A stretch of DNA of 64,000 nt. It comes from a virus. Lineage: Duplodnaviria; Caudoviricetes. The stretch lies in the IMG/VR virus record IMGVR_UViG_3300028833_000075, positions 86,579 to 150,578 of that record. One strand, written 5' to 3'. The translations under genes were made by a program, and so were the position numbers. A model generated the notes under the pieces. It was given only the letters and a program-made list of their open reading frames with translations. It had not been told where the DNA came from and did not search any database. Numbering within the stretch: position 1 is the first letter of the stretch; the number at the start of each line of letters is the position of its first letter. Below are positions 1 through 64,000 of the stretch, one piece after another.

Positions 1-194
1 AAGGTGGAACTGCCGGGCAGAACAGCCACAGGGAACAGAGACCAACCGGCATTAACATCCAGAGTCTCGATGTTCGCACTAACAGTTGCAGCAGTCAGCT
101 CATCAAACGCATAGGCATGGCCATCGCACCGACGGAAAATAACCTTCGGGACATCGGCAACATAGCCTTTAAGCGCAGCATTATAGGTCGCCAT
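1..194 (-). CDS. probable major tail protein, 5' part (runs off window)
   Basis: ATG at 194-192 with upstream AGAGAGG RBS; reads MATYNAALKGYVADVPKVIFRRCDGHAYAFDELTAATVSANIE...; position after head-tail genes. Confidence 0.5.
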   Translation of the reverse strand, partial: MATYNAALKGYVADVPKVIFRRCDGHAYAFDELTAATVSANIETLDVNAGWSLFPVAVLPGSST

Positions 195-356
195 AGTACA
201 TGACCTCTCTTATAATTTATTTATACCTCGGCCTCAATAATCTGTCCTCCCAGAAACTTCATATGTTGGCTTAGATATAGCAATGTAGAGGCCTTTAAAT
301 AACCTTTGCGACGTTAACCCAGCCGCCGGAGTGTATTATCAGCCCATGCAGGCTAA

Positions 357-824
357 TTAGTACGGCTTCATATAGTAAAAGGAAATACTCCTTCTCTCGT
401 AGCCGTTTGTTCTGGTTCCGGGGTCATCATTTCCCGGCGCAAGCCAGAAACGATATCCCGTTCCTGCAAGATATCTTTGCTGTGTTAAAAGTTTATAAAT
501 ACGTTCAACAATCAGATCCATCCGTGAAACTAAACGATCGTCTCCGATGTTGCGCATTTCTTCTTGCTTTAAATAAATATCAAATGTTAGTATATTTTTT
601 TTGACATTTGGCACTTCGGTATCATGTCCCGTAATATCAGAATATATGATTCTGCAAACTTCATCTGTTAAGAGTTTGTTTGTATATCCGGCACGAATAA
701 AATATCTATCGACAAATTGCAAGATGCCTGTCTTTGGAGGTATTTTCATTAGCCGCTTTAAGTCGAGATCAGGCCAAATGATCTGCCGGATTATTTTATT
801 CCATGCATAAGTCCAGCCAATCAT
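357..824 (-). CDS. putative tail terminator / head-tail completion protein
   Basis: 155-aa ORF; synteny just upstream of the tail gene. Confidence 0.45.
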   Translation of the reverse strand: MIGWTYAWNKIIRQIIWPDLDLKRLMKIPPKTGILQFVDRYFIRAGYTNKLLTDEVCRIIYSDITGHDTEVPNVKKNILTFDIYLKQEEMRNIGDDRLVSRMDLIVERIYKLLTQQRYLAGTGYRFWLAPGNDDPGTRTNGYERRSISFYYMKPY

Positions 825-1237
825 TTTAAAACACCTCCTAATTGTTCTTGTATTTTTTGAATAATTGGTTCCTTACACGATTCTGCCAGCCGATTTTTTA
901 CATCAGCCGTCGCTAATCTGTCTTGAACCATATCGTTTATTCGTGATTTAATAACAGAATAAGCATTGGAAAGAATAAATTCAGCGTAAGAATCTACTCC
1001 GTCCGGGATAGATAAATAATATAAACGAGCTGAGATATTGTTGTCAGATATCGTTACCTCTGCTCTTGCTTGTCTTGCAAGATCGCTTAATTTATTTTGC
1101 TGTGTTTCAGATTGAGCCGCAGAAGCTTCGGCCATAATCTCATACTCAAAATATCTTCGACATTCGGATTGCATGTCGAATCCTTGATCTCCAAGGATTT
1201 CAGCAAGATTATTAATTTTAATATCCATGCAAACCAC
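821..1237 (-). CDS. virion morphogenesis protein (neck/tail completion), hypothetical
   Basis: 138-aa ORF overlapping its neighbours in the late operon. Confidence 0.45.
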   Translation of the reverse strand: MVCMDIKINNLAEILGDQGFDMQSECRRYFEYEIMAEASAAQSETQQNKLSDLARQARAEVTISDNNISARLYYLSIPDGVDSYAEFILSNAYSVIKSRINDMVQDRLATADVKNRLAESCKEPIIQKIQEQLGGVLK

Positions 1238-1991
1238 CTGGCTGTTTTTTAGCTTGGATTTTTAGTGTGCCGAATGTGCCTGTTATGTCTACGCCAACCC
1301 TGTTAATATCAACGATTTCATATGTTTCGTCGCCCCATTCAAATATATCATCGACATGAATATTTTTTGTTTGCTCGTTAAATTGAACAGTTAAAAGCGT
1401 TAAAGCGTTAACGACTCCACCTGGCGTTCCGGATACTGTGACGTATTCCGGTCTTCCATCGTATCTGTATGCGTTGCACGGGATTGGCTCGACAATTGTT
1501 TGAAATTGTCCTTCGTTTCCATAATCGTACTTTTCTCCGCTTACTACATACCCATCTTCATTAATTACGTAGCCTTCTTCGTCGACTTCAGCCGCTTTAA
1601 ATCTTTTTATGTTCAGATATAAATTACAGCGCACAGCTCTGGATGGAATGTCGTTCGACTCTTTATGACCGTCCCAGTCTAGAATAAAAATTGTTGAATC
1701 TGGTTCGACAACCATGTCTCCCTTTCTGATTCCGCTTGTAAGGGAGCAACGTATATTCATATTATTGTCTGTATTTTCATATCGGCTTTTTGTACTGTCT
1801 GGATAGATTTCTCCACGGATATAAACTGGTTCATAACCTTCTTTGTTCCTGTTGTACCAATTATGGATAAGTTCAAAATCCATGTTTGTATTAGGGATAT
1901 CCCTATCCAGGAAAGCATCGAAGTCTGCGGCTAATGTTCTTGGAACCCTAAACCGCTTGGAGGTACCTTGCGGTACATATGGAATAGACAT
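1218..1991 (-). CDS. putative head-closure / head-tail joining protein
   Basis: 257-aa beta-rich ORF with C-terminal 'DDIFEWGDETYEIVDINR' pattern typical of head-closure barrels; synteny. Confidence 0.5.
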   Translation of the reverse strand: MSIPYVPQGTSKRFRVPRTLAADFDAFLDRDIPNTNMDFELIHNWYNRNKEGYEPVYIRGEIYPDSTKSRYENTDNNMNIRCSLTSGIRKGDMVVEPDSTIFILDWDGHKESNDIPSRAVRCNLYLNIKRFKAAEVDEEGYVINEDGYVVSGEKYDYGNEGQFQTIVEPIPCNAYRYDGRPEYVTVSGTPGGVVNALTLLTVQFNEQTKNIHVDDIFEWGDETYEIVDINRVGVDITGTFGTLKIQAKKQPGGLHGY

Positions 1992-2006
1992 TAGCCGTCA
2001 CTCCTT

Positions 2007-2336
2007 TTATTTCATAGTTTGGTTAATAAAATCAGAGATAGATATTTGATCTGCTTTGATTCCCTTGTATGTAAGATTTTGTGGCAGCCGTTTAATTGCG
2101 TTTGCCTGATCCAGCATTTTATGTCGAATCTTTTTAAAGCGTTCCATCATTTCCGGATCCCATTCTTCTTTCTGTTTGTTCCCGGAAAATACATAGAATG
2201 CATCTTCGATTTCCATAATCAGACGCATTAATTCAAGATTAAGCATCTCAGTATAGGAAATGAAATCATATTCTTTCTCGACAACTGTCTCGAGATTCTT
2301 GTTTTTATATTCTACTTTCACGATAAAGTCACTCAT
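2007..2336 (-). CDS. hypothetical phage protein
   Basis: 109-aa ORF, tightly packed in the operon. Confidence 0.6.
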   Translation of the reverse strand: MSDFIVKVEYKNKNLETVVEKEYDFISYTEMLNLELMRLIMEIEDAFYVFSGNKQKEEWDPEMMERFKKIRHKMLDQANAIKRLPQNLTYKGIKADQISISDFINQTMK

Positions 2337-2351
2337 TTGCCTTCAAATCCT

Positions 2352-2837
2352 TTACGATACGCCAAGAGTATATCGAACCATCTTGTAGTAAATGATTCTT
2401 CGCTCGTTGTCGAGTTTGTCAATTGTGTCTTTAAGATTAGTATACGGTTTATCTGCATTTGTTACCGTTATTGCATCAGTAGAGTAACCGAAGGCATTAT
2501 TCACATCGCTTTGCACTTTAGAAAAAAAATTTATTTCTGCGCAGATTTGAATATATCTTCTTTCGTCTAACGGAAACACCGCGTCGTAACCGTAATATGT
2601 AATAGTTTCACTTTCTTCGAAAGAGCTTTCGGGTTCTTCAATGCCTTCAGGTTCTTCTTCTGTTACTGTTACATACTTTTCTTCGTCGTATTGTTCTGAG
2701 CGGCCAGTATCGACGAAGAGCCTTTCGATTCCATCTATAACCATATTAATATAATTCTTGTCGGTTAATGGAACTGGAGTTTCCTGCCACTCCGTCTTTT
2801 CTTTCAGCCATTCGGCTAATTTTGATATGTTTAACAT
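2352..2837 (-). CDS. putative head-tail adaptor protein
   Basis: ORF (probable start ATG after GGAGG); helical; position after the capsid genes. Confidence 0.45.
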   Translation of the reverse strand: MLNISKLAEWLKEKTEWQETPVPLTDKNYINMVIDGIERLFVDTGRSEQYDEEKYVTVTEEEPEGIEEPESSFEESETITYYGYDAVFPLDERRYIQICAEINFFSKVQSDVNNAFGYSTDAITVTNADKPYTNLKDTIDKLDNERRIIYYKMVRYTLGVS

Positions 2838-2856
2838 ACTGGCTGCCTCCAATTAT

Positions 2857-3306
2857 TTACTCGCTAAACACATCTGCTTCGGGAAGTCTTGCCATGATTA
2901 CCTTCATCTTGCTAGTTGGAAGATCCATGCTCTTTGCAACGTCCAAAATAGAATTAAGTTCAATCACGTCTTCAATCTTCTCAAGCCAAACTTCGATCTG
3001 TTTAGCTGATTTTTTCAAGTTTGCGCTGATCTCGTCTTTACTGAAATGTTTTTCAGAATATGTATCTGTATAACCGCCAAGATCCTCCAGCGTCAGATCC
3101 TTGCCGTCATCGCTTACGGCAACCAATTCTTTGGAAGAGAATGGCTTCTTCTTTCCGCGAGCGATTGTTTCCAGATACAGAATGTCGTTAACTGTCATAG
3201 GCAGAAAACTACCTGCCCGAATAATGGGCTTAACACCGCTTGTCAGTGTTACACCGATGTCATAACCACAACGGTTGAATACCCTGAATACTTTTGATCC
3301 ATCCAT
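2857..3306 (-). CDS. hypothetical virion-associated protein
   Basis: 149-aa ORF directly downstream of the capsid gene terminator. Confidence 0.55.
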   Translation of the reverse strand: MDGSKVFRVFNRCGYDIGVTLTSGVKPIIRAGSFLPMTVNDILYLETIARGKKKPFSSKELVAVSDDGKDLTLEDLGGYTDTYSEKHFSKDEISANLKKSAKQIEVWLEKIEDVIELNSILDVAKSMDLPTSKMKVIMARLPEADVFSE

Positions 3307-3328
3307 GTTCCTTCAATCCTTTCGAAAT

Positions 3329-3369
3329 TAAAAAGCGGGGAGAGGCCAAAGCCTCTCCCCTTTATTTTT
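3329..3369 (-). terminator. intrinsic terminator after major capsid gene
   Basis: hairpin GGGGAGAGGC-caaa-GCCTCTCCCC with T-rich runs on both strands. Confidence 0.75.
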
Positions 3370-3381
3370 ACCCGTTTTAGT

Positions 3382-4386
3382 TTACGCAATCTCGTGAGCG
3401 CCAGCTGTAGGATTCTTGCCAACAACGAAGGCCGCGCCAAACCAAGTGTAAAGCAGCACTTCGGTAACGCGATCATCGATGTTCTGAGAAGCCATAGAGT
3501 TGATACCGCCTTCATTGACGATCTTCAGGTTCCGCATTTCAGCAGACTGTCCGCCAGGAACGATGTAGATCCAGTCAGGATTCAGCACAGGAGTCACGCC
3601 ATCAGCCTTGTAAGCATTGTTCATACCTACAACATCAGCGCCCTTCCACTTGCCGAGGAAGCCATTGCCATTATGCTCATCGATCATGGAGCCGGAGTAT
3701 GCCCAAGTAGGCGTAGTGTTGATAGTCATGCCAGCAGAAGCATCCAGCTGACCCACAGCCGCAATATCGCCCAGCAGTGTCACAGGACCCAGCCGACGGA
3801 AATGCAGCACCTGAGCCTCCAGCAGAGCAGGATTGAAGCCGCCGGTGCTCTTGGCGTACCAAGGAGTTGCATTCACATTCTGGAAGCCAGCCTGCAGAAC
3901 GTTCTCCACGATCTCCAGCTTCTTTTCCAGAATCTTGGCATTCGCTTCACGAATCAGGTCGGCCATATTGAAGCGGCCAGCCTTCAGATCAACGATGTTG
4001 ATAGCAGGACGAGCGGAGATTTCCTTCGTCCCGACCAGCAGCTGGTGATCTGTAATGTAGCTACGGGCAGTGGTGGCACCCTTAGCCTGAACATAAGCAT
4101 GGATGCCGTCGGTGCGAACCTTGAAAGCCGCCTTTTCGCCGTAGTTGATATTCTTTTCGTCGGCAATCGCGCCGAGGAAATCCAGAGCCTTATTCTGCAG
4201 CTCTTCAACTGTAAACGCAACGATCTGACCGATCTGATGGCAGGTCTGAGGATTCAGGTCTTCCAGCAGTTCAGAGATCAGGCTGTTCGCCTTTTCGATC
4301 TGATCGGAGTCGATGCGTTCATTCTGATTTTGAGCGGCCAGAACCTTGATCAGCTTTGTGCCGCGTTCAATCTTAATATCAGTCAT
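3382..4386 (-). CDS. major capsid protein
   Basis: 334 aa, strongly biased high-expression codons, GGAGG RBS, follows protease and decoration genes, followed by a terminator. Confidence 0.8.
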   Translation of the reverse strand: MTDIKIERGTKLIKVLAAQNQNERIDSDQIEKANSLISELLEDLNPQTCHQIGQIVAFTVEELQNKALDFLGAIADEKNINYGEKAAFKVRTDGIHAYVQAKGATTARSYITDHQLLVGTKEISARPAINIVDLKAGRFNMADLIREANAKILEKKLEIVENVLQAGFQNVNATPWYAKSTGGFNPALLEAQVLHFRRLGPVTLLGDIAAVGQLDASAGMTINTTPTWAYSGSMIDEHNGNGFLGKWKGADVVGMNNAYKADGVTPVLNPDWIYIVPGGQSAEMRNLKIVNEGGINSMASQNIDDRVTEVLLYTWFGAAFVVGKNPTAGAHEIA

Positions 4387-4402
4387 GTCCGTTCACCTCC
4401 GA

Positions 4403-4819
4403 TTAACCGATAGCGCCGGTAGCCAGAACGCCGTAGGAAGTTCCCACAGTGTACGCACTCGCAGCGCCGCTCACAATAAACTCTTCGCCAACCAGCAGGG
4501 GATGAGCGCGAAGCAGGTCCCCAACCTTCGTGACATATTCACGATTGTCGTATTCTCCGCCATCGTTAAAGTCGTCCATACCATTCTCAACGAAATAGTA
4601 CCGCTTGTTCAGCTTATCAACAACAAAACGATAGCCAAGTTCACCATAGATATCGGTGATTTCCTTACAGACAAACTTGGTAGTAGTATCGGCAGCAGGC
4701 AGCACCAGAGAGTCGCCATCCTGCACCATAATAGTGCCGTTAGCAACAGGAGCGGCTGCGCCGTTTACCAGTTCGCCTTCATACACATAGCCTTGAAGCT
4801 TTGTCATATAGCCAGCCAT
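4403..4819 (-). CDS. head decoration / capsid auxiliary protein
   Basis: 138-aa Gly/Ala/Val-rich ORF between the scaffold and MCP genes. Confidence 0.6.
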   Translation of the reverse strand: MAGYMTKLQGYVYEGELVNGAAAPVANGTIMVQDGDSLVLPAADTTTKFVCKEITDIYGELGYRFVVDKLNKRYYFVENGMDDFNDGGEYDNREYVTKVGDLLRAHPLLVGEEFIVSGAASAYTVGTSYGVLATGAIG

Positions 4820-4850
4820 AGTAAATCATTTCCTTTCGATAGATTTCTGC

Positions 4851-6254
4851 TTATCGACTAAGCAGATCCCGTCCGTTCTTCTTTTCTGCGGGTTGAAGCA
4901 GATCGTAGTAATCAGCTTTAGCCGTCATCGAATCAACAAACGGGTTAATCGCTTCTGCTGCAACATTAAGTTTTTCCGCAGAAGCCGTAACACGCTGTTC
5001 CTTCAGAGATTTAACCTCTTCAGCCAGAGCCTTTACGGTCTCTGTTAATTCAGCAATCAACTGTTCAGCGGTCTTTTTCTTCTCGTCGTCGTTTTCAACG
5101 CGAGGCACGGTTTCATCGGCAGCGGGTTCGGGATCTCCATCACCGGACTCGCCGGAGTTATCCGTGGGTACAGGATCATTCGCAGTAGGTTCCGGATCAC
5201 CGTCAGCCTCAGCGACACGTAAACCTTCTTCGGTCTCTACGAGAGTGCCTTCGATCGTGTCGCTTGCGCCTTCAGTTACTTCAACTCTTTGAAACGCAGA
5301 CTTTCCAGTTTCGGAATCGTATGCATATGTTGTTTCAGTAACAGAAGTTGTAGTGTCTACGTACACTGCCGCAGTTTCTTTTTCGGCTTCTTCAGCCTTT
5401 TTTTCTTCCTTTTTACAGGAAGCATCTTCGGTCTTTTCTTCTTCAGCTTTTACAGTTTCTTCTGTGTTCTCAACAGTTTTTTCAGCTGTTTCTTGGACCT
5501 TTGTTTCAGCCGTCTCGGTTTCCTGTTCGGCTACCGCTTCGGGCTGAGTTGCAGCCTGTTCAGGCTGGGTGGCTTCAGTGTTTTCTTCAGCCATAAGCTC
5601 TTGCTTGTTTTCAAGCTTTTCAACTTCCGCCATTTCCATCTCACCCCTTTCGGTGTTTCCTGCTTCGCGCTGTGCGACAAATTCAAGCGCAACAGCATCT
5701 TCACAAGCAGGGAAGGTCACAATGGCCGTGCCTTCCAGGTAATTGTTTTCGGACGCATCGATAATAAGGATTCCTTCTTCATCTTCTTCGTAATCAGAAC
5801 AGGCAATTTCAAAAGAAAATTTAAGAGAGCCGTCTGCAAAAAGAGTCGCAATTGCTTGACTTAATTTTTTGTTACGCTTCGGAATCCTGGCATAACCTAC
5901 AAGATAAGCCCCGCCTTTAAACGTTTCTTTTTCGAATTGATAGAAAGATCCAATCTGCGTCGAATAGAATTCTCCGGTCTTAGCATTGTACATGTGACCG
6001 AGATTACCGTACTTTCCGCTAAGTAAAGACTTAACATCTGCGTACAGCGGCAGTCCGACATACCGTTCTTCGTTACCGACGACTTCGTCGATAAAAGCTT
6101 CAGTAACTCTAACTCCATTAAGATTCGCTTTAGGAGTCTCAAGTATTCGCATCTTTACAGACATGAACATATCGGACTGTTTCATTTCGGAGATGACAGA
6201 AGCAAAGCTGATAAATTTGGCCTTACTCATAAAGTTCTCCTTCTTTGCTTTCAA
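4851..6254 (-). CDS. capsid maturation protease / scaffold fusion
   Basis: globular N-terminus (ANLNG, GHM, FSFEI) plus long acidic low-complexity, coiled-coil C-terminus; between portal and capsid. Confidence 0.65.
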   Translation of the reverse strand: MKAKKENFMSKAKFISFASVISEMKQSDMFMSVKMRILETPKANLNGVRVTEAFIDEVVGNEERYVGLPLYADVKSLLSGKYGNLGHMYNAKTGEFYSTQIGSFYQFEKETFKGGAYLVGYARIPKRNKKLSQAIATLFADGSLKFSFEIACSDYEEDEEGILIIDASENNYLEGTAIVTFPACEDAVALEFVAQREAGNTERGEMEMAEVEKLENKQELMAEENTEATQPEQAATQPEAVAEQETETAETKVQETAEKTVENTEETVKAEEEKTEDASCKKEEKKAEEAEKETAAVYVDTTTSVTETTYAYDSETGKSAFQRVEVTEGASDTIEGTLVETEEGLRVAEADGDPEPTANDPVPTDNSGESGDGDPEPAADETVPRVENDDEKKKTAEQLIAELTETVKALAEEVKSLKEQRVTASAEKLNVAAEAINPFVDSMTAKADYYDLLQPAEKKNGRDLLSR

Positions 6255-6410
6255 TTGTCAATGCTGGGAGTCAAGGCCAATTGAAGCGAATCTATATCAA
6301 CACTGTAAAGTGTAGATATCGTCGGCTGTCAGTTAACGCAAGATAAAAGCGCGCCTCTTGCAAAAACTGTTTAACGATATTTTACGAGCTCGTTTACGGC
6401 CAAGTGCTCG

Positions 6411-6486
6411 TGGCTGCCCCTGTGGGGTTTGAACCCACGGCCTTCGGATTAACAGTCCGCTGCTCATCCAGCCGAGCTCAAGGGCA
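6411..6486 (-). tRNA. tRNA-Asn(GTT)
   Basis: reverse complement TGCCCTT...GCGGA-CTGTTAA-TCCGA...GTGGG-TTCAAAC-CCCAC-AGGGGCA-G-CCA; full cloverleaf with CCA. Confidence 0.9.
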
Positions 6487-6628
6487 AAGGAAACACCGGG
6501 GCCGAAGCCCCGGCTTTCGATATCCGTACTTTGAGTGACGGCAACTCAGGTTTTCAGATAAACCTTTTAACATAAAAAAGATATGGATTTGTTTATAACG
6601 GGCGTTCCATACTTTACGTCCGTATATG

Positions 6629-8215
6629 TTAGCCGGAATCTTCCGGTCTTGAACCTTCAGGATTTGACGGCTTAGGATTTTTTGCCCTGTCTGCGCTGTC
6701 CGGGTCGGACGTGCGTTCATTACTGTCTTTTTCCGGTCTGCCCGCTCCTTCGGACGGCTGTGCGACATTTCCTTCCCTTGAAACAAGTACGGAATCTATT
6801 TCTTCAGATTCTTCTTTTCGTTGTTCGACTTCTTTGTCGATTGAATATCCGTAAGCATCTAAGTAAGTCTTAGTTGAAACAACACCGCGAGACCAGAGTT
6901 CTTTACATGCTTCACGAAGAGCTTTTTTGCCCTCCATAGACAGAGGCATAAATTTAAATTCAGGGATTTCTTTCAGATTGTACGTACCGGGAATTATCTC
7001 TGTAAGGCGTTCGTTTATCCGATTCATCAACTCACAGAACTTTTCTCTTGCATCGTTGATCCTTGCTTCGGCTGTCTGCATTGAAATTTGAGCAGACGCA
7101 AACGTAGAACCGTCTTCGGATATGCCGCTTACGACAATACCTGATACACCGCCTGCAGAAAGAATATCGTTATTTACATCACGGTACTTATCCCATTGGA
7201 ACAAATCTGCTGTATCGGCCTGAACAAACTTAGAGTTTGCTAAATGGTTCGTAACAACAAGCGGGAATCCGGTCATACCCTTCTTAAAGATATTTGATAC
7301 CTGCCGAAGCTGATTATTGTCAGGCAGCATATCGTATCCTTTGGTCGGGTCGCCGTATTGTGCATGAGCAAAACCGTGAGCCGCCAGATTTAAAATTGCT
7401 TTTTCGTAAGTTCCGATTAACTCTTTTCTGGATAATGGTTCTAACGCAGAAGCAATAAAAGGAATTGCATATCTATTCCAGCTTTCTTTGTTCCCTTGCA
7501 TAACGTAAGTATTTTCTGGATTAAGTTGGACATATTGTTGTCCTTTGTTGATAGCAGTCTTTACTTCTTCAGGATAACCTTTGAAGTATTGATCTAAACT
7601 ATTATCTTTAATCCATCCTTCGTAAATAGAGTATCCCTTTTCTCTCCATTCGTTCTGGATAGATAAACAATCAAAGTCTACAATAGGCATACCATTCAGC
7701 ATCATATTGCCGATTCTGCATTTGTGAATAGGCAGAGTAATTAACTGTCCGTTTAAAAGATAACAGACAACGTTAGAATATTTCCAATATTCCAGCATAA
7801 TCCCGTTAATTTTTTCTCTCAGTCGCATCCGTTTATATTGTTCTTCGTATAGTTTGATTGTTTTTTCGTTGTTTCCTGTTAACAGCCAATCGGAACAGGT
7901 TGAAAAAGGAACAAATACATGATGCACAATGCCTTTTACAATCGGATCTGCATCTGTGTAGTAGTCTGCAAGCTGATATAAACTGATGATATTACCTTGT
8001 TTATCCCTGAGAATGGAATCGTAATCGTAACCGGAAAGATCGCCGCTGAATGTAATATTGGAGTTTGTATAACTCTGAAATACATCTGCGTCGTCTTTTG
8101 TTGCTCCGATAAACTCGTTTCTTCGAGTATTATCTATTGGTTCCTGTGAAACAACATTAGGTTTATAGGCAGCCCAAAATCGGGCGGTGGCCCGGAATCT
8201 ATCGAACATACCCAA
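6629..8215 (-). CDS. portal protein
   Basis: 528 aa immediately downstream of the terminase; helical, with acidic C-tail containing GAGRP. Confidence 0.8.
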   Translation of the reverse strand: MGMFDRFRATARFWAAYKPNVVSQEPIDNTRRNEFIGATKDDADVFQSYTNSNITFSGDLSGYDYDSILRDKQGNIISLYQLADYYTDADPIVKGIVHHVFVPFSTCSDWLLTGNNEKTIKLYEEQYKRMRLREKINGIMLEYWKYSNVVCYLLNGQLITLPIHKCRIGNMMLNGMPIVDFDCLSIQNEWREKGYSIYEGWIKDNSLDQYFKGYPEEVKTAINKGQQYVQLNPENTYVMQGNKESWNRYAIPFIASALEPLSRKELIGTYEKAILNLAAHGFAHAQYGDPTKGYDMLPDNNQLRQVSNIFKKGMTGFPLVVTNHLANSKFVQADTADLFQWDKYRDVNNDILSAGGVSGIVVSGISEDGSTFASAQISMQTAEARINDAREKFCELMNRINERLTEIIPGTYNLKEIPEFKFMPLSMEGKKALREACKELWSRGVVSTKTYLDAYGYSIDKEVEQRKEESEEIDSVLVSREGNVAQPSEGAGRPEKDSNERTSDPDSADRAKNPKPSNPEGSRPEDSG

Positions 8216-8233
8216 GGCGCATCGCCCCTTTCT

Positions 8234-9880
8234 TTAAAATCTTGAAACTACTCCAATTGCGGGAGTGCCACGATGGAAACGTTTGACGTTTTCTTTTTCA
8301 AGTTCGCTTATGTAATCGTTTGCCATTGCTAAACTTGAATATCTGTCCTTATGCTGTCCTGAATGTGGAACGTCGTATGTTTTGTTGCCGGAAGAAGATG
8401 TCTTCTCAACAATGTTCCCCATTTCAAACTGAAGAGCATCTGTTTCCAAGAAGATGGCAAGTTCTTCTCTGGACATTCTCTGTTCTTCGTTTTCGATCTC
8501 CTGTTGCCTTGCACGCATCGTTCTTTCCTGAATAGGCAGTTCCAGCATTCTTTTTTCCAAAGCCACTCTAAGGTTTGTATAGATTCTTTGGTTTAATGTG
8601 TTGACTGCCCTGAAAGGATGTAGCACTTGTTTGGCGTCAGGGTTCATGTTAGGTTCGTCGTCCACCACCAAAGGAGGAAACTCTTTTCCTGAAGCCGGAT
8701 CCAACCATTCTCGGTCGAAGAATCTATCAAAACTGTCTCCGACACCCCGTGCGTCATAGATAATCTTCTCTGCGTTAGGGAACTTAATATGATAATATCT
8801 TCTGACTTCGTCTGCGAGGTAGTCTAATGGTTTACCGTTATAGCTCCGCATATTAACTAACTTTCTGGCGTAAGTCCCGTCTTTACATTCCGTATACTTA
8901 ACTACGCTTAATATGCTGTTATCGGAACCTTTTGCCGTAGAAGTAGCGATATCCAGACAGATAACATACTTGGATTTGGAATTCTTCGGCTGTTCCATTT
9001 CAATCTTATCCAACGTCCTGCAAGGAGTTGTTAAAGCAAAAGGTAAAGCCGAGTTGGAATTAGCTCCTACAAATTTAGAACCATACTCCATATCGAACGT
9101 GGCTTCAGGCATACGTTCTTTTTCCTTCATGAAGAAATCCATGTCTGTGATTCCATTCGCAGCCGCAGACCGATAATCCAAAGCACAGCAGAATACAGAC
9201 TTGTCTCCCTTTGCCATACGAGTCAGGTCTTTCATAAAGTTTGTGTAATACTGATTGCTCTTTTCGCAGGCTGAAGTAATGGTAATAGTCTTTGAAGCGA
9301 AATCTTTGAATCCATAGTTGAAACAAACTTCTCTTGTCGTGTTACGAATAGGAGAAACAACCGCCTCCAAAGTATCCTGATCTACATCAAGCGCCTCGTC
9401 GATTATTATGATCTTTGCGCGAATACCTCTCGCGCTGTCGATAGAAGCTGAGATCAATTTGCTGCCATTCTTTAACGTACAGCTAGAACTATCCTTAGAT
9501 ACTTGGACTAACGATTTTGAATTAGCGGCGGATATTTCGTTTGCGATATTTGGATTCTGTTCTGCTAATAGTTTTAATTTGCCTAAGGCCAACGTAGCCT
9601 GTCTAGCCGTAGCAGAAACAATCAACACCGTCGTGCCTGGATACAGACAGCATAGTCCGAATCCGCCGAGCGAAGCGAGCCATGTCTTACCGTATCCACG
9701 GGAACATGTGTCTTTTGAGTCAACACAGTTACCCATTTGCCTAAGCATAACGTGTTGCGTTCTTGTAAGCTTGATAGGTTGAAACGCATCTTCCACAAAC
9801 ACATCAAGATGAGATCTGTAGAACATGACTTGTTCTTCCATAAGATCCCATCTTGTAACAACACCTGGGCGGGCTATCAT
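8234..9880 (-). CDS. terL: terminase large subunit
   Basis: Walker A SRGYGKT, Walker B IIIDEA, motif III ITSA, nuclease CLDIA and KDRYSS. Confidence 0.92.
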   Translation of the reverse strand: MIARPGVVTRWDLMEEQVMFYRSHLDVFVEDAFQPIKLTRTQHVMLRQMGNCVDSKDTCSRGYGKTWLASLGGFGLCCLYPGTTVLIVSATARQATLALGKLKLLAEQNPNIANEISAANSKSLVQVSKDSSSCTLKNGSKLISASIDSARGIRAKIIIIDEALDVDQDTLEAVVSPIRNTTREVCFNYGFKDFASKTITITSACEKSNQYYTNFMKDLTRMAKGDKSVFCCALDYRSAAANGITDMDFFMKEKERMPEATFDMEYGSKFVGANSNSALPFALTTPCRTLDKIEMEQPKNSKSKYVICLDIATSTAKGSDNSILSVVKYTECKDGTYARKLVNMRSYNGKPLDYLADEVRRYYHIKFPNAEKIIYDARGVGDSFDRFFDREWLDPASGKEFPPLVVDDEPNMNPDAKQVLHPFRAVNTLNQRIYTNLRVALEKRMLELPIQERTMRARQQEIENEEQRMSREELAIFLETDALQFEMGNIVEKTSSSGNKTYDVPHSGQHKDRYSSLAMANDYISELEKENVKRFHRGTPAIGVVSRF

Positions 9881-9884
9881 ACGA

Positions 9885-10787
9885 TCACGCTCCGTTCAGG
9901 TCGAGAGCTTCAACAATATATCGGAACTCTTCTATTGTTTTGTCTACGTCGTCTTTCGGCCATTCTATTTTACGAGTCATTGTATAACCGTTTGACTCCA
10001 AAAAGAACGAAGTTTCAGACCAACTGCTGAGGCCGCCCTTATCTCCAGGTTTCCGCTTTGAAGCAGAAAAGTTGCCGGACTTCGAAAGTAAATCGAATAA
10101 AGTAACAGCGTCTTTAACGTCCTGTAGGGTTGCCTGACCCGCCATATACCTGTCTTGTACTCTGTCTGCCTGTAAAGATGCTTTTGCTAATTTCTTGGCC
10201 GTGTCTCTCAGGTTGACATCGCTTAATTCGAAATCGTTCTCCAGTTGATGGTAATACTCTTCCAAGTATTTAAGTTCATCCGGCTTAAAATAGCCGTTGA
10301 ATTCTTCCGAATATGTTTTTACGTTCGGGTCTTTTTCCTCAGATTTCTCGTCTAAAACCTGCCCGGCTTCCTTTGCGTCCTGATACGTCTGAACGTTAAT
10401 ATCGTTTGTATGATCTACAAACTTATAGTTAATCTGCATAGACTTGATAACATTCTGACATGTCAGTCTGTCGAGGATGCCTTTCTTTGTTTCGTCGAAA
10501 GCTTTCTGGTAGGTCTTATTTTTGTTTGCTGCGAGTTCAGCTTTCTTTCTGGAACTGGTCCAGAGCTTCTCGTTCCATTCTCTGTTATTTTCCCAGAAAT
10601 ACTCCCTTAACTCGTCTTTCGATGCACATTTAGACACGCAGTCTTTACACCATACATCTTTTCCTAATTGTTCTGTCCAATCCCGATTGGAATAATAGTC
10701 CGTAAGAAATTTAGTCTGCTTACACTTGGAACAGATTTTTGTAACAGGAGGGGCCGCATTTCTGGGTTTTGAAGGCTTTGTCGGCAT
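9885..10787 (-). CDS. Zn-finger protein, probable terminase small subunit or packaging-associated
   Basis: CSKC...CKDC Zn ribbon; directly upstream of terL. Confidence 0.5.
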   Translation of the reverse strand: MPTKPSKPRNAAPPVTKICSKCKQTKFLTDYYSNRDWTEQLGKDVWCKDCVSKCASKDELREYFWENNREWNEKLWTSSRKKAELAANKNKTYQKAFDETKKGILDRLTCQNVIKSMQINYKFVDHTNDINVQTYQDAKEAGQVLDEKSEEKDPNVKTYSEEFNGYFKPDELKYLEEYYHQLENDFELSDVNLRDTAKKLAKASLQADRVQDRYMAGQATLQDVKDAVTLFDLLSKSGNFSASKRKPGDKGGLSSWSETSFFLESNGYTMTRKIEWPKDDVDKTIEEFRYIVEALDLNGA

Positions 10788-11167
10788 TAGATAGTGTCGT
10801 CCTTCTCTTCTTGCGCTGCTTCGATTTGCTTTGCGGCCTTTTCCAATATCTCCTGAGCTTTCTTAATTTCGTCGTGCGAAAGAACGTATTCTTCTTTCGA
10901 CGGCTCCGGCATAGTTGCTACTGTTCCGCCTTTCTTTGCAGACTTCTTTATATTCCGTTCAGCTTCAATCGTTGCATAGAATTCTACAAGTGCTGCAAAC
11001 AACGCAGGTGTCTTCCGGTACTTATATTGTGAAATACCGTAATCCTGAGTTTTACGAACAAACGTATATTTAATTCCCTTTTCTGTAAGAAATCTTACTT
11101 CCCGGAGAAACTCCGTCATGTACTCAGAATCGAATGCCTGCTTGGGTAATTTCCTTTCGTTATCCAT
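10787..11167 (-). CDS. hypothetical protein, first gene of the late operon
   Basis: 126 aa with GGAG RBS. Confidence 0.6.
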   Translation of the reverse strand: MDNERKLPKQAFDSEYMTEFLREVRFLTEKGIKYTFVRKTQDYGISQYKYRKTPALFAALVEFYATIEAERNIKKSAKKGGTVATMPEPSKEEYVLSHDEIKKAQEILEKAAKQIEAAQEEKDDTI

Positions 11168-11241
11168 AAATAATCTCTCCTTAATCTCCGAACATTAATT
11201 TAAATTTTTAGAAAAATGTTCGGTAAAAAAAATATTTGGGG

Positions 11242-11272
11242 TTCTTTCCCCTTTACATGGATTCTCGAATGT
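11242..11272 (-). promoter_or_regulatory. conserved motif (ACATTCGAGAAT....GTAAAGGGGAAAGAA), candidate phage-RNAP promoter
   Basis: matches copies at 21557-21593(-), 21613-21652(+) and 38853-38891(+); oriented into the late operon. Confidence 0.5.
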
Positions 11273-11442
11273 ACGTTTTATTTTTTCTGTAAAAAATGTT
11301 TTGTTTTTAAAAAATATTTAAGAAATAACCAACAGAGATTTACGCATTAAAGCGTGGAGATTTAATTTTGCGCAGTTTTTTAACGAGCGTAGCGAGATAG
11401 ATATACGGCAAAATCTATACAAAAACACATAGGACGAGAGGG

Positions 11443-11503
11443 GATGAGTTGATGAGATGAGTTGATGAGATGAGTTGATGAGATGAGTTGATGAGATGAG
11501 TTG
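11443..11503. repeat. 13-bp tandem repeat (GATGAGTTGATGA) x4.7
   Basis: perfect copies starting at 11443, 11456, 11469, 11482, partial at 11495. Confidence 0.95.
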
Positions 11504-11660
11504 GAAAAGAACAGATATATCTTTTTTTATTTCTACGGAAACTTTCCAGCGTAAATGGAGGGGTTCCTCGGTTAACCCGTTAGCCGGATCGCTTGACGAT
11601 CTCTCTAATTAACGGGAGAGCGCGACAGCTCAAAAAGGAGCGGCGCAAGGAGGTATTATC

Positions 11661-11816
11661 ATGAAGACCATTAGCTGCATTATCAAGAAGGTTGATCGTT
11701 TCAACTACAAAGTCGTCCTCGTTTACGAAAACGGTACCCGCAACGAACTGCCTGCAACCATGACTCTGCATACCGCCCATGAAGTCCAGAAACTGTTTCG
11801 TAAAACTGTTTCGTAA
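11661..11816 (+). CDS. small early protein (51 aa, MKTISCIIKKVDRFNYK...)
   Basis: AAGGAGG RBS, followed by a terminator hairpin; below the ORF-track cutoff. Confidence 0.65.
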   Translation: MKTISCIIKKVDRFNYKVVLVYENGTRNELPATMTLHTAHEVQKLFRKTVS

Positions 11817-11903
11817 GTAAAGAAAAGGAGCTTCGGCTCCTTTTTTTATTTTTACGAACGCTCAGACGTGAGTGTGATTTCAAAAATAAAGGAGGAAACC
11901 AAA

Positions 11904-12191
11904 ATGACAAAACATTATAACTTTACGGAGTTTCAAAAGCTTCGTAAAGACGCGGAGCGCAAAATCCGTAAAAACGACAATCCGAAATATCAGATGGTTC
12001 GTGTTATGGAGGCCGCACGATACCTCCACAACACAACCAGAAGGGAGGTTGAGCTCGCAATCGCGTACGCCGTACGTGTTGAGCTCATGGTATCCCCTGA
12101 AAAAGTCCACCCGGATGACGCCGCAGCGGCTTTTCGTTGCATCGGAAGCAATGGAAAATACAATATGCCCATCTATCAGTATATTGACTGA
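11904..12191 (+). CDS. hypothetical early protein
   Basis: AAGGAGG RBS before ATG 11904. Confidence 0.7.
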   Translation: MTKHYNFTEFQKLRKDAERKIRKNDNPKYQMVRVMEAARYLHNTTRREVELAIAYAVRVELMVSPEKVHPDDAAAAFRCIGSNGKYNMPIYQYID

Positions 12192-12271
12192 TAGGCAAAA
12201 AGACTCATTTGAGAAAACTCATTTGAGTCTTTTTTTTTATTTTAACGAACGCTGAGAAAGGAGGTTCAAGT

Positions 12272-12505
12272 ATGAAGAAGGTTTTGGCCATTCTGTTGAT
12301 GATCGTGCTACTGATCAGCACGGCCGTCGCGGAATCTTGGACTGTCTTTGTTGTCGGGTTTGACTTCTTGAATGCAGAAGTCATACTCGAGGACGAGGAC
12401 GGCTTCCAATGGTTCTGCCCATTCGGAAAGAACAATTGGGAACTCGGACAGGAGTTCGAATTGGTTTTCTCCGAAAATGGAATTGAGATCTGGGAGGTAG
12501 AATAA
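12272..12505 (+). CDS. small secreted/membrane protein
   Basis: signal peptide MKKVLAILLMIVLLISTAVA; AAGGAGG RBS. Confidence 0.7.
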   Translation: MKKVLAILLMIVLLISTAVAESWTVFVVGFDFLNAEVILEDEDGFQWFCPFGKNNWELGQEFELVFSENGIEIWEVE

Positions 12506-13013
12506 CCGGATTTCTAAGAGCGCAGCAATCCAGCTACGCTCTTTTTTTATTTTTAACGAACACCAAAGAAAGGAGGTGCCAATATGGCAACAGTAATAGT
12601 TGCTGTCATTCTGGCGGCGTTGTTGCTTCCGGACGTAATCCGCTATTACGCAGATTACTATAGAAAGTAAAAAAAGGAGGTGGTCAAACATGTTAGAGAT
12701 TATTATAAAGTCTCTGGCATTGCTTCTCCCCTTAGGAGGAGCATCGTCTTGGATAATTCTTAAATTATCCAAGAAATGGGAACGGGAGTAATCCCGTTCC
12801 TTTTTTTTATTTTTTACGGCGGTCCGCCGGAGCACCTTGAGAAAGTGCGACCTTGGCATTAAAACCGCACAACCGTTGTCTCGATTTAACCCAAGCCTGA
12901 GTCTGTCCCGACTCCGCTTGTGGGGATGCAGTCCCGGGGAGCCCCGGCGTACGCGAAAACGAAACGGGTTCGCAAACATTATAGACAGCTGAAAAGACAG
13001 CAGGAGGTACATT

Positions 13014-16000
13014 ATGAAAAAGACTTGGTCTGAAATCATCACCACAACCCTGAAGGCGGCTCGGATTCCCGCCAACATCATCATCCTGATCCTCACGCTG
13101 GGAAAGAACAACCTTACGGAGATCATTTACTCTGCCAACATGGCGGCTTTGACCACGCTCCCCGGCATTGCTGAGAAGCGGGCCACCGTCATCATCGCCG
13201 CCCTGAAGCAGAAGCTGATGGATGGAAGACTCAGCACCAAAGCTGAGAAACGGGAGAAGGCTCCCGGATACAGTCTGAAGTCATTCGCTAAAGAAGAGCT
13301 TTGGCGGGACGTTCTCGATCTTGCGGTCAGCATCGCAGAATATCGTCCGCAGAAAGACGAAGATCCTGCGATCCGTCAGCGGTATGCCATCATGCTGAAG
13401 GATCTGGAAAACAAGGTCTTCGGCATGAAGTTGACAGTGCGGCAGAAGATGGGCCGCATCGTTCGTCTGAACAAGTCAGCCGTTTCTGAAGTGCTGGGTA
13501 TCCAGTATGACGAAAAGACGCCGACCAATCGGCTCACTGTTGTTGAGCATGGAGTGCAGGAATTGTTCAGCTTCAGCCCGGCACTATTTAGCAACGATCT
13601 TCGAATTGGCAACGAACTCCAAATTGAATTCCAGAAGCGTATTATGCGCAAGCTGGTTACTGAAGGAGTTGCTGTCATCGGTAGAGATGTGAAGCTCTAC
13701 GGTGTTCTGGCAAGCTCCAGCTCCCACCAGAAACAGGAAAAGGTTCTGATGGTGGGGTCTACTGAACTGAAAGAACATAAAGAGTTCTTCTGGTTCGGAA
13801 AGAGTCTGAATGAATTTGCAACTGAGACGAAAATGCTCGGAGCAGAGAGGCTTAAGGCAACAGCGAACTTGATTAGGCCTTGGATGAAACCGTTCACAAC
13901 AAAGAACGGCGAAACCATCAAAATGAAGGACGTTCTCTTCGTAAAAGACGTAGAGAAAGTTTACTTCATCAAGAACGCTCGCACTATTGGTTCGCTTAAT
14001 GGAGCGAACTACAAAGACGGACCCGCCAAGGAATCCAAAGTACTTGGCGATGGAGCAATTATCTCTCTGGTTGCACTTGAATTCCAGGGACAGTGCTCAA
14101 GCACGGGACTTAAAGGATTCCTATGCGATGGTACGAGCGCTATCAAAGCGCTGTGCGAAAAGCACAACCTTACTCTGAAAGAGTTCTACGAGCTGCAGGT
14201 CGAAGGAATCGATGGAAAACTCCATCGTATCGGAGACTATAAAGCTATTTCAGGAGAAGGATGCTGGAAGCTTGACAAAGCATTCAGTAGCTTTAACAAC
14301 TACATGGAATGGCTTGTAGAACTATCTGAGCGGTACAACGGTCTGGATAACCTGTATCTGCTCCGTCAGGCAGAGGAAATCGAAGACGAAGAAAAGGTTC
14401 GCCGTCTAACTAAGTCTTTGATCCAGCAGTGGATGTACATGTCTGCTGCTGAAATCCGGAAGCTGACGAGAAACGCACGGAATGATCTGAAGAAGGCAAA
14501 AACCTTCGCAGGTTCTGTGAAGAAACTTGCAGGTCTTTGGAAAGCAAGCGAAGACAGAACAGCTGTAGAAAATCTCTTCTACGCATCTCCGTGGTTGATT
14601 GTGAATCCGGTCATCCAGCAGTATCTGGAAGAAAGCTGGAACCGGAAGGTAATCGAAGCTGCATCCTGCAAATTTAGAACGCAGGGACAGTACCCGTACA
14701 TCATGCAGGATCCGGTTGCCCTGCTTGAAGTTTGGGTTCTCGGAATGGATCCCAACCGTGATGATCTCGGGATTCTGAAGGGAGATGAGGTCAGCGTTGC
14801 TGACGTACCAGAAGACAAAGAGCTTCTGTGTGTCCGTTTCCCGGCGAACTTCCTCACGGCTATGGTTATGAAGAACCGTGCCTGCCGCGAAGTGTTCGAC
14901 AGCTTGAACGGAGTAATGGTAATATCCATTTACTCTGATATCCTGATTCGTCAGGATGGCGATGTAGATGGCGACGAAATGTGCGTCATCTACGACAAGT
15001 TAGCGATCGCGCTGACCAAGCGGATGAACGAGAAATACAATCCGCCTGTCGTGCTGTTCGCACATGGATCCAAAGCTGAACGGCATGGGTACGCCGACGC
15101 CAAGGAATTCCTGAATGACGTTGCAGATGCTCTTTGGAGAGCAAAGCGGTATGACAGCGTCGGCATCTACGCCAACCTTGCGATGAAATGTTGCTATCTC
15201 GCTTCTGTATACGAAGCGAAGGGCGATACGAAGCGTAGGGATCTGGCGTTAATTTGGATGTCTGCCGCTTCAACAGGAGCGATCCTGGCGATTGACCAAG
15301 TCAAGGGCAATGCCGTTGACGAGGGTTTGATTAACTGGATTGAAATAATCCAAAAGTCCGTCAGAAAAGCGTTCAAAGAGATCGCCGCCGAAATGGGCTT
15401 CTGCAAGGAAGAACAGTCCCGGAGACAGTCTCCGTTCACGCACTTCTATAACGAAGCGGCGAAGCGGCGTCCGATCACCATGGACGTGTGCCTGCCTGCC
15501 AACAAAGATAACTTTGTTGATCAGGTTAGCAACATCATTCTGCATGACGCTGGAACATGGAGCGAGTTCGATGCACAGGGCGTCGTCTGGAATACAGACG
15601 CGGCCTGCGAAGCGCTGCTTGATCACTCCATGCCCATGGAGATGAAAGTCAAGTACGGCGTCGTGTCACAGAAGCTGATCAACACGCTCGGCGAAAACTG
15701 GTTCAAGTTCGCGGCAAAGGCTGATGAGGTCGACGCGACACTGGAGACCAGAAAGAAGCTGAAAGTCGGAGGCCAGCTTGGTATGAAGGAATTCATGCTG
15801 CTGCTGTGGAGAAACGAAAGCTCCATGGCCTACAGCATGGAAGGCCGCACTCTCTGGGAAAAGAAAGAGGAGTATTACGACACATGTCGTGAACTCATCC
15901 AGATGTTCCTCGAATCTGGAGACTGGGTAAACAAGTACGCCAAATCGTTCCCGGAAGGCTACGAGTTCACTATGACTGAGCGTTGGACAATTACCGTGAA

Positions 16001-16346
16001 TGCGGTGATCCGCGACGCTCTTGAACTGAACGGCGGGAACGGTGTCGATAAGAAAGGTTCCTATGCCATGTTCTGTCTGAGAGTGTTCGCCAGTGACATT
16101 CTTGCGAATCTGAAGAAGAACCGGGTGGATAACGCCCGGTTCCTTCTGTCAGATGCGTATATGGATGACATCATAGCAGACTTGGATTTCGAGAAAGCTC
16201 AGGAAACTCTTGAGCTGTTCGAGAATGCTCCGATTCAGGATGTTTGCATCAACGAACCGGAAGAGTTCCAGCCGGTGAATGACGATGATTCGTTCTGGTT
16301 CTCGGACGAAGCTCCCGACGACGAGAGCGTCCCGGAAGAGATCTGA
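13014..16346 (+). CDS. YonO-like single-subunit (two-barrel) DNA-dependent RNA polymerase #1
   Basis: catalytic motif RQDGDVDGDE, upstream CVRFP (R-x-P), GLKG, IDQVKG; N-terminal helix-hairpin-helix LTTLPGIAEKRA; acidic tail. Confidence 0.8.
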   Translation: MKKTWSEIITTTLKAARIPANIIILILTLGKNNLTEIIYSANMAALTTLPGIAEKRATVIIAALKQKLMDGRLSTKAEKREKAPGYSLKSFAKEELWRDVLDLAVSIAEYRPQKDEDPAIRQRYAIMLKDLENKVFGMKLTVRQKMGRIVRLNKSAVSEVLGIQYDEKTPTNRLTVVEHGVQELFSFSPALFSNDLRIGNELQIEFQKRIMRKLVTEGVAVIGRDVKLYGVLASSSSHQKQEKVLMVGSTELKEHKEFFWFGKSLNEFATETKMLGAERLKATANLIRPWMKPFTTKNGETIKMKDVLFVKDVEKVYFIKNARTIGSLNGANYKDGPAKESKVLGDGAIISLVALEFQGQCSSTGLKGFLCDGTSAIKALCEKHNLTLKEFYELQVEGIDGKLHRIGDYKAISGEGCWKLDKAFSSFNNYMEWLVELSERYNGLDNLYLLRQAEEIEDEEKVRRLTKSLIQQWMYMSAAEIRKLTRNARNDLKKAKTFAGSVKKLAGLWKASEDRTAVENLFYASPWLIVNPVIQQYLEESWNRKVIEAASCKFRTQGQYPYIMQDPVALLEVWVLGMDPNRDDLGILKGDEVSVADVPEDKELLCVRFPANFLTAMVMKNRACREVFDSLNGVMVISIYSDILIRQDGDVDGDEMCVIYDKLAIALTKRMNEKYNPPVVLFAHGSKAERHGYADAKEFLNDVADALWRAKRYDSVGIYANLAMKCCYLASVYEAKGDTKRRDLALIWMSAASTGAILAIDQVKGNAVDEGLINWIEIIQKSVRKAFKEIAAEMGFCKEEQSRRQSPFTHFYNEAAKRRPITMDVCLPANKDNFVDQVSNIILHDAGTWSEFDAQGVVWNTDAACEALLDHSMPMEMKVKYGVVSQKLINTLGENWFKFAAKADEVDATLETRKKLKVGGQLGMKEFMLLLWRNESSMAYSMEGRTLWEKKEEYYDTCRELIQMFLESGDWVNKYAKSFPEGYEFTMTERWTITVNAVIRDALELNGGNGVDKKGSYAMFCLRVFASDILANLKKNRVDNARFLLSDAYMDDIIADLDFEKAQETLELFENAPIQDVCINEPEEFQPVNDDDSFWFSDEAPDDESVPEEI

Positions 16347-16435
16347 CACTTGCAACATGGAGACTGCTGAAAAGCGGTCTCCTTTTTTTATTTTCACGCA
16401 GACGGAAGTCTAGCAAAAATAAAGGAGGAGATCCC

Positions 16436-16849
16436 ATGTTCCAGATTTTATTCAAAGACGACGAAGGTCGCGATGTCCTTATGATGGACAAAATGACTGA
16501 AAAGATGGCTGATATCACTATCCAGCGGCTTTCAAATTCTGGCATCAGAGCCGTAAAAGTGAATGCTGCTGAAAAGAAATATCACCTTGCAAAAGTGGTA
16601 TTTGACCTTCAGTTGATCTCGGCTGCCAAAAAGGCCATAAAGAATGGCACCGAGATGAAAGGCGTCTACACCTTTGGAGATCCTGACAAGATCGCTAAAG
16701 AAGATTCTGCTGTTGTTGTTGAGTGTACCACTGGCAAAAAGAAAGTCGCATATGTCGTCTGCCTGTGGATGGCGACCGCCGAAGAGATTAAGGCTTTTAA
16801 GTCCAAGATTGGTTATTCAAAACTTGGTCTTTGTTGTGGAAAGATATAA
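16436..16849 (+). CDS. hypothetical protein
   Basis: 137 aa, AAGGAGG RBS. Confidence 0.7.
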   Translation: MFQILFKDDEGRDVLMMDKMTEKMADITIQRLSNSGIRAVKVNAAEKKYHLAKVVFDLQLISAAKKAIKNGTEMKGVYTFGDPDKIAKEDSAVVVECTTGKKKVAYVVCLWMATAEEIKAFKSKIGYSKLGLCCGKI

Positions 16850-16904
16850 AGAGTGAAAGGAGATAATCAAAGAGAGCTTCGGCTCTCTTTTTTTTATTTT
16901 TACG

Positions 16905-17800
16905 GCAGCCTGAGCCAAGGGGAGTGAAAGCTCCCCAAATTCAGGCAGGGCGACCCATTTTTCAGGCGGGGGGAATTTTTCCGCTTCGCTACTCTGCGCC
17001 TTTTCCGAGGATCTCGACACGCGAAGAGTGGCCACCTTGCGGTGGCCGTGGAAAGTGCATGACTGCAATCTCCATGATTGCAGTTTCTGCGTAGTATCGC
17101 CAGAGATCGCCTTGCGGCGGCAACGGGACACGGTAGGCTGGCAACTACCGCAGGGGCATCACCTGTAAAAGCTTCGGCGCATTGATGCTGGCCCAACGTG
17201 TACCCTGCATGAGTGGTACACCGAACAGGGCATCCTAGCTGGCTGGCAGCGAGCCGCAGTAGACACCTGCGTTACGCAAGCCGTTGGAATAACGTAGAAG
17301 CCCGCATGCGACAGCGTGAACATGCCGCAGGAGTGCGTGAAACCCCGGCGACCTGCTATAGTCGTGAGCCCACCCAGAGGGCTGGGCGGCAGAAACGTTG
17401 CGAAGGCTGTCAGATAGACAGTCGTAAACACCCAAAGACCATGCTGTGCGGTAGAACACCGTAGAACGGACGCGAAAATCCGTGGCGGCGCAGAAGCTAC
17501 CCTGCGTTATCAAAGCAGGCCTTGGCGGTTGGTGAATGATAGGGGAACCGCTCTCAGGACGCACAGTGCCACAAGTGCGTGTACGAGAAGACAGCAGGCA
17601 CAGACCAGATGGTCGACACTCTGGTTCCCTTTGCAGAGGGCACCCGAATGGACTGCAATCTATTTCGGGTGTAATGCGCCGCCGCCGAGTCCCAAGCCTC
17701 GGGGTTTATACGCAGGTACGTCCGGGTACACGTTACTGCCCACCATATTTCACTTCCGCAGCGTTGTGCTGAGAACAGCGTTGCGTTGTTGTGTGCCTTT
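16905..17800 (+). ncRNA. large structured non-coding RNA (about 900 nt), family unassigned
   Basis: GC-rich, no credible ORF; nested long-range helices 17195-17205/17724-17734, 17265-17272/17710-17717, 17340-17347/17700-17707; many local hairpins. Confidence 0.6.
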
Positions 17801-17857
17801 CCGACCGCCTTGCGGCTGGTTTGGAATATGAGAAATAATTTTCAGGGAGGTAGAACC

Positions 17858-18037
17858 ATGTCGAAAGTGAATGAGATGAATTTTGTCCTTCAGGGGCTGT
17901 ATAAAGAGCTGAATGCTCTGAAGAAGGCTCAGCCGACTGAAAGGAACCTGGAAGCTGTTCGCTCGATTGAAAAACGGGCGAAAGAACTGACGATCGCCAT
18001 CCGCCAGTATAAGCTGTCCAGGGGAATGGCTGCTTAA
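17858..18037 (+). CDS. small hypothetical protein
   Basis: GGGAGG RBS, 59 aa. Confidence 0.65.
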   Translation: MSKVNEMNFVLQGLYKELNALKKAQPTERNLEAVRSIEKRAKELTIAIRQYKLSRGMAA

Positions 18038-18343
18038 TTAATTACCTGCCCTGGCTGCTGCTACGCGCCGGTCGGGGCGGAAGATGTTCGACTCAGCCGT
18101 CGTGGTTTCCCTTCTCCACGGCTGGCTGACTTGAGCACCTTCTTCTTCATCCGGGTACAGCCCGGCACCTCCTTTCTTCAACTTGGACAGGGTAGGGGAC
18201 AACCCTGTTCGAGGGCAGGCATGCGTCGGATGACGTGTGCCTGTTTTTTTGTTTCGTCAAATCCGGATTATTTCCGGTGGGGATATTTTCCGAGGGCGGG
18301 GAATTTTTCGCTCACGCTCAATTTGGAATACGGAGGTATTCAT

Positions 18344-18505
18344 ATGCAGAAAATGATTCCGAAATTGAAGATGTCAAAGAAAGCCCGTGACGAGCTGAAC
18401 AAGCAGAAACGAGCCACTTGGGCATTCTCTCCTGTCTCGCGGGTTAAGCAATCTAAGAAGGTTTACAACCGAAAGCGGTCGCGTAGACCTGACGTTGTGG
18501 ATTAA
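18344..18505 (+). CDS. small basic protein
   Basis: GGAGG RBS; MQKMIPKLKMSKKARDELNKQKRATW...SKKVYNRKR. Confidence 0.65.
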   Translation: MQKMIPKLKMSKKARDELNKQKRATWAFSPVSRVKQSKKVYNRKRSRRPDVVD

Positions 18506-18907
18506 CCGCCTTACGGCGGGAACGGGATATGAGGATTCGTTCCTCCGCCAAATTGCTTGAAAGGAGGACTGCAGATTGCATAGCTACACCGCATACACCT
18601 ATTCGGACTACTGGCGTGAATTGCCTGCCCCTGTAGTCCTCCCAAGACCACATAAAACGATTGGCCGCAAGCTTTGCGGTCATGACTCGACGACTCCGCC
18701 GTTGGATTTCCGATCAAATCCAGAATCCCCTGTTTGACTGCAAGTAAGACGTACAGGGAATCAAAAGAGTCCGGTGGAGTAACAGTGCACGGTGAAACAC
18801 CCCGTCTCGACGAGCGGGCAGGACGAGTACAGAGAGATGGAAAGTCCTGTAGAAGTCGCTAGCTGGAAACCGCAAGCCCAGCTGACGGAATTTAAGGAGG
18901 TAATAAC

Positions 18908-19354
18908 ATGGAACGCAAGCAGATCGAAATCTACACTGACGGCGCTTGCTCCGGTAATCCCGGCCCCGGGGGTTACGCCGCCATTCTCGTATTCGGAGAA
19001 CAGAGGAAGGAAATTGCCGGATACGAATCCCGTACAACTAACAACCGTATGGAAATCCGGGCCGCCATCGAAGCAATCCGGAAGCTCAGGATGCCGTGCA
19101 ACATCCTGATCGGCACCGATTCGCAGATCCTCATCAACACTCTTGTTAATTTGGACGAAATGCCTGCAAAAGGCTGGAAGACCAAGACGGGCGCTAAGAG
19201 AGCAAACTGCGACCTGCTTCAGGAACTTTATGCTGTAAAACACGATGGACAACATGAGATCCGGTACCAGTACATCGAAGGTCACAGCGGTAATACCTAC
19301 AATGAACGCTGTGACATGCTAGCCAAAGAGCAGATTCAGCTCCATTCGAGGTAA
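18908..19354 (+). CDS. rnhA: ribonuclease HI
   Basis: IYTDGACSGNPGPGG, TTNNRME, TDSQ, GHSG..NERCDMLA. Confidence 0.95.
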   Translation: MERKQIEIYTDGACSGNPGPGGYAAILVFGEQRKEIAGYESRTTNNRMEIRAAIEAIRKLRMPCNILIGTDSQILINTLVNLDEMPAKGWKTKTGAKRANCDLLQELYAVKHDGQHEIRYQYIEGHSGNTYNERCDMLAKEQIQLHSR

Positions 19355-19468
19355 TCTTATGGAATACGAAGCTTATGAACCAGACCCAAATGACGAATAC
19401 TACGACCAGATGTGTGAAGTTGCGTATGCAAACATGTTTAACCTTTTCTCACTAAAGGAGGAAGATGA

Positions 19469-19777
19469 ATGACTCTTGTAAACGAACTGTCTTGTCTAGG
19501 TTTAATCGTCCTGAGTTTTATTGCAGGACTAAGGTTGGACAACTACTACCGAACGAGGGCTGATGCAGAAAAGAAAGATGCCCTCGAAAGGCAATTTCTC
19601 CGACTGAGAGCTCATGCCGATGCGGATGACCCTGCTCGCCCTTACGGAGTTCCTCAAATGCCTCAGCCTATCCCGGTTTCCGAAACTCCGCAGCCGATTT
19701 CCCAGGAGTTCATGGACGAACTCAAAACGACCGGAAGGGCTAAGACATCCTTTCGTAAATCCGACCTGACTAAGTAA
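19469..19777 (+). CDS. membrane-anchored hypothetical protein
   Basis: N-terminal hydrophobic helix; GGAGG RBS. Confidence 0.65.
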   Translation: MTLVNELSCLGLIVLSFIAGLRLDNYYRTRADAEKKDALERQFLRLRAHADADDPARPYGVPQMPQPIPVSETPQPISQEFMDELKTTGRAKTSFRKSDLTK

Positions 19778-19917
19778 GCCCAGCCTTGCGGCTGGTTTGG
19801 GAAATGGAATCGTACTCTGGTCGATTCTCTCAACATCTTAATCCAGAGCGCTGACGTGGATTAGCGTTGACCACGATTGAACTTGTTAAAATAATAAAAA
19901 TATTGGAGGAAAAAACA

Positions 19918-20307
19918 ATGACTATTACTTTTGACGGAAACATCGGTAAGGACGCCACCCTGCGCACTGTGAAAGTTGGCGGCGAGGACACTAAGGTTTG
20001 CTCTTTCTGGGTCGCGGAAAACATCAGCAAGCGCGACGGCTCCAACAAGACCCTGTGGCACAAGGTGACTATCTGGCGCGGCTATGCTGAGAAGATGGCT
20101 CAGTACCTGAAGAAGGGCCGCCATGTGCTGGTGGAAGGCTATGCCGAGGCTAAGACCTACACCACGCAGGACAACCGGATCGTTCCCTACATCGACGTGC
20201 AGCCCGGCATCGGCGGCAAGATGAAGCTGCTGGACAAGAACACCGCTGAGGAGGTTCCGCCGGAAGCTGAAGCAGCCGCTGACATGGAGACTCCGTGGGA
20301 CGAATAA
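19918..20307 (+). CDS. ssb: single-stranded DNA-binding protein (1 of 3)
   Basis: GNIGKD, WHKVTIW, LKKGRHVLVEG, acidic tail ETPWDE. Confidence 0.9.
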   Translation: MTITFDGNIGKDATLRTVKVGGEDTKVCSFWVAENISKRDGSNKTLWHKVTIWRGYAEKMAQYLKKGRHVLVEGYAEAKTYTTQDNRIVPYIDVQPGIGGKMKLLDKNTAEEVPPEAEAAADMETPWDE

Positions 20308-20386
20308 TTTGACTTATAGCGGTCGGTCGTATTGACTGGCCGCTTATTTTTTTATTTTCACTGCATAGTTAAAAAATATAAGGAGC

Positions 20387-21478
20387 GTGATCGATATGCT
20401 AAAAGGTAAAACACTGACTGAGCTCGCAATGGAGCTCGACCGCCAGAACCGCGAGAAGAAGGACTACTTGCTGGATACCCGCAACCTCGTAATGGATGCT
20501 GACTTTAACGGTGCTATGCTGACCATGCACGACGAGACCAATAACACAAACACGATTCTCGGAGTGAATGATATCGCCCATCAGCAGATCGGGACTGAAC
20601 TGGGTATCCCTCGTGCCTATTACGATAAGATGCGCAGGGAGAATCCTGACCTGCTCGCAGAGAATGTAAATACATGGTTCATGCAGGAACCCAAGGTTCG
20701 CATGGTACGCACCCTTGACGGCACTGCCAGAGCTTTCCTGTCTGACAGGTACCGCCGGATCGACAATTACGATATCGCACAGGAAGTCATTCCGATCCTC
20801 AGCGATCTGAACGTCAAATTTGAATCTAACGAAGTGACTGACAGCCGCATGTACATCAAAGTAGTGAACGAACGGCTTACACAGGAAGTAAAGCCAGGTG
20901 ACTATGTGCAGTCCGGCGTAATTATCACCAACTCCGAAGTCGGACTGGGCCGTGTAACCATCCAGCCGCTTCTCTACCGACTGGTCTGTACAAACGGAAT
21001 GGTCGTGAACGATATTAAGAGCGCTACTTCCCGCAGGCATGTTGGCAAGCGACTGACTGCTAATGACGGCTATGTGCTGTACGCTAACGACACTCTTCTT
21101 GCCGATGACCATGCTCTCCTTCTGAAGATTCGTGACACGATTAAAGCGGCACTGGACGAAGTTCACTTTACCAACTTGATCGAACAGATGCGTACCGCAA
21201 GTGAAGTGAAGATTGAAACTGCGCACATTCCGGAAATGGTACAACTTGCTGCTCCGCAGTTTGGCTTCACGAAGAAGGAGGGTGAGGGAATTCTCGATCA
21301 TCTGATTCGTGGAGGAGATTTGTCCATGTACGGATTTGCTAATGCTGTAACCCGCTTCGCTCAGGACGTGACCTCCTATGACAGGTCCACCGAACTGGAA
21401 GAGATCGGGTACAACATTCTGACAATGCCTGAACGTACCTGGAGAACCCTTCAGAATATCGAAACCTCTGTTGCTTGA
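20387..21478 (+). CDS. DUF932/DUF945-like protein
   Basis: ARAFLSDRYRRIDN, NSEVG, RLVCTNGM motifs. Confidence 0.75.
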   Translation: MIDMLKGKTLTELAMELDRQNREKKDYLLDTRNLVMDADFNGAMLTMHDETNNTNTILGVNDIAHQQIGTELGIPRAYYDKMRRENPDLLAENVNTWFMQEPKVRMVRTLDGTARAFLSDRYRRIDNYDIAQEVIPILSDLNVKFESNEVTDSRMYIKVVNERLTQEVKPGDYVQSGVIITNSEVGLGRVTIQPLLYRLVCTNGMVVNDIKSATSRRHVGKRLTANDGYVLYANDTLLADDHALLLKIRDTIKAALDEVHFTNLIEQMRTASEVKIETAHIPEMVQLAAPQFGFTKKEGEGILDHLIRGGDLSMYGFANAVTRFAQDVTSYDRSTELEEIGYNILTMPERTWRTLQNIETSVA

Positions 21479-21556
21479 TTTACTGGCTGCCCCTTTACTG
21501 GGGTAGCCTTTTTTTAGCCAGTGCTTACGCACTGTTTTGCTTTTTGGTAGTTCACC

Positions 21557-21652
21557 CTTTCCCCATTACGTGATTTTTCGAATGGTCCAACCAGATTCGA
21601 CAATGTACAATTTGGTGGGGACATTCGAAAATTTGCGTATAGGGAAAAAGAA
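21557..21652. promoter_or_regulatory. back-to-back inverted pair of the conserved ~40-bp motif
   Basis: minus copy 21557-21593 and plus copy 21613-21652. Confidence 0.55.
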
Positions 21653-21669
21653 AAAGGAGGAGCTGCAAA

Positions 21670-21966
21670 TTGGAAACTTGTTTTAATTATTGCGATCCAA
21701 ACAAAGGATTTTTCAGTTCCGATGAACGAAAATGGATCACCCGGATAAAAAAGCTGATTAAAGAGTACCCGAACGAAATACGTGTTATTGCTATGCCTGA
21801 AACAAACGACGGCTGTATTTATGTACAACTGCCGACAGAGTGGCTGAAGATCCAGCCTAAACGTGAAGGACGGAAGATGACAGAAGAACAGCGTGCTGTG
21901 GCAACAGAACGACTGGCTCTTGCACGCGAAAAGAAAAAGCTGACGGAATCTTCTTCTGAAGTATAG
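21670..21966 (+). CDS. hypothetical phage protein
   Basis: AAGGAGG RBS, TTG start. Confidence 0.65.
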   Translation: METCFNYCDPNKGFFSSDERKWITRIKKLIKEYPNEIRVIAMPETNDGCIYVQLPTEWLKIQPKREGRKMTEEQRAVATERLALAREKKKLTESSSEV

Positions 21967-22394
21967 TGAAACACTGTAAAACTTTCTTCAATTTCGCGTT
22001 CCAGGACTTCGGACGATAATTTATTCATCCAAGAGTCTGAAGAGGCTAATTTAATTATTTTTTTACAGTCAATTAATAGACTCCCCCGCAAGGGGGAATT
22101 AAGTCGCTTAACAGAAGCCGTACAGAGATACGGAGCGGGTGCAACTCCTGCGAGCGGCTCCATACATCCTGAGAGACTGAAGCTTAACAGAATCGCTGGC
22201 TGAGCAAGCCCGTCGTGTTGGACATGCGGCGACGTTAAAATCCCACCTCCTTTCTGTGCAAGGAATACATTTCTGTTTTGTAAACAGTCGGCTCTTCTTC
22301 TCGGACTGAAATCTGTCGCAGGCTAGTATTCCTGAGCGGTGCAAGTTGGGGATCTTTTGTACAAGATAGTTCAGTTAATCTGGAAGAGCAATAT

Positions 22395-22472
22395 GCACCC
22401 TTAGCTAAGTTGGTCGTAGCGGCGGCCTTATAAGCCGTGTCATTCAGCTGGGTTCGAGTCCCAGAGGGTGTA
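22395..22472 (+). tRNA. tRNA-Ile(TAT)
   Basis: acceptor GCACCCT/AGGGTGT; anticodon arm GCGGC-CTTATAA-GCCGT; T arm CTGGG-TTCGAGT-CCCAG. Confidence 0.8.
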
Positions 22473-22559
22473 CATACCGTCACATCCTTGCGGTATATAA
22501 ATATGGGTGTCGGCAAGCAGGGCCAAACTGCTGCAGGTATGGTAATCAGGCATACCAAA

Positions 22560-22664
22560 ATACGAGTGGCGGAATAGGTGTAGACGCTGCGCGAGGTTGG
22601 TGACATTTTGCCATTAAATTGAGCGGGTAGCCAACTATGTGAGGTGCAAATCCTCACCTCGTAT
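22560..22664 (+). ncRNA. tRNA-like element, copy 1 of 6
   Basis: acceptor ATACGAG/CTCGTAT, D arm TGGCGGAATAGGTGTAGACGC, T arm GTGAG-GTGCAAAT-CCTCAC; no anticodon arm. Confidence 0.65.
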
Positions 22665-22669
22665 CTTAT

Positions 22670-22741
22670 GGGGCATTAACGCAATGGTAGCGTATCTGCT
22701 TTGCAAGCAGAAGGTTAAGGGTTCGAGTCCCTTATGCTCCA
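22670..22741 (+). tRNA. tRNA-Ala(TGC)
   Basis: GGGGCAT/ATGCTCC with G3:U70; TCTGC-TTTGCAA-GCAGA. Confidence 0.9.
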
Positions 22742-23122
22742 CGACAGGAGAGTGTGTTCAGGAAGCACAAAGACTGCAGTGGAACTCTGCAGCTTCTGTT
22801 TATTTTAAACCGAGTGTCTGGGGCAGAACTACATATCCTCAGCCGAAACGCACAAATACTCTTGCCCAGTGTAGGGGTAGGTGATCGGAGCCACGCGGTG
22901 GGCCGACACAAAGAAGAGAGTTGCCGGGTTTACATTCCTGCGGTTTACCGGCGAACCTTTCTGTGGAGTCAAAACGAATATGAAGTAGTAAGACAGTGAA
23001 GCAGAAAGATCGGGTAAGCTCCGATATGTCTTATAAATAGCTCAGCAGGATTTATAAGATGAACAGCACAGCTTGGGTTGATAATTATGGCTGACGTTGC
23101 CGACTACGACAGTGTCGGTCTT

Positions 23123-23196
23123 CGAGGTGTAGCGCAGCTTGGTAGCGCACCTGATTTGGGATCAGGGGGTCGCAGGTTCAAATCCTGTCGCCTCGA
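23123..23196 (+). tRNA. tRNA-Pro(TGG)
   Basis: CGAGGTG/CGCCTCG; CCTGA-TTTGGGA-TCAGG. Confidence 0.92.
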
Positions 23197-23307
23197 CTGT
23201 AACCGCCGATGAGTGTCGTACATCTTGGCCAGTCTTGCAAAAGCAAGTGGGCGGTATATAAATCGAACTCCTTATCTATGTGTAGGTACGACTGCACATA
23301 GCTGTAT

Positions 23308-23390
23308 GCGGATATGACGGAATCGGCAGACGTTCGAGACTTAAAATCTCGTGCTCCATGAGCGTGTGGGTTCAAGTCCCACTATCCGCA
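23308..23390 (+). tRNA. tRNA-Leu(TAA)
   Basis: GCGGATA/TATCCGC; CGAGA-CTTAAAA-TCTCG; long variable arm. Confidence 0.9.
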
Positions 23391-23704
23391 CTTTCCCTTG
23401 CAGAAACTCCATGACTGCTTATTATCAAGGCCGTCATTTATATATAATAATATAATTAAACTTGTTTATCTTTTTGAGCAACAGAATGTATTATTATTAC
23501 ACTTCTTACATGACGTTGTAGTTACTTAATTGGTGTTACTATCACTTCCCATGTTAATGACAATGTTTGTTACTAAAGTTTCTGAATATACAAATGATTG
23601 GATTTCCAAAAGAATATTTAAGTTAAATATGTTACTACTACGGAGATGTTACAAGATTGGTATTGTTACTAAATGTATATTTATAATAATAAGCGTGAAA
23701 GGAT

Positions 23705-23944
23705 ATGAACGACATGCTGTGGACTGACATAAACACAACGACTCCCCCTGAAGGCATACCTGTACTAATTCTATTTACCGAACAGTCTGATGCATACGCA
23801 AGCGATGTGGCGTATTTCTGTGACGGCTCGTTCTACAACCTCAAACTGGATCCTAATCTCGGAGTGCTCCGCAAGGAGCATGTAAACAATGCTGTTAAAT
23901 ACTGGACAACTATCCCTCCTGTTATCGATCTTAAGACAGATTGA
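23705..23944 (+). CDS. small phage protein (DUF551-like)
   Basis: W....PPEG.PVL ... VKYWTTIP pattern. Confidence 0.55.
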   Translation: MNDMLWTDINTTTPPEGIPVLILFTEQSDAYASDVAYFCDGSFYNLKLDPNLGVLRKEHVNNAVKYWTTIPPVIDLKTD

Positions 23945-23989
23945 GAAGATATACATATAAATCAGCCGGTAGTGACAGGACGATAAAGC

Positions 23990-24490
23990 AAACTTATTAA
24001 AATTCTTTTCTTTATTATATATTATATTATATTATAAAGAAAGAATTCTAATTTATGTTCAATAAACTTACTTTAAATAATATTATTATCTTTATCTTAA
24101 CTGTTATTATTGAATAACTAACGTATTATTATTACCTCTGTATTTCAAATACTGTTTTTAAATAACTGACGTATTTATATTACCTCTGTAGTTTAACTAC
24201 TTTATTTGGATTACAGAGGTTATTTTTATTACCGTAATATTTCAATGACTGGTTTTATTATATTGTGTCAATTAAATTAGTGATTATTTTTTGTATTTGA
24301 GTAATGGAGGTAATAGAATAATTCTACCACCGTTATTAATAATTCTACCACCGTTATTATTCAAATTTTATGAAGGTAATAGAGTAATTCTATACCACTG
24401 TTATTATTCAAATAATGGAGATAATAGAATAATTCTACTTACTTACCACAATAAAATAATTCTACTACCGTTATTATTTAAAGAATGACT
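23990..24490. other. AT-rich region with iteron-like repeats, putative replication origin
   Basis: AATAATTCTACCACCGTTATT tandem at 24317/24338 with variants near 24384 and 24455; TAACTRACGTATT..TATTACCTCTGTA at about 24114 and 24163. Confidence 0.5.
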
Positions 24491-24525
24491 GAAATTAAAA
24501 AATATACAGCCGCCGGGAGGAAAAA

Positions 24526-24735
24526 ATGCAATACTATTTCTTTAAAGGATACGACAACAAGAACAATGCTGTTGTTGCGTATATCGAAAGATACGGAGAG
24601 GATAACGGAAGAATAATTATCGAATACGGAGACAGAACAACAAAAGTATTTTCAGAACAGAGATACGGATTCGATACTTACGAAGCATATAAAACATTAA
24701 TAGCGAATGGATATAGAGATTTATACTTAATGTAA
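24526..24735 (+). CDS. hypothetical protein
   Basis: GGGAGG RBS, 69 aa. Confidence 0.6.
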   Translation: MQYYFFKGYDNKNNAVVAYIERYGEDNGRIIIEYGDRTTKVFSEQRYGFDTYEAYKTLIANGYRDLYLM

Positions 24736-24844
24736 GTTCAGCCGCAAAATAAATTCAGCCGCCGTTAGGCGACTGTTTCTTTATCTACAGCTATTATACC
24801 TTAAAAAGCCTTATTTTACAATACTTGAAAGGAAAAAGAATATT

Positions 24845-25030
24845 ATGCTTAAATTTACAGACTATTCTTCTCCGGACGGACACACATATCTTAAATGCAA
24901 AACATGTAAACAAGAATTCTATATTGTTTCTGCCGCCGTATACTACAAGACAGTTTATTACTGTCCTTACTGCGGAGATCCCGCTAACAAGAAAAAGAAG
25001 ATTAAAGACAGACAAGAAGAAGATTATTAA
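24845..25030 (+). CDS. small Zn-ribbon protein
   Basis: CKTC...CPYCG. Confidence 0.6.
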   Translation: MLKFTDYSSPDGHTYLKCKTCKQEFYIVSAAVYYKTVYYCPYCGDPANKKKKIKDRQEEDY

Positions 25031-25286
25031 ACAATTATATTTCGTAAAGAAAGTAGAAAAATAGGATGCAGGAAAAAGACTTAATCGGAAAGACACTTGC
25101 AAATATAGAGATCGACGGCTTTGGAGTTGAAATGCTGTTTACCGACGGAACTATGTTTATATACGACTCCTCAGACGGTGGATACTCAACCTGGACTATT
25201 TCAAAACAGCAAACAGAACACGATTAACGACACAACAAGAACTGATTCTGCGCTAACGATAAAAGCAAGAAAGGTCAATAAAGTAA

Positions 25287-25586
25287 ATGGACATGGAGAA
25301 AATTATCAAAGGGTTAGAATGTTGTCTTGGCTATAACGATTGCGATGTTGAGCCAAATGAAGATTGCCCATATAAAGGGATGTGCCTATGTGCAATAGCT
25401 CTTCGTTTTGATGTCATCGCTTTGCTGAAAGAGCAGAATACGGTTGTCCGGTGCAAGGACTGCAAGATATCGAAACTGGAAAAAGTATTTAAAAATATTC
25501 CGACATCAACAGAAACAGTGAGATGGTGCGAATTGATAAATCAGTATGTTGACGATAATTGGTTCTGCGCTGACGGGGAAAGGTGA
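25287..25586 (+). CDS. Cys-rich phage protein (VRCKDCK...WFCADGE paralog 1)
   Basis: shared C-terminal module with 25896 and 26224. Confidence 0.65.
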   Translation: MDMEKIIKGLECCLGYNDCDVEPNEDCPYKGMCLCAIALRFDVIALLKEQNTVVRCKDCKISKLEKVFKNIPTSTETVRWCELINQYVDDNWFCADGER

Positions 25587-25861
25587 TGGAGCAAATGAAG
25601 AAGATTACTTTTCTTGTGTTAATGATAATCCTGCTGCTGATGTTATGCGGTTGCGACACGATGAGCAAAATAGGTGACAAGTCATATGAGAATAAAGCCG
25701 AAAGAACCAGATTTATAAAAATTGAAACCTATGACAATTGTGGAAGTATTCTTGTAGACAGTGAAACGAACATCGAATACTGGATGTCAGAAGGTATATA
25801 TAATCGTGGGACATTGACACTGCTCGTTGATGAAAGCGGAAAACCAAAGGTAAGAAAATAG
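25583..25861 (+). CDS. putative lipoprotein
   Basis: hydrophobic stretch plus lipobox LCGC. Confidence 0.6.
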   Translation: MMEQMKKITFLVLMIILLLMLCGCDTMSKIGDKSYENKAERTRFIKIETYDNCGSILVDSETNIEYWMSEGIYNRGTLTLLVDESGKPKVRK

Positions 25862-25895
25862 GGGTATTGTGAACAAGGAAGGTCGGTGAAGTGGA

Positions 25896-26216
25896 ATGGA
25901 TATTGATATTGTTAAACGATTTATTTACGGGGCAAAAGAAGCCTACAAGAAAGTGGACAATCATTCATATAATTTTCCGATCACCATTGAAAGTGCGTAC
26001 AGGCTTGCAACAAATATCGAGACACTGCTGAAAGAGCAGGACAACTGTGAAAATTGTGCCATTGCTATTGAAGACAGACAGCCAGTTGTCAGGTGCAAGG
26101 ATTGCAAATGGTGGCATGAATCAAAAACCAACAACGGATTTGGAGATTGCGGGCAGGCAAACGGAATCACATTGAAACCATCTGACTGGTTTTGTGCTGA
26201 CGGGAAAAGAAGGTGA
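25896..26216 (+). CDS. Cys-rich phage protein (paralog 2)
   Basis: VVRCKDCK...DWFCADGK. Confidence 0.65.
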   Translation: MDIDIVKRFIYGAKEAYKKVDNHSYNFPITIESAYRLATNIETLLKEQDNCENCAIAIEDRQPVVRCKDCKWWHESKTNNGFGDCGQANGITLKPSDWFCADGKRR

Positions 26217-26223
26217 AGTGGTG

Positions 26224-26478
26224 ATGAGCGAAACACGGTTAAAACGCAAGGTGGAATTCATTGAGTCTTACTGGACTGGTGGCGAACTTGGATCAGATTA
26301 TCAGTGGAATGATAATCACGGAGAACTAATCCGGTGCAAAGATTGCAAACATGGTTGTGGTAGAGAGCATGGAATGTATTTCCAATTTATCGAATGTGAA
26401 AAAACTGGCGCATTTCACAAGGAAGATTGGTTCTGTGCGGATGGAGAACACAAGGAAGATGAAAGTAAGGATGACTAA
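26224..26478 (+). CDS. Cys-rich phage protein (paralog 3)
   Basis: LIRCKDCK...DWFCADGE. Confidence 0.65.
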   Translation: MSETRLKRKVEFIESYWTGGELGSDYQWNDNHGELIRCKDCKHGCGREHGMYFQFIECEKTGAFHKEDWFCADGEHKEDESKDD

Positions 26479-26818
26479 TCAGGAAGCAATTAACATGATC
26501 CGCAACGACATGAAGCTGCATCACGATTATTTAAGCGGAACATATAGAAAAGCTTTAAACATGGCAATTAGCGCTCTTGAAAATTCAATTCCAGTCGAAC
26601 CTGTAGAAAATCCTAATCTTATTCGAGGCGGCTGGATTGGAAGAGAGGCCGAATGCTGCGGAAAATGTGGTAATAACCTTCGGTTTCTTGCTAAATTTTG
26701 CGATAAATGCGGTACACCTGTAAAACGACAGGACATAGAAAGTATTAATCGATCAGCTTACAGAAGAACAAATAACACAAATCAAAAGAGAGCTTCAGGA
26801 AATTCAGAAATTAAGTAA
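26471..26818 (+). CDS. Zn-ribbon phage protein
   Basis: MTNQEAI...CGKCG...FCDKCG. Confidence 0.6.
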   Translation: MTNQEAINMIRNDMKLHHDYLSGTYRKALNMAISALENSIPVEPVENPNLIRGGWIGREAECCGKCGNNLRFLAKFCDKCGTPVKRQDIESINRSAYRRTNNTNQKRASGNSEIK

Positions 26819-26922
26819 ATCATCTATACATTACGATATCTCAATGGTTAATAAAATTCTGGATATTATCAAGAAATATAAGAAACAGAAACAATTTTTA
26901 TTAGAAAAGCCAGAGGAATAAA

Positions 26923-27144
26923 ATGTTTACTAAGCCGGAATTAAAACCTTGCCCATTTTGCGGATCCACAAAGATTGAGCTCGAATATTACGACAAACCT
27001 GCTCCTTATTGGCAAATTTGCTGTAACAATTGCGGTGCATGTACCAGAAGAGAATATGTTAAATACGAATATGTAAATCAAGCTTTCGAAAGCATCGCAA
27101 ACACTATTGAAAAAGTAGTAAACGACTGGAATAAAAGAGTTTAA
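26923..27144 (+). CDS. Lar-family (restriction alleviation-like) Zn-ribbon protein
   Basis: ELKPCPFCG...CNNCGA...WNKR. Confidence 0.7.
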   Translation: MFTKPELKPCPFCGSTKIELEYYDKPAPYWQICCNNCGACTRREYVKYEYVNQAFESIANTIEKVVNDWNKRV

Positions 27145-27366
27145 GCAGCCGAAGAAAAGTTCTCTGCGTTGTTGAACAAATCCTCCGGCTTGCGCCTGCT
27201 TAGGAGAGATGCCTTATGCCTACCCCAGACACTGTTCTTAATGTTTTCTTTTGCAATGTGGGAGCCGTACTTTACATTCTTACGTTGCTTTTTCTTATCG
27301 GATACATCTGTTGCAAACTTCTCAACTGGATTGCACGCAAAATCAAAAATTACGGAGATGAATAAA

Positions 27367-27708
27367 ATGAATATTATTGTTGCAGGCGGCAGGGATTTCA
27401 ACAATTATGATCTTTTATCTGTTACTCTCGATCGAATGTTTAAAAATATAAACCCTGTCATTGTTTGCGGAGAAGCTAGAGGCGCAGACTTACTTGGAAG
27501 ACGGTATGCTATAGAGCATAACCTGTCAATTCTGTCTTATCCTGCCAACTGGTCTCTTGGAAAAAGAGCAGGATTTATCCGAAACGAAGCAATGGCTAAA
27601 GTAGCAAACGGTTTAATTGCTTTCTGGGACGGAAAGTCGCATGGAACTAAACATATGATTGAAACTATGCAGAAACTTAATAAGCCAGTACGAATTATAA
27701 GATATTGA
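27367..27708 (+). CDS. SLOG / DUF2493 (YspA-like) protein
   Basis: IIVAGGRDF, GEARGAD, AGFIRN, AFWDGKSHGT. Confidence 0.85.
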   Translation: MNIIVAGGRDFNNYDLLSVTLDRMFKNINPVIVCGEARGADLLGRRYAIEHNLSILSYPANWSLGKRAGFIRNEAMAKVANGLIAFWDGKSHGTKHMIETMQKLNKPVRIIRY

Positions 27709-27992
27709 GGCGCTATATGTGTTATAAAACAAAACAGATTTTCTTCTGTATCGAAAAAGTTAAAGACATGCTTGATTATATCCACCCTGGCAATAACTGG
27801 AGAATCACATACGACATCCCGGAAAACGTGACGCTTACAGACTGGGATAAACAGTATCATAAACTGTTTGATAAAGAAGATTATTTCTTCATCTGGGAAG
27901 GCAATAAACTATTATATACAGTCAACGTGACTGGAGACAGCACATTAACAGCAATCCATGAACTGTTTACTAAACTTGCGGCTAAATTCTAA
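27705..27992 (+). CDS. hypothetical protein
   Basis: operonic ORF. Confidence 0.55.
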   Translation: MRRYMCYKTKQIFFCIEKVKDMLDYIHPGNNWRITYDIPENVTLTDWDKQYHKLFDKEDYFFIWEGNKLLYTVNVTGDSTLTAIHELFTKLAAKF

Positions 27993-28001
27993 GGAGGAAA
28001 T

Positions 28002-28499
28002 ATGCCTAATTGGTGCGAAGGAAATCTTCGAATCCGCGGAACAAAAAAGAATATTGAAAACTTTCTGAAAAATGAAATTGTTTATGTAGTTCAGGACAAA
28101 AATGAATTTGGAAACTACATAGAAAAAACTCCTAATTTTGAAGAGGTTGAACACTATCTTACTATTTACGATTATAATGCTCATGACACCTACTACATTC
28201 GTAATACTCGCAGAAATTTCTTCTTTACAAACCAAATTGAAATTTACTGGCCAGATGAGGAAGATAACGGTGAAACGATCATTGTTCTTGACAATTACAA
28301 TGTAGCCTGGAGTTTTAAAGAGCAAGGATGGGCAGAACATGCAACAAGATACAATCTGGATTTTCGTATGTTTGGATTCGAGCGCGGTGGACAGTTTTCT
28401 CAGATCATGACCGTTGCCAGAAACGGCGATCTCAACATCGAAACAAAAGAATACAACGACTGGAATTGGGAATGTCCATTCCCAAATATGGGAGGCTAA
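28002..28499 (+). CDS. hypothetical phage protein (MPNWC family)
   Basis: MPNWCEGNLRIRG N-terminus; AAGGAGG RBS. Confidence 0.65.
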   Translation: MPNWCEGNLRIRGTKKNIENFLKNEIVYVVQDKNEFGNYIEKTPNFEEVEHYLTIYDYNAHDTYYIRNTRRNFFFTNQIEIYWPDEEDNGETIIVLDNYNVAWSFKEQGWAEHATRYNLDFRMFGFERGGQFSQIMTVARNGDLNIETKEYNDWNWECPFPNMGG

Positions 28500-28795
28500 A
28501 ATGATTAAAGTAAGATTATATTTTAATGACCTGACCAAAGAGCGGCAGGAAAAAATTATTGAAGTCTTTGGTGACAATTGCAACTGGGATGTTTTCCCGA
28601 TTTGTGAACTGGAAATTGAAAGCGATAAAGATGCTATCATCGACAGCTTTATTTTTGACGGAGAATAAACATGAAACTTTATGGAGCTCAAATATCTCAG
28701 AAATACATTGAATACAAAGATAAGAAAAAGAGACACATAAGGTATCCTCGATCTGTTAATTATCCTTATGAAGCAAAATACGGAGGAAAAAAATA

Positions 28796-29251
28796 ATGGG
28801 CCTTGATATGTTTTTAAACAAAGTTAAAAGGGAAGAAATTGCATACTGGCGTAAAGCTAACGCGATTCATGCGTGGTTTGTGCGCAACTGTGCCGACGGC
28901 GAATTGGAAAACTGTCAGGATTGTTCTGTAAGCAAGGATGATCTTATTAAGCTTAGGGAAACTTGCCAGACAGTTTTGAAGTCGTCTAAGCTTGTTTACA
29001 AAGAAGTTCCTGTCCGTGAATATGATAACGATAAGAAAGATTTTGTCGAAACCAAGAAACTGATGAAGGTTCTCGACAATCCAAGCGTAGCAGAAGAGCT
29101 CCTTCCGACTCAAAGCGGATTCTTCTTCGGTTCGACAATTTACGGCGAAAACTATGTAGAAGATCTTGAAGAAACCGTAAAACAGATTACGGAAATACTG
29201 GAAGATACAAATTTTGATGAATGGGATATTGTTTACTGCGCCTGGTGGTAA
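28796..29251 (+). CDS. conserved phage protein (MGLDM family)
   Basis: MGLDMFL, YWRKANAIHAWF, LLPTQSGFFFGS, Y.AWW. Confidence 0.7.
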   Translation: MGLDMFLNKVKREEIAYWRKANAIHAWFVRNCADGELENCQDCSVSKDDLIKLRETCQTVLKSSKLVYKEVPVREYDNDKKDFVETKKLMKVLDNPSVAEELLPTQSGFFFGSTIYGENYVEDLEETVKQITEILEDTNFDEWDIVYCAWW

Positions 29252-29299
29252 CAACCCTCGCATAAGCGAGGTTCGACCAATGCTTTAAGGGAGTACTTC

Positions 29300-29578
29300 A
29301 TGCCTTCGTTAAAACTTATTTACGATAAAATCCGAGCCGGTGAAATATTTGGCAAAATTGATAAACATCGGCTCGGAGGTTCTTATTTCTGGGACGTTTT
29401 GTGGATTGAAAATGGATTTATTCATTGGCGAAACTATGGTTCAAGCGCAAATAAAATAAGCTTGAAAAATTTAAAATGGATTATTGAAAATATTTTCAAA
29501 ACAACCGCTGAACAGTTCTTGTTCGACTACACAACCTATAACGAATGGAAAAGGATAAATCAATATTACAAATGCTGA
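29300..29578 (+). CDS. hypothetical protein
   Basis: GGGAG RBS. Confidence 0.55.
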   Translation: MPSLKLIYDKIRAGEIFGKIDKHRLGGSYFWDVLWIENGFIHWRNYGSSANKISLKNLKWIIENIFKTTAEQFLFDYTTYNEWKRINQYYKC

Positions 29579-29590
29579 AAGGAGATTAAA

Positions 29591-30133
29591 GTGCAGTACG
29601 AAACAATTAAAGACGCCTGCAGAGAATGGGTTAACGGTTTTAATGCAATTCCGCAGTCTGCTTTGGAGAAAATTGTTTCTTATGAAGGATGGGAATCCGT
29701 AAAAGAAATCACTCCTATTCATAAATACAGCAGAGTCAGAGTTGTTTATGATGAATGGGCCGGAGAAGAAGGAGAAATCGTTAAAACCAACTGCGACGGC
29801 GAAGCAGATTTATATGCCGTGAAGCTGGATTCTATTCCAGATGACCCTAAGATTATCAGCGAAGACTGCCTTGAATTAATTAATACTGACGAAGATTATT
29901 TCCCAATGTGGTCTACCCTATGGACATTCGGAGAGAGAATTGACGAAGAATGGCTGACTGGTAAATATGGAAAATCACATCTGCAGGAAGTTGCAGATCT
30001 TGGTTTCCGAATTTATGAGTCTGATGACTTTGGAATTCTCTTGGGAATCGATGGTGCTGGATACGATTTTTACGAGGCTCACTGGATTCCTCTTTACAAG
30101 CTTCGTGGATTGCGGTGGCATAAGGAGGATTAA
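29591..30133 (+). CDS. hypothetical phage protein
   Basis: C-terminal GIDGAGYDFYEAHWIPLY; GGAG RBS. Confidence 0.7.
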   Translation: MQYETIKDACREWVNGFNAIPQSALEKIVSYEGWESVKEITPIHKYSRVRVVYDEWAGEEGEIVKTNCDGEADLYAVKLDSIPDDPKIISEDCLELINTDEDYFPMWSTLWTFGERIDEEWLTGKYGKSHLQEVADLGFRIYESDDFGILLGIDGAGYDFYEAHWIPLYKLRGLRWHKED

Positions 30134-30135
30134 TA

Positions 30136-30339
30136 ATGTGGTGGGAATTGTGCGATGGAAGCTCTGAATATCTTACCGACCTGTGGGGAAATGGAGACGC
30201 AAGCTGGCAGGCTGCCAAAAGTTACTTTCAAAACAAAGGATACTACGGAAAGTTCCTGCTGATCCATCGTGCAAGGAATGGAAATTTCCGGCTGTATCAA
30301 ATTGATATTAAAAAGGAGTCGCAAAATGACAAGCACTGA
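30136..30339 (+). CDS. hypothetical protein
   Basis: AAGGAGG RBS. Confidence 0.55.
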   Translation: MWWELCDGSSEYLTDLWGNGDASWQAAKSYFQNKGYYGKFLLIHRARNGNFRLYQIDIKKESQNDKH

Positions 30340-30736
30340 ATTGTTTAAGACTCTGAAACCGAATCTGACTAAATCATATGAAGCCTACTATCGGGAAAAC
30401 AGAGGGCTTCAGCTTAACTATTCTGATATCTTTTGCAAATTGATCAAAGATGCAGCCAGAACAAACAGGTTTCAGTCGGATGTCTTTTACACACTTAAAG
30501 AAATAGAAAACACTATAGATGAATTTAATCCTGAAAACATACCAGATCCAATTTGGATCGCTTGCAGAAAAGACGGAGTAGATGGAACACGATATATCCT
30601 GTGTACATACGACAATAAAGATACATATGGTTCTATGTCACAAAGGTATTTCTCTCTTTATTCTGTTTCTTTCAGGCAAGAGGACAGTGAATTTGGTTGT
30701 CGCTACTTTGTTGATTTCAACGAGTATTGGGTTTAG
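30326..30736 (+). CDS. hypothetical protein
   Basis: AAGGAG RBS. Confidence 0.6.
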   Translation: MTSTELFKTLKPNLTKSYEAYYRENRGLQLNYSDIFCKLIKDAARTNRFQSDVFYTLKEIENTIDEFNPENIPDPIWIACRKDGVDGTRYILCTYDNKDTYGSMSQRYFSLYSVSFRQEDSEFGCRYFVDFNEYWV

Positions 30737-30744
30737 GAGGAATC

Positions 30745-31239
30745 ATGAAACATATCATTTGGACTAATGACCTGAATTATGATGACTGGCGCGACGATCT
30801 TGAATCAGAATATCCGGAACTGACAGAAGAACAGCGAATTAATCTGATGTATGAAATAAACAATGATTATTTTAACGATGAGCAGGTTAATCTGAATAAA
30901 GATCTTAAAGGTGAAATTATTGCTTATGGAACACTGGGGCTCTGGGACGGAACAAGAACCGGATATAAGATTATTAAAGAAAGAAACCTGAACGCAATAA
31001 TGGAGGGCCATTTCTGTGATTGTCTCACATGGTATGTAGAAGGCGAAGAAGTAAAATGCGACGATGTACATCACGATGGAACAAACCATTATACATATCG
31101 CATGTTGACAATTGATTCCTATGATTTCGAAGAATACGCATGGGAACATACACTTCATGAGGCAATTGAAAAATACACAGAACCACTTGGTCATTATGTC
31201 GCAGAAATCTATGGGTTTCAACTGGAGGAAAAAGTATGA
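30745..31239 (+). CDS. hypothetical phage protein
   Basis: LGLWDG and HHDGTN motifs; AGGAGG RBS. Confidence 0.65.
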   Translation: MKHIIWTNDLNYDDWRDDLESEYPELTEEQRINLMYEINNDYFNDEQVNLNKDLKGEIIAYGTLGLWDGTRTGYKIIKERNLNAIMEGHFCDCLTWYVEGEEVKCDDVHHDGTNHYTYRMLTIDSYDFEEYAWEHTLHEAIEKYTEPLGHYVAEIYGFQLEEKV

Positions 31240-31700
31240 CTGAAAAAGTTTACGGATATAAAGAATTCCCTGATAAAATTGATATTACCGATCCATGCTA
31301 TGATCGAAATGTGTGGTGCCGGATTAACAACTTCCAGATTCCAGCCGGTGAATATGAGTGCTACGCACAAGTGCTCAATGACGAAGAAACTAACGGATGG
31401 GGAGAACGCGTCTCTCGTATCGGTATTCGAACTGAAAAAGCAGATCACTTTGAAAGAAAAGGATCAATCGGTGTAGATGCTGGTATGGCTGGTTTCTTCA
31501 TCGATAAACCAGATTATACTGATAATGAATGGGCAAACTTCTGCAGCAAAATAGATTTTAAAGAGAAGGTCTACATGTTTGACGAAGGATTCTTTTCTGA
31601 GTCTGGTTATGGTGATGGCGGATACGACGTATATGTTGGGTATAAAGATGGAAAGCTGACAGAAGTTTACATTGAATTTATCGGAGAAGACAATGTGTAA
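31236..31700 (+). CDS. DUF4241-like protein
   Basis: ITDPCY, IGVDAGMAGF, SGYGDGGY. Confidence 0.7.
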   Translation: MTEKVYGYKEFPDKIDITDPCYDRNVWCRINNFQIPAGEYECYAQVLNDEETNGWGERVSRIGIRTEKADHFERKGSIGVDAGMAGFFIDKPDYTDNEWANFCSKIDFKEKVYMFDEGFFSESGYGDGGYDVYVGYKDGKLTEVYIEFIGEDNV

Positions 31701-31968
31701 AGAAAGAATTAATCCTGTCTTTGACAACTTTGTTATGCTTTCACCTAAACAGGTTGAATTGGCAATTTATATCCGGCAATACCGAAGGATTCATGAACTG
31801 AGTCAGCGGGATATGGCAAAAGTCTGTTCGCTGTACGGCGAAAAGAAGGGAATAAAGTTTGCTCAGACGGAAATTGCCTGCTATGAAAACTATAAAACAA
31901 TTCCCACACCGGCCAAATTTGAAATATTAATGAATACAATGAATATTACGGCAGACATGCTAATGTAA
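31693..31968 (+). CDS. XRE-family HTH regulator
   Basis: LSQRDMA...IACYEN..TIP. Confidence 0.7.
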   Translation: MCKERINPVFDNFVMLSPKQVELAIYIRQYRRIHELSQRDMAKVCSLYGEKKGIKFAQTEIACYENYKTIPTPAKFEILMNTMNITADMLM

Positions 31969-31978
31969 GGAGACAACA

Positions 31979-32653
31979 ATGAATAACAAGGAGTTTAACG
32001 ATAAGCTTCGGGATCTTTTTGCAGAATATATCTCCGGAGGGAAGGACAATGAGTTTATTGCAATCCTCAGGAATTTTCTTGGAATGCTGATTGCAGACGA
32101 AAAAGCAGCTGAAAAAGCCGAACGAAAGGCTCGTCGCAATGCTGCTCAGGTGATTAAAGATGCAATGAGTGTTGATGAGAAGATCCAGTTCGTCAACACC
32201 CCATATAACGATCTTCCTGAAGAATTAAAAGAAGGAATGACAAAGAATCCTCAGATGTTTAACTTTATCCGCATGTCTAAACCGCACGTAGGAGAACAGA
32301 AAGAAACATTTGCAGCACGACTGATCCGCTACAAGGATAAGTACGGTCTGACAGATGAGACATTTGCTGATATTTGCAATGAATTTGCGGCGAAATATGA
32401 CTTGAAAGCAACTTCCACACATAAAGCGCAGAGGACACGAATTTCAACAAGGAATCTGGAATCTTATGAAAACTACAATATCTGTCCTAAGATTGATAAG
32501 ATGACAGTTATTGCAGAAGCTATGGGAGTCGGGATTGATTACTTTGGAGGATACGGCCCCAAGAACAGGAAGTCAAAGAATGAAATCTTGGAGGCAAAAT
32601 ACAGGAAGCGCCGCAATAATAAATCAACAGACCCGGACAGCGATCTCGCATGA
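31979..32653 (+). CDS. HTH-containing regulator
   Basis: C-terminal XRE-like YENYNICPKIDKMTVIAEAMGVGIDYF. Confidence 0.65.
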   Translation: MNNKEFNDKLRDLFAEYISGGKDNEFIAILRNFLGMLIADEKAAEKAERKARRNAAQVIKDAMSVDEKIQFVNTPYNDLPEELKEGMTKNPQMFNFIRMSKPHVGEQKETFAARLIRYKDKYGLTDETFADICNEFAAKYDLKATSTHKAQRTRISTRNLESYENYNICPKIDKMTVIAEAMGVGIDYFGGYGPKNRKSKNEILEAKYRKRRNNKSTDPDSDLA

Positions 32654-32973
32654 TTTATGAACAGTTTTTGGCCCAATTTACAGATTGGAGACCAACAACT
32701 TTATACTGGCAGCGCTTTAGTATTGCAGAAAAGTTCGGGAAAGAAGAAATTTTGCTTGTCTATGCGGAAGTTTTTAAAGAAGCAGAAAACAATTACAAAT
32801 TGCTTACTGAACTCGTTATGATTCTTAATCATAAAACCTGGGAACATAGTGAATATATAAGGAATTCGAACTTTTCTTCTTTGTATTCAGATTTATATCA
32901 TCAGACGAAAGAATATGCTGAAAATACTCTAAAAGAAGATGAACTTCAATACTTTATTGACGTCCTTGATTAG
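32650..32973 (+). CDS. hypothetical phage protein
   Basis: TT.YW..FSIAE.FG...LTELVMILNHK.WEH. Confidence 0.65.
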   Translation: MIYEQFLAQFTDWRPTTLYWQRFSIAEKFGKEEILLVYAEVFKEAENNYKLLTELVMILNHKTWEHSEYIRNSNFSSLYSDLYHQTKEYAENTLKEDELQYFIDVLD

Positions 32974-33120
32974 CCACGCTTACGCGTGGTTTGAACATTG
33001 GGTTTTCGCTTAATTCCGAAACTCGACCCTATCATTTTTTAAATTTTAATCAGAAGAAATGTAAATCAAAAGTAATATTTTACACAAAAAAGAAAGATTA
33101 TTTAAGGAGAGATTATCTCA

Positions 33121-33504
33121 ATGAACGGACTTAATGAACTCACTATTATCGGAAATGTTGTACGTGACGCTGAACTGAAGAATGTTGATGTGGAAGGAAC
33201 ACCGACTCCTCGATGCCGCTTCTCTGTTGCGGTTAACGAAACACGCGGAAACGGAGAAGATATTGTTACTTATTTCGATATTACAGCTTGGCGGGATTAT
33301 GCAACAAAGATTGCGCCGTGGGTCCTGAAAGGACGCCTGGTTTATGTTAAGGGTTCTGTGCGGCTGAATCAGTATGTTTCCAACGGTACCGTACGGAGTT
33401 CTCTGCAGATTCATGACCCAAAGGTTATCTGGCTTGATAAGAAACCCACGGTTGACGTCAGCTCAATTGAAGAGTTTGACGACGACGAGCTTCCGTTCGG
33501 TTAA
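33121..33504 (+). CDS. ssb: single-stranded DNA-binding protein (2 of 3)
   Basis: IIGNVVRD, FSVAVN, KGRLVYVKG, tail DDDELPF. Confidence 0.9.
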   Translation: MNGLNELTIIGNVVRDAELKNVDVEGTPTPRCRFSVAVNETRGNGEDIVTYFDITAWRDYATKIAPWVLKGRLVYVKGSVRLNQYVSNGTVRSSLQIHDPKVIWLDKKPTVDVSSIEEFDDDELPFG

Positions 33505-33576
33505 TTAAATATCGCACGCTCCGGTATGTCGGAGCGTGTTTCTTATAGATATTTTATTGAAAGAAGGTTGAATCCC

Positions 33577-33795
33577 ATGTGCAAGGTGACTCTGTCTGAT
33601 GAGGATGGGCTGTTTAAAATTTGCCTTGTTTCAAATGAAACCCCATACCAAATTTTAAAGTATTACAATATTAACCCTGATACAAAAATTGTTTATTTGA
33701 ATGGAGAAATTCTTTCAAAAGAAAGAATGAGGAAAGTAATTCTAGAAAACAATTCTGTGCATCTTACGGTTAGAAATAAAACAGTAATGCGATAA
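33577..33795 (+). CDS. small beta-grasp (ThiS/MoaD/Ubl-like) protein without C-terminal Gly
   Basis: ETPYQILKYYNI...IVYLNGEIL...VHLTV pattern parallels the Ubl domain of the next gene. Confidence 0.5.
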   Translation: MCKVTLSDEDGLFKICLVSNETPYQILKYYNINPDTKIVYLNGEILSKERMRKVILENNSVHLTVRNKTVMR

Positions 33796-33850
33796 TAAAA
33801 CATGTCTATAAAGCTTCGGCTTTTAGAAAATAATTTATAGGAGAGATTGT

Positions 33851-34462
33851 ATGGTTAAGATTACTTTGATTACCAGTAACCCTAAGGTAGTTGACATTGT
33901 GCCCGAGACAATGACCGTTCGTGATTTTCTGGATAAGCATAATGTGAACTATGGATTGGCATCTACTTCCATTGATGGTGTACCTCTGCAGTCCGGTGGT
34001 ATGGATATGACTTTTGCCGAATATCAGATTACAGACCGGGCTATTGTGACCTGCCTGCCGAACAAGGACAACGGAGCGCAGGCCATTGTGGTTGGTTCTT
34101 CCTGTGTTGTGAAGTCCACTCTGACCCCGGCAGAAATTAAGCGAATTAAGAAGTTCCATCCCGAAGCTTTGGTAATGGAAAATGAAGACGGAGATCCGGT
34201 ATTTGCTATCGATATCGATGAAACCACTCCTGGTTCTATTAACGGGAATGGTGCCTGTTTCGGCAATGCAACAAGTACCGATGGTAAGGCAACTATTACG
34301 GTTGTTATTGATCCTGCCGCTGAAAACACTATTGAGCTGGTTTACGAAAGGCTGGGCCGTGCTCTGATGTATCTGAAGGAAATGGAAGAGCAGCTTGCTG
34401 AAGTTTTACCGGATTTGGACAGCGAAGAACGTGAAATCCGTTCCATGATTGTTGGTATGTAA
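33851..34462 (+). CDS. ubiquitin-like (beta-grasp) domain protein with C-terminal extension
   Basis: aa1-75 MVKITL..MTVRDFL..SIDGVPL..DMTFAEYQI..IVTCLPNKDNG; lies in an E2/JAB/E1 operon; high-expression codon bias. Confidence 0.65.
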   Translation: MVKITLITSNPKVVDIVPETMTVRDFLDKHNVNYGLASTSIDGVPLQSGGMDMTFAEYQITDRAIVTCLPNKDNGAQAIVVGSSCVVKSTLTPAEIKRIKKFHPEALVMENEDGDPVFAIDIDETTPGSINGNGACFGNATSTDGKATITVVIDPAAENTIELVYERLGRALMYLKEMEEQLAEVLPDLDSEEREIRSMIVGM

Positions 34463-34516
34463 CCTTCGGAGAGGGAGAGATTCTTCCTCTCCCTCTCTAT
34501 TTTACGGAGGTAAAAC

Positions 34517-35881
34517 ATGTTCAATACACACTTAAATTGTATTGCAGAATTTCCTGCATTTTTAAGAGACAAGATTTATGTAAATAATAATGTAGCCCCG
34601 GATGACACGCTGCTGATGACAGCAACTGCGTTGTTGTATCAGAGAGTTGAAAATCTGAAATTAACTTTTGAAGTATTTAATAACAAAGAAGTAGAAAATA
34701 TCAATCTAAACCCGGAAGTATATTCATTTCATTGGTTTAATAATGTTGGAAATCCAGATGAGCTGTTAAATTTAGTAAAGAATAATTTTACTTCAATAGA
34801 AAAACTTTCAACTCATGAAAAGTTTCTGTCTGAGCAACTGAAAATGCCAATATTTATTCGCTTAATGCCAGCTGAAAATACTGTCTGTATTTTCACTTCA
34901 GAAATGTCTTATAAAGCGTGGCACAGTTTTCAGTTCTTTATTCCAAAATACTTCAGGATTTTCAAAGAAAAACCACTTAACAAAGAAGAAATTTCTTTTC
35001 TCGAAACCTTGACGTTCAAAACAAGTTCTTTGTATGAAGCGAGGTTGAGAGAATTATTAGATACGGATTCTTTCAGAAAATATATTTTAAAAGATCGATT
35101 GGAACAGTTTGAAAGAAAGCTGTTTGAAGCTAAAGTTCAAGCTGCCAAAAACAATCTTGCAAGCCTTGAAAATGAAATGAACGCGGCCATGGAAGCTTAT
35201 AGAAAAGCTTGCGAGAAAAGAATTGAAGCTATTGCGCTTGTATCAGGTCTGCAATCTATGGCAGATCAGACGGAAGAACACACTGAATTGCAGGATTACC
35301 TGTTAAATAATCAAAGGCTTTGCAATGTAACACTAGATAATTCCACGATTTCATACATTGTGAAAACATATCTGGCCCCACACCATATAGGCGAATGGGA
35401 AATGATAACAAAACACATTCAGTATTTTGATCAGTATCTTACAAGCAAATTTACACGCACAGAGATAAAGCTTCTGCTTGATGCGATCTTCTCGGAAAAC
35501 CGCTGCCTAAAAGTAAAAATGTGTGCCTATTTCTCTTTGGATTACTTTGGAAGCAAGGTTACATCAGCATATAAATATAATTTTGCTAATGTAAACAAAA
35601 CACTGATGAACTATATTCCAAACCCTCATTTGCACTATCATAATTGCTTTGGGCAGAATAAGGAAGCAATATTGGAACAGCTAAAATGCGGCGATGCAAT
35701 CGGAGCGATCGAGTGCTCTGTGGCTTGCGCTCAAAGGGTTAACATTCACGAAAATCTGAGCTTTGGACCTTTTGTGCGGGACTTGTTATCATGTTCCGGC
35801 AAATGTCTTGTAACGGAAGATGGAACTGAATTAACGCCAGAGGAAGCTGTTGCATATCTGAAAGGACAAGATAATGAATAA
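34517..35881 (+). CDS. coiled-coil protein with C-terminal E2-like (UBC-fold) domain
   Basis: central coiled coil (aa ~195-250); PNPHLHYHNCFG resembles the prokaryotic E2 PH...C(L/F)G active site; context. Confidence 0.55.
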   Translation: MFNTHLNCIAEFPAFLRDKIYVNNNVAPDDTLLMTATALLYQRVENLKLTFEVFNNKEVENINLNPEVYSFHWFNNVGNPDELLNLVKNNFTSIEKLSTHEKFLSEQLKMPIFIRLMPAENTVCIFTSEMSYKAWHSFQFFIPKYFRIFKEKPLNKEEISFLETLTFKTSSLYEARLRELLDTDSFRKYILKDRLEQFERKLFEAKVQAAKNNLASLENEMNAAMEAYRKACEKRIEAIALVSGLQSMADQTEEHTELQDYLLNNQRLCNVTLDNSTISYIVKTYLAPHHIGEWEMITKHIQYFDQYLTSKFTRTEIKLLLDAIFSENRCLKVKMCAYFSLDYFGSKVTSAYKYNFANVNKTLMNYIPNPHLHYHNCFGQNKEAILEQLKCGDAIGAIECSVACAQRVNIHENLSFGPFVRDLLSCSGKCLVTEDGTELTPEEAVAYLKGQDNE

Positions 35882-36461
35882 TGAAATTGTATTGAAAGAC
35901 TGGCAAACTCACTGTGGGTTCGCCAGTCCACAAAGTAATATAAACATTTACTATTCACCTTTGGCTATTACAAAAACAATTATGCTTGTAAATACCCATC
36001 CTGAAGAAATTGGTTGGAATATGGTAGTAAAGCCTTATAAAGACGGGTATAAAGTTGAGGATATCGTAGTATATCCCCAAAAAGTAAGTCCGGCATATGT
36101 TTCAGTTGACCTTCCAAGGTATGGATTGTGGAAAGCAAACCTTGACGACGAAGTAGAAGCTAATTTGTTTGGAAACGGACATTCTCATGTTAACATGAGT
36201 ACTTTCGCATCATCCGTCGATGAACGTCAGCAGCATGATGAAATCCTGACAAAGAAAAACGGATTTTATCTTTTCCAGATATGGAACAAAAGAAATGAAA
36301 TAAGCTCATTCTTTTATGATATTGATAATAAAATTTTCTATCGACCGGAAAATGTTAACATAATCGTAGAAGAAGCAAATGAGTTTATTATAAACTCTTT
36401 TGAAATCGTACAAGGAAGACATAATCGGATCAACGCTTATGAGGCAGGTGAAGATTTTTGA
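35874..36461 (+). CDS. JAB/MPN metalloprotease (DUB-like)
   Basis: EIGW (catalytic Glu), GHSHVNMSTFASSVD = HxH-x7-S-x2-D. Confidence 0.85.
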   Translation: MNNEIVLKDWQTHCGFASPQSNINIYYSPLAITKTIMLVNTHPEEIGWNMVVKPYKDGYKVEDIVVYPQKVSPAYVSVDLPRYGLWKANLDDEVEANLFGNGHSHVNMSTFASSVDERQQHDEILTKKNGFYLFQIWNKRNEISSFFYDIDNKIFYRPENVNIIVEEANEFIINSFEIVQGRHNRINAYEAGEDF

Positions 36462-37126
36462 ATCTAAGTAAATCTTATGAGTTTTTTAATCCGGATAAAT
36501 GCAAGGAAATGATCCATATTATTGGTTGTGGATCTGTCGGCTCTACGGTAGCTGAACTTTTGGCAAGATTTGGTTTAACAAAAATCTCGCTATATGACTT
36601 TGATACTGTTGAGCCGCATAATATTGTAAACCAGATGTTTGTTCATCGCCAAATCGGAATGCCGAAGGTAGAAGCTGTACGAGAAATTTTGTTAGATATC
36701 AATCCTGAAATGAATGTTAAGATGTATACCAAAGGATGGAACGGCGAGCCTCTGGATGGATACGTATTTCTTGCAGTAGATAATATTGAACTAAGAGCAA
36801 AAATTGTAAAAGAAAACCTATATAATGATTTTATAAAAGCTTTCTTTGATTTCAGAACCGGACTTACAAATGCTGACCACTTTGCAGCAGATTGGTCCGA
36901 ATTTAAAAGCAGAAAAAATTTTTTAAACACGATGAACTTTACACACGAAGAAGCGAAACAAAATACACCTGTTTCAGCGTGTAATGTAGCTCTGTGTGTA
37001 GCTCCTACAGTAAGAATGGTTTGTAATGTAGGAATAGCAAATTTCATCAATTTTGTAAAAGGAGAACATTTGCATAAGCTGATTCCAATTGATGCATTTA
37101 GTTTCTCTGTCGAACCTGTTGGTTAA
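36458..37126 (+). CDS. ThiF/MoeB-family E1-like adenylating enzyme
   Basis: IIGCGSVGS, DFDTVEPHNIVNQ, KVEA, LAVDN...R, DFRTG, SAC. Confidence 0.92.
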   Translation: MNLSKSYEFFNPDKCKEMIHIIGCGSVGSTVAELLARFGLTKISLYDFDTVEPHNIVNQMFVHRQIGMPKVEAVREILLDINPEMNVKMYTKGWNGEPLDGYVFLAVDNIELRAKIVKENLYNDFIKAFFDFRTGLTNADHFAADWSEFKSRKNFLNTMNFTHEEAKQNTPVSACNVALCVAPTVRMVCNVGIANFINFVKGEHLHKLIPIDAFSFSVEPVG

Positions 37127-37150
37127 TATAGGTTAATCTATATTCCAAAT

Positions 37151-37450
37151 ACTCATGCAATGCATAGTGAGAGAAATCTCGAACTCTTAATGTGATTATG
37201 AGTAGCAATTCGCCTGATGAGGGGGTAGGGCTCCTGAAAGAGCTGGAGGCGGCGGACGTCGAAGAAATCCTAGGAAAATGTGGGCAGCGTGATAGAAAAG
37301 TCCTGTAATCTCGGAGGAAATAAGGTAGGCACGAGGGAAAGGTAAAGGGAAGTCAGTTGAAACGCGGTAAACGGTAGATAAAAGGCCTGGATCCTGGGAA
37401 CGTTTCGGTCGTCACTGGAAAGACATATAACGATTTAGATTGCATGGAGT
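37151..37450 (+). ncRNA. retron-like msr/msd ncRNA #1 (upstream of RT)
   Basis: terminal inverted repeats ACTCATGCAAT (37151-61) and ATTGCATGGAGT (37439-50); G37162 right after the 5' repeat; two short stem-loops; purine-rich template ending TTTAG. Confidence 0.7.
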
Positions 37451-37457
37451 GATAAAA

Positions 37458-38588
37458 ATGATTTACATAACAATCAGACAGAAAGAAAAAGAAAAACAAA
37501 TTAGTTGGCTTGATTTAATCAGCGAAGAAGAAATTCCTCTCAGTGATTTCTCTTCGTGCGGCTCTGCCGGAACTGTAACAAGAGCGCTTAATGAGGCAAC
37601 GCCCGAACTGCTTCGCAGAATTAATCCAGAAGAAATGATTAATGTTTTGAAACGGTTTAATACCTCACATGAAAACCTGTTTAAAGCAGACCGTAAAACT
37701 CTGTATCGACATTTCAGCATTCCAAAGAAAACAGGTGGACTGCGGCCTATCGATGCGCCATGTGATGAGCTTCAAAATGCGCTGGATGAACTGAGGATTA
37801 TCTTAACTGAAAAGTTTGGAGTTCTTTATCATACATCGGCCTTTGCATACATTCCGAATAGAAGCACTGTACAGATGGTAAGAAAACATCAGGTAAATGA
37901 ATCAAATTGGTTTTATAAAACAGACGTCAGCGGATTCTTTCCACACACGACACTGAGCTTTACAATGAAGATGCTGTCAATGATCTTTCCTTTAAGTGAG
38001 ATTTGCAAAGTACAGGAAGGATATGCAGAACTGGAAAAAGCTTTAAGTCTTGGTTTCCTAAACGGCGGTCTTCCGCAGGGAACAAAACTGAGTCCGGCGC
38101 TGACGAATATGATTGCTATCCCGATTGATCATCGACTGTTTAATGATCTTGCGCACAAGCGTTTTGTGTATACTCGATATGCAGATGATCTGCATATTTC
38201 ATGTCAGCAGAAATTCGATTCTGAAAAGATGACTAAATACATTGAAAAGGTATTTAAAGAATTTGATGCTCCATGGATTCTGAAGCCCGAGAAAACACAT
38301 TACGGAAGCAGAAAAGGTAAGAATTTTATGCTTGGTGTAGTTCTTAACGCGAACAATGATATTTCGACGGGATGGAGAAATAAGAAGCTTTTCAAAGCAA
38401 TGACAACAAACTTAATTATGGATTGGAAAAATAATAAGTATTGGCCCGCCGATGACGTTCAACAGTACGCAGGGTTATTGTCTTATTATAAAATGGTAGA
38501 GAAAGAATACTTCGATAATCTGGTAGATCACTTTAACAATAAATTCTCTGTAAACCTCAAACAAATTATAAAGGAACTAGTTTCCTAA
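37458..38588 (+). CDS. retron-type reverse transcriptase
   Basis: IPKKTGGLRPIDAP, AFAY, VRKH (NAxxH position), KTDVSGFF, GLPQGT..SP, YTRYADDL, KTH, MLG (VTG position); no maturase or endonuclease domain. Confidence 0.88.
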   Translation: MIYITIRQKEKEKQISWLDLISEEEIPLSDFSSCGSAGTVTRALNEATPELLRRINPEEMINVLKRFNTSHENLFKADRKTLYRHFSIPKKTGGLRPIDAPCDELQNALDELRIILTEKFGVLYHTSAFAYIPNRSTVQMVRKHQVNESNWFYKTDVSGFFPHTTLSFTMKMLSMIFPLSEICKVQEGYAELEKALSLGFLNGGLPQGTKLSPALTNMIAIPIDHRLFNDLAHKRFVYTRYADDLHISCQQKFDSEKMTKYIEKVFKEFDAPWILKPEKTHYGSRKGKNFMLGVVLNANNDISTGWRNKKLFKAMTTNLIMDWKNNKYWPADDVQQYAGLLSYYKMVEKEYFDNLVDHFNNKFSVNLKQIIKELVS

Positions 38589-38598
38589 TTTTACAGTA

Positions 38599-38764
38599 TG
38601 ACATAATGAATTGCATTAAATGCTCAGTGCATGTAATGAACTGATAGGCAACGATACAGTCTATCCAATTGTAATGTTGTACAGCTGCAGAAAATGAAAT
38701 GCTTGATTTTCTGCAGCTGTAAACCTTACAATTGGAATGTCAATAATATATTTAGATCATGTCA
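38599..38764 (+). ncRNA. retron-like msr/msd ncRNA #2 (downstream of RT)
   Basis: inverted repeats TGACATAAT (38599-607) and ATCATGTCA (38756-64); G38608; two short stem-loops; long hairpin 38664-38736; ends TTTAG like ncRNA #1. Confidence 0.7.
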
Positions 38765-38852
38765 GATGTACAATTTGGAAAGAAAACCGTAAAATGGTAA
38801 GCTAAAAAGTGTCAAACATATTGATAATAAACACTTCCGATGATGTCAAATC

Positions 38853-38891
38853 TGGTGGGGACATTCGAGAATTTACGTAATGGGGAAAGAA
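38853..38891 (+). promoter_or_regulatory. conserved ~40-bp motif copy
   Basis: TGGTGGGGACATTCGAGAATTTACGTAATGGGGAAAGAA. Confidence 0.55.
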
Positions 38892-39208
38892 TGCACAGCT
38901 AAAACAGCTTACTTTTTATTAAGGTTCAAAATAGTTGTTTTATATCGTGCATTTTATACATTATTCTCTACTGGGCAAATTGGCAGCTAATAACGTTTAC
39001 TTTTTTTATAGCAAATGAGCCGTAGAGGCTCGCATATTAAATTAACGTTATGATTTGCCAAACAAACAAAGCTAGTGCGGCTTACTATATATATATAGAA
39101 ATAAAAGAAGAAAACAGTCGCACAATTTCTACTTTATGCGGAACGCTAGTCAGGCTTACTTTTCTAAAATACTTGGAATATTTTTAGTTTGACGATACCG
39201 TTCCGCAT
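38891..39208 (+). ncRNA. array of four small hairpin RNAs (GCTA-N5-GYTTACT)
   Basis: motif at 38898, 38986, 39071, 39145, each with a covarying 3' partner strand. Confidence 0.65.
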
Positions 39209-39232
39209 CTTTTTTCTGAAAGGAGTAAGGTT

Positions 39233-40264
39233 ATGAAGGAATTATTCAAAGAGTATCTGTTTACTAAACACATTCTTGTTGCAACAAGCGAACCGACTGC
39301 AGAAGAAAGTTTTAATACGCTTGTTGCGCTGAAGAATCAGCTTGGAATTGAAATTACAAAAGGGAAAGAATCTGCAAGTTCAGATTTAATCAGATTTGCA
39401 GCAAACAATCTTGGAGAATATATTCCTGAACCTTTTTATCGCGGGTTCCCGGAAACCGTAAAACAACTTAATAAAGATCAGCTGTTGTTCGATCAAGTAT
39501 TTCATTATTTTGTGACATACGGTCTCGGTGAATTCGACGAAGCAGGACATTCGCTTTTCGAGAAAGAGTTTGAACGGCTCGCCTTTAACGAAGACGTTAC
39601 TCAAAAGGAATTTGAAATTCTGAGTGAAGCCGATGCGATTGACAGGCTTCAAAATTATGTTATTAATCTGCTTGAAAGTTCACGACCGCTGAGTGAAGAT
39701 ACTTATGTCATTGTCAGCGAAGTTATGCGGGACTATATGATCGTTCCGAAGGCAATTTCATGCAAGCAGACCGCCGTGCGGCTGCTTTATGACACGAAAG
39801 CTGTCTATCGTTATGGTCGGTACATCTCTCTCGCAGACGTAATTAAGCTTGTTGATTATATTAATTATACTGTTTACAGTAATGAAAATCTTAAGAAACT
39901 CAACCTTAGAAATAAAGACAGAAAACTTATTACTAAGGTGATTGACTTTTGTTTCGACAGCAAACGGTATAATTACAACGAGTGTTTCGAGAAGCGTAAG
40001 ATATGGTGCGGCCTGCTTCACCATATTCACTATCGTCCTGACAACGATGCGGCAGTTACTTTTGTGACGCTGATTCGTGAAGGCAAAAATATTTCTGCAT
40101 ACAGCAGATTCGAAGAAGAGATGTCCGATAATAATGTCGGTAAGGCTGCAGAAATTCTTTACAATGAGAAAGGCTCATCTATAGTAATTCGCAACCTGAA
40201 TTATCTCTTGTCTCGGTGCAAATCCGAAGAAGACGTAAAAGAGGTGTTATCATGGGTAAAATAA
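39233..40264 (+). CDS. helical protein, N-terminal partner of the TerD-like protein (possibly TROVE/Ro-like)
   Basis: PFYRGFP..V, LLFDQVFHYFVTYG, RNLNYLL; coupled to the next gene. Confidence 0.5.
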   Translation: MKELFKEYLFTKHILVATSEPTAEESFNTLVALKNQLGIEITKGKESASSDLIRFAANNLGEYIPEPFYRGFPETVKQLNKDQLLFDQVFHYFVTYGLGEFDEAGHSLFEKEFERLAFNEDVTQKEFEILSEADAIDRLQNYVINLLESSRPLSEDTYVIVSEVMRDYMIVPKAISCKQTAVRLLYDTKAVYRYGRYISLADVIKLVDYINYTVYSNENLKKLNLRNKDRKLITKVIDFCFDSKRYNYNECFEKRKIWCGLLHHIHYRPDNDAAVTFVTLIREGKNISAYSRFEEEMSDNNVGKAAEILYNEKGSSIVIRNLNYLLSRCKSEEDVKEVLSWVK

Positions 40265-41298
40265 ATCCCATCGTTTTAATTCAGATGCTGATGCAGTACC
40301 ATAATTACTCAACAAAGCCTCGTGTATTTAAGTTTACGCGGAATAACAGGCTCAGAATGCATCGGGAATCTGAAGAAGAACAGGAAAAACGCAAATCTGT
40401 CCTGTCGCCTGAAATCAGAGCAGCTGCAGAGAAAACAATTAAGTCTCAGCTTTGGGAGTCTCTGAAAGGACGAGCAGGAAAAGTCTATGTAGATCCTGCG
40501 ATGAAATCAATTGCAGTTCCGCTGCAGATGTCTGTTTCTCAAAACGGATTCGATGTTCTTCCTGCTGGCTCTCGGGTGAAAATTCCAGAAGGCAAGAAGA
40601 TCAGAGCTTTTACTTATTGGGAAAAGGTAAACGATATCGATCTGTCTTGTTTCGGTTTGACAGAAGACGGAACTCAGCAGGAGTTCTCATGGAGAAATAT
40701 GTATGATCGGCAAAGTTCCGATATTACTTTCTCTGGTGATGAAACATCCGGTTATAATGGCGGCTCGGAATATTTTGATATTAACTTAAATCTTTTTAAA
40801 GCGAAGCATCCTGATTTCAGGTATGTTGTCTTTTGCGACAATGTATATTCTAATGGCGGCAGCACTCATTTCAACAAGTGTTTCTGCAAAGCTGGATTCA
40901 TGATTCGCGATGAAAAAGATAGCGGCGAAATCTACGAGCCAAAAACCGTTAAAACCTCATTCCGTGTGGATGGGGATTCATCTTTTAGTTATATGTTTGC
41001 TATCGATCTTGACACGAGAGAAATGATTTGGCTGAACATGTCTCGCGAAGGCAATCATGCTATCGCTGGAGAAGAAAAGATGGATTTCCTGATGAGTTAT
41101 CTGACTGCTACCGAAGTGTTTAATGTTTATGATCTGTTTAAAGCATGCGGAGAGAAAGCTACAACCATTCTCGACGCAGATGTAATTGTAACCGATTATA
41201 CTTTCAATGAGCCTTCGATTGCGGAAGCAATCAAAGACAAAGAGATTATTCGGTCTTACGACTTTGAAAAGATCTTAAAATACATTCAGCCACAATAA
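40252..41298 (+). CDS. TerD-like domain protein
   Basis: FTYW...DIDLS, FSGDETSG, GSEYFDI motifs. Confidence 0.65.
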   Translation: MGKINPIVLIQMLMQYHNYSTKPRVFKFTRNNRLRMHRESEEEQEKRKSVLSPEIRAAAEKTIKSQLWESLKGRAGKVYVDPAMKSIAVPLQMSVSQNGFDVLPAGSRVKIPEGKKIRAFTYWEKVNDIDLSCFGLTEDGTQQEFSWRNMYDRQSSDITFSGDETSGYNGGSEYFDINLNLFKAKHPDFRYVVFCDNVYSNGGSTHFNKCFCKAGFMIRDEKDSGEIYEPKTVKTSFRVDGDSSFSYMFAIDLDTREMIWLNMSREGNHAIAGEEKMDFLMSYLTATEVFNVYDLFKACGEKATTILDADVIVTDYTFNEPSIAEAIKDKEIIRSYDFEKILKYIQPQ

Positions 41299-41344
41299 GG
41301 TTTTATCGGAACGTATTAAGTGCGGGTACGTTTCGTTAAAATAT

Positions 41345-41471
41345 TACAGATGACGGAATAGGTAGACGTGCGAAACCATAGGTGGGTCTGACATAAACCC
41401 ATTTTCCTCCGCGACAACTGCTCCTATGGTGCTGATGGTTGTCATGCCGGGTGCAAATCCCGGCTCTGTAT
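41345..41471 (+). ncRNA. tRNA-like element, copy 2
   Basis: TACAGA/TCTGTA; TGACGGAATAGGTAGACGT; GCCGG-GTGCAAAT-CCCGGC. Confidence 0.65.
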
Positions 41472-41673
41472 TTATTTATTTCGGATAAAAACAGAATATC
41501 TGTTTTTATTTTCAGAAGGCAAGCGAATGGCAGACGTGCCAGAAAGAAGGTTCGGCAACCGCGAATGCTCAAACTCCGACGCCGATGTTTGATAAGACAA
41601 TTCCGAGAGTGCGCACAAAAAGCTTGCATAAAATAAGGCTCGGGCAAGTCAAAAGAATCTTCACCTTCTTCAA

Positions 41674-41758
41674 GTCCGTTTGGCCGAGAGGCTTATGGCT
41701 GTAGTCTTGAAAACTACTGAGTGTAAAAGCTCCGCAGGTTCGAATCCTGCAGCGGACG
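41674..41758 (+). tRNA. tRNA-Ser(TGA)
   Basis: GTCCGTT/AGCGGAC; GTAGT-CTTGAAA-ACTAC; long variable arm. Confidence 0.85.
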
Positions 41759-42052
41759 CTTGGAAAAACTAATAGAAATCCAATCTTACTTACTTTCCGC
41801 TCGCAAGAGAACTTTCAAGTAAGAACGGTAGATGCTGTGGCAGAAATATTGCAGTGTGCAAACCTACGGGTCGCTCCCGGCACGAGGATTAGTGAAGTAC
41901 TGAACCAGCTTAGTAGGGTCAGATACCATGAGACTGGCTGAACGGCTAAAACCGGAAACCTTAAACGGAAAACAGGGAGAAACGTTCGGCGAACTGCTAA
42001 TCACAAGGTAACTCAATGATAGGTGAAAGTCCTATCCAGTATCTTTTTTTAT

Positions 42053-42126
42053 GCTGATGTCGCCCAGTTGGCTAGGGAATCGCTCTTGTAAAGCGAACGT
42101 CGTTGGTTCGAGTCCAACCATCAGCT
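42053..42126 (+). tRNA. tRNA-Thr(TGT)
   Basis: GCTGATG/CATCAGC; TCGCT-CTTGTAA-AGCGA. Confidence 0.88.
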
Positions 42127-42225
42127 CTTCAAAACCCGGAAAAGTACATATTGAGTTTTGAGTACTGATCATACTTTTTGTAAATATGTGACCTTCGTCC
42201 GTTGTGGGGTAACAGCGGTCATATT

Positions 42226-42300
42226 GCTCTCGTGGCGCAATTGGAAGCGCGACTGATTTGTAATCAGTAGGCTTTGTGGGTTCAAGTCCCACCGGGAGCT
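42226..42300 (+). tRNA. tRNA-Thr(TGT), second divergent copy
   Basis: GCTCTCG/CGGGAGC; ACTGA-TTTGTAA-TCAGT. Confidence 0.85.
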
Positions 42301-42556
42301 CATTCTCCGTGGACACTTGATATTTATATCATAGAAGTCGGATGGGTTTTAGGAAGTCCTGAACGAAGCCCCTTAAGCGGCACATTGTAGTTGCGGTTGT
42401 GCAGAATTAACCAAGAGGCCGTCTGGAAACGATCTGTTGACAGCTTGGAAAGACAAGCGTTTTCCGTGTCGTTGATGCGGACTTGTGAACCGTCGGAACA
42501 AAGACGTAAAACATGTTCATGAAGCCATGCGATAAAGGTATGGCTTCTATTTTTAT

Positions 42557-42631
42557 TGGGGATTCGTATATTGGTTATTACGCCCGGCTTTGACCCGGGA
42601 AAGGGCGGATCGTAACCGTCATCCCCAGCCA
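42557..42631 (+). tRNA. tRNA-Gln(TTG)
   Basis: TGGGGAT/ATCCCCA-G-CCA; CCCGG-CTTTGAC-CCGGG. Confidence 0.85.
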
Positions 42632-42866
42632 TATGCGGTGGTGGAATAGACAACTATCACTCCTGCGGAGAGTAGATAAGGACGTGGCTCTCACTTGAGT
42701 ACACCTGATAACAGGGGCGCAGGTCACGGTTGGTAAAGTCTTCAAAGACAATAGTAGACACAGGCTTGGTAAGGCATGGAGGTAAGGAGATCAAATGATC
42801 GTTGGGTGAATGGCATTTAGTTGCCATGGAGCCGTGCTATGTGAGGTGCAAATCCTCACCCGCATA
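42632..42866 (+). ncRNA. tRNA-like element, copy 3 (large D-loop insertion)
   Basis: TATGCGG/CCGCATA; GTGGAATAG...~100 nt...TAGTAGACAC; GTGAG-GTGCAAAT-CCTCAC. Confidence 0.6.
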
Positions 42867-43259
42867 ACTTAAATAGGAGTTTATCGTATGAAGATATTAA
42901 AAATGATTTTCTGCCGTCATAAATACGAGTATATCAGGAAACTTTATGGCGATGAGATCAACGCCCATAATGGCAAGCGCAACGAATATCGCTGTAAGAA
43001 ATGCGGCATGTATAAATGATTGGAATGATTCATAGGGGGATGAAAAATGGAGAAAGCTATATTTGAACTTGTTGAATGGGTAAAGTGTTTAACAGGGATT
43101 AATATAATGATAGGTGGTATACTGTTTTATATTGTACTGTTCAAAGAAAAATAATTTTTTAAATTACTGTAACTGTCATTTGTAATTTTATATTTATTAA
43201 GTAACTGTATAGTATAAAGTAAAATTGCTGGATGATTGTTTTGAAAGCGGTGAAATGGA

Positions 43260-43451
43260 ATGAAAGCAAAGTATTACGATATTGATTATTGGTATAAAGA
43301 AATGATAAATATGCCGATTGAACTTCCGAAAACGTATATTGATGGTTGGATCGCAGGAAGAAAATGCGAACCATACGACGACACAAAACCAATAACATGG
43401 CAATGCGGATACAATGATGGGAGATACAATCTCGATTCTAGCTTATTGTAA
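43260..43451 (+). CDS. small hypothetical protein
   Basis: ORF within the small-gene array. Confidence 0.5.
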   Translation: MKAKYYDIDYWYKEMINMPIELPKTYIDGWIAGRKCEPYDDTKPITWQCGYNDGRYNLDSSLL

Positions 43452-43737
43452 CTAAAGACAATGTGGAAGAAGAATGAGATAACGATTCCCGGCTTCAAAT
43501 AGGGACTAAAAAAGCGGTTGTCGGTTATCCGTAAAATTGCTGTTTAAGGAGAATGATGAAATGACAAAAGAAGAAATACTACAACTCATCAAAGACATGA
43601 TTTCCGAATGGGATACAGTTAAAACGTATGCGGCTTTTTGTAAAAGGGATGCATTAAGAGAACTATTGATGAACATTCTTGATAAAGAAAAAGCAACTTA
43701 AAATTGCTGTATTATAAGCTGTTTCGGAGACAAATAC

Positions 43738-44115
43738 ATGGAGAATTGTGACGATTGCAGGTATTACCATTGGTATTACGATTACTGTGACAAGTGGGAT
43801 TGTGAAATGGATGCGAGAGCTTGCAACTCGTGCTTTGAATCACGAAAACGCAGAAAAATGGAATGCAACAAGAGAGGTAAAAATATGCTTGCGCTAACAA
43901 AAAAGCAGTTATTATTAGTGCTGGAAACACATTATGATAGAGATGATAAATTGATAATGATAGACGATATTGAAAAAATGTATAAAGCATACGGTGATGA
44001 GTATTTCCATGACTATGGTTGCGACTCTCCATGGGAGCTTACTAACGAAAACGAAGCATGGAAGAATATGAGGGGTCATGACGGGATCCCAAAGAAGAAC
44101 GGAAAAAAGAATTAG
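43738..44115 (+). CDS. hypothetical protein (Cys-rich N-terminus; may be two small genes read in frame)
   Basis: GGAG RBS; internal GAGG RBS before MLALTKKQ. Confidence 0.45.
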   Translation: MENCDDCRYYHWYYDYCDKWDCEMDARACNSCFESRKRRKMECNKRGKNMLALTKKQLLLVLETHYDRDDKLIMIDDIEKMYKAYGDEYFHDYGCDSPWELTNENEAWKNMRGHDGIPKKNGKKN

Positions 44116-44146
44116 TGACTTAAATTGCTGTTTAATGGAGATAGGT

Positions 44147-44341
44147 ATGGATAATCTAAAGTTATGCCCTTTTTGTGGCAGTGAGCCAAAAATTGTTGCA
44201 GGCACAGAATATGTAGGCGATATCGAAAAAGACACTTTTAATGTTGTTTGCACAAATCCTGAATGCATCATATTTGATGGATATGGACGGTCATTTTATA
44301 CGTTAGCAAATACTAAAGACGCATGGAATGATCGAATCTAA
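44147..44341 (+). CDS. Lar-family Zn-ribbon protein
   Basis: LKLCPFCG...CTNPEC...AWNDR. Confidence 0.7.
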   Translation: MDNLKLCPFCGSEPKIVAGTEYVGDIEKDTFNVVCTNPECIIFDGYGRSFYTLANTKDAWNDRI

Positions 44342-44566
44342 ATTGCTGTATGTCGAACTTGTACATATTTAACATCGCAAAAGGAGCAGAAAGGGAATGA
44401 GCATGAGAATGATTTATAAAATAGGACTGTTTTTCGTGAATATCGTCCACAATATTTTACATAACGCAAGAATCTGTATCTACAAGGCTATTGAGTGGTG
44501 CAATTCAAAATGTTGAATATTCGTTAAAGGCAACAAGTGACGATCTAAGTCAGAAAGGCATAGAGA

Positions 44567-44770
44567 ATGAAGGTATCAAAAGCTTTGTATCATGTGCAAC
44601 ATATTGACGAGATGTCTAATTGTTTTATTGAAAAGGCAGGTGAAAAGAAAAACAACGAAATGATTGAAATCCAAGTAAAAGACTTATTTGAACTTCTTGA
44701 TTATGTAAGTTTATATAAAGCAGAATTATTAGAAAAAGATATTTCTGCTTTCGAGTTTGATAAGGGATGA
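44567..44770 (+). CDS. hypothetical protein
   Basis: 67-aa ORF. Confidence 0.5.
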   Translation: MKVSKALYHVQHIDEMSNCFIEKAGEKKNNEMIEIQVKDLFELLDYVSLYKAELLEKDISAFEFDKG

Positions 44771-44910
44771 AAACTTAAAGGAGCAAAATAATTTGCTGGT
44801 ATATACTGGATGTCATTGGGCGGCGTAGTGGTGACTTTTGGTGGCTCGGTTCGACTCCGGGGCTGTCCGTGATGCTAATATATATTGGTAAACCATAATC
44901 TAAATAAAAC

Positions 44911-45064
44911 ATTGAGTGGTGGCGGAATAAGTAGACGCACTTTAGAGGCAGGCAGCGCACGACAGCAGAGACGCGTAATGCGGTGAGAAGCAGTGATGCG
45001 AACCTACCCGGTATATATCCCGGAAAACGCTGCCATGTGGGGTGTAAATCCTCACCCGCTCGAT
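44911..45064 (+). ncRNA. tRNA-like element, copy 4
   Basis: ATTGAGTGG/CCGCTCGAT; TGGCGGAATAAGTAGACGC; GTGGG-GTGTAAAT-CCTCAC. Confidence 0.65.
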
Positions 45065-45124
45065 CAATAAAATCCATCTCAAAAAGGAGAAAATTATGAA
45101 TTTTAGAGCCTACGGAGGAGAGCC

Positions 45125-45862
45125 ATGACTGACGAAGAAAGAGAACGGAAGATTCATGAAGCACTTCATGCTCACCATGACAAGGTAAAAGAAAAATACT
45201 ATGCGGTTATGACTGTCCTTTGCGGAAGCCAGAACTACATGCTGGATACAGAAAGCAGTGATTATGATACCTTCACATTCGTGCTGCCGTCTCTGGCTGA
45301 TATGGCAATGCTCAAGGGGCCAGTCAGTATCATGACGGAAGATGAATATGGTCACGTTGATATTAAAGATGTCCGGCTTGCTCTGAATCTTTTGAAAAAG
45401 ACATCTCCGAACAGTGTTGAGTGGTTCGCGACCAGATACCGCATCGTTGAACCGGAGTATGCGGATCTTTTCGATACTTACATCACGCCTGAAACTCTCC
45501 GGTGCAGTACGAAGCATATGATGGCGGCTATCGGCGGATTGGCACATCAGCTGACAAAGCGAAACATCTCTCCTGGCAAAAGATATTCGCATCTTCTCCG
45601 CATGGAATGTATGGTAGACAACTACTACAACCTTCAGAGTGACATTTTGTCGCTGACAGAAGTTGAGAGAAACAAAGCTCTGAGAGCAAAAATGCTTCAG
45701 AATATGCCTTTTTATGACGGAAAATGCTTTAAGTGCGAGCAGCGCATCAAAGAAAAAATAGAATCGTATAGCGGAGTTGATATGTCTGGTATTGAAAAAC
45801 TCGGAGTGTCCAATGTGAGCGAGCTTCAGGTAAAGCTGTTTAAAGTTTTGATCAGCAAATAA
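45125..45862 (+). CDS. Pol-beta superfamily nucleotidyltransferase (RlaP-like)
   Basis: GSQNYMLDTESSDYD signature; SPNSVEWF. Confidence 0.8.
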   Translation: MTDEERERKIHEALHAHHDKVKEKYYAVMTVLCGSQNYMLDTESSDYDTFTFVLPSLADMAMLKGPVSIMTEDEYGHVDIKDVRLALNLLKKTSPNSVEWFATRYRIVEPEYADLFDTYITPETLRCSTKHMMAAIGGLAHQLTKRNISPGKRYSHLLRMECMVDNYYNLQSDILSLTEVERNKALRAKMLQNMPFYDGKCFKCEQRIKEKIESYSGVDMSGIEKLGVSNVSELQVKLFKVLISK

Positions 45863-45866
45863 TAAT

Positions 45867-45980
45867 ATGCGGTGGCGGAATAGGTAGACGCTTAAAACGT
45901 AAGACTTGTCGCCGTTGTCTAAAGTTCGACAGACGCGTGGCCGCAGTACTGTTATGTGAGGTGCAAATCCTCACCCGCAT
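45867..45980 (+). ncRNA. tRNA-like element, copy 5
   Basis: ATGCGG/CCGCAT; TGGCGGAATAGGTAGACGC; GTGAG-GTGCAAAT-CCTCAC. Confidence 0.65.
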
Positions 45981-45983
45981 TAT

Positions 45984-46055
45984 CGGATCGTAGTTTAACG
46001 GAGAAAACGACGGTAATTTACTGGATAATTGACAGTTCGATTCTGTCCGATCCGA
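45984..46055 (+). tRNA. degenerate tRNA (pseudo; anticodon arm non-canonical)
   Basis: CGGATCG/CGATCCG acceptor, D arm and GACAG-TTCGATT-CTGTC T arm; no 7-nt anticodon loop. Confidence 0.5.
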
Positions 46056-46101
46056 ATAAAAACATTTCTAATACAAAACTAAATATAAAGGAGTAAAAGG
46101 T

Positions 46102-47148
46102 ATGAGAAAACTTGCAAGCATTCAAAGAGTATGGGATGTACAACCCATCGAAAACGCCGACAGACTGGAGTTAATTCGAATCGAAGGATGGCAATGCGTT
46201 GCCAATAAAGGTCAGTTTAAAAAAGGAGATTTGTGCGTTTACTTTGAAATAGATTCATTTCTCCCAATTCGGCCAGAGTTTGAATTCCTTCGATCTTCCA
46301 GTTACAAAAAGACAGATATTATGGGTGAAGGTTTCCGTCTGAGAACAATGAAGTTTCGTGGACAGATTAGTCAAGGATTAGCCCTTCCTTTGAATGCGTT
46401 CCAAGATCTTCCAAGCGAAGCTGATGTTGCAGTAGGTATGGATGTTACCGAATGGCTCGGAGTAAAGAAATGGGAAATTGAAGAACGCGCAACGACTGGT
46501 GGTACAACAGTTGGAAATCTTCCTTATGACGTACCACACACTGATGAAACAAGAGTACAAGCAGAACCAGAACTTATTCAAGCTTTTTCAGGACTTCAGT
46601 ATTATATTTCCACAAAGATGGACGGATCTTCTCATTCTATTTCTATTGATGAAAATGGCTTTCATGTATGTGGTCATAATTATGAATATAAAGACGACGG
46701 AAACAGTTCATTTTATGAATTCATTAAACAAAAAAATTATGAATACAACATGCGCCATGCAATGGGAAGATTCGACATTAAAACCCTTACGATTCAGGGC
46801 GAGTTTTGTGCACCCGGTATTCAAAAGAATCCTTTGAAACTAACTCAGCCTGAATGGTATGTTTTTACGATTCGCGTAAATGGAAAACGAATCGGCTTAA
46901 GCGAAATGTTGAAACTCTGTGCTTTTATGAATATGCCTACCGTTCCAATTGAAGAAATTGATTTCGATCTTCCTTCTAAGTATCCGACAGTTGAAGATCT
47001 TCTTAAGCGGGCTGATGGTAATTATTCTACGGGCGGCCGAAAAGAAGGGATTGTAATAAGACCTCTTGAGCCAGTATTTAACAGTAAAATTGGGGGCCCA
47101 TTAAGCATGAAAGTTGTAAGTAATAAATACCTCTTAAGAAACGAATGA
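46102..47148 (+). CDS. ATP-dependent RNA ligase, DRB0094/Rnl5-like
   Basis: MRKLASIQ..IENADRLE (OB fold), RGQISQGL, TKMDGSS (motif I), QGE, EGIV, KVVSNKYL. Confidence 0.9.
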   Translation: MRKLASIQRVWDVQPIENADRLELIRIEGWQCVANKGQFKKGDLCVYFEIDSFLPIRPEFEFLRSSSYKKTDIMGEGFRLRTMKFRGQISQGLALPLNAFQDLPSEADVAVGMDVTEWLGVKKWEIEERATTGGTTVGNLPYDVPHTDETRVQAEPELIQAFSGLQYYISTKMDGSSHSISIDENGFHVCGHNYEYKDDGNSSFYEFIKQKNYEYNMRHAMGRFDIKTLTIQGEFCAPGIQKNPLKLTQPEWYVFTIRVNGKRIGLSEMLKLCAFMNMPTVPIEEIDFDLPSKYPTVEDLLKRADGNYSTGGRKEGIVIRPLEPVFNSKIGGPLSMKVVSNKYLLRNE

Positions 47149-47317
47149 TTTTAACGTCTCTCGCGAGACGATCGTATTTATGGATAACGCCGCTAACCTC
47201 GGCGTTTTATTTTCTCGCGGAAAGGAAGTGAACAATCAGGCGCGACAGCGTTTATCTCGCAAACCTGTCTATTACGCCAAGTGATATTGCGAAGATGAAG
47301 AATAGAAGGAGAAAGCA

Positions 47318-49027
47318 ATGTCAGAAAAAAGCTATCTCAAAAATCAGATCAAATTAGTAAGTCTTAACGCAAATGATACATTCACAGACGAAGAGTACGA
47401 TAAATACTTAGAAATCATTTCGTACGTGAATGAAATCGACAAACTTGATGCCAGCGAACTAACAGAAGACGCAGTTCGAAAGAAAGAATTAATTGCAAAG
47501 AAAAAGATTGCATCCAGCAAACTTTCTCAAATGATCTGCAAACATAAAGGAACACCAAGAAAAGTTCGTTTGGAATCTGTCATCTTTCATAAGAAAGATG
47601 AAGAAATTCCGGATGGAGTAACATGGCAAAACCTTAAACTATCCAAGAAAATTGCTGAATTTGAATCTGATATGTCGAGAGCAATGGGTCTTCATACAGA
47701 TGAGCATACGTTTGACAAAATTATTGTCAAATGGAAGAATCTGGATCTTCTTGAACAACTGGTAGTAGACGGATTTACAATGGATTTATTAGTTGACGGA
47801 AAAATAATACAAAAAAAATATCGATATTTTAGCAGTTCAGCCGGTCAACTAAGAACAGATAAAACAGCTTTTCTGTCTGAAGACGTATGGAATCAAATCA
47901 AGAATCGAATTGAGTGTGGTTTGGATTGGGATACAATTAACGCCAGAGGCGGCGTAAACGTGAATAAAATGCTCGCCTATTGGTCTCTATGCTCTTCTGC
48001 TTCAATTCCATGGCCGGAATTCGACATTGACAAAACAATCGTTATTAACGATTTTGAAGCAGAAGTTACAGATAGAATGCTGTATATCAAGCCAGACTAC
48101 ACAACAGAAGATGCTATTCGTACTGTTGTAATTAATCATACCGATGGAGCAGGAATGTATATTCCTGGGTCCGACGTGATCCCTGTCGATCTCGATGGAA
48201 AAAACTTTATGATGCGTGGACCGACATTTAAAGGTTTATTGTCTCCTTTCTCGGTTCTGGAATTCTGTAAGAAACACGGGATCGAACCAATAATAAAAGA
48301 TCGATGGGGAAAAGTATGGAATATTGAAAAAGATAACATACAAATCATCTTCACAGATAGTCAATTCAAATGTGGCAAACTCTTTACTTCATACGAAGAA
48401 TTTAAAGAGCAATACAAAAAGAATGGTTGTCAGTTTGTTATCGCACAATTCGAAGAAGACTGGCCACCGGACAAAACAATGAACTACCAATTCATTCAGG
48501 CTCTTACAAACTTCACCAATGAAGAGATAAAAGAATTTACCGCTAAAACACACAGAAGAATCATGAATCTCGCTAAAGATCCTGCTTCAATGTTAAGTGC
48601 ATTAAAAGCAAAAGAAGATTCTTATCTTAAAGATAAGATAGCTCTTTCGATATATCCAGAACTTCTGCGTGACGGATATAGCAGAGCCCAATTGAAAGAC
48701 GTTAAGAAAAGAATGCTTCTTGATGCCAAGTCAGGTACAATCAGGTGTAAAAATAAAAGGTTGTACGTTGTTCCCGACTGGTATGCGGCTTGCGAGCACT
48801 GGTTTCTCAATCTTGAAAAACCGGATGGGCTGCTTGAAAAAGATGAAGTAGGATGTTCAATTTATAAAAAAGACTACGAAAAAGCTGACGTGTTAAGATC
48901 TCCAAGCTTGTATATGGAACATTGCGTCGTCAGGATCTCGAAAAATCCTGAGGTATATAAGTGGTTATGCAGTGACGGAATCTATACATCTGTAAAATCA
49001 CTTATTAGTCGCGTGCTCCAGTTCGAT
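47318..49027 (+). CDS. YonO-like RNA polymerase #2, exon 1
   Basis: SSAGQLR, TDGAG, RGPTFKG, LRSP; ends ...LQFD at the intron (570 codons). Confidence 0.85.
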
Positions 49028-49742
49028 CAACGGTCGAATTAAAACGCAGTGAACCCAGAAATCTGGGGTGTCCGAAAGGGCTAACGGCGAAAGCTAAACC
49101 GAAAGGCATGCTAACGTTCGTGCTAAGTTCAGACATATAGCTTCACGAAGAAAGGTGAAGTTATGAAAAAAGAAATTGAATACAAAGGAACACATGTTAT
49201 TGTTTCGGATAACGGTACAATTATCTGGAATAATAAAATTAGAAACCATTATCTTAATGGTGATGGATATCCTTGTGTCTCAATCAAAACAGATAAAGGA
49301 TGGAGAATGATAGGTGTAGCAAGGCTTGTTGCATTAGCGTTCATTCCTAATCCTGAAAATCTTTCGGAAGTAGATCATATTAATTTCGATAGAACAGATT
49401 TTTCTATCTCTAATTTAGTTTGGATTTCACACAAAGAAAATGTTCGGAGAAGCGTTGTGAACAAACCGGATATACGCGGAGAAAAGAATCTAAACTACGG
49501 CAATAGAAAATTAAGTCAGTTCTATAAAGATCATCCGGAAATCGCAAAACAGAAACAAGGCCGACCTGGAAAACAAAATGGCAGGTATATTAACGGCCGC
49601 TATATGTCTGAAAAAGTGTAACGACTATCCCGAAAGGGAGTACATGACTGGTGAAACTCCAGCGTGGAAGCGCTGCGGCAGCGAAAGCTGTATGAAATAG
49701 TCTAATCCCCTAATAAATATCGGGAAACCGAGGGTATAAATG
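49028..49742 (+). mobile_element. group I intron with HNH endonuclease
   Basis: P1 TTCGAT/GTCGAA with U:G at the splice site; P10 CAAC/GTTG; AACGACTA and ATAGTCTA core (R/S) elements; terminal G; splicing restores FDVDGD in frame. Confidence 0.9.
49163..49621 (+). CDS. intron-encoded HNH homing endonuclease
   Basis: VSDNG, GY..V, RLVALAFIPNP, EVDHINFDRTD..ISNLVW..HKEN. Confidence 0.85.
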   Translation: MKKEIEYKGTHVIVSDNGTIIWNNKIRNHYLNGDGYPCVSIKTDKGWRMIGVARLVALAFIPNPENLSEVDHINFDRTDFSISNLVWISHKENVRRSVVNKPDIRGEKNLNYGNRKLSQFYKDHPEIAKQKQGRPGKQNGRYINGRYMSEKV

Positions 49743-50879
49743 GTTGATGGAGATCAGCTTAATGTAGTTGTAGATCCAACTATTGTTTCTGTTGCAGAAA
49801 GGAATATTAAGGAATTTGATGTTATTCCTTTATTCTATGATGCAACAAAAGCTCCAGCTGAAATGATCTCAAAAGAAACAATATTTAACGGTCTTAAGAG
49901 AGCGCACCAGTTCTCAAACATCGGTGAAATAAGTAATATGTTAACCCGTCTTTGGAATAGAGATAATCCGGATAGACATGCTGCTGCATTATTGACTTAT
50001 CTGAATAACCTTCGTATAGACGGTGCAAAAACAGGAAGAGTCAATGAATATACTAATTATCCGGAAACAGAAAAACAAATAAACAAAGCGACGGGTGGAC
50101 CAAATGGAAGAATGCCTTATTTCTTCCAGTTTTCTAAAAATGGTCGCCGTGACATCACAACTCACCGCAAAAAGAAAAGACAATGGGCGAAACCAAACAA
50201 TTCAACAATGAATCGGATCTGCAAAGCATTCGATGATATTGGAAACATCAATATGAATTGGGCTGGTATCCCGGCGTTTAATTGGCAAATGCTTTTGTCT
50301 GAACCGTGTCTCCACAATCGTATGGATATAATTGAGGAATTCTGCGATCTGGATAATATTAAAGTGTCCTTATCTATTACCAGCGCAGAAGAAAGTCCCG
50401 CAGAAAAAGAGCTTGTTGATAATAACACGATTATTGACGAGCATATATTCAATACGCTTACGAAAAAGTTTGGTTCAATTAGTATTTGCTATCCGTATAT
50501 CGTAAAGTATTTATTTGCTGGAGACGGGGCTGCAAAATCATCTCATAAACAAACTTTCTGGCGAATCTTTGGTGATATTGCAATCAAAAACATTAAGAAC
50601 AACCTGAGAGATTGCACCATCTGTCCTGAATGTGGTGCAAAAATTCCTTCGTGGGCTACGTCCCATACTTGCCCTAAGAATATTCAGGGGTTCTATGAAT
50701 GTATAGATTGCGGGAAACTTTGTGAAAGAATCAACTCGCGTCAGCAAAGATGCCCTGAGTGTCAGGAACATCACCGTTACGATCTGAGACATATCAGTCG
50801 AAAGAAAACCCAGAAAGAAAAAGAGGAGCGTGGACGACAATTTACTACTTTCTTGCGATTACGGAACAAAAGGATGTAA
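49743..50879 (+). CDS. YonO-like RNA polymerase #2, exon 2
   Basis: starts VDGDQL; IDGAKT, MPYFFQF, STMNRI; C-terminal Zn ribbons (CPECG, CIDCG, CPEC). Confidence 0.85.
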   Translation, partial: VDGDQLNVVVDPTIVSVAERNIKEFDVIPLFYDATKAPAEMISKETIFNGLKRAHQFSNIGEISNMLTRLWNRDNPDRHAAALLTYLNNLRIDGAKTGRVNEYTNYPETEKQINKATGGPNGRMPYFFQFSKNGRRDITTHRKKKRQWAKPNNSTMNRICKAFDDIGNINMNWAGIPAFNWQMLLSEPCLHNRMDIIEEFCDLDNIKVSLSITSAEESPAEKELVDNNTIIDEHIFNTLTKKFGSISICYPYIVKYLFAGDGAAKSSHKQTFWRIFGDIAIKNIKNNLRDCTICPECGAKIPSWATSHTCPKNIQGFYECIDCGKLCERINSRQQRCPECQEHHRYDLRHISRKKTQKEKEERGRQFTTFLRLRNKRM

Positions 50880-51385
50880 TAAACGGAACATTTTGGCCTG
50901 CTTACGTATTATGTCAGTCTTATACGACATCTGAAAAACGCTCTGGTTACAGAATTATAAAGATTGAAGATGGGGTTCAATTAAGGCCAAATCCAAGATT
51001 GCTTTTTACTGAGACGACTGGTCATGAGGACATGATTAATTTCATGTCCTCTTACCAGACTCAGGACAAGAAAGGTAAGCATTATCATCCGCATGGTTTT
51101 CTTTGTTGGTATGGATGTAACAAATACGGAGAAATGAACGGCTTCATTCAACCAATTAAACGTGTGCCTGAATATGTATGGATTTTCGATTTTCAGAATA
51201 AAGGCTATCAAAGACTGAAAAAAGATCAATCCGTCGTTCCTAAGTTAAACGACATCGTTTCAAAGGAGCCTCGCGGCTCACCGTACGAAATGGCAAACGT
51301 AAAACCCATACTGAGCCAAACTTCAAAACGAGAAATTAAAAGGAGAAACAAAAATGCCAGCAGCAAAAAAGACAGAAACAAATGA
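50759..51385 (+). CDS. hypothetical protein (start uncertain, overlaps the RNAP end)
   Basis: long ORF filling the gap to the next gene. Confidence 0.45.
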   Translation: MSGTSPLRSETYQSKENPERKRGAWTTIYYFLAITEQKDVINGTFWPAYVLCQSYTTSEKRSGYRIIKIEDGVQLRPNPRLLFTETTGHEDMINFMSSYQTQDKKGKHYHPHGFLCWYGCNKYGEMNGFIQPIKRVPEYVWIFDFQNKGYQRLKKDQSVVPKLNDIVSKEPRGSPYEMANVKPILSQTSKREIKRRNKNASSKKDRNK

Positions 51386-52136
51386 CACTCAACTTCAGAA
51401 AAACGTTCGGTTTTACCACAGATTCATGGAAACTCCGAAGGACGCACAGAAGTCGTTTAACAACGGTCGATTCAGCGGCACGGATATTAATCCGATGTGG
51501 CGAATCAAGATCCTTACTGAAGTGTTTGGCCCGTCCGGATTCGGATGGTGGACTCAGAACGTCCGTTACGAATTTGTGGAAGCAAATGTAACGCCGCCAG
51601 ATGCAAAACAGGAACAGAAGGAGACTTCTGTGTTCTGTGAGCTGGAACTTATAGTAAAAGATCCTGAAACCGGAGAAGTAAGTCAGCCAATTTATGGCGT
51701 AGGCGGTAACACATACATCGCATGGAGTAAGTATGGCCCAAGAGCTTCGGACGAAGCTAAGAAGATGGCTTATACTGATGCTCTGTCTATCGCCTGCAAG
51801 AGTCTTGGAATTGGTCACGACATTTGGTATTCAAATGATCGCACGAAGTATACGATTAACGACACTTCTGTTCCTCAGGTAGAAAAGACTGCAGAAAAGA
51901 CCAAACCCGTTATTGCAAATACCGCAGAACAGTCAGTTGAACACACTGTTGATACGGCAACAGTAATTGATGAAATCGCAAAGAAGCTTGATGAAATCGG
52001 AACGAAAATGAGCACGAAAGAAGAAAAGCTCGCGTTTGCAAAAGACAATATTCTTCCGATTATTGGCAGCATGAATTACAAGAGTTGCACTGATATTAAC
52101 AAACTAATTGCGTTGAGAGATAAGCTTAGTGCATAA
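51354..52136 (+). CDS. Rad52/Sak-like single-strand annealing protein
   Basis: TDINPMWRIKILTEVFGP.GFGW, GVGG, DEAKKMAYTDALSIACKSLGIG. Confidence 0.8.
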   Translation: MPAAKKTETNDTQLQKNVRFYHRFMETPKDAQKSFNNGRFSGTDINPMWRIKILTEVFGPSGFGWWTQNVRYEFVEANVTPPDAKQEQKETSVFCELELIVKDPETGEVSQPIYGVGGNTYIAWSKYGPRASDEAKKMAYTDALSIACKSLGIGHDIWYSNDRTKYTINDTSVPQVEKTAEKTKPVIANTAEQSVEHTVDTATVIDEIAKKLDEIGTKMSTKEEKLAFAKDNILPIIGSMNYKSCTDINKLIALRDKLSA

Positions 52137-52203
52137 AACCGTCGGCAGCTTGAAACACAGCTGCCGACTTTAAATTATCTATTGATAAAAGGAGATAAAA
52201 ACA

Positions 52204-52596
52204 ATGGCAAATAATGCTCGTATTAGTTTATTCGGAACGGTTCTTCAGGAACCCACCAACAAGCAGGTTAACAACTCTACCGTATTCTCTATGCGCGTAG
52301 GAGTGCAGACAACCAAGAAACAGGAGGGTTCTCAGTGGCCCGCAAGTGATGTTTATGATGTTGCAGTATGGGGCAAACCTGGAGAAGCCCTTATCAGTAA
52401 GATCAAAGCAAAGACAAAGGTTTGGGTAACAGGAGATTTTATGGTTGGCGAGCCATGGAAGGATCGCCAGGGCAAAGAACATCTTTCCCTTCGAGTTAAC
52501 GCATCTCATGTGGTAGTGACAAGTGGCGGAAATTATACAAACAACTCAAACAATAATCAGCAGGCTCCCGAAGTAGAAGAAGAAGCTCCATTCTAA
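52204..52596 (+). CDS. ssb: single-stranded DNA-binding protein (3 of 3)
   Basis: OB fold, YDVAVWGK, acidic tail EEEAPF. Confidence 0.8.
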   Translation: MANNARISLFGTVLQEPTNKQVNNSTVFSMRVGVQTTKKQEGSQWPASDVYDVAVWGKPGEALISKIKAKTKVWVTGDFMVGEPWKDRQGKEHLSLRVNASHVVVTSGGNYTNNSNNNQQAPEVEEEAPF

Positions 52597-52786
52597 GATT
52601 GTTCATGCTTAGGAGAAATCCTCTCTTGGTGTCATCGGGAGAACTGTAACGGTACACGTCGAAGCGCGCGCCAACAACGAAGGCGGCACACCCCGGCCTT
52701 CTGTTGGCGCTCTTCGCAGCGAAATGTGCTGCGAAGGCTTCCATACAATTTGAAATTCAGATGGCATCTTAGAAAAGGAGATTTTT

Positions 52787-54637
52787 ATGGATAGCATTGC
52801 AAACGCAGTTATCGATCTTGCTAATAAACACTTTGGAGAATATAAAATAAGAAACGGACAGGTAATTCCAAACTATTGTCCTATTTGTCATGGTGGAAAT
52901 AGTCACGATAAGGAAACGTTCGCAGTCGGAATGTATAACGGCGCATTCAATTGCAAACGTGGAAGTTGTTCAGGAATTAATGGAAGCAGAGATGGAAACT
53001 TCAAACAGCTTTGCAATTATTTTGGAGAAACAGCATTTGAATTTTCTGCTTTGCCGCAGTCTATTCGTGCGGCGAAGAAGGTTTATGTTAAACCTGATCC
53101 TGAGAAGCTGCATCCGATCACAGATGAAATAATCACTTACTTTTCAACTCGTGGAATCTCAGCAGATACACTGGAAGACTTCAAAATCTGTTCTGATGAA
53201 AAAGGAAATATTGTATTTCCATTCTATAGAAACGATGAATTAATCTACGTAAAATACCGGAAACCAAAGAAGCATACAAAAGAAGATGGACCTAAAGAGT
53301 GGCAGGACACAAACACAGAACCAATCTTGTTTGGTATGGATAATGTTGCATACAACAAGCCGCTGGTAATTACCGAAGGCGAAATTGATGCGTTGTCTGT
53401 ATATGAGGCAGGCGTTCATAACGTAGTGTCTGTTCCGTGCGGCTGTTCGAACCTTGAATGGATTACTCTTTGCTGGGAATGGCTGGAAAAATTCAATGAA
53501 ATTATTCTCTTTGGTGATTCAGATGAACCCGGAATGGAAATGGTTACAACTCTGATGAAACGGCTGGGCGAAGACAGGTGCATGATTCCGAAAGAATATC
53601 CGGAGCTGGTTTTTAATGGAAAGCCGTATAATAGGATCTGCAAAGACGCCAATGAAATATTAATGTGCTACGGTCCGGAGGGATTAAAAGCTCTTATAGA
53701 TGCTTGCGAACCGGCTCCTATCAAAGGAGTTCTGGATGTAAGCACAATCAACTATGTTGATCCAGCAACAGTTCCGAGGATTATGACTAAGATCCCCGCA
53801 CTGGATAATATGATCGGCGGCTTTGAAGAAGCAGGCGTAACAATTGTTTCTGGAAAAAGAGGAGAAGGCAAGTCTACTATTACTTCCACCTTTGCGCTCT
53901 CTGCAATTGAACAGGGACATAAAGTTTGTGTTTACTCTGGTGAGCTGTCGTCTAACAGGTTTCTTGAGTGGATTATGCTACCCGCAACAGAAAGCAGGTT
54001 TGTTTCCTATCGTACTGATCCAAGATCCGGCAAAAGAATTTGCTACGTGCCAAATGAAATCCAGCAGAGAATCCGTGATTGGATGGCCGGAAAAATATAT
54101 TTGTTTGATAACGGATATGTGTTCGAAGAAGAACAGTGTACGGCTGTGTTAAAGTGTTTCGAAATGTGCGCAAGAAGGTACGGTTGTGATCTGTTCATCA
54201 TTGATAATATCATGAGCCTACTGACTACGGCCGACGAAGAAAACAAAGCACAGGCAAGATTTATGGCAAAGGTAAAAGCATTTGCAAGCAAGTTTAAAGT
54301 TCATGTAATCACGATTGCTCATCCTCGTAAGGAAAAGGCGGACTCCACTTTTACGTCAGACAGTGTATCGGGAAGTTCGGTGATAACAAATCTTGCAGAT
54401 AATGTATTCTGTATTGAAAAGCCTAATATTCGGGTTACCAAAAATCGTTCTTTCGGAGAGACTGGATATATTCCCTGTGACTATGATCCTGTAAACCGAA
54501 GAATTTATCAGAAAAGTATTGGCGACAGAACAATCTACGGCTGGGATCATCATGGAATTAAAGAACCAGAAGATCAGGCTTGTCTGCTTCCGGAGTTCCA
54601 GGTTCAGCCAGGAGAAAATCAATCAGCACCATTTTAA
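52787..54637 (+). CDS. primase-helicase (T7 gp4/Twinkle-like)
   Basis: CPIC Zn finger, TEGEIDALS, DSDEPG, KDANE (TOPRIM); GKRGEGKS, IIDN, AHPRK (SF4 helicase). Confidence 0.92.
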   Translation: MDSIANAVIDLANKHFGEYKIRNGQVIPNYCPICHGGNSHDKETFAVGMYNGAFNCKRGSCSGINGSRDGNFKQLCNYFGETAFEFSALPQSIRAAKKVYVKPDPEKLHPITDEIITYFSTRGISADTLEDFKICSDEKGNIVFPFYRNDELIYVKYRKPKKHTKEDGPKEWQDTNTEPILFGMDNVAYNKPLVITEGEIDALSVYEAGVHNVVSVPCGCSNLEWITLCWEWLEKFNEIILFGDSDEPGMEMVTTLMKRLGEDRCMIPKEYPELVFNGKPYNRICKDANEILMCYGPEGLKALIDACEPAPIKGVLDVSTINYVDPATVPRIMTKIPALDNMIGGFEEAGVTIVSGKRGEGKSTITSTFALSAIEQGHKVCVYSGELSSNRFLEWIMLPATESRFVSYRTDPRSGKRICYVPNEIQQRIRDWMAGKIYLFDNGYVFEEEQCTAVLKCFEMCARRYGCDLFIIDNIMSLLTTADEENKAQARFMAKVKAFASKFKVHVITIAHPRKEKADSTFTSDSVSGSSVITNLADNVFCIEKPNIRVTKNRSFGETGYIPCDYDPVNRRIYQKSIGDRTIYGWDHHGIKEPEDQACLLPEFQVQPGENQSAPF

Positions 54638-54641
54638 AACT

Positions 54642-54777
54642 AATGCGGTGGCGGAATAGATAGACGCTATACCGGGTAGGATGAAGTGTTTGCGTCCCGG
54701 CATGTGAGACTTCTAATGGCAGCTTGGCTATACTGCAAGCATGTGAGGTGACAGAAATTCAAATCCTCACCCGCATT
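54642..54777 (+). ncRNA. tRNA-like element, copy 6 (T-loop insertion)
   Basis: AATGCGG/CCGCATT; TGGCGGAATAGATAGACGC; GTGAG-GTG[acagaaatt]CAAAT-CCTCAC. Confidence 0.6.
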
Positions 54778-54984
54778 TTCGGAGGATATTATTATGAGTG
54801 TTTGCATTTCTAGTGACTGTAAAAAGTATAAAGAATGCAAAAAAGCAGCAATAAATAACGAAGGAATACATACAGCAACAGATAAAGCGCGGCACGTTTC
54901 AGGAACAAGTAACGGAAAAAACGAATACTGGTGCGGTGAAAAAGGCAATTATAAATTATTCGTTCCAATGAAATAGGAGAAGCT

Positions 54985-55545
54985 ATGCATAATATTGAAC
55001 ACTATAATTATCCTGAAAAAGTAAATAAGAAAGAAGTTCAGGCAGAACTTAATGATTATGTAAGTCATGAAACATGGCAGGAAGGCGGCGGTGGAATCGA
55101 CCCAATCCGTTGGAACGATTATGTCTGCTCTTCCTATAAAGAAGCTGAAGAGTGGATTAAGAAACACGATAAAGGATGGTACGATCAAGTTGCTGTCAAA
55201 TATTATTCTCCAATTAAAACAAAAACGGCCAAAGTTGACGAACTTGAAGTAAAGATTCTTGATTCTTATAGGATTTATACAGAACGAAACAATGCATGCT
55301 ATCCTAAAACAAGGACTTCAGAATTTATCGGATGTTCTAAATGTAAAAGCCGTCTGGCAACTAAGTATTTATCTGGGAATTTCTGCCCGGTTTGCCGTGC
55401 AGACCTTCGACCTGAATCAACACTCAAGTCTATCATCGCAGCCGAAAATAAATGGAAAAACGCCGTGAAGATGAGAGAAGAATACATAGACAAACATAGC
55501 AAGAAAGAAATTCGATGGCTCGTAAAAATTGAATATCATACTTAA
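54985..55545 (+). CDS. Zn-ribbon hypothetical protein
   Basis: CSKCKS...CPVC; AGGAG RBS. Confidence 0.65.
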   Translation: MHNIEHYNYPEKVNKKEVQAELNDYVSHETWQEGGGGIDPIRWNDYVCSSYKEAEEWIKKHDKGWYDQVAVKYYSPIKTKTAKVDELEVKILDSYRIYTERNNACYPKTRTSEFIGCSKCKSRLATKYLSGNFCPVCRADLRPESTLKSIIAAENKWKNAVKMREEYIDKHSKKEIRWLVKIEYHT

Positions 55546-55719
55546 GGAGCAGATTATGTCAATTCATATTCAATTTGAAAATGGAAGTAATCCATATGTT
55601 CGGTATAATATGACAGATAATGAATTTACGGAAGAACTTGAAAAATGGCAAAAGAATTATAACCTCATTCTAACTTCTATGTTTGGAACAATATATTCAT
55701 ACATTGCTAAGGAGAAAAC

Positions 55720-56115
55720 ATGAATAAAGACTACATAAAAAGAGACATGATTATCTTTGGTGGATATGATCGAAAGTCTTATATGGGTGGCTGTAAAAAT
55801 TTCCATTGTTCATATGCAACAATGGAAAAGCTTGTTGAAGAAAATTTTATAGAATTGGATGAATGTCAGAATTATTCTCCTTACACAAGAGACTTTATGG
55901 ACGTTTTAAAAGACGTTGACAATGTAGAATTTACTGGGTATGCAATTAGCCCGGACAGAGAAGATTATCGTGTAACGATCGACGGTGTTGATGTTGAAAT
56001 ACAAGATACAGACTTTGATACAGTAAGCATTCTTGTTGAATCTTTTCGCGGAGCGGATGAATTCAGCCTGCAACACGATGGACACTCTTATTATCTTCAT
56101 GCCTGGTGGGATTAA
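55720..56115 (+). CDS. hypothetical phage protein
   Basis: QNYSP...AWWD; AAGGAG RBS. Confidence 0.65.
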   Translation: MNKDYIKRDMIIFGGYDRKSYMGGCKNFHCSYATMEKLVEENFIELDECQNYSPYTRDFMDVLKDVDNVEFTGYAISPDREDYRVTIDGVDVEIQDTDFDTVSILVESFRGADEFSLQHDGHSYYLHAWWD

Positions 56116-56131
56116 AAAGGAGGTTTTGTTT

Positions 56132-56332
56132 ATGAATGTTTTTTTACTGATTGAAGAATATGAACAGGATTCTTTTTTTAATAAAAGGAAAGAACCGGCC
56201 TCTCCGTTCAGCAGCGTTGTAGGTATATATGAAGACAAAAACAAGGCAGAACGAGAAAAAAAACAATTTGAAAGCCAGAAAGAGACTGATGATCAATGTT
56301 CTTACTTCATTGAGGAGAGGCCTCTGTTATGA
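56132..56332 (+). CDS. small hypothetical protein
   Basis: AAGGAGG RBS. Confidence 0.55.
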   Translation: MNVFLLIEEYEQDSFFNKRKEPASPFSSVVGIYEDKNKAEREKKQFESQKETDDQCSYFIEERPLL

Positions 56333-56563
56333 AGTATATAGCTACAATTATTACAGAGGAAAACAGAATTACGGAGATTTTCCTACAATATCTGAAGCAG
56401 CCCATTGGCTGGACGCAGAATGTAACAACCCAAACGCGACAATGTTGATCGAATCTTTTAATGAAAACGGAATTAAAAAAGACGAATTCCTTTATACGAA
56501 TAGAATAAAGTGACTGAAAAATAGAATTACAATTAAACTTCCTATCATGAAAGAAAGAAGACG

Positions 56564-57385
56564 ATGCCTTTGAGCTTATTAAAAACAAATCACAAATATA
56601 GTTATTCACAATTGTCTTCATTTTCAGAATGTCCTTTTGCTTATTATTTAAAACATATCGAAGGCGTCAACGAACAATCTAATGGATTTGCCGAACAAGG
56701 CAGCCTTATTCACGATATTTTAGATAAATGGGCAAAAAAAGAAATTAGAAAAGAAGATATGGCAGCAGAATATGAACGAAGATACAGCGACGAAGTAGTG
56801 ACGCTGTTTCCAAGGATGCTTGCTGCAAAAGGATATTCAGAAAAAACATATCTTCAGGGACTGGAATACTTTAAAAATTTTGATGGTTTTCCAGGATATG
56901 AAGTCGTATCAGCTGAAGAAAAATTCGATCAGCCAATTAAGTTAACGGACGGGACAACTCGTCCGTTTATTGCTTTTGTAGATCTGATCCTTCGGGATGA
57001 GTTTACCGGCGGCTTAGTTATATTCGATCACAAATCAAAGTCATGGACAGAATTTCGGAAACACAGAGACGAGATGTACAAACAGCAATATCTGTATTCA
57101 TATTTTGTTCATGAGAAATATGGCGAATGGCCTTCTGCAACAGCTTTTAATTTATTTAAAGAAGGCGGACGCAAAGATGAACAGGAATTCTCAATGGATG
57201 TTTACAATCAGACAATGCAATGGGCGACTGATGCAATTCACAATATAGAATCTTATGACGTTCTTGACTGGATGGAATGTAAGGAACAAAAGATAAGTAA
57301 AAAGACAGGAAAGCAAGAACCAGATATGTTCTGCAGTGCGATATGTGGAGTACGCGGATCATGTCCTAATTCTATAGCGAGGTAA
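56564..57385 (+). CDS. PD-(D/E)XK (RecB/Cas4-like) exonuclease
   Basis: SYSQLSSFSECP, GSLIHD, FVDLI, IFDHKS, QQYLY, C-terminal Cys cluster. Confidence 0.88.
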   Translation: MPLSLLKTNHKYSYSQLSSFSECPFAYYLKHIEGVNEQSNGFAEQGSLIHDILDKWAKKEIRKEDMAAEYERRYSDEVVTLFPRMLAAKGYSEKTYLQGLEYFKNFDGFPGYEVVSAEEKFDQPIKLTDGTTRPFIAFVDLILRDEFTGGLVIFDHKSKSWTEFRKHRDEMYKQQYLYSYFVHEKYGEWPSATAFNLFKEGGRKDEQEFSMDVYNQTMQWATDAIHNIESYDVLDWMECKEQKISKKTGKQEPDMFCSAICGVRGSCPNSIAR

Positions 57386-57388
57386 ATA

Positions 57389-57598
57389 ATGTACAGACCA
57401 TATACAGATCATACAGCTGATTACGCAACGGGATCAGCAAATGCAGAATGGCGCAGAATGGCCCGATTAGCTTTAAAGATAAGAAGCGGGAGATGCAATC
57501 CGGATTGGGCTGATGAACAAACAGAAAAGTTTACAGGTATTTTTAAACGTCTGTTGACAGATCCGCTTACAGAAGTTGAAGAAGAAGCAAGAGGATAA
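57389..57598 (+). CDS. hypothetical protein
   Basis: GAGG RBS. Confidence 0.55.
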   Translation: MYRPYTDHTADYATGSANAEWRRMARLALKIRSGRCNPDWADEQTEKFTGIFKRLLTDPLTEVEEEARG

Positions 57599-57602
57599 CA
57601 CT

Positions 57603-57881
57603 ATGTTAAACGGAACTAAAAAACTCTTTCCGACTGAATATCAAAAATTTAAAGAGGCGATGATCAAAGCGGCTGAAGATGATTCGCTTCCTGTTATGTT
57701 ACAGTTAAACGATGTAAAAGATTATGCATTAAAAGATTTTGAAGAAGCTTTTTTCGAGTTTAATCAAGACACTGGATTGGATATTTCCGGTATGTTCTTT
57801 TTATGCAACGATTGTGGTAGGCTTCATGTCGCTTTAGAAGTCAATTACCCGGAAGAAGAAGAAAAAACATTATTGCAATAA
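57603..57881 (+). CDS. hypothetical protein
   Basis: GAGG RBS. Confidence 0.55.
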   Translation: MLNGTKKLFPTEYQKFKEAMIKAAEDDSLPVMLQLNDVKDYALKDFEEAFFEFNQDTGLDISGMFFLCNDCGRLHVALEVNYPEEEEKTLLQ

Positions 57882-57894
57882 GGAGATGCACGTT

Positions 57895-58563
57895 ATGAAG
57901 AGAACTGAAATTTCTGCGCCGTGGGTAACTTTTTTTAACGAAATAACACAACTGTTTAAAAACGATCCTGAGGTGAAGGTATCGTACGACAACGACTCCA
58001 AAGAAATTAAAATTAACGTAACCAACTACGAAAAAACACAGGCTCTTAAAAAAATACTTCCATCTACAAAAAAGTTTGGAAATGTATGTGTTCGTATTGT
58101 TATTTCTTATGTTGAACGCAAGTTGATAACCGCTAAAGACATTTTTGACGCGGCATTCAAAGGTAATCCGGCTTTTAAATATACATTTGTTTTCGATACA
58201 GATACAAACCCGATTACATATGTTGTTTTTGCAAAAGAAGTTGTCCAGTATTGGAATGATGATATGAGTGATCCGCATGGTATTACCAGTACGCTGTATC
58301 AAAATATTGCAAAGAATGTATTCGAATATGACGGAGTAATTTACAGTACTGATTCCGATTCAAAAAGAATTGTTCAAAAGAAATATTTTCAGAATCACGC
58401 AACCAATGAAGAAGTGGAAAGATGGGATTGGTATAATGGCCCAGGCTCTTTCCACAGCGGTGCTTCTATCGACAAGACTTTGCTTGAAAAAGAAAACCTT
58501 AATAAAGAAGCAACTCCCGTGAAAGACGAAAAGACTTTCAAATCTATTTTTAGCGGGAAATAA
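57895..58563 (+). CDS. conserved phage protein
   Basis: SAPW, FKGNP, YVVFAKEVVQYWNDD.SD.HG..STLY. Confidence 0.7.
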   Translation: MKRTEISAPWVTFFNEITQLFKNDPEVKVSYDNDSKEIKINVTNYEKTQALKKILPSTKKFGNVCVRIVISYVERKLITAKDIFDAAFKGNPAFKYTFVFDTDTNPITYVVFAKEVVQYWNDDMSDPHGITSTLYQNIAKNVFEYDGVIYSTDSDSKRIVQKKYFQNHATNEEVERWDWYNGPGSFHSGASIDKTLLEKENLNKEATPVKDEKTFKSIFSGK

Positions 58564-58668
58564 TCAATTAATTGATTTAAAGGGTAGCATCGGAGTAATT
58601 AACCGATGAGATAATGCGCTCCTTCGCAAGCCTTTAAATATACTTCTTTACCAAAGGAGTGGTATCGT

Positions 58669-59295
58669 ATGAACAATTTAAAGAAATTATACCCGGAAGA
58701 ATATAAAATATTAAGGCACAAATGGGGTTCGATGATAACTAGATGTACAAACCCTAATAATAGAAACTATGTCAACTATGGTGGACGTGGTATTACAGTT
58801 TGTGACAAGTGGCGAAAATTTTCTAACTTTTTTGAATGGAGTTTAGATAATGGTTTTCATCTTGGATTAACCATAGATAGAATAGATACTAATAAAGGAT
58901 ACGAACCTAATAATTGTCGATATATAACAAACGAAGAACAACAACGAAACAGAAGAGACAACAGATGTTTTATCGATCCATTTGATAACGAACAATTATG
59001 TTTAGCCGCAATAGCAAGAAAATACAATATTCCAGAAGATACATTTCGAAAAAGAATTGATAAATACAATATGCCTTTAGAAAAAGCTTTAACAAAACCG
59101 TTTCGTGAAAATACTAGATGGCATATATTGGTTGATCCGATCGATGGCGAACAACTATGTTTAACCGATTTAGCTAGGAAACACGGAATGTCGCCTTTAA
59201 CACTAGATTTAAGACTTCGCAAAGAATGGAATCTTGAAGAAGCCATTACAAAACCTATAAATAAAAGGGTGACACGTAAAAATGTTACAGTTTGA
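58669..59295 (+). CDS. free-standing HNH-type homing endonuclease
   Basis: RCTNPN..YVNYGGRGITVC, TIDRID..KGYEPNNCR; two tandem C-terminal DNA-binding repeats; overlaps the dnaE start. Confidence 0.85.
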   Translation: MNNLKKLYPEEYKILRHKWGSMITRCTNPNNRNYVNYGGRGITVCDKWRKFSNFFEWSLDNGFHLGLTIDRIDTNKGYEPNNCRYITNEEQQRNRRDNRCFIDPFDNEQLCLAAIARKYNIPEDTFRKRIDKYNMPLEKALTKPFRENTRWHILVDPIDGEQLCLTDLARKHGMSPLTLDLRLRKEWNLEEAITKPINKRVTRKNVTV

Positions 59296-62200
59296 ACCAT
59301 ATCATGTGCACAGTTGTTATAGCAACGCATTAACACAACCAGATTCTACTGTATTTATTTCTGACTATGCGAAAACATACAGAGAACGAGGCCATAAAGT
59401 TCTCTGTATGTCTGAACATGGAAACAGATCAAATGTATGGGAACAATTTGATATTGCAGAGGCGTATAAGAATGATAAAAACAATCCTTATACGCTTACA
59501 CCTCTGGCTGCTGCTGAAGTGTACTTTGTCCCAAATCGTTTGCCGGACGCAGATGGAAAGAAAGACGGCAGAAATTTTCACCTAATCCTTGTTGCAAAAA
59601 ACATGGAAGGATTCTACCAGTTAAATGAAATATTGTCTGAAGCAAACCTGAGCGGATATTACTATCATGCAAGGGTAGATTTCGATCTGTTAGGGCGGCT
59701 TAATTATAAGAATTTTATGTGCACAACTGCTTGCGTGGCAGGTATTACGAAAGACGAAAACTTCGAAAGACTGGCCTGTCAACTTGGCGAGATCTTCCGG
59801 GAGAATTTCTATCTGGAAGTGCAGCACCACCCTCAGCAGATTCAAAAAGAAACAAATATGAAAATACTGCGGCTTTATCAGAAATACAGATGGCCGCTGA
59901 TTTATGGAACAGATTCCCATTATATAAATAAAGAAGATAAAATTCTCAGAACAGAATTGATGCTTTCAAAAGGAATCAGTTACGGCGATGAGGATTCTTT
60001 TGATCTTTACCTTCCAACAGCACAGGAAGCGTATAATCTTCTGGAAAATCAAGGCATCCTTACAAAGGCGAAAATAGAAGAAGCAATGGAAAACACATTG
60101 ATTCTTCGTGAATTTGAAGGTGTCAACTTTACGAAAGAGAAAAAGATTCCAAACGCATTCCCAGATATGTCACTCGAAGAGCGTAACAAGCTTTACAAAA
60201 CAACTTGTATCGATGAATATACACGTAAAGCAGGTGCGCCAACCGAAACCGAAAGAAAAGAACTTGAAGACGAGATGAATGCTGTAGCCGATACAGGTAC
60301 GGCTGACTACTTTCTTCTCTGTAAGCGGATAGTTGATCGCGGAAGAGAACTCGGCGGCATTATTACGAAGACTGGAAGAGGCTCCGGTTCTTCGTTTGCA
60401 ACAAACTTTTCACTAGGGTTTACTTCTCTGAACAGGCTTCACAGTCCCGTAAAGCTTTATCCTGAAAGGTTTATTTCTAAGGAAAGAATGGCAGCTGGAA
60501 TTTTGCCTGACTTGGATATCAACTTGACAAACGTAGAAGCGTTTGAAAGCGCCGGACAGGAAATTCTTGGCGAATACGGTTGCCTGCCGATGATTAACTA
60601 CGGCACAACCAAAACGCTGTCGGCTTTCAAGATGCTCGCGAAGGCAAGAGACCTTGATTTTACGCTTGCTAACGAAGTATCCAAACAAATTAAAGCTTAC
60701 GAACTCGACGTGAAACATGCAGTCGAAAACAACGTAGATGACCCTGATTACAATGTAGACGACGACGTGCAAATCGATTCCTATGTGGAAGAACAGTATC
60801 TGGATTTAATTGATGATTCCAAGAAATATCAGGGTATCGTCCTTTCGTTAGGCCCGCATCCGTGCGCTCACCTTCTTTTAGATAAAGATATCCGAAGGGA
60901 GATTGGTGTTGTTCGGATTAAAGGAGATAAGATCGTCGCTTATATTGATGGTGCTACAGCAGACGCCTACGGATATCTGAAGCTGGACTTACTGCGTGTG
61001 ACTGTCGTTGAAATTATCGCGAAAACGTTCAAAAGGATTAACCTTCCTGTGATGGACGTGGACGAACTTCTCAAGAGAGTTAAGAACGACAGCAATGTGT
61101 GGAATTTGTATGCCAAAGGATATACACAGGGTTTAAACCAGTGCGAACAGGAGAAAGCCACGCAGCGTATTATGCGGTATAAGCCGCGCAACATCGTTGA
61201 ACTCGCAGCGTTTGTGGCTGCCATCAGGCCTGGTTTTAAATCCATGCTTGAAACATTTATCTCCAGAACTCCTTTTAAGTACAATATTCCGGCGCTTGAC
61301 GACTTGCTTCGGTCGAAGGAGATTGAAGACTCCTTCTTACTTTATGATGAACAGGTGCTTTCTATATTGATTTCTGCAGCTATTAAAGCTTCAGACGCCT
61401 ACGTGTGCCTGAAAGGAATTAAGAAGAAAAAGTTCGACAAAGTGGAAGCATTTAAAGAAGAGTTCAGGAAGGGCTACGCTGCGTATCTAAAGGAAACCGA
61501 GCATGCAACAGACGAAGAAGCACAAAAGATCGTAGACAACATTTGGGGTATTATTGAATCCTCTGCGTCATATCTTTTCAATGCGAGCCATTCTCTGTGC
61601 ATGGCATGTGACAGTTTATATGTTGCTTGGTTAAAAGCTTATTATCCATATGAGCTTTATGCTACAATGCTTCAGATTTTCAGCGAAAAGAAAAACAAAG
61701 ACAAAATCGCTAATATCATCTCAGAAATGAAGCGATACAAAGACATCCAGATCACTCCCGGTAAATTCGGGCAGGACAACAGAGACTGGCTAATCGACAA
61801 AGAAAATCATATGATCAGTCAGAATCTTGCAAGTATTCGTTATATGTCTCCGCAGGTTGCTGAAGATCTTTATAATCTTAGTAAGCAAAATGAGGTGTAT
61901 ATCGGATCTGAGCTTAAAACAGATACATTCACACCAGAAGCAAAGAAAGAAATCGCTAAATTGAAAAAGAAGTTAAAGCCGCTTCAGGAAAAAGCAGAAG
62001 CCTATCTTGCAAACGGCGGCGACGAATTCGATGGGGAATTTCTTGCAATGTACGACGAAGGATATCCGCTTGAACAGGAAATCAAAAGGATTGAATCTGA
62101 TAATTCGTCTTATCTTACACGCGGCGGAGAAGTAAAACATTACGTTAAACTGGATTGTTTTACAAACATTCTTCGTGCTATACAAATGAATACGTGTTTG

Positions 62201-62731
62201 GACACGCGACAGATTGAAATTCTTATCGGATTAAACTACTTTGAGCAGTTTGGAAAAACAGAAAAACTAATGAAAGTATTTAATGAATTCTTTGCAGGAG
62301 ACAAAAAACTAACAAAACAAATCAAATCTTTCGAAGAAAGACTGACTTTGTGCAGGCAATACGAAAATTCATTAGATGACTCCGACCTCCCGGCCGGCTT
62401 ACGCCTACGCTATGAAATGGATAACATCGGTCTGTGTCTTTTCACCAATTCCGATGCTCTTACGAACGTATATTTCGTCACATCAATTGATGATAAGTAT
62501 AGTATTAAACTAAACTTATATAACATTAGAAGAGGAACGACCGGAATAGTAAAAGTAGCAAAAAAGGACTACCATCTGGTAGGAGAAGGCTCATGTATTA
62601 AAATTGAGAGCTACAGAAAAAGTCCAAAATACACATACAATAAAGGCGTTAAATCAATCGTGCCGGGAGAAACAGAAATATGGGTAACAAATTACAAGGT
62701 AATACAAAAAGGTGAAGCAAATATTATGTAA
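59282..62731 (+). CDS. dnaE: DNA polymerase III alpha subunit (family C)
   Basis: PHP HVHS/EHG/DSHY, GRGSG, ERF..PDLD, HPCA, KLDLL, FNASH. Confidence 0.95.
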   Translation: MLQFEPYHVHSCYSNALTQPDSTVFISDYAKTYRERGHKVLCMSEHGNRSNVWEQFDIAEAYKNDKNNPYTLTPLAAAEVYFVPNRLPDADGKKDGRNFHLILVAKNMEGFYQLNEILSEANLSGYYYHARVDFDLLGRLNYKNFMCTTACVAGITKDENFERLACQLGEIFRENFYLEVQHHPQQIQKETNMKILRLYQKYRWPLIYGTDSHYINKEDKILRTELMLSKGISYGDEDSFDLYLPTAQEAYNLLENQGILTKAKIEEAMENTLILREFEGVNFTKEKKIPNAFPDMSLEERNKLYKTTCIDEYTRKAGAPTETERKELEDEMNAVADTGTADYFLLCKRIVDRGRELGGIITKTGRGSGSSFATNFSLGFTSLNRLHSPVKLYPERFISKERMAAGILPDLDINLTNVEAFESAGQEILGEYGCLPMINYGTTKTLSAFKMLAKARDLDFTLANEVSKQIKAYELDVKHAVENNVDDPDYNVDDDVQIDSYVEEQYLDLIDDSKKYQGIVLSLGPHPCAHLLLDKDIRREIGVVRIKGDKIVAYIDGATADAYGYLKLDLLRVTVVEIIAKTFKRINLPVMDVDELLKRVKNDSNVWNLYAKGYTQGLNQCEQEKATQRIMRYKPRNIVELAAFVAAIRPGFKSMLETFISRTPFKYNIPALDDLLRSKEIEDSFLLYDEQVLSILISAAIKASDAYVCLKGIKKKKFDKVEAFKEEFRKGYAAYLKETEHATDEEAQKIVDNIWGIIESSASYLFNASHSLCMACDSLYVAWLKAYYPYELYATMLQIFSEKKNKDKIANIISEMKRYKDIQITPGKFGQDNRDWLIDKENHMISQNLASIRYMSPQVAEDLYNLSKQNEVYIGSELKTDTFTPEAKKEIAKLKKKLKPLQEKAEAYLANGGDEFDGEFLAMYDEGYPLEQEIKRIESDNSSYLTRGGEVKHYVKLDCFTNILRAIQMNTCLDTRQIEILIGLNYFEQFGKTEKLMKVFNEFFAGDKKLTKQIKSFEERLTLCRQYENSLDDSDLPAGLRLRYEMDNIGLCLFTNSDALTNVYFVTSIDDKYSIKLNLYNIRRGTTGIVKVAKKDYHLVGEGSCIKIESYRKSPKYTYNKGVKSIVPGETEIWVTNYKVIQKGEANIM

Positions 62732-62791
62732 CAGCTTACCTTACAAAACGACTCCCGTAGTGATAATTAATGGAGGTTAAAGTCATAACAA

Positions 62792-63091
62792 ATGAAAAGA
62801 ATTTATGGGATTCCAAGCGCTTTCGGAGGACAGGATTTCTACGATGACACAGGTCAGATTGTAGGATATTCTATCCCGGGTATAGGTGGCGGCAAAGATT
62901 ACTTTGGCTACAACGGCGAAAGAGGTTTCTCTGTCGACTCTGTAATCAGCGGTTCAGATTATTACGGATCTGATGGAACAAGAGCGCATTCTGTTGAATC
63001 AGTGTTCGGAGGCGAAGATATCTACGGAGATATTTCTGGCTTCTCTATAGACTCAACATTTGGCGGCTCTGACATATTTCTTGACGACTAA
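62792..63091 (+). CDS. Gly/acid-rich repeat protein
   Basis: five S(I/V)xSxxGGxD(Y/F/I) repeats; GGAGG RBS. Confidence 0.6.
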   Translation: MKRIYGIPSAFGGQDFYDDTGQIVGYSIPGIGGGKDYFGYNGERGFSVDSVISGSDYYGSDGTRAHSVESVFGGEDIYGDISGFSIDSTFGGSDIFLDD

Positions 63092-63137
63092 CCAGTAGTG
63101 ATAAAGGGAGTCCCTATAAAGAAAGAAGGGACAACCT

Positions 63138-63548
63138 ATGGGCTATATGCTGCCTTTACGTTTTATAAAAGTATCCACAAAACCAACAGTATCTATATGT
63201 GCTACGCGAATTGTTGCTATGATGTCTACTGATATATATCAGGCAAGACGAACAATTCACGACGAAAAAAAAGCAGGCTCTTTAATTAACGCTTGCGGAA
63301 CAAGCGCTGCAAAAACAGCAATATTGCTGGACAATGGAGCTGTCGTTTCATCGCCGTTATCTATCCCGGTCTTAATGAACGCTATAGAAAAATCAAACAC
63401 GAAAGCTATCGCAAAAAACAATGTGCGGCTGAAAGTATATGATGTTCAGGATGAAGAACCTTCTCCGGATATCGATGATCTCGTGTCTGATATTTCAGGT
63501 TTTGATGAAGATGACGATTTCGATAGCGATGAAGATTACGATGAATAA
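63138..63548 (+). CDS. RemA/DUF370-like DNA-binding protein with acidic tail
   Basis: RIVAMMS..ARRTIHDEKKAGSLINA..KTAILLDNG.V.SSPL aligns by eye with the RemA pattern RMISIVS..IKRMIQDARDRGMLIDA..RAVVVMDS. Confidence 0.7.
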   Translation: MGYMLPLRFIKVSTKPTVSICATRIVAMMSTDIYQARRTIHDEKKAGSLINACGTSAAKTAILLDNGAVVSSPLSIPVLMNAIEKSNTKAIAKNNVRLKVYDVQDEEPSPDIDDLVSDISGFDEDDDFDSDEDYDE

Positions 63549-63611
63549 CGCTTAGGCGTTTTCATAATTTACATTTTCTCAACGACAAAGATTTAAAAGG
63601 AGAGATCACAC

Positions 63612-63782
63612 ATGAAAGAAACCCGCATTCAGAAGATTACCCGTGACATCGCTGCCTACCAGGAAGCCATCGAAAATGCCGAAGGCGCACTTGCAGAAGC
63701 AGAACGCGAACTTAACGAAGAACTCGACAAGTATTGTGATGATGTAAGCATCGAAGACTATCCGGAGTATAATAAGGATTAA
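63612..63782 (+). CDS. small coiled-coil acidic protein
   Basis: AAGGAG RBS, 56 aa, followed by a terminator hairpin. Confidence 0.6.
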   Translation: MKETRIQKITRDIAAYQEAIENAEGALAEAERELNEELDKYCDDVSIEDYPEYNKD

Positions 63783-63842
63783 AGAATAAGGATAAGGAGC
63801 CGCCCAAAAGCGGCTCCGTTTTTTAAAAAAAGGAGAAATAAA

Positions 63843-64000
63843 AATGGGCTACTATGCAAGTTATGAAGGCCATATGCGATTTAATAAAACTCCCGACGAT
63901 AATATTCTAAATATTATTACAGACTGTTTTGAAAATCATGACTATGATGCAGACGGCCTGGGTGTAAGTGTGTATGGCGACGATAAGTATTATGAAGATT
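63843..64000 (+). CDS. hypothetical protein (runs off window)
   Basis: AAGGAG RBS, MGYYASYEG... Confidence 0.5.

What the first reader, a model, noticed from the sequence alone, without database searches (positions are those of the whole stretch)
16905..17800. About 900-nt GC-rich structured non-coding RNA in the early region
Seen: no ORF with an RBS; three perfectly nested long-range helices about 350-520 nt apart (AACGTGTACCC/GGGTACACGTT 11 bp; ACCTGCGT/ACGCAGGT; AAACCCCG/CGGGGTTT), plus many local hairpins (e.g. GGGGAG-tgaaag-CTCCCC, GGCCACC-ttgc-GGTGGCC, GCACCCGAA...TTCGGGTGT). It is bounded by the early hairpin-T motif and the GGTTTGG hairpin. Established: Firmicutes phages carry giant ncRNAs (GOLLD, ROOL); I cannot assign this one to them. 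Inference: possibly a new large ncRNA or ribozyme.
Basis: partly seen in the sequence, partly recalled or inferred. Interest (0 to 1): 0.7.

Follow-up and report, generated by a model that had tools for sequence, protein, structure and literature searches.

The report
Twister-capped large phage non-coding RNA
A sheep-gut phage carries a conserved, transcribed non-coding RNA of about 575 bases that matches no catalogued family and ends in a self-cutting twister ribozyme, but the long-range helices that first drew attention are not conserved in its relatives.

Summary
The stretch has no ORF, is GC-rich, and holds three perfect nested helices, a combination seen in 4 of 300 shuffles. It is not one 900-nt RNA but three parts.

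- **Leader (16905-17098):** also found in relatives that lack the RNA.
- **RNA body (about 17099-17672):** six other ruminant-gut phage contigs carry it at 75-88% identity. It shows no coding signature, indels the size of whole hairpins, and 7 compensated pairs. It matches no Rfam family; ROOL, GOLLD, OLE and introns were all negative.
- **Twister ribozyme (17632-17701):** a clear type-P5 twister (48 bits; cut-off 37.6), predicted to cut between U17672 and A17673.

The three long-range helices show no compensatory change in relatives, and local hairpins covary in their place.

Two metatranscriptome runs from one sample hold 100%-identical contigs over 17066-17639 and 17099-17616, with a library adapter abutting 17099.

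My best reading is a stable, trans-acting phage RNA whose 3' end is made by twister. Its function is unknown.

This scan has reported analogous twister-capped phage RNAs in other genomes; none shared sequence words with this one. It is a new RNA family of a loosely known kind.

The parts
16869..16905 (+). Terminator-like hairpin followed by T9-A-T5-ACG. This is the 'punctuation' unit that ends the upstream 137-aa gene.
   Evidence: The same kind of unit was noted by earlier readers elsewhere in the early region.
16905..17098 (+). Leader module, not part of the conserved RNA body. It holds hairpins at 16919-16936, at 17030-17047 (first copy of the CCTTGCGG hairpin motif) and at 17062-17084.
   Evidence: It is homologous to L019 and L017, and in part to L004, which lacks the RNA. 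It is not homologous in L005, L012 or L008.
17099..17672 (+). Conserved non-coding RNA body of 574 nt, the predicted 5' product of twister cleavage. The 5' end is uncertain, between 17066 and 17099.
   Evidence: It is 75-88% identical in L005, L012, L008, L019, L017 and L018. There is no coding signal. The local-helix model is tested. RNA-library contigs cover 17066-17639 and 17099-17616, and an adapter abuts 17099. No Rfam family matches.
17106..17121 (+). 5' hairpin (CGCC-TTGC-GGCG), followed by GGGACACGG. This is the second copy of the hairpin motif and the first conserved element of the RNA.
   Evidence: It covaries G-C to A-U in L019 and L017 (helix 1). The motif has five copies, at 17035, 17110, 17808, 18509 and 19784. 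A stricter pattern matched four of them, and nowhere else in the 150-kb genome.
17135..17622 (+). Optional 'cargo' of about 488 nt. It is absent from relative L006, where the hairpin motif is joined almost directly to the twister.
   Evidence. L006 reads hairpin-GGAACACGGA|TGGTTTCCCTT-twister.
17632..17701 (+). Type-P5 twister ribozyme. P2 is 17632-35 with 17675-78. P1 is 17641-48 with 17664-71. P4 is 17686-89 with 17698-17701. The scissile bond lies between U17672 and A17673.
   Evidence: RF02684 scores 48.3 bits against a gathering score of 37.6. Homologues score 38.9-48.2 bits. P1 has 5 pairs and P4 has 2 pairs with changes on both sides.
17673..17756 (+). Start of the predicted 3' cleavage product.
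   Evidence: Part of this spacer (GGGCAAT.TACGCATAGTACG) is also present in L006, which has no RNA body.
17757..17785 (+). Terminator-like hairpin with a weak T tail. It is probably the end of the RNA transcription unit.
   Evidence: Two pairs have compensatory changes in the 4-sequence alignment (columns 783/803 and 784/802).
17805..17825 (+). Third copy of the hairpin motif (CCGCC-TTGC-GGCTGG plus TTTGGAATATG), just ahead of the RBS of the next gene.
17858..18037 (+). 59-aa ORF with an RBS. It occupies the slot downstream of the RNA and is not specifically linked to it.
   Evidence: Two unrelated small-protein families occupy this slot among relatives, with or without the RNA. It has no Pfam or PHROG match.

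Best explanation
This is a phage gene for a stable non-coding RNA of about 575 nt (roughly 17099-17672, + strand) from an uncatalogued family. It is transcribed with the early/replication gene block, from the punctuation unit near 16905 or from a start near 17099. The RNA begins with a conserved hairpin. A type-P5 twister ribozyme built into its tail cuts between U17672 and A17673. The released RNA would therefore end in the twister P1 hairpin with a 2',3'-cyclic phosphate, and the downstream fragment (P4, spacer, terminator-like hairpin, next gene) would carry a 5'-OH. Structured ends on both sides would let the RNA accumulate and act in trans during infection, as a scaffold or decoy, in the manner suspected for the phage-associated large RNAs ROOL and GOLLD. 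What is shown: the RNA is non-coding, it is conserved, local helices covary, the twister is a family member, and RNA-library contigs cover the body. What is inferred: self-cleavage in vivo, the exact ends, the stabilising role of the ends, and action in trans. The molecular partner is unknown.
For: - **Twister:** the Rfam hit is above the curated cut-off in the window and in all four homologues and the twister-only relative L006 that I scanned. The core L1/L4 nucleotides and the U-A-A site are intact (features as defined in PMC5408937). P1 and P4 covary.
- **Conservation:** six further loci carry the body at 75-88% identity, while many relatives lack it.
- **Non-coding:** stops occur in all six frames in all 7 sequences. 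Substitutions are spread evenly over codon positions. Indels are 1, 2, 8, 15, 17, 23, 27 and 56 nt long, and several of them (for example the 15-nt GCGACA..GUCGC insert in L008) are whole hairpins by inspection.
- **Structure:** the local-helix model has 103 pairs, 97% of cells paired, and 14 pairs changed on both sides against 7.5+-1.7 in shuffles (0 of 500 reached it) and 1-3 in the slid controls. Seven of those 14 pairs lie in the body.
- **Independence from the next gene:** two unrelated ORF families follow the RNA in different relatives.
- **RNA libraries (weak, contigs only):** runs X3 and X6, from one sheep-gut sample, each hold one 100%-identical contig, at 17066-17639 and 17099-17616, with word depths of 126 and 108. 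Other contigs of the same phage in the same runs have depths of 2.5-32. An Illumina adapter abuts 17099 in X6. A run from another study (X12) holds fragments of an L008/L019-like variant.
Against: - **Fold energy:** the body alone folds no better than its shuffles (z = -0.85).
- **Limited covariation:** most body helices are invariant, so they neither support nor contradict the model, and only 7 body pairs covary.
- **No global fold:** the RNAalifold consensus differed between alignments, so no global architecture could be derived.
- **Limits of contigs:** contigs cannot show strand, ends or expression level, and X3 and X6 come from one sample.
- **Untested steps:** cleavage was not tested. 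The origin of the 5' end is unknown, with no sigma-70 promoter and no known 5' ribozyme found.
- **Narrow family:** only 7 loci are known, all from ruminant-gut data. Block-wise identity could partly reflect recent mosaic exchange, since a neighbouring RNase H gene is 91% identical in L005.
- **No functional evidence:** nothing bears on a trans function.
Confidence: 0.6

Rival explanations
1. A cis-acting processing cassette. The unit hairpin-twister-hairpin is a 5' leader device that cuts the next gene's mRNA free from upstream transcription. The 488-nt insert would be a passenger, or a regulatory or stabilising domain of that leader, with no trans function. One variant of this idea is that it modulates twister cleavage.
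For: L006 has the same hairpin motif, twister and spacer ahead of the same gene slot, without the body. The hairpin motif recurs only ahead of genes in 17030-19800. The segment 17623-17631, just before the twister, can pair with 17543-17551 inside the body, so the body abuts the ribozyme.
Against: The body has invariant blocks of 28-40 nt across phages whose flanks are about 75-80% identical. It occurs ahead of two unrelated downstream ORFs. A terminator-like hairpin with covariation separates it from the next gene. The RNA-library contigs cover the body, not the leader-gene junction (weak).
Confidence: 0.2
2. One reading: a single RNA of about 900 nt (16905-17800), closed by three nested long-range helices, forming a giant ncRNA or a new ribozyme.
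For: The helices are perfect in the window, and such a nested chain is rare in shuffles (4 of 300). The whole tract has z = -4.83. In the window and in L018, complementarity between the tail and the body is marginally above shuffled tails (fraction 0.03-0.04).
Against: There is no compensatory change, and pairing is at shuffle level (81.5%). Positions that vary break the pairing in 3-6 of 7 sequences. Local hairpins use the same 5' strands, and one of them covaries. Tail-body complementarity is not above shuffles in L005, L012, L008, L019 or L017. Twister cleavage would put the 3' strands on another fragment. The first 195 nt are a separate module.
Confidence: 0.07
3. A selfish or mobile RNA/DNA insertion, or its remnant, that landed between the hairpin motif and the twister. 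It would persist by hitch-hiking rather than by serving the phage.
For: Its distribution among close relatives is patchy: 7 loci have it and at least 10 do not. The boundaries against L006 are clean. Neighbouring regions are mosaic.
Against: There are no intron, retroelement or transposon signatures, no Rfam group I/II match at E<=10, no associated endonuclease or RT gene, and no target duplication seen. The interior is strongly conserved, with compensated stems.
Confidence: 0.08
4. A DNA-level element, such as a replication origin whose GC-rich transcript forms an R-loop primer. The idea comes from the flanking phage RNA polymerase, RNase H and SSB genes.
For: Context only: a two-barrel RNAP gene lies upstream, and RNase H and SSB genes lie downstream.
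Against: There is no GC-skew turn, no iterons and no AT-rich tract. A twister-cut 3' end carries a cyclic phosphate, which cannot prime DNA synthesis. Compensatory changes in stems point to selection on the RNA.
Confidence: 0.04

Closest known systems
Twister self-cleaving ribozyme, type P5 (Rfam RF02684; Roth et al. 2014, as reviewed in PMC5408937)
   Same: The 70 nt at 17632-17701 are a member. They have P1, P2 and P4, the conserved L1 and L4 nucleotides, T1 (CCC/GGG) and T2 (GC/GC) complementarity, and a U-A scissile site.
   Different: This covers only the last 12% of the RNA. Here the open 'P5' end is joined to a conserved upstream domain of about 530 nt that belongs to no known family.
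ROOL RNA (Rumen-Originating, Ornate, Large; Rfam RF03087; PMC5737381; cryo-EM in bioRxiv 10.1101/2024.12.08.627333)
   Same: Both come from the rumen or gut, both are phage-associated, and both have unknown function. The sizes almost coincide: 574 nt here, a 581-nt average for ROOL, and 574 positions in the Rfam model.
   Different: The ROOL covariance model gives no match even at E<=10. This RNA is not next to a tRNA island (the nearest tRNA is 4.7 kb away). No complex multistem architecture could be shown here. I know of no report of a ribozyme terminating ROOL.
GOLLD RNA (Weinberg et al. 2009, as cited in PMC5737381 and in bioRxiv 10.1101/2024.12.08.627333)
   Same: It is a large phage or prophage ncRNA of unknown function that is expressed during infection.
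   Different: There is no model match, the sizes differ, and there is no adjacent tRNA.
Theta (minimal HDV-like) ribozymes at the 3' ends of phage tRNAs (PMC10879173)
   Same: A small self-cleaving ribozyme encoded by a gut phage sits directly after a stable RNA, where it can define that RNA's 3' end.
   Different: The ribozyme class is different (twister, which leaves about 40 nt of itself on the released RNA), and the cargo is different (a 0.5-kb RNA of unknown function rather than a tRNA).

Membership tests
Twister ribozyme, type P5 (RF02684) | The covariance-model score reaches Rfam's gathering cut-off of 37.6 bits. | tested here: met
   The window scores 48.3 bits. L005 scores 38.9, L006 43.4, L012 48.2 and L008 44.3.
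Twister ribozyme, type P5 (RF02684) | The essential stems P1, P2 and P4 are present and maintained in relatives. | tested here: met
   5 of 11 P1 pairs and 2 of 4 P4 pairs are changed on both sides, and P2 is invariant. Cells paired are 96-100%.
Twister ribozyme, type P5 (RF02684) | The L1 and L4 nucleotides are conserved, pseudoknots T1 and T2 are possible, and a U-A scissile step adjoins P1 (definitions from PMC5408937). | tested here: met
   By inspection of the alignment. L1 is GAGGG (17636-40). L4 is GUCCCAAGCC (17689-98). CCC 17691-93 can pair with GGG 17638-40 (T1). GC 17696-97 can pair with a GC after P2 (T2). The U17672-A17673-A17674 step is present. All of these are invariant in 7 sequences, so the pseudoknots have no covariation support.
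Twister ribozyme, type P5 (RF02684) | Self-cleavage activity. | not testable with these tools
   This needs an in vitro transcript or raw-read end mapping. Only contigs were available.
ROOL (RF03087) | A match to the ROOL covariance model (574 positions, gathering score 99.1 bits). | tested here: not met
   There was no match at E<=10 in the tract or in the whole phage genome, where 4 candidates were scored. The control genomes also gave nothing, so the model's sensitivity was not shown in that call.
ROOL / GOLLD | Typical context: a phage or prophage, often beside tRNA genes. | tested here: inconclusive
   The phage context is met. The nearest tRNAs lie at 22395-23391, about 4.7 kb downstream.
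GOLLD, OLE, group I and group II introns, other Rfam families | Any covariance-model match. | tested here: not met
   With permissive filters at E<=10, only chance-level hits to unrelated small families appeared.

The most novel reading that the evidence does not exclude
The 574-nt RNA founds a new class of large phage RNAs that, like ROOL and GOLLD, self-assemble into RNA-only multimers. An invariant 8-nt hairpin loop, G-GUCGAC-A at 17610-17617, carries a 6-nt palindrome that could form a kissing-loop dimer. The 'hairpin - cargo - twister' arrangement, seen here with a 488-nt cargo and in L006 with none, would then be a general phage cassette for producing stable RNAs with precisely defined ends.
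Probability: 0.15. Interest if true: 0.8.

Novelty: new variant of a known kind. Interest (0 to 1): 0.6.

Why it matters
Bacterial and phage non-coding RNAs longer than 500 nt are few, and each one studied so far has had an unusual structure or unexplained function. ROOL and GOLLD form cages made of RNA alone. This RNA comes from the same habitat as ROOL and is almost the same size, yet it is unrelated by sequence and structure model. It has a known ribozyme built into its tail, which gives two immediate experiments: a cleavage assay and mapping of the RNA ends. Natural variants with and without the cargo sit in the same cassette and provide ready-made controls. Together with the analogous cases this scan reported in other phages, it suggests that ribozyme-made 3' ends may be a common way for phages to produce stable RNAs. 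That would give twister, whose biological role is largely unknown, a concrete job.

Tried and rejected
- **Recoding:** no long ORF appears under TAG=Q or code 4, and the window has no suppressor tRNA. A minus-strand gene is rejected: open frames differ in frame and length among homologues, and substitutions show no 3-nt periodicity.
- **Public phage genomes:** blastn against INPHARED found nothing.
- **Related loci by protein:** The search for related loci gave one truncated locus with the RNAP and none with the 137-aa protein.
- **IMG/VR pattern scans:** they returned only chance matches or nothing.
- **Genome-contig scans:** the first found nothing. The second used too loose a pattern and returned 120 chance matches, none of which nhmmer confirmed.
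- **More relatives through the 137-aa protein:** L025-L029 lack the RNA.
- **Global consensus fold:** the RNAalifold structures from the 4- and 7-sequence alignments disagree on every long-range helix. Averaged pair probabilities recover only local hairpins, plus pairings that clash with the twister fold. I could not derive the overall architecture.
- **Closing helix at the 5' end:** GCCAGAG (17099-17105) with CUCUGGU (17619-17625) pairs only in the window, L005 and L012 by inspection of the alignment, so it is not conserved.
- **A second ribozyme at the 5' end:** Rfam found none at E<=10.
- **A sigma-70 promoter:** none was found near 17099.
- **Tail-body duplex test:** it was significant only in the window/L018 lineage.
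- **Fold energy of the body alone:** it does not differ from shuffles.
- **Circular RNA:** no contig joins 17672 back to 17099 (table 5). This comes from contigs only, so it is not evidence of absence.
- **Gaps in RNA-library cover:** the runs left 17640-17721 and most of the leader uncovered.
- **Contig depths:** they are reported only as a weak hint, because contigs cannot rank expression.

Full report
**Setting.** The window is bases 86579-150578 of a complete 150,578-bp IMG/VR phage genome with direct terminal repeats. Sequencing runs that hold the stretch come from sheep, goat and other animal gut metagenomes. The tract lies on the + strand among co-oriented early or replication genes. 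Upstream are a 1110-aa two-barrel (YonO/QDE-1-like) RNA polymerase (weak PF05183 match, phrog_8308) and a 137-aa protein of unknown function. Downstream are a 59-aa ORF, RNase H and SSB.

The tract has no plausible ORF under the bacterial code or two recodings, and the window has no suppressor tRNA. GC rises to 0.58-0.61 from 0.42-0.50. The three long-range helices are exact: A at 17195-17205/17724-17734, B at 17265-17272/17710-17717 and C at 17340-17347/17700-17707. A nested triple of this kind occurred in only 4 of 300 dinucleotide shuffles. The whole tract folds with z = -4.83 on the + strand.

**A known ribozyme sits inside it.** Rfam finds a type-P5 twister at 17632-17701, scoring 48.3 bits against a cut-off of 37.6. 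Using the feature list in the twister review (PMC5408937), the site has:
- P2 at 17632-35/17675-78;
- P1 at 17641-48/17664-71;
- P4 at 17686-89/17698-17701;
- the conserved L1 (GAGGG) and L4 (GUCCCAAGCC) nucleotides, with T1 and T2 complementarity;
- a U-A-A step that places the scissile bond between U17672 and A17673.

Nothing else in the tract matches any of the 4227 Rfam families, even at E<=10. A dedicated ROOL search of the whole phage genome was also negative. The rest of the genome has no Rfam match at gathering level.

**Relatives.** The 137-aa neighbour has 20 homologue clusters, and I fetched their contigs. A pattern scan of JGI metagenomes added three more loci. Seven loci in all carry the RNA: the window, L005, L012, L008, L019, L017 and L018 (5'-truncated). 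They are 75-88% identical over the body. At least ten related loci lack it: L003, L004, L009-L011 and L025-L029. L006 has the 5' hairpin motif joined almost directly to a twister (43 bits), with the same spacer downstream. So about 488 nt (17135-17622) behave as an optional cargo within a hairpin-twister cassette.

Homology to L005 and L012 begins at about 17097. The ORF downstream belongs to two unrelated small-protein families in different relatives, so the RNA is not tied to it.

**It is non-coding and under RNA-level constraint.** All seven sequences have stops in all six frames. Substitutions are spread evenly over the three codon positions. Indels are 1, 2, 8, 15, 17, 23, 27 and 56 nt long, and the alignments show several of them as whole hairpins gained, lost or replaced at fixed sites.

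A model of 18 local helices (103 pairs) is 97% paired. It has 14 pairs changed on both sides, against 7.5+-1.7 in column shuffles (0 of 500 reached it) and 1-3 in the slid controls. Seven of these pairs are in twister P1 and P4, and seven are in four helices of the body. Most body helices are invariant, which says nothing either way. The family is small and closely related, so this is modest support, not proof of an ornate fold.

Two results cut the other way. The body alone folds no better than its shuffles (z = -0.85). I also could not obtain a stable global consensus structure.

**The long-range helices fail the comparative test.** On the 7-sequence alignment that includes the 3' flank, they show no compensatory change and are 81.5% paired, which equals the shuffle level. 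Wherever a column varies, pairing breaks in 3-6 of 7 sequences.
- The 5' strand of helix A forms a local hairpin (17198-17204/17215-17221) that changes T-A to C-G in L008, L019 and L017, while the distal 'partner' stays unchanged.
- The 5' strand of helix B lies in the local hairpin CGCAG/CUGCG.
- The 3' strand of helix C overlaps twister P4 and differs in four relatives.
- Part of the 3' segment is present in L006, which has no body to pair with.
- Tail-body complementarity exceeds shuffled tails only in the window and L018.

The helices may form in this phage's uncleaved precursor, but they are not a conserved feature of the RNA.

**Transcription.** Only assembled contigs of public runs could be laid, so strand, ends and expression level cannot be read from them. 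What they do show is this:
- Two metatranscriptome runs from one sheep-gut sample each hold a single 100%-identical contig over the body, at 17066-17639 and 17099-17616.
- In one of them an Illumina adapter directly abuts 17099, which marks a fragment end at the point where homology to L005 and L012 starts.
- These contigs have word depths of 126 and 108, while other contigs of the same phage in the same runs have 2.5-32. I treat this only as a hint of accumulation.
- A run from a different study holds fragments of an L008/L019-like variant.

**Interpretation.** The best-supported reading is a phage gene for a stable RNA of about 575 nt. Its 3' end is made by an embedded twister. It is followed by a covarying terminator-like hairpin (17757-17785) and then by the next gene's hairpin motif. 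Cleavage would leave the P1 hairpin and a cyclic phosphate on the RNA and a 5'-OH on the downstream fragment. Action in trans is inferred from four points: the conserved interior, independence from the downstream ORF, its own terminator, and analogy with ROOL and GOLLD (PMC5737381; bioRxiv 10.1101/2024.12.08.627333). The use of a small ribozyme to define the 3' end of a stable phage RNA has a precedent in theta ribozymes behind phage tRNAs (PMC10879173). They are weighed in the Rival explanations section.

**Novelty.** The twister is known. The body is an uncatalogued family with a narrow known distribution: seven loci, all from ruminant-gut data. This scan has reported analogous twister- or ribozyme-bounded large phage RNAs in other genomes. 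A shared-word look-up with this sequence matched only windows of this genome, so none of those reports shares detectable sequence with it. This is a further, independent example of that arrangement.

Noticed in passing
window 17030-17047, 17106-17121, 17805-17819, about 18504-18520, about 19779-19797 (+): A hairpin motif (NCC-TTGC/TTAC-GGN stem-loop, then 3-4 nt, then GGGAYATG or TTGGAATATG) has five copies. All lie on the + strand within 2.8 kb, ahead of the RNA, the 59-aa ORF, a unit at 18509 and SSB. A stricter pattern matched four of them, and nowhere else in the 150-kb genome. It may be a promoter or an RNA-processing signal of one gene class.
   Followed up: partly
L006:5640-5890: A related phage has the same hairpin motif joined almost directly to a type-P5 twister (43 bits), with the same downstream spacer and no large RNA. 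It is a natural 'empty cassette' control.
   Followed up: partly
window 18038-18907: A second, largely ORF-poor stretch of about 870 nt lies between the 59-aa ORF and RNase H. Parts of it are 70-83% identical in many relatives. It has a strong terminator-like hairpin at 18211-18248, and RNA-library contigs cover 18434-18790. It could hold small genes or another RNA.
   Followed up: no
L005:5046-5140 and L012:5046-5137: The non-coding leader ahead of the RNA in these relatives contains a partial duplicate of the RNA's first 70 nt or so (the hairpin motif and what follows).
   Followed up: no
window 13014-16346 and relatives (L003, L004, L009-L011, L026): The upstream two-barrel RNA polymerase gene is 1110-1149 aa in some relatives but is called as 812-907 aa in others, sometimes with extra small ORFs after it. 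The gene's C-terminal part seems variable or split.
   Followed up: no
window 45983-46056 and 42557-42631: ARAGORN calls a tRNA-Asn with the unusual anticodon ATT and a tRNA-Gln(TTG). Rfam's tRNA model does not report either at gathering level, so they may be false positives or aberrant tRNAs.
   Followed up: no
genome bases 1-86700 (L020-L024) and the window start: Earlier first-reader notes describe two group I introns in the tail tube gene. An Rfam gathering-level scan of the whole genome reported no group I intron, nor any other family outside the window's tRNAs and the twister.
   Followed up: partly

Follow-up and report, generated by a model that had tools for sequence, protein, structure and literature searches.

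Do the reverse transcriptase (RT) and the ubiquitin-like (Ubl) conjugation genes that stand side by side in a phage genome belong to one viral system, or are they independent neighbours? The question is raised by positions 33577–38764 of the window, i.e., the whole 64,000-nucleotide stretch of DNA that was analysed, which belongs to the complete genome (150,578 bp) of an uncultured large phage. A single conserved gene block, encoded throughout on the + strand, holds here a full ubiquitin-like tagging kit and a retron, meaning an RT that brings its own template RNAs. The preliminary description had read it as a phage-carried Ubl operon joined to a retron-type RT; all elements that it listed lie where it placed them, including the overlapping stops and starts of the last three genes of the Ubl set, and the carrier is indeed a phage, with a complete genome of 150.6 kb. 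On balance, we consider it probable that the block is a single composite phage-borne module in which a Bil-like Ubl set (X, Ubl, E2-like protein, JAB peptidase and E1) is permanently coupled to a retron (the RT and one or more ncRNAs of msr–msd type), a judgement that includes the mechanism proposed below.

The E1 (36458–37126, 222 aa) is a minimal ThiF-type enzyme consisting of the adenylation domain only, which fills residues 19–217 (Pfam ThiF, E = 9e-25). It carries a GxGxxG motif and an invariant C175, its only conserved cysteine. Its profile matches UBA5 in the PDB (3.9e-15), as well as Uba1, MoeB, MccB (5e-11), Cap2 (4e-10) and PaaA (4e-7); the PADLOC models of the CBASS Cap2 E1–E2 proteins are matched at 1.9e-18. 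The adjoining gene encodes a JAB/JAMM metallopeptidase (35874–36461, 195 aa) with invariant E45, H103-S104-H105, S113 and D116. This protein has no family match in Pfam, PADLOC, PHROGs or NCBIfam, and its profile finds Rpn11 in the PDB (E = 8e-5). The start of the JAB gene overlaps the end of the E2-like gene (35874–35881), and the JAB and E1 genes share the TTGA at 36458–36461.

The Ubl itself is encoded as the first part of a 203-aa protein. Residues 1–75 (33851–34075) adopt a SUMO/ubiquitin fold and end in D73-N74-G75, with the penultimate Asn almost invariant among relatives, while residues 76–203 (34076–34462) form a domain called X, which is β-rich and closes with a 40-residue C-terminal helix. 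The complete protein is without a match in Pfam, PADLOC, PHROGs and NCBIfam. The Atlas look-up for X gave no usable match; in BFVD, stand-alone X proteins from two gut siphoviruses were found with TM scores of 0.84 and 0.79. The gene had been described as a Ubl fusion; the Ubl domain is confirmed, and comparison with relatives indicates that the protein is a Ubl–X precursor, as X and Ubl are encoded by separate genes in 57 of 70 loci and are fused in the window. The free X protein begins MAKITIAG..., its MA... coinciding with the fusion joint of the window, and the free Ubl of relatives ends at this same joint with ...DNA, ...DGA (plus 1–3 residues) or ...GG, so that the predicted processing site is G75|A76. 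Because the linkage in the fusion is the same as that of a Ubl placed on the N-terminus of X, X is the best candidate for an adaptor or first target of the tagging. Downstream of the Ubl–X gene, a consensus scan picked up a terminator-like hairpin with an 11-bp stem (34468–34492), possibly an attenuator.

Upstream of the precursor lies a small gene (33577–33795) for a stand-alone Ubl paralogue of 72 aa, which has no Gly/Ala tail and whose profile hhalign matches to the Ubl part of the precursor (95.8%, E = 7.8e-9). Its Ubl-like nature had thus been recognized correctly, whereas its membership of the conserved operon did not hold: homologues occur at 4 loci only, and by this distribution the gene appears as a lineage-specific extra outside the conserved core.

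The 454-aa protein (34517–35881) comprises an N-terminal α/β domain, a long helix (184–250) and a C-terminal domain (257–452) with Y366, N369, H371 and C377, in which the motif PNPHLHYHNCFG occupies residues 368–379; H371 and C377 are conserved to at least 97%. Family searches in Pfam, PADLOC, PHROGs and NCBIfam were empty, the profile met only coiled-coil noise among the PDB sequences, and no match occurred among 50,697 phage records. Foldseek with the whole model returned nothing, and the ESM Atlas shape search returned unnamed viral clusters only; the E2-like domain alone accounts for ~2,000 clusters at 50% identity. The C-terminal domain gives a weak RWD/UBC-like fold match, which together with the invariant Cys suggests an E2-like function. 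Among the five protein identities claimed previously, those of Ubl, JAB and E1 are established, while that of the E2 goes as far as this match and this residue. The predicted complex of E1, Ubl (1–76) and the E2-like C-terminal domain scored 0.01, a "no answer" that is evidence for neither side.

The RT (37458–38588) has 376 aa when read from the adopted ATG at 37458, the listed ORF starting at a TTG at 37440. It matches RVT_1 (3e-17) and PADLOC retron RT_II-A (1e-43), the top 24 PADLOC models all being retron RTs, and among NCBIfam models retron St85 (6.7e-46) is far ahead of group II (6e-23) and Drt2 (3.5e-8), with a St85 score of 157 bits, under the cut-off of 235 bits. By profile ranking, as distinct from a tree, the enzyme thus appears to belong among the retron RTs rather than with group II, DGR or DRT enzymes. 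The YADD motif is conserved to at least 97%. Of the NAXXH (region X) and VTG (region Y) motifs, only the H and the G, described as their most conserved residues (Mestre et al. 2020), are kept, as the invariant H144 and G293, the other positions reading DAVRKH-like and xLG; this degeneracy counts against the main reading. The C-terminus is neither conserved nor Gly/Ala-like.

A first retron-type RNA (ncRNA 1, 37153–37447) begins 27 nt past the E1 stop. Its 5′ arm (37153–37161) is followed by a candidate branching G (37162), and its 3′ arm (37439–37447) is preceded by TTTAG (37434–37438); stem-loops 1 and 2 lie at 37169–37180 and 37183–37203. A strict closing stem with the following G and preceding AG was found in 59 of 106 loci versus 4 of 530 shuffles, with 38 distinct arm sequences. 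The closing stem covaries across loci, and compensatory changes affect all 6 pairs of stem-loop 2. The RNA of the window matches CM R1 with 33.6 bits (E = 3e-7), and all 105 CM R1 matches (105/105) are on the strand of the RT. The overall fold is no better than that of shuffles (z = −0.47), and the RNA, at ~295 nt, has no long msd hairpin; both points speak against the main reading.

The retron-type RNA had been proposed upstream of the RT and is borne out there. The proposal of a single ncRNA falls short, since a locus usually has more than one template RNA, commonly 2–5 units placed before and after the RT. In the window, 38599–38764 is a probable second retron ncRNA, a call that draws on arms, G, TTTAG, hairpin and comparison with relatives: the arms (38599–38607 and 38756–38764) pair at 8 of 9 positions, a G follows at 38608, TTTAG lies at 38751–38755, and a long, near-perfect hairpin spans 38664–38736. 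Similar downstream units are present in 25 of 58 loci versus 9% of shuffles, and the scaffold is common to the units. The score of ncRNA 2 against CM R1 is 4.4 bits, which is not significant and makes a second ncRNA plausible rather than proven. The msd parts of the template RNAs change fast, and no msd match was found elsewhere in the phage genome. A neo-like ORF of the DRT2 kind, running through the template RNA, was considered and discarded, as no consistent stop-free frame exists in 10 loci.

The recurrence of the gene set, which is found in more than 100 loci, is far beyond chance. Counting only RT-anchored loci with sufficient upstream DNA, the whole Ubl set (X/Ubl, E2-like, JAB, E1) accompanies the RT in 32/32 metagenome loci and in 38/41 MAG loci, the latter found with an RT alignment; two of the three MAG exceptions have an insertion and one is truly without the Ubl set (1 of ~73 RT loci). 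With the E2-like protein as anchor, the linkage is seen at 12/12 loci. Closest RT homologues without Ubl genes, and the reverse, would have spoken against the preliminary reading; these counts do not refute it and support the Ubl genes and the RT as one co-inherited unit. Counting against the main reading, a related RT (41% identity) was found in a bacterial chromosome, where no Ubl gene accompanies it. The RT distances follow those of E2-like, JAB and E1 (r = 0.79–0.89, Mantel p ≤ 0.001, 66 loci) as tightly as these three follow one another, bearing in mind that related sequences correlate on any tree; co-inheritance inside one phage lineage is partly shared ancestry. Cultured and deposited phages gave no nucleotide match, and the sole RT relative among deposited phage sequences is a 40% RT on one unannotated faecal contig. 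The family of these modules is large and extends over samples from human gut, rumen and termite gut.

How does the module relate to systems already described? Mestre et al. (2020) distinguish 13 retron types, and the effector types are described without a Ubl conjugation set; as the preliminary description had supposed, a retron type that includes a Ubl cascade was found neither there nor in the other literature searched. The module resembles retrons in its RT, nearest to the II-A/St85 family, in its co-conserved partner genes and in the RT-adjacent ncRNA, whose closing stem covaries, whose 5′ arm is directly followed by a G and whose stem-loops are msr-like. It departs from them in having a whole Ubl conjugation set as partner and a phage as host, in the 2–5 ncRNA units that commonly flank the RT, in the long ncRNA 1 without a long msd hairpin, and in an RT with degenerate NAXXH and VTG motifs and a sub-cut-off St85 score. 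The most likely classification is therefore a new phage-borne retron type whose partner is a Bil-like Ubl conjugation set.

BilABCD, the bacterial ISG15-like (ubiquitination-like) anti-phage operons of types I and II, have the order Ubl–E2–DUB–E1, and their DUB pre-processes the Ubl (bioRxiv 10.1101/2023.09.26.559546). The module shares this order, with a JAB as the DUB, and the β-grasp Ubl whose small C-terminal residue is exposed directly or after predicted DUB trimming. Unlike BilABCD, it is phage-borne rather than located in a bacterial defence island, is always joined to a retron and contains an extra obligatory protein, X. Its E1 lacks the separate, mobile Cys domain of the multidomain Bil E1, and its E2-like protein belongs to an unnamed family without sequence match to Prok-E2 or CEHH. 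Type II CBASS (CD-NTase, Cap2 and Cap3) similarly locks a nucleotide-polymerising enzyme genetically to E1, E2 and JAB activities, and the E1 of the module matches Cap2 models; in contrast to the Cap2 E1–E2 fusion, E1 and E2-like are separate proteins here. The module also has a free Ubl, does not use the RT tail as the end to be conjugated, and has no cyclic-nucleotide effector. Ubl–X also recalls the eukaryotic ubiquitin–ribosomal protein fusions, ubiquitin fusion precursors whose two parts are expected to be set free by a deubiquitinase. In both, the Ubl stands head-to-tail and without linker on a protein that is elsewhere separately encoded; in the phage, the partner is X, and cleavage would be carried out by the JAB of the same operon. 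Lastly, the plasmid PRTRC cassette (ParB-related, ThiF-related) likewise combines ThiF, E2-like, JAB and Ubl-like proteins on a mobile element, whereas the module has no ParB and no Prok-E2 Pfam match, PRTRC has no RT, and the E1 scores 23 bits against TIGR03736 (E = 4e-5; cut-off 144.75).

The following mechanism may be proposed. The JAB would cut Ubl–X after G75, so that the Ubl would end in a small residue and X would begin with the N-terminal Ala of free X. The E1 would adenylate the Ubl C-terminus, possibly passing it on via C175, after which C377 in the E2-like protein would take over the Ubl and hand it to a target amine, with X as adaptor or first target. The RT, in turn, would use the G beside the closing stem as priming site and reverse transcribe part of the flanking ncRNAs to msDNA. 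The RT–msDNA complex would hold or steer the partner proteins, as in known retrons, so that tagging would be activated or directed only in a certain situation of infection. One sister phage with a complete genome (G007) has neither RT nor E1, whereas G004–G006 carry both. As the module is dispensable in the lineage, it probably serves conflict, either of phage with host defence or of phage with phage, rather than core replication. More tentatively, and as a possibility we would not call probable, the module may represent a new type of retron at home in phages of virulent appearance, a protein-tagging system guided or gated by nucleic acid in which cDNA from several interchangeable templates gates or aims Ubl conjugation against host defences or rival phages. 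X would then serve as adaptor or as first substrate and might carry the tag at its N-terminus.

The direction of control could also be the reverse, although we consider this unlikely. The Ubl machinery would then regulate the RT as Cap2 and Cap3 regulate the CD-NTase in type II CBASS: E1 and E2-like would place Ubl on the RT or on RT-bound X and turn cDNA synthesis on, the JAB would undo this, and msDNA would be the active product, which might, e.g., act as a decoy that occupies host nucleases or the sensors of defence systems. The same linkage of RT and Ubl set, the Cap2 matches of the E1, and several template RNAs with fast-changing msd, which fit a product itself under selection, all agree with such a scheme. 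It is opposed by the separate Ubl, which CBASS lacks, and by the RT C-terminus, whose lack of conservation and of a Gly/Ala-like end argues that the RT is not itself an E1 substrate; for a lysine target on the RT there is no evidence.

Very unlikely is a scheme in which the Ubl C-terminus (or X) is joined to nucleic acid, an MccB-related E1 helping to make a protein–msDNA conjugate. The MccB and PaaA matches of the E1, the nearly invariant Asn beside the last Ubl residue and the inseparability of RT and Ubl set would suit it. Yet the Ubl tails of some relatives end in ...GG or ...DGA, so that N74 corresponds to the next-to-last Gly of ubiquitin rather than to a terminal Asn as in MccA, and a conserved Cys-bearing E2-like protein together with a JAB is in keeping with ordinary thioester and isopeptide chemistry.

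That cassette and retron are independent neighbours held together by shared phage descent is highly improbable. In its favour, a single broad group of phages from gut, rumen and termites is the source of all loci, some correlation between related sequences is expected on any tree, and two loci (L109 and L115) tolerate an insertion of 6–8 kb between E1 and RT. Against this, the flanking genes turn over among loci while the block stays, persisting down to 20–28% E2-like identity; RT and E1 are jointly absent in the sister phage; and no E2-like locus lacks the RT, with a single RT locus lacking the cassette. The chance that the RT comes from another retroelement class (DGR, group II intron or DRT/UG defence RT) is negligible. 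DGRs are the usual phage RTs, and group II and Drt2 models also score, but the retron profiles lead by a wide margin; the closing stem of the RNA, with its adjacent G, is of retron type, Rfam finds no intron, and a search of all 150,578 bp for second copies of either template region gave only chance matches of ≤19 nt, hence no TR/VR pair.

Retrons and bacterial Ubl systems are both very active topics in phage–bacterium conflict and have so far been described as separate bacterial defences; the module locks the two together on the side of the virus. It offers compact, undescribed E2-like and X families along with a natural fusion of a Ubl with its partner, and, as retron template RNAs already serve as programmable DNA donors, it could become a tool. 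Should Ubl tagging prove to be controlled or directed by the product of the RT, reverse transcription and protein conjugation would be linked for the first time, and viruses would have a new route for marking proteins.

The anatomy of this module and the linkage of its parts are established. In searches anchored on the E2-like protein (454 aa, 34517-35881), a reverse transcriptase (RT) was found in 12/12 loci with enough DNA, down to 20-28% identity. Searches anchored on the RT (37458-38588), counted over loci that extend >5 kb upstream, recovered X/Ubl, E2-like, JAB and E1 genes in 32/32 metagenome and 38 of the 41 metagenome-assembled genome (MAG) loci, so the check proposed in the preliminary description, whether homologues of this RT keep E1-JAB-E2-Ubl neighbours, comes out in favour of the linkage. 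In two of the three MAG exceptions (L109 and L115), an insert of 6-8 kb separates E1 from the RT; the cassette lies beyond it, further upstream, and the RNA units are still beside the RT despite the insert. The third, L130, lies on a bacterial chromosome (MAG contig JAISOV010000017.1) and encodes an RT of 41% identity. Its upstream neighbours encode a CCA-adding enzyme and MazG, a phage-type integrase follows downstream, and the cassette is absent from the entire assembly. Of ordinary bacterial retrons, this locus seems to be the nearest, and it is possibly ancestor-like.

The genes flanking the Ubl-retron block are not conserved between loci. Of the phages whose terminase is related, three carry both RT and E1 and one complete genome carries neither, which indicates that the block comes and goes as a whole and can be dispensed with. 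The correlation of pairwise RT distances with E2-like, JAB and E1 distances (r 0.79-0.89, values inflated by relatedness) is as strong as the correlation of the Ubl enzymes with one another. In about one quarter of the loci, E1 is separated from the first RNA unit by an optional DUF6273 (PF19789) gene (best E 9e-29; e.g., L004:10073-10843 and L100:5158-6033, in two relatives' loci), which the window lacks. A full module is also found in L145 (JBNDKG010000001.1), a 428.7-kb contig of Clostridiales Family XIII bacterium PM5-7 labelled as an isolate, where it sits among phage-like genes such as an HNH endonuclease and a DNA methyltransferase; this strain is a possible cultured handle on the module.

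Such a combination has no counterpart in the sources consulted. None of the retron types classified by Mestre et al. 2020 has ThiF, ubiquitin or JAB as a partner, the paper on the Bil systems, which are bacterial Ubl-conjugation anti-phage operons, makes no mention of an RT or retron (bioRxiv 10.1101/2023.09.26.559546), and the term "reverse transcriptase" does not occur in the 2006 survey of prokaryotic Ubl systems (PMC1779556). In a literature collection that includes a minority of subscription journals, no paper combines RT, ThiF, JAB, ubiquitin-like and phage, and further searches brought up nothing closer.

The RT carries the YADD motif, and its top-scoring models are those of retrons (PADLOC RT_II-A, 1e-43; NCBIfam St85, 6.7e-46), compared with 6e-23 for group II and 3.5e-8 for Drt2. 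Both retron signature motifs are reduced to their most conserved residues, H144 and G293. Between E1 and RT lies a 295-nt unit (37153-37447) closed by the arms TCATGCAAT and ATTGCATGG, with a G immediately after the 5' arm and TTTAG just before the 3' arm; this second arm stops 11 nt ahead of the RT start. A strict closing-stem pattern (at least 8 bp, G following, AG preceding, end <50 nt away from the RT) was present in 59 of 106 non-redundant loci versus 4 of 530 shuffles; the arms comprise 38 distinct sequences, and the design is kept across quite different arms. Two stem-loops lie 3' of the G, as does a conserved GTAACA.TTG-like linker, and compensatory changes affect all six predicted pairs of the second stem-loop (6/6). 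A search with a covariance model built on this 5' scaffold matched 105 sites across 58 loci; every match is on the RT strand, usually with one to three before the RT and one to three after.

In the window, the downstream unit at 38599-38764 shows 8/9 arm pairs, the G, the TTTAG and a hairpin that is long and almost perfect. Its score with the 5'-scaffold model is only 4.4 bits. It is similar to the short downstream units of the nearest relatives and is probably a second retron RNA unit. The middle (template) parts of the RNA units differ even among close relatives, match nothing in the rest of the phage genome and contain no consistent open frame. Further 3', a gap of about 470 nt (38766-39232) holds hairpins and repeated boxes, CAGCT..GCTTACTTTTT, at 38896, 38984, 39068 and 39142. 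A 27-46-nt piece of it (about 38843-38890) recurs at 21557-21639 and at 11242-11272, with two more occurrences within the genome's initial 5 kb, and may be a shared regulatory element.

The co-oriented gene series of the preliminary description was confirmed as given. Its first member, the small gene at 33577, is a paralogue of the Ubl domain of Ubl-X (hhalign 95.8%) and is present in four close loci only; it therefore lies outside the conserved core. The single 203-aa Ubl-X gene (33851-34462) corresponds to two separate genes in 57 of 70 loci, X first (~130 aa, starting MAKITIAG...) and then a free Ubl of ~75 aa, and the start of free X aligns with Ubl-X residues 76 onward. Free Ubl ends in ...VVKADNA in 22 of 47 distinct sequences, other termini being ...DNAA, ...DNAC, ...DGAR, ...DNGVA, ...IGG or ...YGG. 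By these ends, N74-G75 of the window protein corresponds to the terminal di-glycine of ubiquitin. Judging from sequence, A76 is the natural N-terminus of X once the initiator Met is removed, and a processing site is therefore expected between G75 and A76. Ubl-X is thus expected to be a precursor with predicted cleavage at this bond; the Bil DUB trims such Ubl extensions (bioRxiv 10.1101/2023.09.26.559546). Since the linkage in the fusion is that of Ubl attached to the N-terminus of X, we infer that X is the best candidate for the Ubl partner or substrate.

The JAB protein (35874-36461) matches Rpn11 in profile searches (E 8e-5), and its residues E45, H103-S-H105, S113 and D116 are kept in all relatives. 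In most relatives JAB has 270-335 aa (e.g., L004:8456-9382, L011:6956-7963 and L081:3128-4111, all in homologous loci). These longer forms have an additional helical region at the N-terminus, and their Gly/Tyr/Ser-rich tail, with acidic and aromatic residues at its end, recalls the tails of SSB proteins. The window JAB is the short form, with the C-terminus ...AGEDF. E1 (36458-37126) is a bare ThiF adenylation domain of 222 aa (Pfam 9e-25) with PDB matches to UBA5, Uba1, MoeB, MccB and Cap2; its C175 is invariant among relatives.

The window, which encodes a portal, large terminase, major head protein, primase-helicase and DNA polymerase, forms the final 64 kb of a virus record with direct terminal repeats, complete at 150,578 bp. 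These head, packaging and replication genes, together with ten tRNAs, identify the carrier as a large tailed phage; a DNA-level similarity search against deposited phages returned no similar phage. The ten tRNA genes are clustered (22395-23391, 41674-42631, 45983-46056 and 6411-6486) and include two copies of tRNA-Thr(TGT) and, at 45983, a tRNA-Asn whose anticodon, ATT, is unusual. SSB is encoded by two paralogues that share 37% identity, at 19867-20307 and 33121-33504, the latter directly upstream of the Ubl-retron block. The G+C content is 0.48-0.51 in 12000-22000 compared with about 0.38 elsewhere; this richer block holds a 1110-aa ORF (13014-16346, phrog_8308), which has a paralogue at 47318-49042, and a type-P5 twister ribozyme match at 17632-17701 (+) (48.3 bits, gathering score 37.6).

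How the two halves work together can be proposed by analogy: Ubl tagging would proceed as modelled after Bil, and RT-msDNA would hold partner proteins as modelled after retrons. The main rival reverses this control, with the Ubl machinery switching the RT on in a CBASS-like priming of the polymerase, as by Cap2/Cap3. On balance, we consider it somewhat more likely than not that retron and Ubl conjugation form one functional unit, are mutually dependent and are used in conflict. Within this functional unit, we lean moderately towards the retron acting as the regulator or guide and tagging being the output.

What the first reader, a model, noticed from the sequence alone, without database searches (positions are those of the whole stretch)
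37151..38764. One RT, two ncRNAs: msr/msd-like units on both sides share a scaffold but carry unrelated templates
Seen: both units read [5' repeat ending AAT]-G-[short stem-loop]-[second stem-loop]-GCAA-[template]-TTTAG-[3' repeat starting AT]. Unit 1 has repeats ACTCATGCAAT/ATTGCATGGAGT, G37162, loops TGAGA-gaaa-TCTCG and ACTCtTAAT-gtg-ATTAtGAGT, and a ~230-nt purine-rich template with no long hairpin. Unit 2 has repeats TGACATAAT/ATCATGTCA, G38608, loops GCAT-taa-ATGC and TCAGTgCAT-gta-ATGaACTGA, and a classical long hairpin (38664-38736, with 16-bp and 11-bp perfect segments). The stems differ in sequence but keep pairing. Established: canonical retrons have one ncRNA upstream of the RT, with a branching G just after the 5' inverted repeat. 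Inference: this RT makes two distinct msDNAs, so it would be a naturally multiplexed retron.
Basis: partly seen in the sequence, partly recalled or inferred. Interest (0 to 1): 0.9.

Follow-up and report, generated by a model that had tools for sequence, protein, structure and literature searches.

The report
Phage retron with two template RNAs
A large uncultured phage carries one retron-type reverse transcriptase flanked by two structured RNAs with the same enzyme-docking scaffold but unrelated, fast-changing templates; hundreds of related phages share the layout, so it looks like a natural multi-template retron.

Summary
Both units have an inverted repeat (a1/a2), an unpaired G right after a1, two stem-loops, a template and TTTAG before a2.

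A covariance model of the shared 5' scaffold hits the whole 150.6-kb phage genome twice. Both hits are these two units, on the RT strand.

In about 240 homologous loci it gives 219 hits, all on the RT strand. It gives none in 37 bacterial retron loci. Many relatives have 2-5 units. The stems covary strongly.

The downstream unit holds a classical long hairpin. In relatives it is followed by a separate terminator. The upstream unit holds a ~230-nt weakly folded template.

New here: scaffolds are more conserved than the RT gene, while templates turn over faster than four-fold degenerate sites in most near-identical phage pairs. Window versus a 99.8% relative shows 15 changes in 210 nt against 18 in about 3,900 nt.

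An E1/ThiF-like gene lies directly upstream in 127 of 164 loci.

DNA synthesis from either unit was not tested. I read this as a phage-specific, multi-ncRNA retron variant, and found no description of it in the papers searched. Earlier notes of this scan report the same layout on other phage genomes.

The parts
36458..37126 (+). E1/ThiF-like gene directly upstream (context, and a possible partner of the module)
   Evidence: Pfam ThiF E = 9e-25. PADLOC E1-E2 models match. A homologue lies directly upstream on the same strand in 127 of 164 related loci.
37151..37450 (+). ncRNA unit 1, complete from a1 to a2
   Evidence: R2 scaffold hit at 37150-37212, 45.3 bits. a1/a2 partner found, preceded by TTTAG. 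Orthologous units occur in L002, L006, L007, L009, L010, L011, L012, L025 and L166-L169.
37151..37161 (+). unit 1 a1 (5' arm of the closing inverted repeat)
   Evidence: Pairs with 37439-37450. The a1/a2 sequences differ between lineages but stay complementary.
37162..37162 (+). unit 1 candidate branching G
   Evidence: An unpaired G lies immediately 3' of a1. It sits at offset 12 of the model hit in 113 of 119 units with a strong a1/a2.
37168..37203 (+). unit 1 stem-loops 1 and 2 (msr-like scaffold)
   Evidence: Stem-loop 2 is 95.7% paired in 70 sequences, and 8 of 9 pairs show compensatory changes. Stem-loop 1 has 96 distinct stem sequences among 117 scaffolds that fold into two hairpins.
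37204..37438 (+). unit 1 template: long, weakly folded, purine-rich, hypervariable; ends in TTTAG
   Evidence: Fold z = -0.65. It is 36-44% identical to relatives whose scaffold is 91-95% identical. It carries 15 of the 34 differences to L169, all within 37215-37424.
37439..37450 (+). unit 1 a2. It overlaps the purine-rich ribosome-binding region of the RT gene.
   Evidence: It is 90-95% conserved in L166-L168.
37458..38588 (+). retron-type reverse transcriptase, 376 aa, with YADD intact
   Evidence: Pfam RVT_1. PADLOC best hit RT_II-A, 1e-43. NCBIfam retron_St85_RT scores 157 bits, below the cut-off of 235. Best PDB matches are the Ec83 and Ec78 RTs. Translation.
38599..38764 (+). ncRNA unit 2, complete from a1 to a2
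   Evidence: R2 hit at 38596-38653, 33.4 bits. Fold z = -6.9. RNAalifold on 7 orthologues predicts the a1/a2 closure and both stem-loops, with compensatory pairs.
38608..38608 (+). unit 2 candidate branching G
38613..38644 (+). unit 2 stem-loops 1 and 2
38664..38736 (+). unit 2 long msd-type hairpin inside the template (38645-38755)
   Evidence: Orthologues have unrelated sequences that still form long hairpins (mfe per nt -0.36 to -0.58). Arm changes between L167 and L168 are compensatory.

Best explanation
This is a phage-encoded retron of an undescribed clade in which one RT serves two cognate ncRNAs, one on each side of its gene.

Shown:
- Both RNAs carry the same conserved, covarying scaffold: a1, an unpaired G, and two stem-loops, the second with a 9-bp stem and a GTN triloop.
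- Both are closed by an a2 that follows a conserved (T)AG.
- The scaffold is found only next to RTs of this family, always on the RT strand. It is better conserved than the RT gene.

Inferred:
- The region from the E1-like gene to unit 2 is probably transcribed as one unit.
- The RT docks on each scaffold, primes from the 2'-OH of G37162 or G38608, and copies the template leftwards from the base before a2.
- This would give two different RT-DNAs. One is a pyrimidine-rich, poorly folded strand of roughly 200-230 nt from unit 1. The other is a hairpin of roughly 90-110 nt from unit 2.
- The cargo is the variable, selectable part. Templates are replaced or mutated faster than four-fold degenerate sites between near-identical phages, while the scaffolds stay fixed.
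- The biological role is unknown. My guess is a function during infection that depends on the sequence or shape of the DNAs, such as counter-defence or competition between phages. It may work together with the conserved upstream E1-like/ubiquitin-like operon.
For: - Anatomy is as described.
- The 150.6-kb genome has only two scaffold hits, and both flank the RT.
- R2 gives 219 hits at E <= 0.1 over about 240 homologous loci, all on the RT strand, and none in 37 bacterial retron loci.
- Of 113 non-redundant loci with enough flank, 41 have two or three detected units. L180 has five.
- Stem-loop 2 is 91.7% paired in the MAFFT seed alignment, with 6 of 9 pairs compensatory and 0 of 500 shuffles reaching this. 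In 70 sequences it is 95.7% paired with 8 of 9 compensatory.
- Stem-loop 1 shows 96 different stem sequences.
- An a1/a2 score of 9 or more occurs in 99 of 184 hits against 14 of 920 random-place controls. The G is at a fixed offset in 113 of 119, and AG precedes a2.
- RNAalifold recovers the a1/a2 closure and both stem-loops for unit 2.
- A separate terminator follows unit 2 in L007, L010, L012, L015 and L086.
- Long, weakly folded units also lie downstream of the RT in tandem in more distant relatives, so they are not merely RT leaders.
- Hypervariability is confined to the predicted templates.
- The RT has retron-type profiles and an intact YADD.
Against: - There is no direct evidence of RT-DNA, of a 2'-5' branch, or of expression.
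- Unit 1 lacks the msd hairpin of classical retrons and folds no better than shuffles. A DNA product of about 230 nt would, from memory, be longer than the longest well-known natural msDNAs (about 160 nt).
- The RT scores below NCBIfam's retron cut-off. Its NAXXH and VTG motifs are only partly kept.
- No classical retron effector is present.
- Model R2 found no unit in 30 of 113 well-flanked loci, and L089 and L091 lack a downstream unit.
- Pair counts on model-fitted alignments lean towards the model.
Confidence: 0.7

Rival explanations
1. Only unit 2, with its classical hairpin, is reverse transcribed. Unit 1 is an RT-binding leader. Its a1/a2 helix abuts the ribosome-binding site and would regulate RT translation or titrate the enzyme, and its long insert is a spacer.
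For: Unit 1 has no long hairpin and z = -0.65. Its a2 overlaps the purine-rich stretch 8-19 nt before the RT start codon. The insert sequence is not conserved.
Against: - The same long, weakly folded unit type occurs downstream of the RT and in tandem in relatives, away from any RT start.
- Unit 1 keeps the fixed G, the TAG before a2 and a complementary a2, just as unit 2 does.
- Its insert changes faster than four-fold degenerate sites and with a different transition/transversion ratio. A plain neutral spacer does not predict that.
Confidence: 0.15
2. The scaffolds are true RT-binding RNAs, but the products are not classical branched msDNAs. Examples would be unbranched cDNA, or RNA-only ribonucleoprotein roles as seen for some defence-associated RTs.
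For: The RT clade is at most 31% identical to bacterial retron RTs. It scores below the family cut-off, has a roughly 70-aa N-terminal extension and altered NAXXH/VTG motifs.
Against: The geometry of a1, G, template, TAG and a2 is exactly that of retron priming, and it is conserved in more than 100 units. Best profile and PDB matches are all retron RTs.
Confidence: 0.1
3. The downstream element is only a terminator or RNase III site, or the units are small inverted-repeat mobile elements that landed by chance beside the RT.
For: Unit 2 has a long perfect hairpin at the 3' end of the RT gene. Both units have terminal inverted repeats around variable cargo.
Against: - There is no U-tract after the hairpin, and separate terminators follow unit 2 in relatives.
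- There are only two copies in 150 kb, both at the RT.
- All 219 family hits are on the RT strand.
- The scaffold is shared with unit 1 and covaries.
Confidence: 0.03

Closest known systems
Classical bacterial retrons (Ec86/Eco1, Ec78/Eco7, Ec83, St85/Sen2; types I-XIII of Mestre et al. 2020, PMC7736814)
   Same: - The RT has retron profiles.
- The ncRNA is closed by a1/a2 inverted repeats.
- An unpaired G lies right after a1.
- msr-type stem-loops follow, and the template ends next to a2.
- Unit 1 sits in the canonical position directly upstream of the RT, and unit 2 has a canonical msd hairpin.
   Different: - There are two ncRNAs per RT (up to five in relatives), one of them downstream.
- One template has no hairpin and is about 230 nt long.
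- The system is carried by a large lytic-type phage genome rather than a bacterial defence island.
- No known effector is present; an E1-like/ubiquitin-like operon is linked instead.
- The RT is at most 31% identical to bacterial retron RTs and scores below the NCBIfam cut-off.
- Templates are hypervariable between near-identical genomes.
Engineered retron arrays ('multitrons', bioRxiv 10.1101/2023.07.17.549397)
   Same: One RT is supplied with several ncRNAs or msds that share a scaffold and differ in cargo, so several RT-DNAs are made in one cell.
   Different: Those arrays are synthetic and built on Eco1 for genome editing. This one is natural, and its units flank the RT gene. Nothing shows that its DNAs act as recombination donors.
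Diversity-generating retroelements of phages
   Same: Both are phage-encoded RTs with an adjacent template RNA, and in both the sequence variation is confined to a short defined region.
   Different: - No variable-repeat copy of either template exists elsewhere in the genome, even with A as a wildcard.
- The changes are not adenine-specific.
- The RT is retron-like, not DGR-like.
- What varies here is the template itself.

Membership tests
Retron (definition as in Mestre et al. 2020, PMC7736814) | RT of the retron/retron-like clade with an intact catalytic YADD | tested here: met
   PADLOC retron RT models down to 1e-43. The best NCBIfam match is a retron family, and the best PDB matches are retron RTs. 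YADD is present and invariant in 19 homologues. The score is below NCBIfam's curated cut-off (157 against 235).
Retron (definition as in Mestre et al. 2020, PMC7736814) | [quoted passage not shown] | tested here: inconclusive
   At the expected places the protein has a ..VRKH stretch (the H is invariant) and STG, where the family consensus is TVG. The motifs are only partly kept. I made no structure-based alignment.
Retron (definition as in Mestre et al. 2020, PMC7736814) | ncRNA adjacent to the RT and closed by inverted repeats a1/a2 | tested here: met
   Both units have it. Across the family the a1/a2 score is 9 or more in 99 of 184 hits against 14 of 920 controls. RNAalifold recovers the closure.
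Retron (definition as in Mestre et al. 2020, PMC7736814) | Conserved unpaired branching G at the 3' end of a1 | tested here: met
   G37162 and G38608. The G is at a fixed model offset in 113 of 119 units. This is position only; the branch itself was not shown.
Retron (definition as in Mestre et al. 2020, PMC7736814) | Conserved msr stem-loops | tested here: met
   Stem-loop 2 covaries. Stem-loop 1 is kept with 96 different stem sequences.
Retron (definition as in Mestre et al. 2020, PMC7736814) | msd forming a long stem-loop | tested here: inconclusive
   Met by unit 2 (z = -6.9). Not met by unit 1 (z = -0.65).
Retron (definition as in Mestre et al. 2020, PMC7736814) | Production of multicopy single-stranded DNA joined 2'-5' to the RNA | not testable with these tools
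Retron (definition as in Mestre et al. 2020, PMC7736814) | Associated effector gene (tripartite system) | tested here: not met
   No PADLOC retron effector lies among the neighbours. The conserved neighbour is an E1/ThiF-like gene, which I did not find among described retron partners.
Retron type II-A (St85/Sen2-like) | RT in the type II-A clade together with a nucleoside deoxyribosyltransferase-like effector | tested here: not met
   RT_II-A is the best PADLOC model, but only moderately ahead of I-A, III-A and XIII. The score is below the St85 family cut-off. No such effector was found in the seven neighbouring proteins scanned.
Diversity-generating retroelement | Template repeat with a near-identical variable repeat in a target gene, differing at adenines | tested here: not met
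   The genome holds no second copy of either template, with or without A as a wildcard.

The most novel reading that the evidence does not exclude
These phages use retron units as exchangeable, rapidly diversifying DNA cargo cassettes. One RT turns an array of 2-5 scaffolded templates into a set of small DNAs. The sequences of those DNAs are under diversifying pressure, or are rewritten by error-prone copy-back of the RT product into the phage genome. They act together with the linked E1/ubiquitin-like operon during infection. That would be a natural multitron and a new kind of RT-driven variation in viruses.
Probability: 0.25. Interest if true: 0.9.

Novelty: new variant of a known kind. Interest (0 to 1): 0.8.

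Why it matters
As far as I know and could find, described retrons pair one RT with one ncRNA and act as bacterial defence systems. Here a distinct RT clade has hundreds of members in phage contigs from gut, rumen and termite metagenomes. It carries two or more ncRNAs per RT and no known effector. It is locked to an E1-like operon, and its templates change faster than four-fold degenerate sites.

If both units are templates, three things follow:
- Multiplexed RT-DNA production exists in nature.
- There would be compact scaffolds that tolerate long, non-hairpin cargo, which is useful for retron-based editing.
- It raises the question of what phages do with small DNAs.

The contrast between fixed scaffolds and variable cargo gives a ready-made map of which parts the RT needs.

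Tried and rejected
- **Rfam** (E-value mode, 30-45 kb of the window): only weak microRNA-like chance hits on the unit 2 hairpin, and tRNAs further downstream.
- **Megablast and blastn of the region and of each template against GenBank phages:** no match. tblastn with the RT found one unannotated metagenomic phage at 40% identity.
- **DGR reading:** no target copy exists.
- **The two RT-DNAs pairing with each other:** no complementarity beyond chance.
- **Restriction-site decoy idea** (clustered 6-bp palindromes):
  - Unit 2 has 8 against 2.3 expected, but each palindrome in one hairpin arm reappears in the other arm.
  - Unit 1 is not enriched (5 against 2.6, P = 0.11).
  - Across 112 distinct templates there is no enrichment (z = 1.3-1.4).
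- **Sigma-70 promoter and terminator scan:** nothing convincing at either unit. The host's promoter type may differ.
- **My first regex and pairing scanners** picked many spurious a1/a2 partners, so I replaced them with covariance models.
- **'Template versus all other sequence' comparison:** confounded in some pairs by divergent flanks and undetected units. I redid it against the RT gene and against four-fold degenerate sites.
  - Two pairs (L054/L066, L148/L151) show no significant difference.
  - L070/L073 shows the reverse, and L072/L079 had too few comparable sites.
- **Literature searches** found no description of natural multi-ncRNA retrons, phage retrons of this clade, or a retron linked to ThiF or ubiquitin-like genes. 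The library lacks most subscription journals.

Full report
**Setting**

The window is the last 64 kb of a 150,578-bp IMG/VR virus record with direct terminal repeats. It encodes a terminase, a portal, a DNA polymerase, a primase-helicase, an RNA ligase and a tRNA cluster, so it is a large tailed phage.

The ORF at 37458-38588 is a 376-aa reverse transcriptase:
- Pfam RVT_1 matches.
- The best PADLOC models are all retron RTs, led by RT_II-A at 1e-43.
- The best NCBIfam model is retron_St85_RT at 157 bits, below its cut-off of 235.
- The best solved relatives are the Ec83 and Ec78 retron RTs.
- YADD is intact. The retron NAXXH and VTG motifs are only partly kept.

The gene directly upstream (36458-37126) is E1/ThiF-like.

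**The observation**

- Unit 1 runs from 37151 to 37450 and unit 2 from 38599 to 38764.
- Each has an a1 repeat, an unpaired G (37162; 38608), a short stem-loop and a 9-bp stem-loop with a GTN triloop.
- Each then has a template that ends in TTTAG, followed by an a2 complementary to a1.
- Unit 2 contains a long hairpin and folds far better than shuffles (z = -6.9).
- Unit 1 has a 235-nt, 66% purine insert and folds no better than shuffles (z = -0.65).
- The two inserts are unrelated, whether compared directly or as complements.

**More than chance**

I built a covariance model of the shared 5' scaffold from 16 units (8 upstream and 8 downstream, from the window and eight related loci). I then rebuilt it from 70 matches.
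- In the whole phage genome the model matches twice, at exactly these two places and on the RT strand.
- Across the family loci fetched from viral, metagenomic and genome collections it gives 115 + 69 + 35 = 219 matches at E <= 0.1. All are on the RT strand and all lie beside the RT gene.
- It gives none in 37 loci of bacterial retron RTs searched in the same run.

**Structure support**

- Stem-loop 2 is 91.7% paired in the MAFFT seed alignment. Six of nine pairs show double changes, and no shuffle reaches this.
- In 70 sequences it is 95.7% paired, with eight of nine pairs compensatory. That alignment was fitted to the model, so it leans towards it.
- Stem-loop 1 is present in 117 of 132 distinct scaffolds, with 96 different stem sequences.
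- For each scaffold I searched for a downstream partner of the bases before the G. A pairing score of 9 or more was found for 99 of 184 hits, against 14 of 920 random-place controls.
- The G sits at one fixed model position in 113 of 119 strong cases, and a2 is preceded by AG (TGTAG, TTTAG and similar).
- RNAalifold on seven unit 2 orthologues independently returns the a1/a2 closure and both stem-loops, with compensatory pairs.

**Conservation of the two-unit layout**

- The nearest relatives (RT 72-99% identical in protein) all have both units in the same places.
- Most relatives at 50-57% do too. L005 and L025 have two upstream units plus one downstream.
- More distant members (41-49%) often have one upstream unit and one to three downstream units in tandem. 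L180 has five.
- Of 113 non-redundant loci with enough flank, the model sees two or three units in 41, one in 42 and none in 30.
- By eye, some of the 'none' and 'one' cases hold diverged units that the model misses (L017, L091). A few truly lack a downstream unit (L089, L091).

Templates fall into two classes:
- Short hairpin templates are typically about 90-160 nt, with mfe per nt of -0.36 to -0.58.
- Long, weakly folded templates are typically about 180-340 nt, with mfe per nt of -0.12 to -0.30.

The long class occurs downstream of RT genes in distant relatives. It is therefore not just a leader of the RT message.

**Is the unit 2 hairpin only a terminator?**

No T-run follows it. In L007, L010, L012, L015 and L086 a separate GC-rich hairpin with a T-run follows the a2 of unit 2. 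About 100 nt after unit 2 lies a conserved promoter-like block (38861-38889). It has a second copy in front of the structural genes, which suggests that a new transcription unit starts there.

**Scaffolds fixed, templates hypervariable**

In relatives with 75-80% RT nucleotide identity:

| Region | Unit 1 identity | Unit 2 identity |
|---|---|---|
| Scaffold | 91-95% | 73-78% |
| a2 | 90-95% | 42-56% |
| Template | 36-44% | 45-48% |

Unit 2 nevertheless always forms a long hairpin.

Among near-identical pairs (RT 96-100%), scaffolds are 97-100% identical while templates range from 58 to 100% and are mostly 58-95%. One example is L055 against L059. Their RT, scaffolds and flanks are identical, yet about 20 scattered substitutions lie inside one template.

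For this window against L169 (RT 99.8%):
- Fifteen differences lie within 37215-37424.
- Eighteen substitutions lie in the other roughly 3,900 nt (Fisher P = 1e-8).
- The template changes are 7 transitions, 7 transversions and 1 indel. All 18 outside are transitions.
- Unit 2 is unchanged in that pair.

Summed over ten pairs, substitutions are 7.8% in templates, 2.8% in the RT gene and 0.45% in scaffolds. The transition/transversion ratio is lower in templates (P = 5e-4).

Against four-fold degenerate RT sites, the template rate is higher in 10 of 13 pairs, and significantly so in 7. One pair shows the reverse, one had too few comparable sites, and two show no significant difference. Some pairs belong to the same cluster and are not independent.

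Whole hairpin modules also come and go, such as a 92-nt indel between L012 and L013.

I cannot tell whether this reflects diversifying selection, recombination between co-circulating variants, or a mutagenic process tied to reverse transcription. The changes are not adenine-specific, and neither template has a target copy elsewhere in the genome, so it is not a DGR.

**Context**

An E1/ThiF-like gene lies directly upstream on the same strand in 127 of 164 related loci. The RT-ncRNA module is therefore part of a conserved phage operon. Other first-reader notes describe ubiquitin-like, E2-like and JAB-like genes further upstream. I verified only the E1-like gene.

Family members binned into MAGs are mostly assigned to Clostridia, with some Bacteroidota. 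RT identity drops sharply, from 36-52% within the phage family to at most 31% for bacterial retrons.

**Interpretation**

The simplest reading of a shared, covarying, RT-specific scaffold with retron priming geometry on both sides of the gene is that both RNAs are substrates of this RT and give two different RT-DNAs. I put this at about 0.7.

The main rival, at about 0.15, is that only the hairpin unit is copied and the upstream unit regulates or titrates the RT. Its weakness is that the long unit type also occurs in tandem downstream of the RT elsewhere, and that its insert does not behave like a plain neutral spacer.

A non-classical product is possible for so divergent an RT (about 0.1). 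A terminator or mobile-element reading is close to excluded.

**Novelty**

Searches of the held literature found engineered retron arrays (10.1101/2023.07.17.549397) and a survey noting retron-like RTs in viral metagenomes (PMC13681634). They found no natural multi-ncRNA retron, no description of this clade, and no retron linked to ThiF.

Earlier notes of this scan describe the same layout on other phage genomes, with two and eight units and with the ubiquitin-like link. These are unreviewed AI notes. My own loci agree with them, but the notes themselves are not evidence.

**Limits**

All relatives are metagenomic. No expression or product data could be obtained. Model E-values are rough. The functional role remains a guess.

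Noticed in passing
window 38861-38889 (+) and 11250-11269 (-): A conserved promoter-like block (TTCGAGAAT, a 5-9-nt gap, then TAA-GG) lies about 100 nt after unit 2. It is kept in L002, L006, L025 and L166-L168, and is duplicated in L167 and L168. A second copy in the window stands in front of the minus-strand structural genes. None is expected by chance.
   Followed up: partly
window 36458-37126 and upstream to about 33850: An E1/ThiF-like gene lies directly upstream of unit 1, on the same strand, in 127 of 164 related loci. Other first-reader notes call the genes further upstream ubiquitin-like, E2-like and JAB-like. Pfam, PHROGs and PADLOC gave no hit for those three proteins here.
   Followed up: partly
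L180 (1160, 2660, 3079, 3600, 3882); L005 (961, 1228, 2636); L025 (900, 1186, 2677): Relatives carry three to five scaffold copies around one RT gene. These include two tandem upstream units and downstream tandem arrays.
   Followed up: partly
L012 versus L013, unit 2 (L012 2642-2868): These two contigs have identical RT genes but differ by a clean 92-nt insertion or deletion. It adds or removes a second GC-rich hairpin inside the unit 2 template.
   Followed up: no
window 37458-37670 (RT residues 1-70): The RT has an N-terminal extension of about 70 aa that retron RT profiles and solved retron RTs do not cover. It is conserved across the family (M1, Y3, T5, D19, T39 and T41 are invariant in 19 sequences).
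   Followed up: no
window 41674-42628: A cluster of four tRNA genes lies about 3 kb downstream of the module (Rfam tRNA, 45-62 bits).
   Followed up: no
L170-L212 (genome contigs): Family members binned into MAGs are mostly labelled Clostridia (Oscillospiraceae, Acutalibacteraceae, Lachnospiraceae, Defluviitaleaceae), with a few Bacteroidota. They often sit on 100-135-kb contigs that look like whole phage genomes. Host assignment therefore remains open.
   Followed up: no
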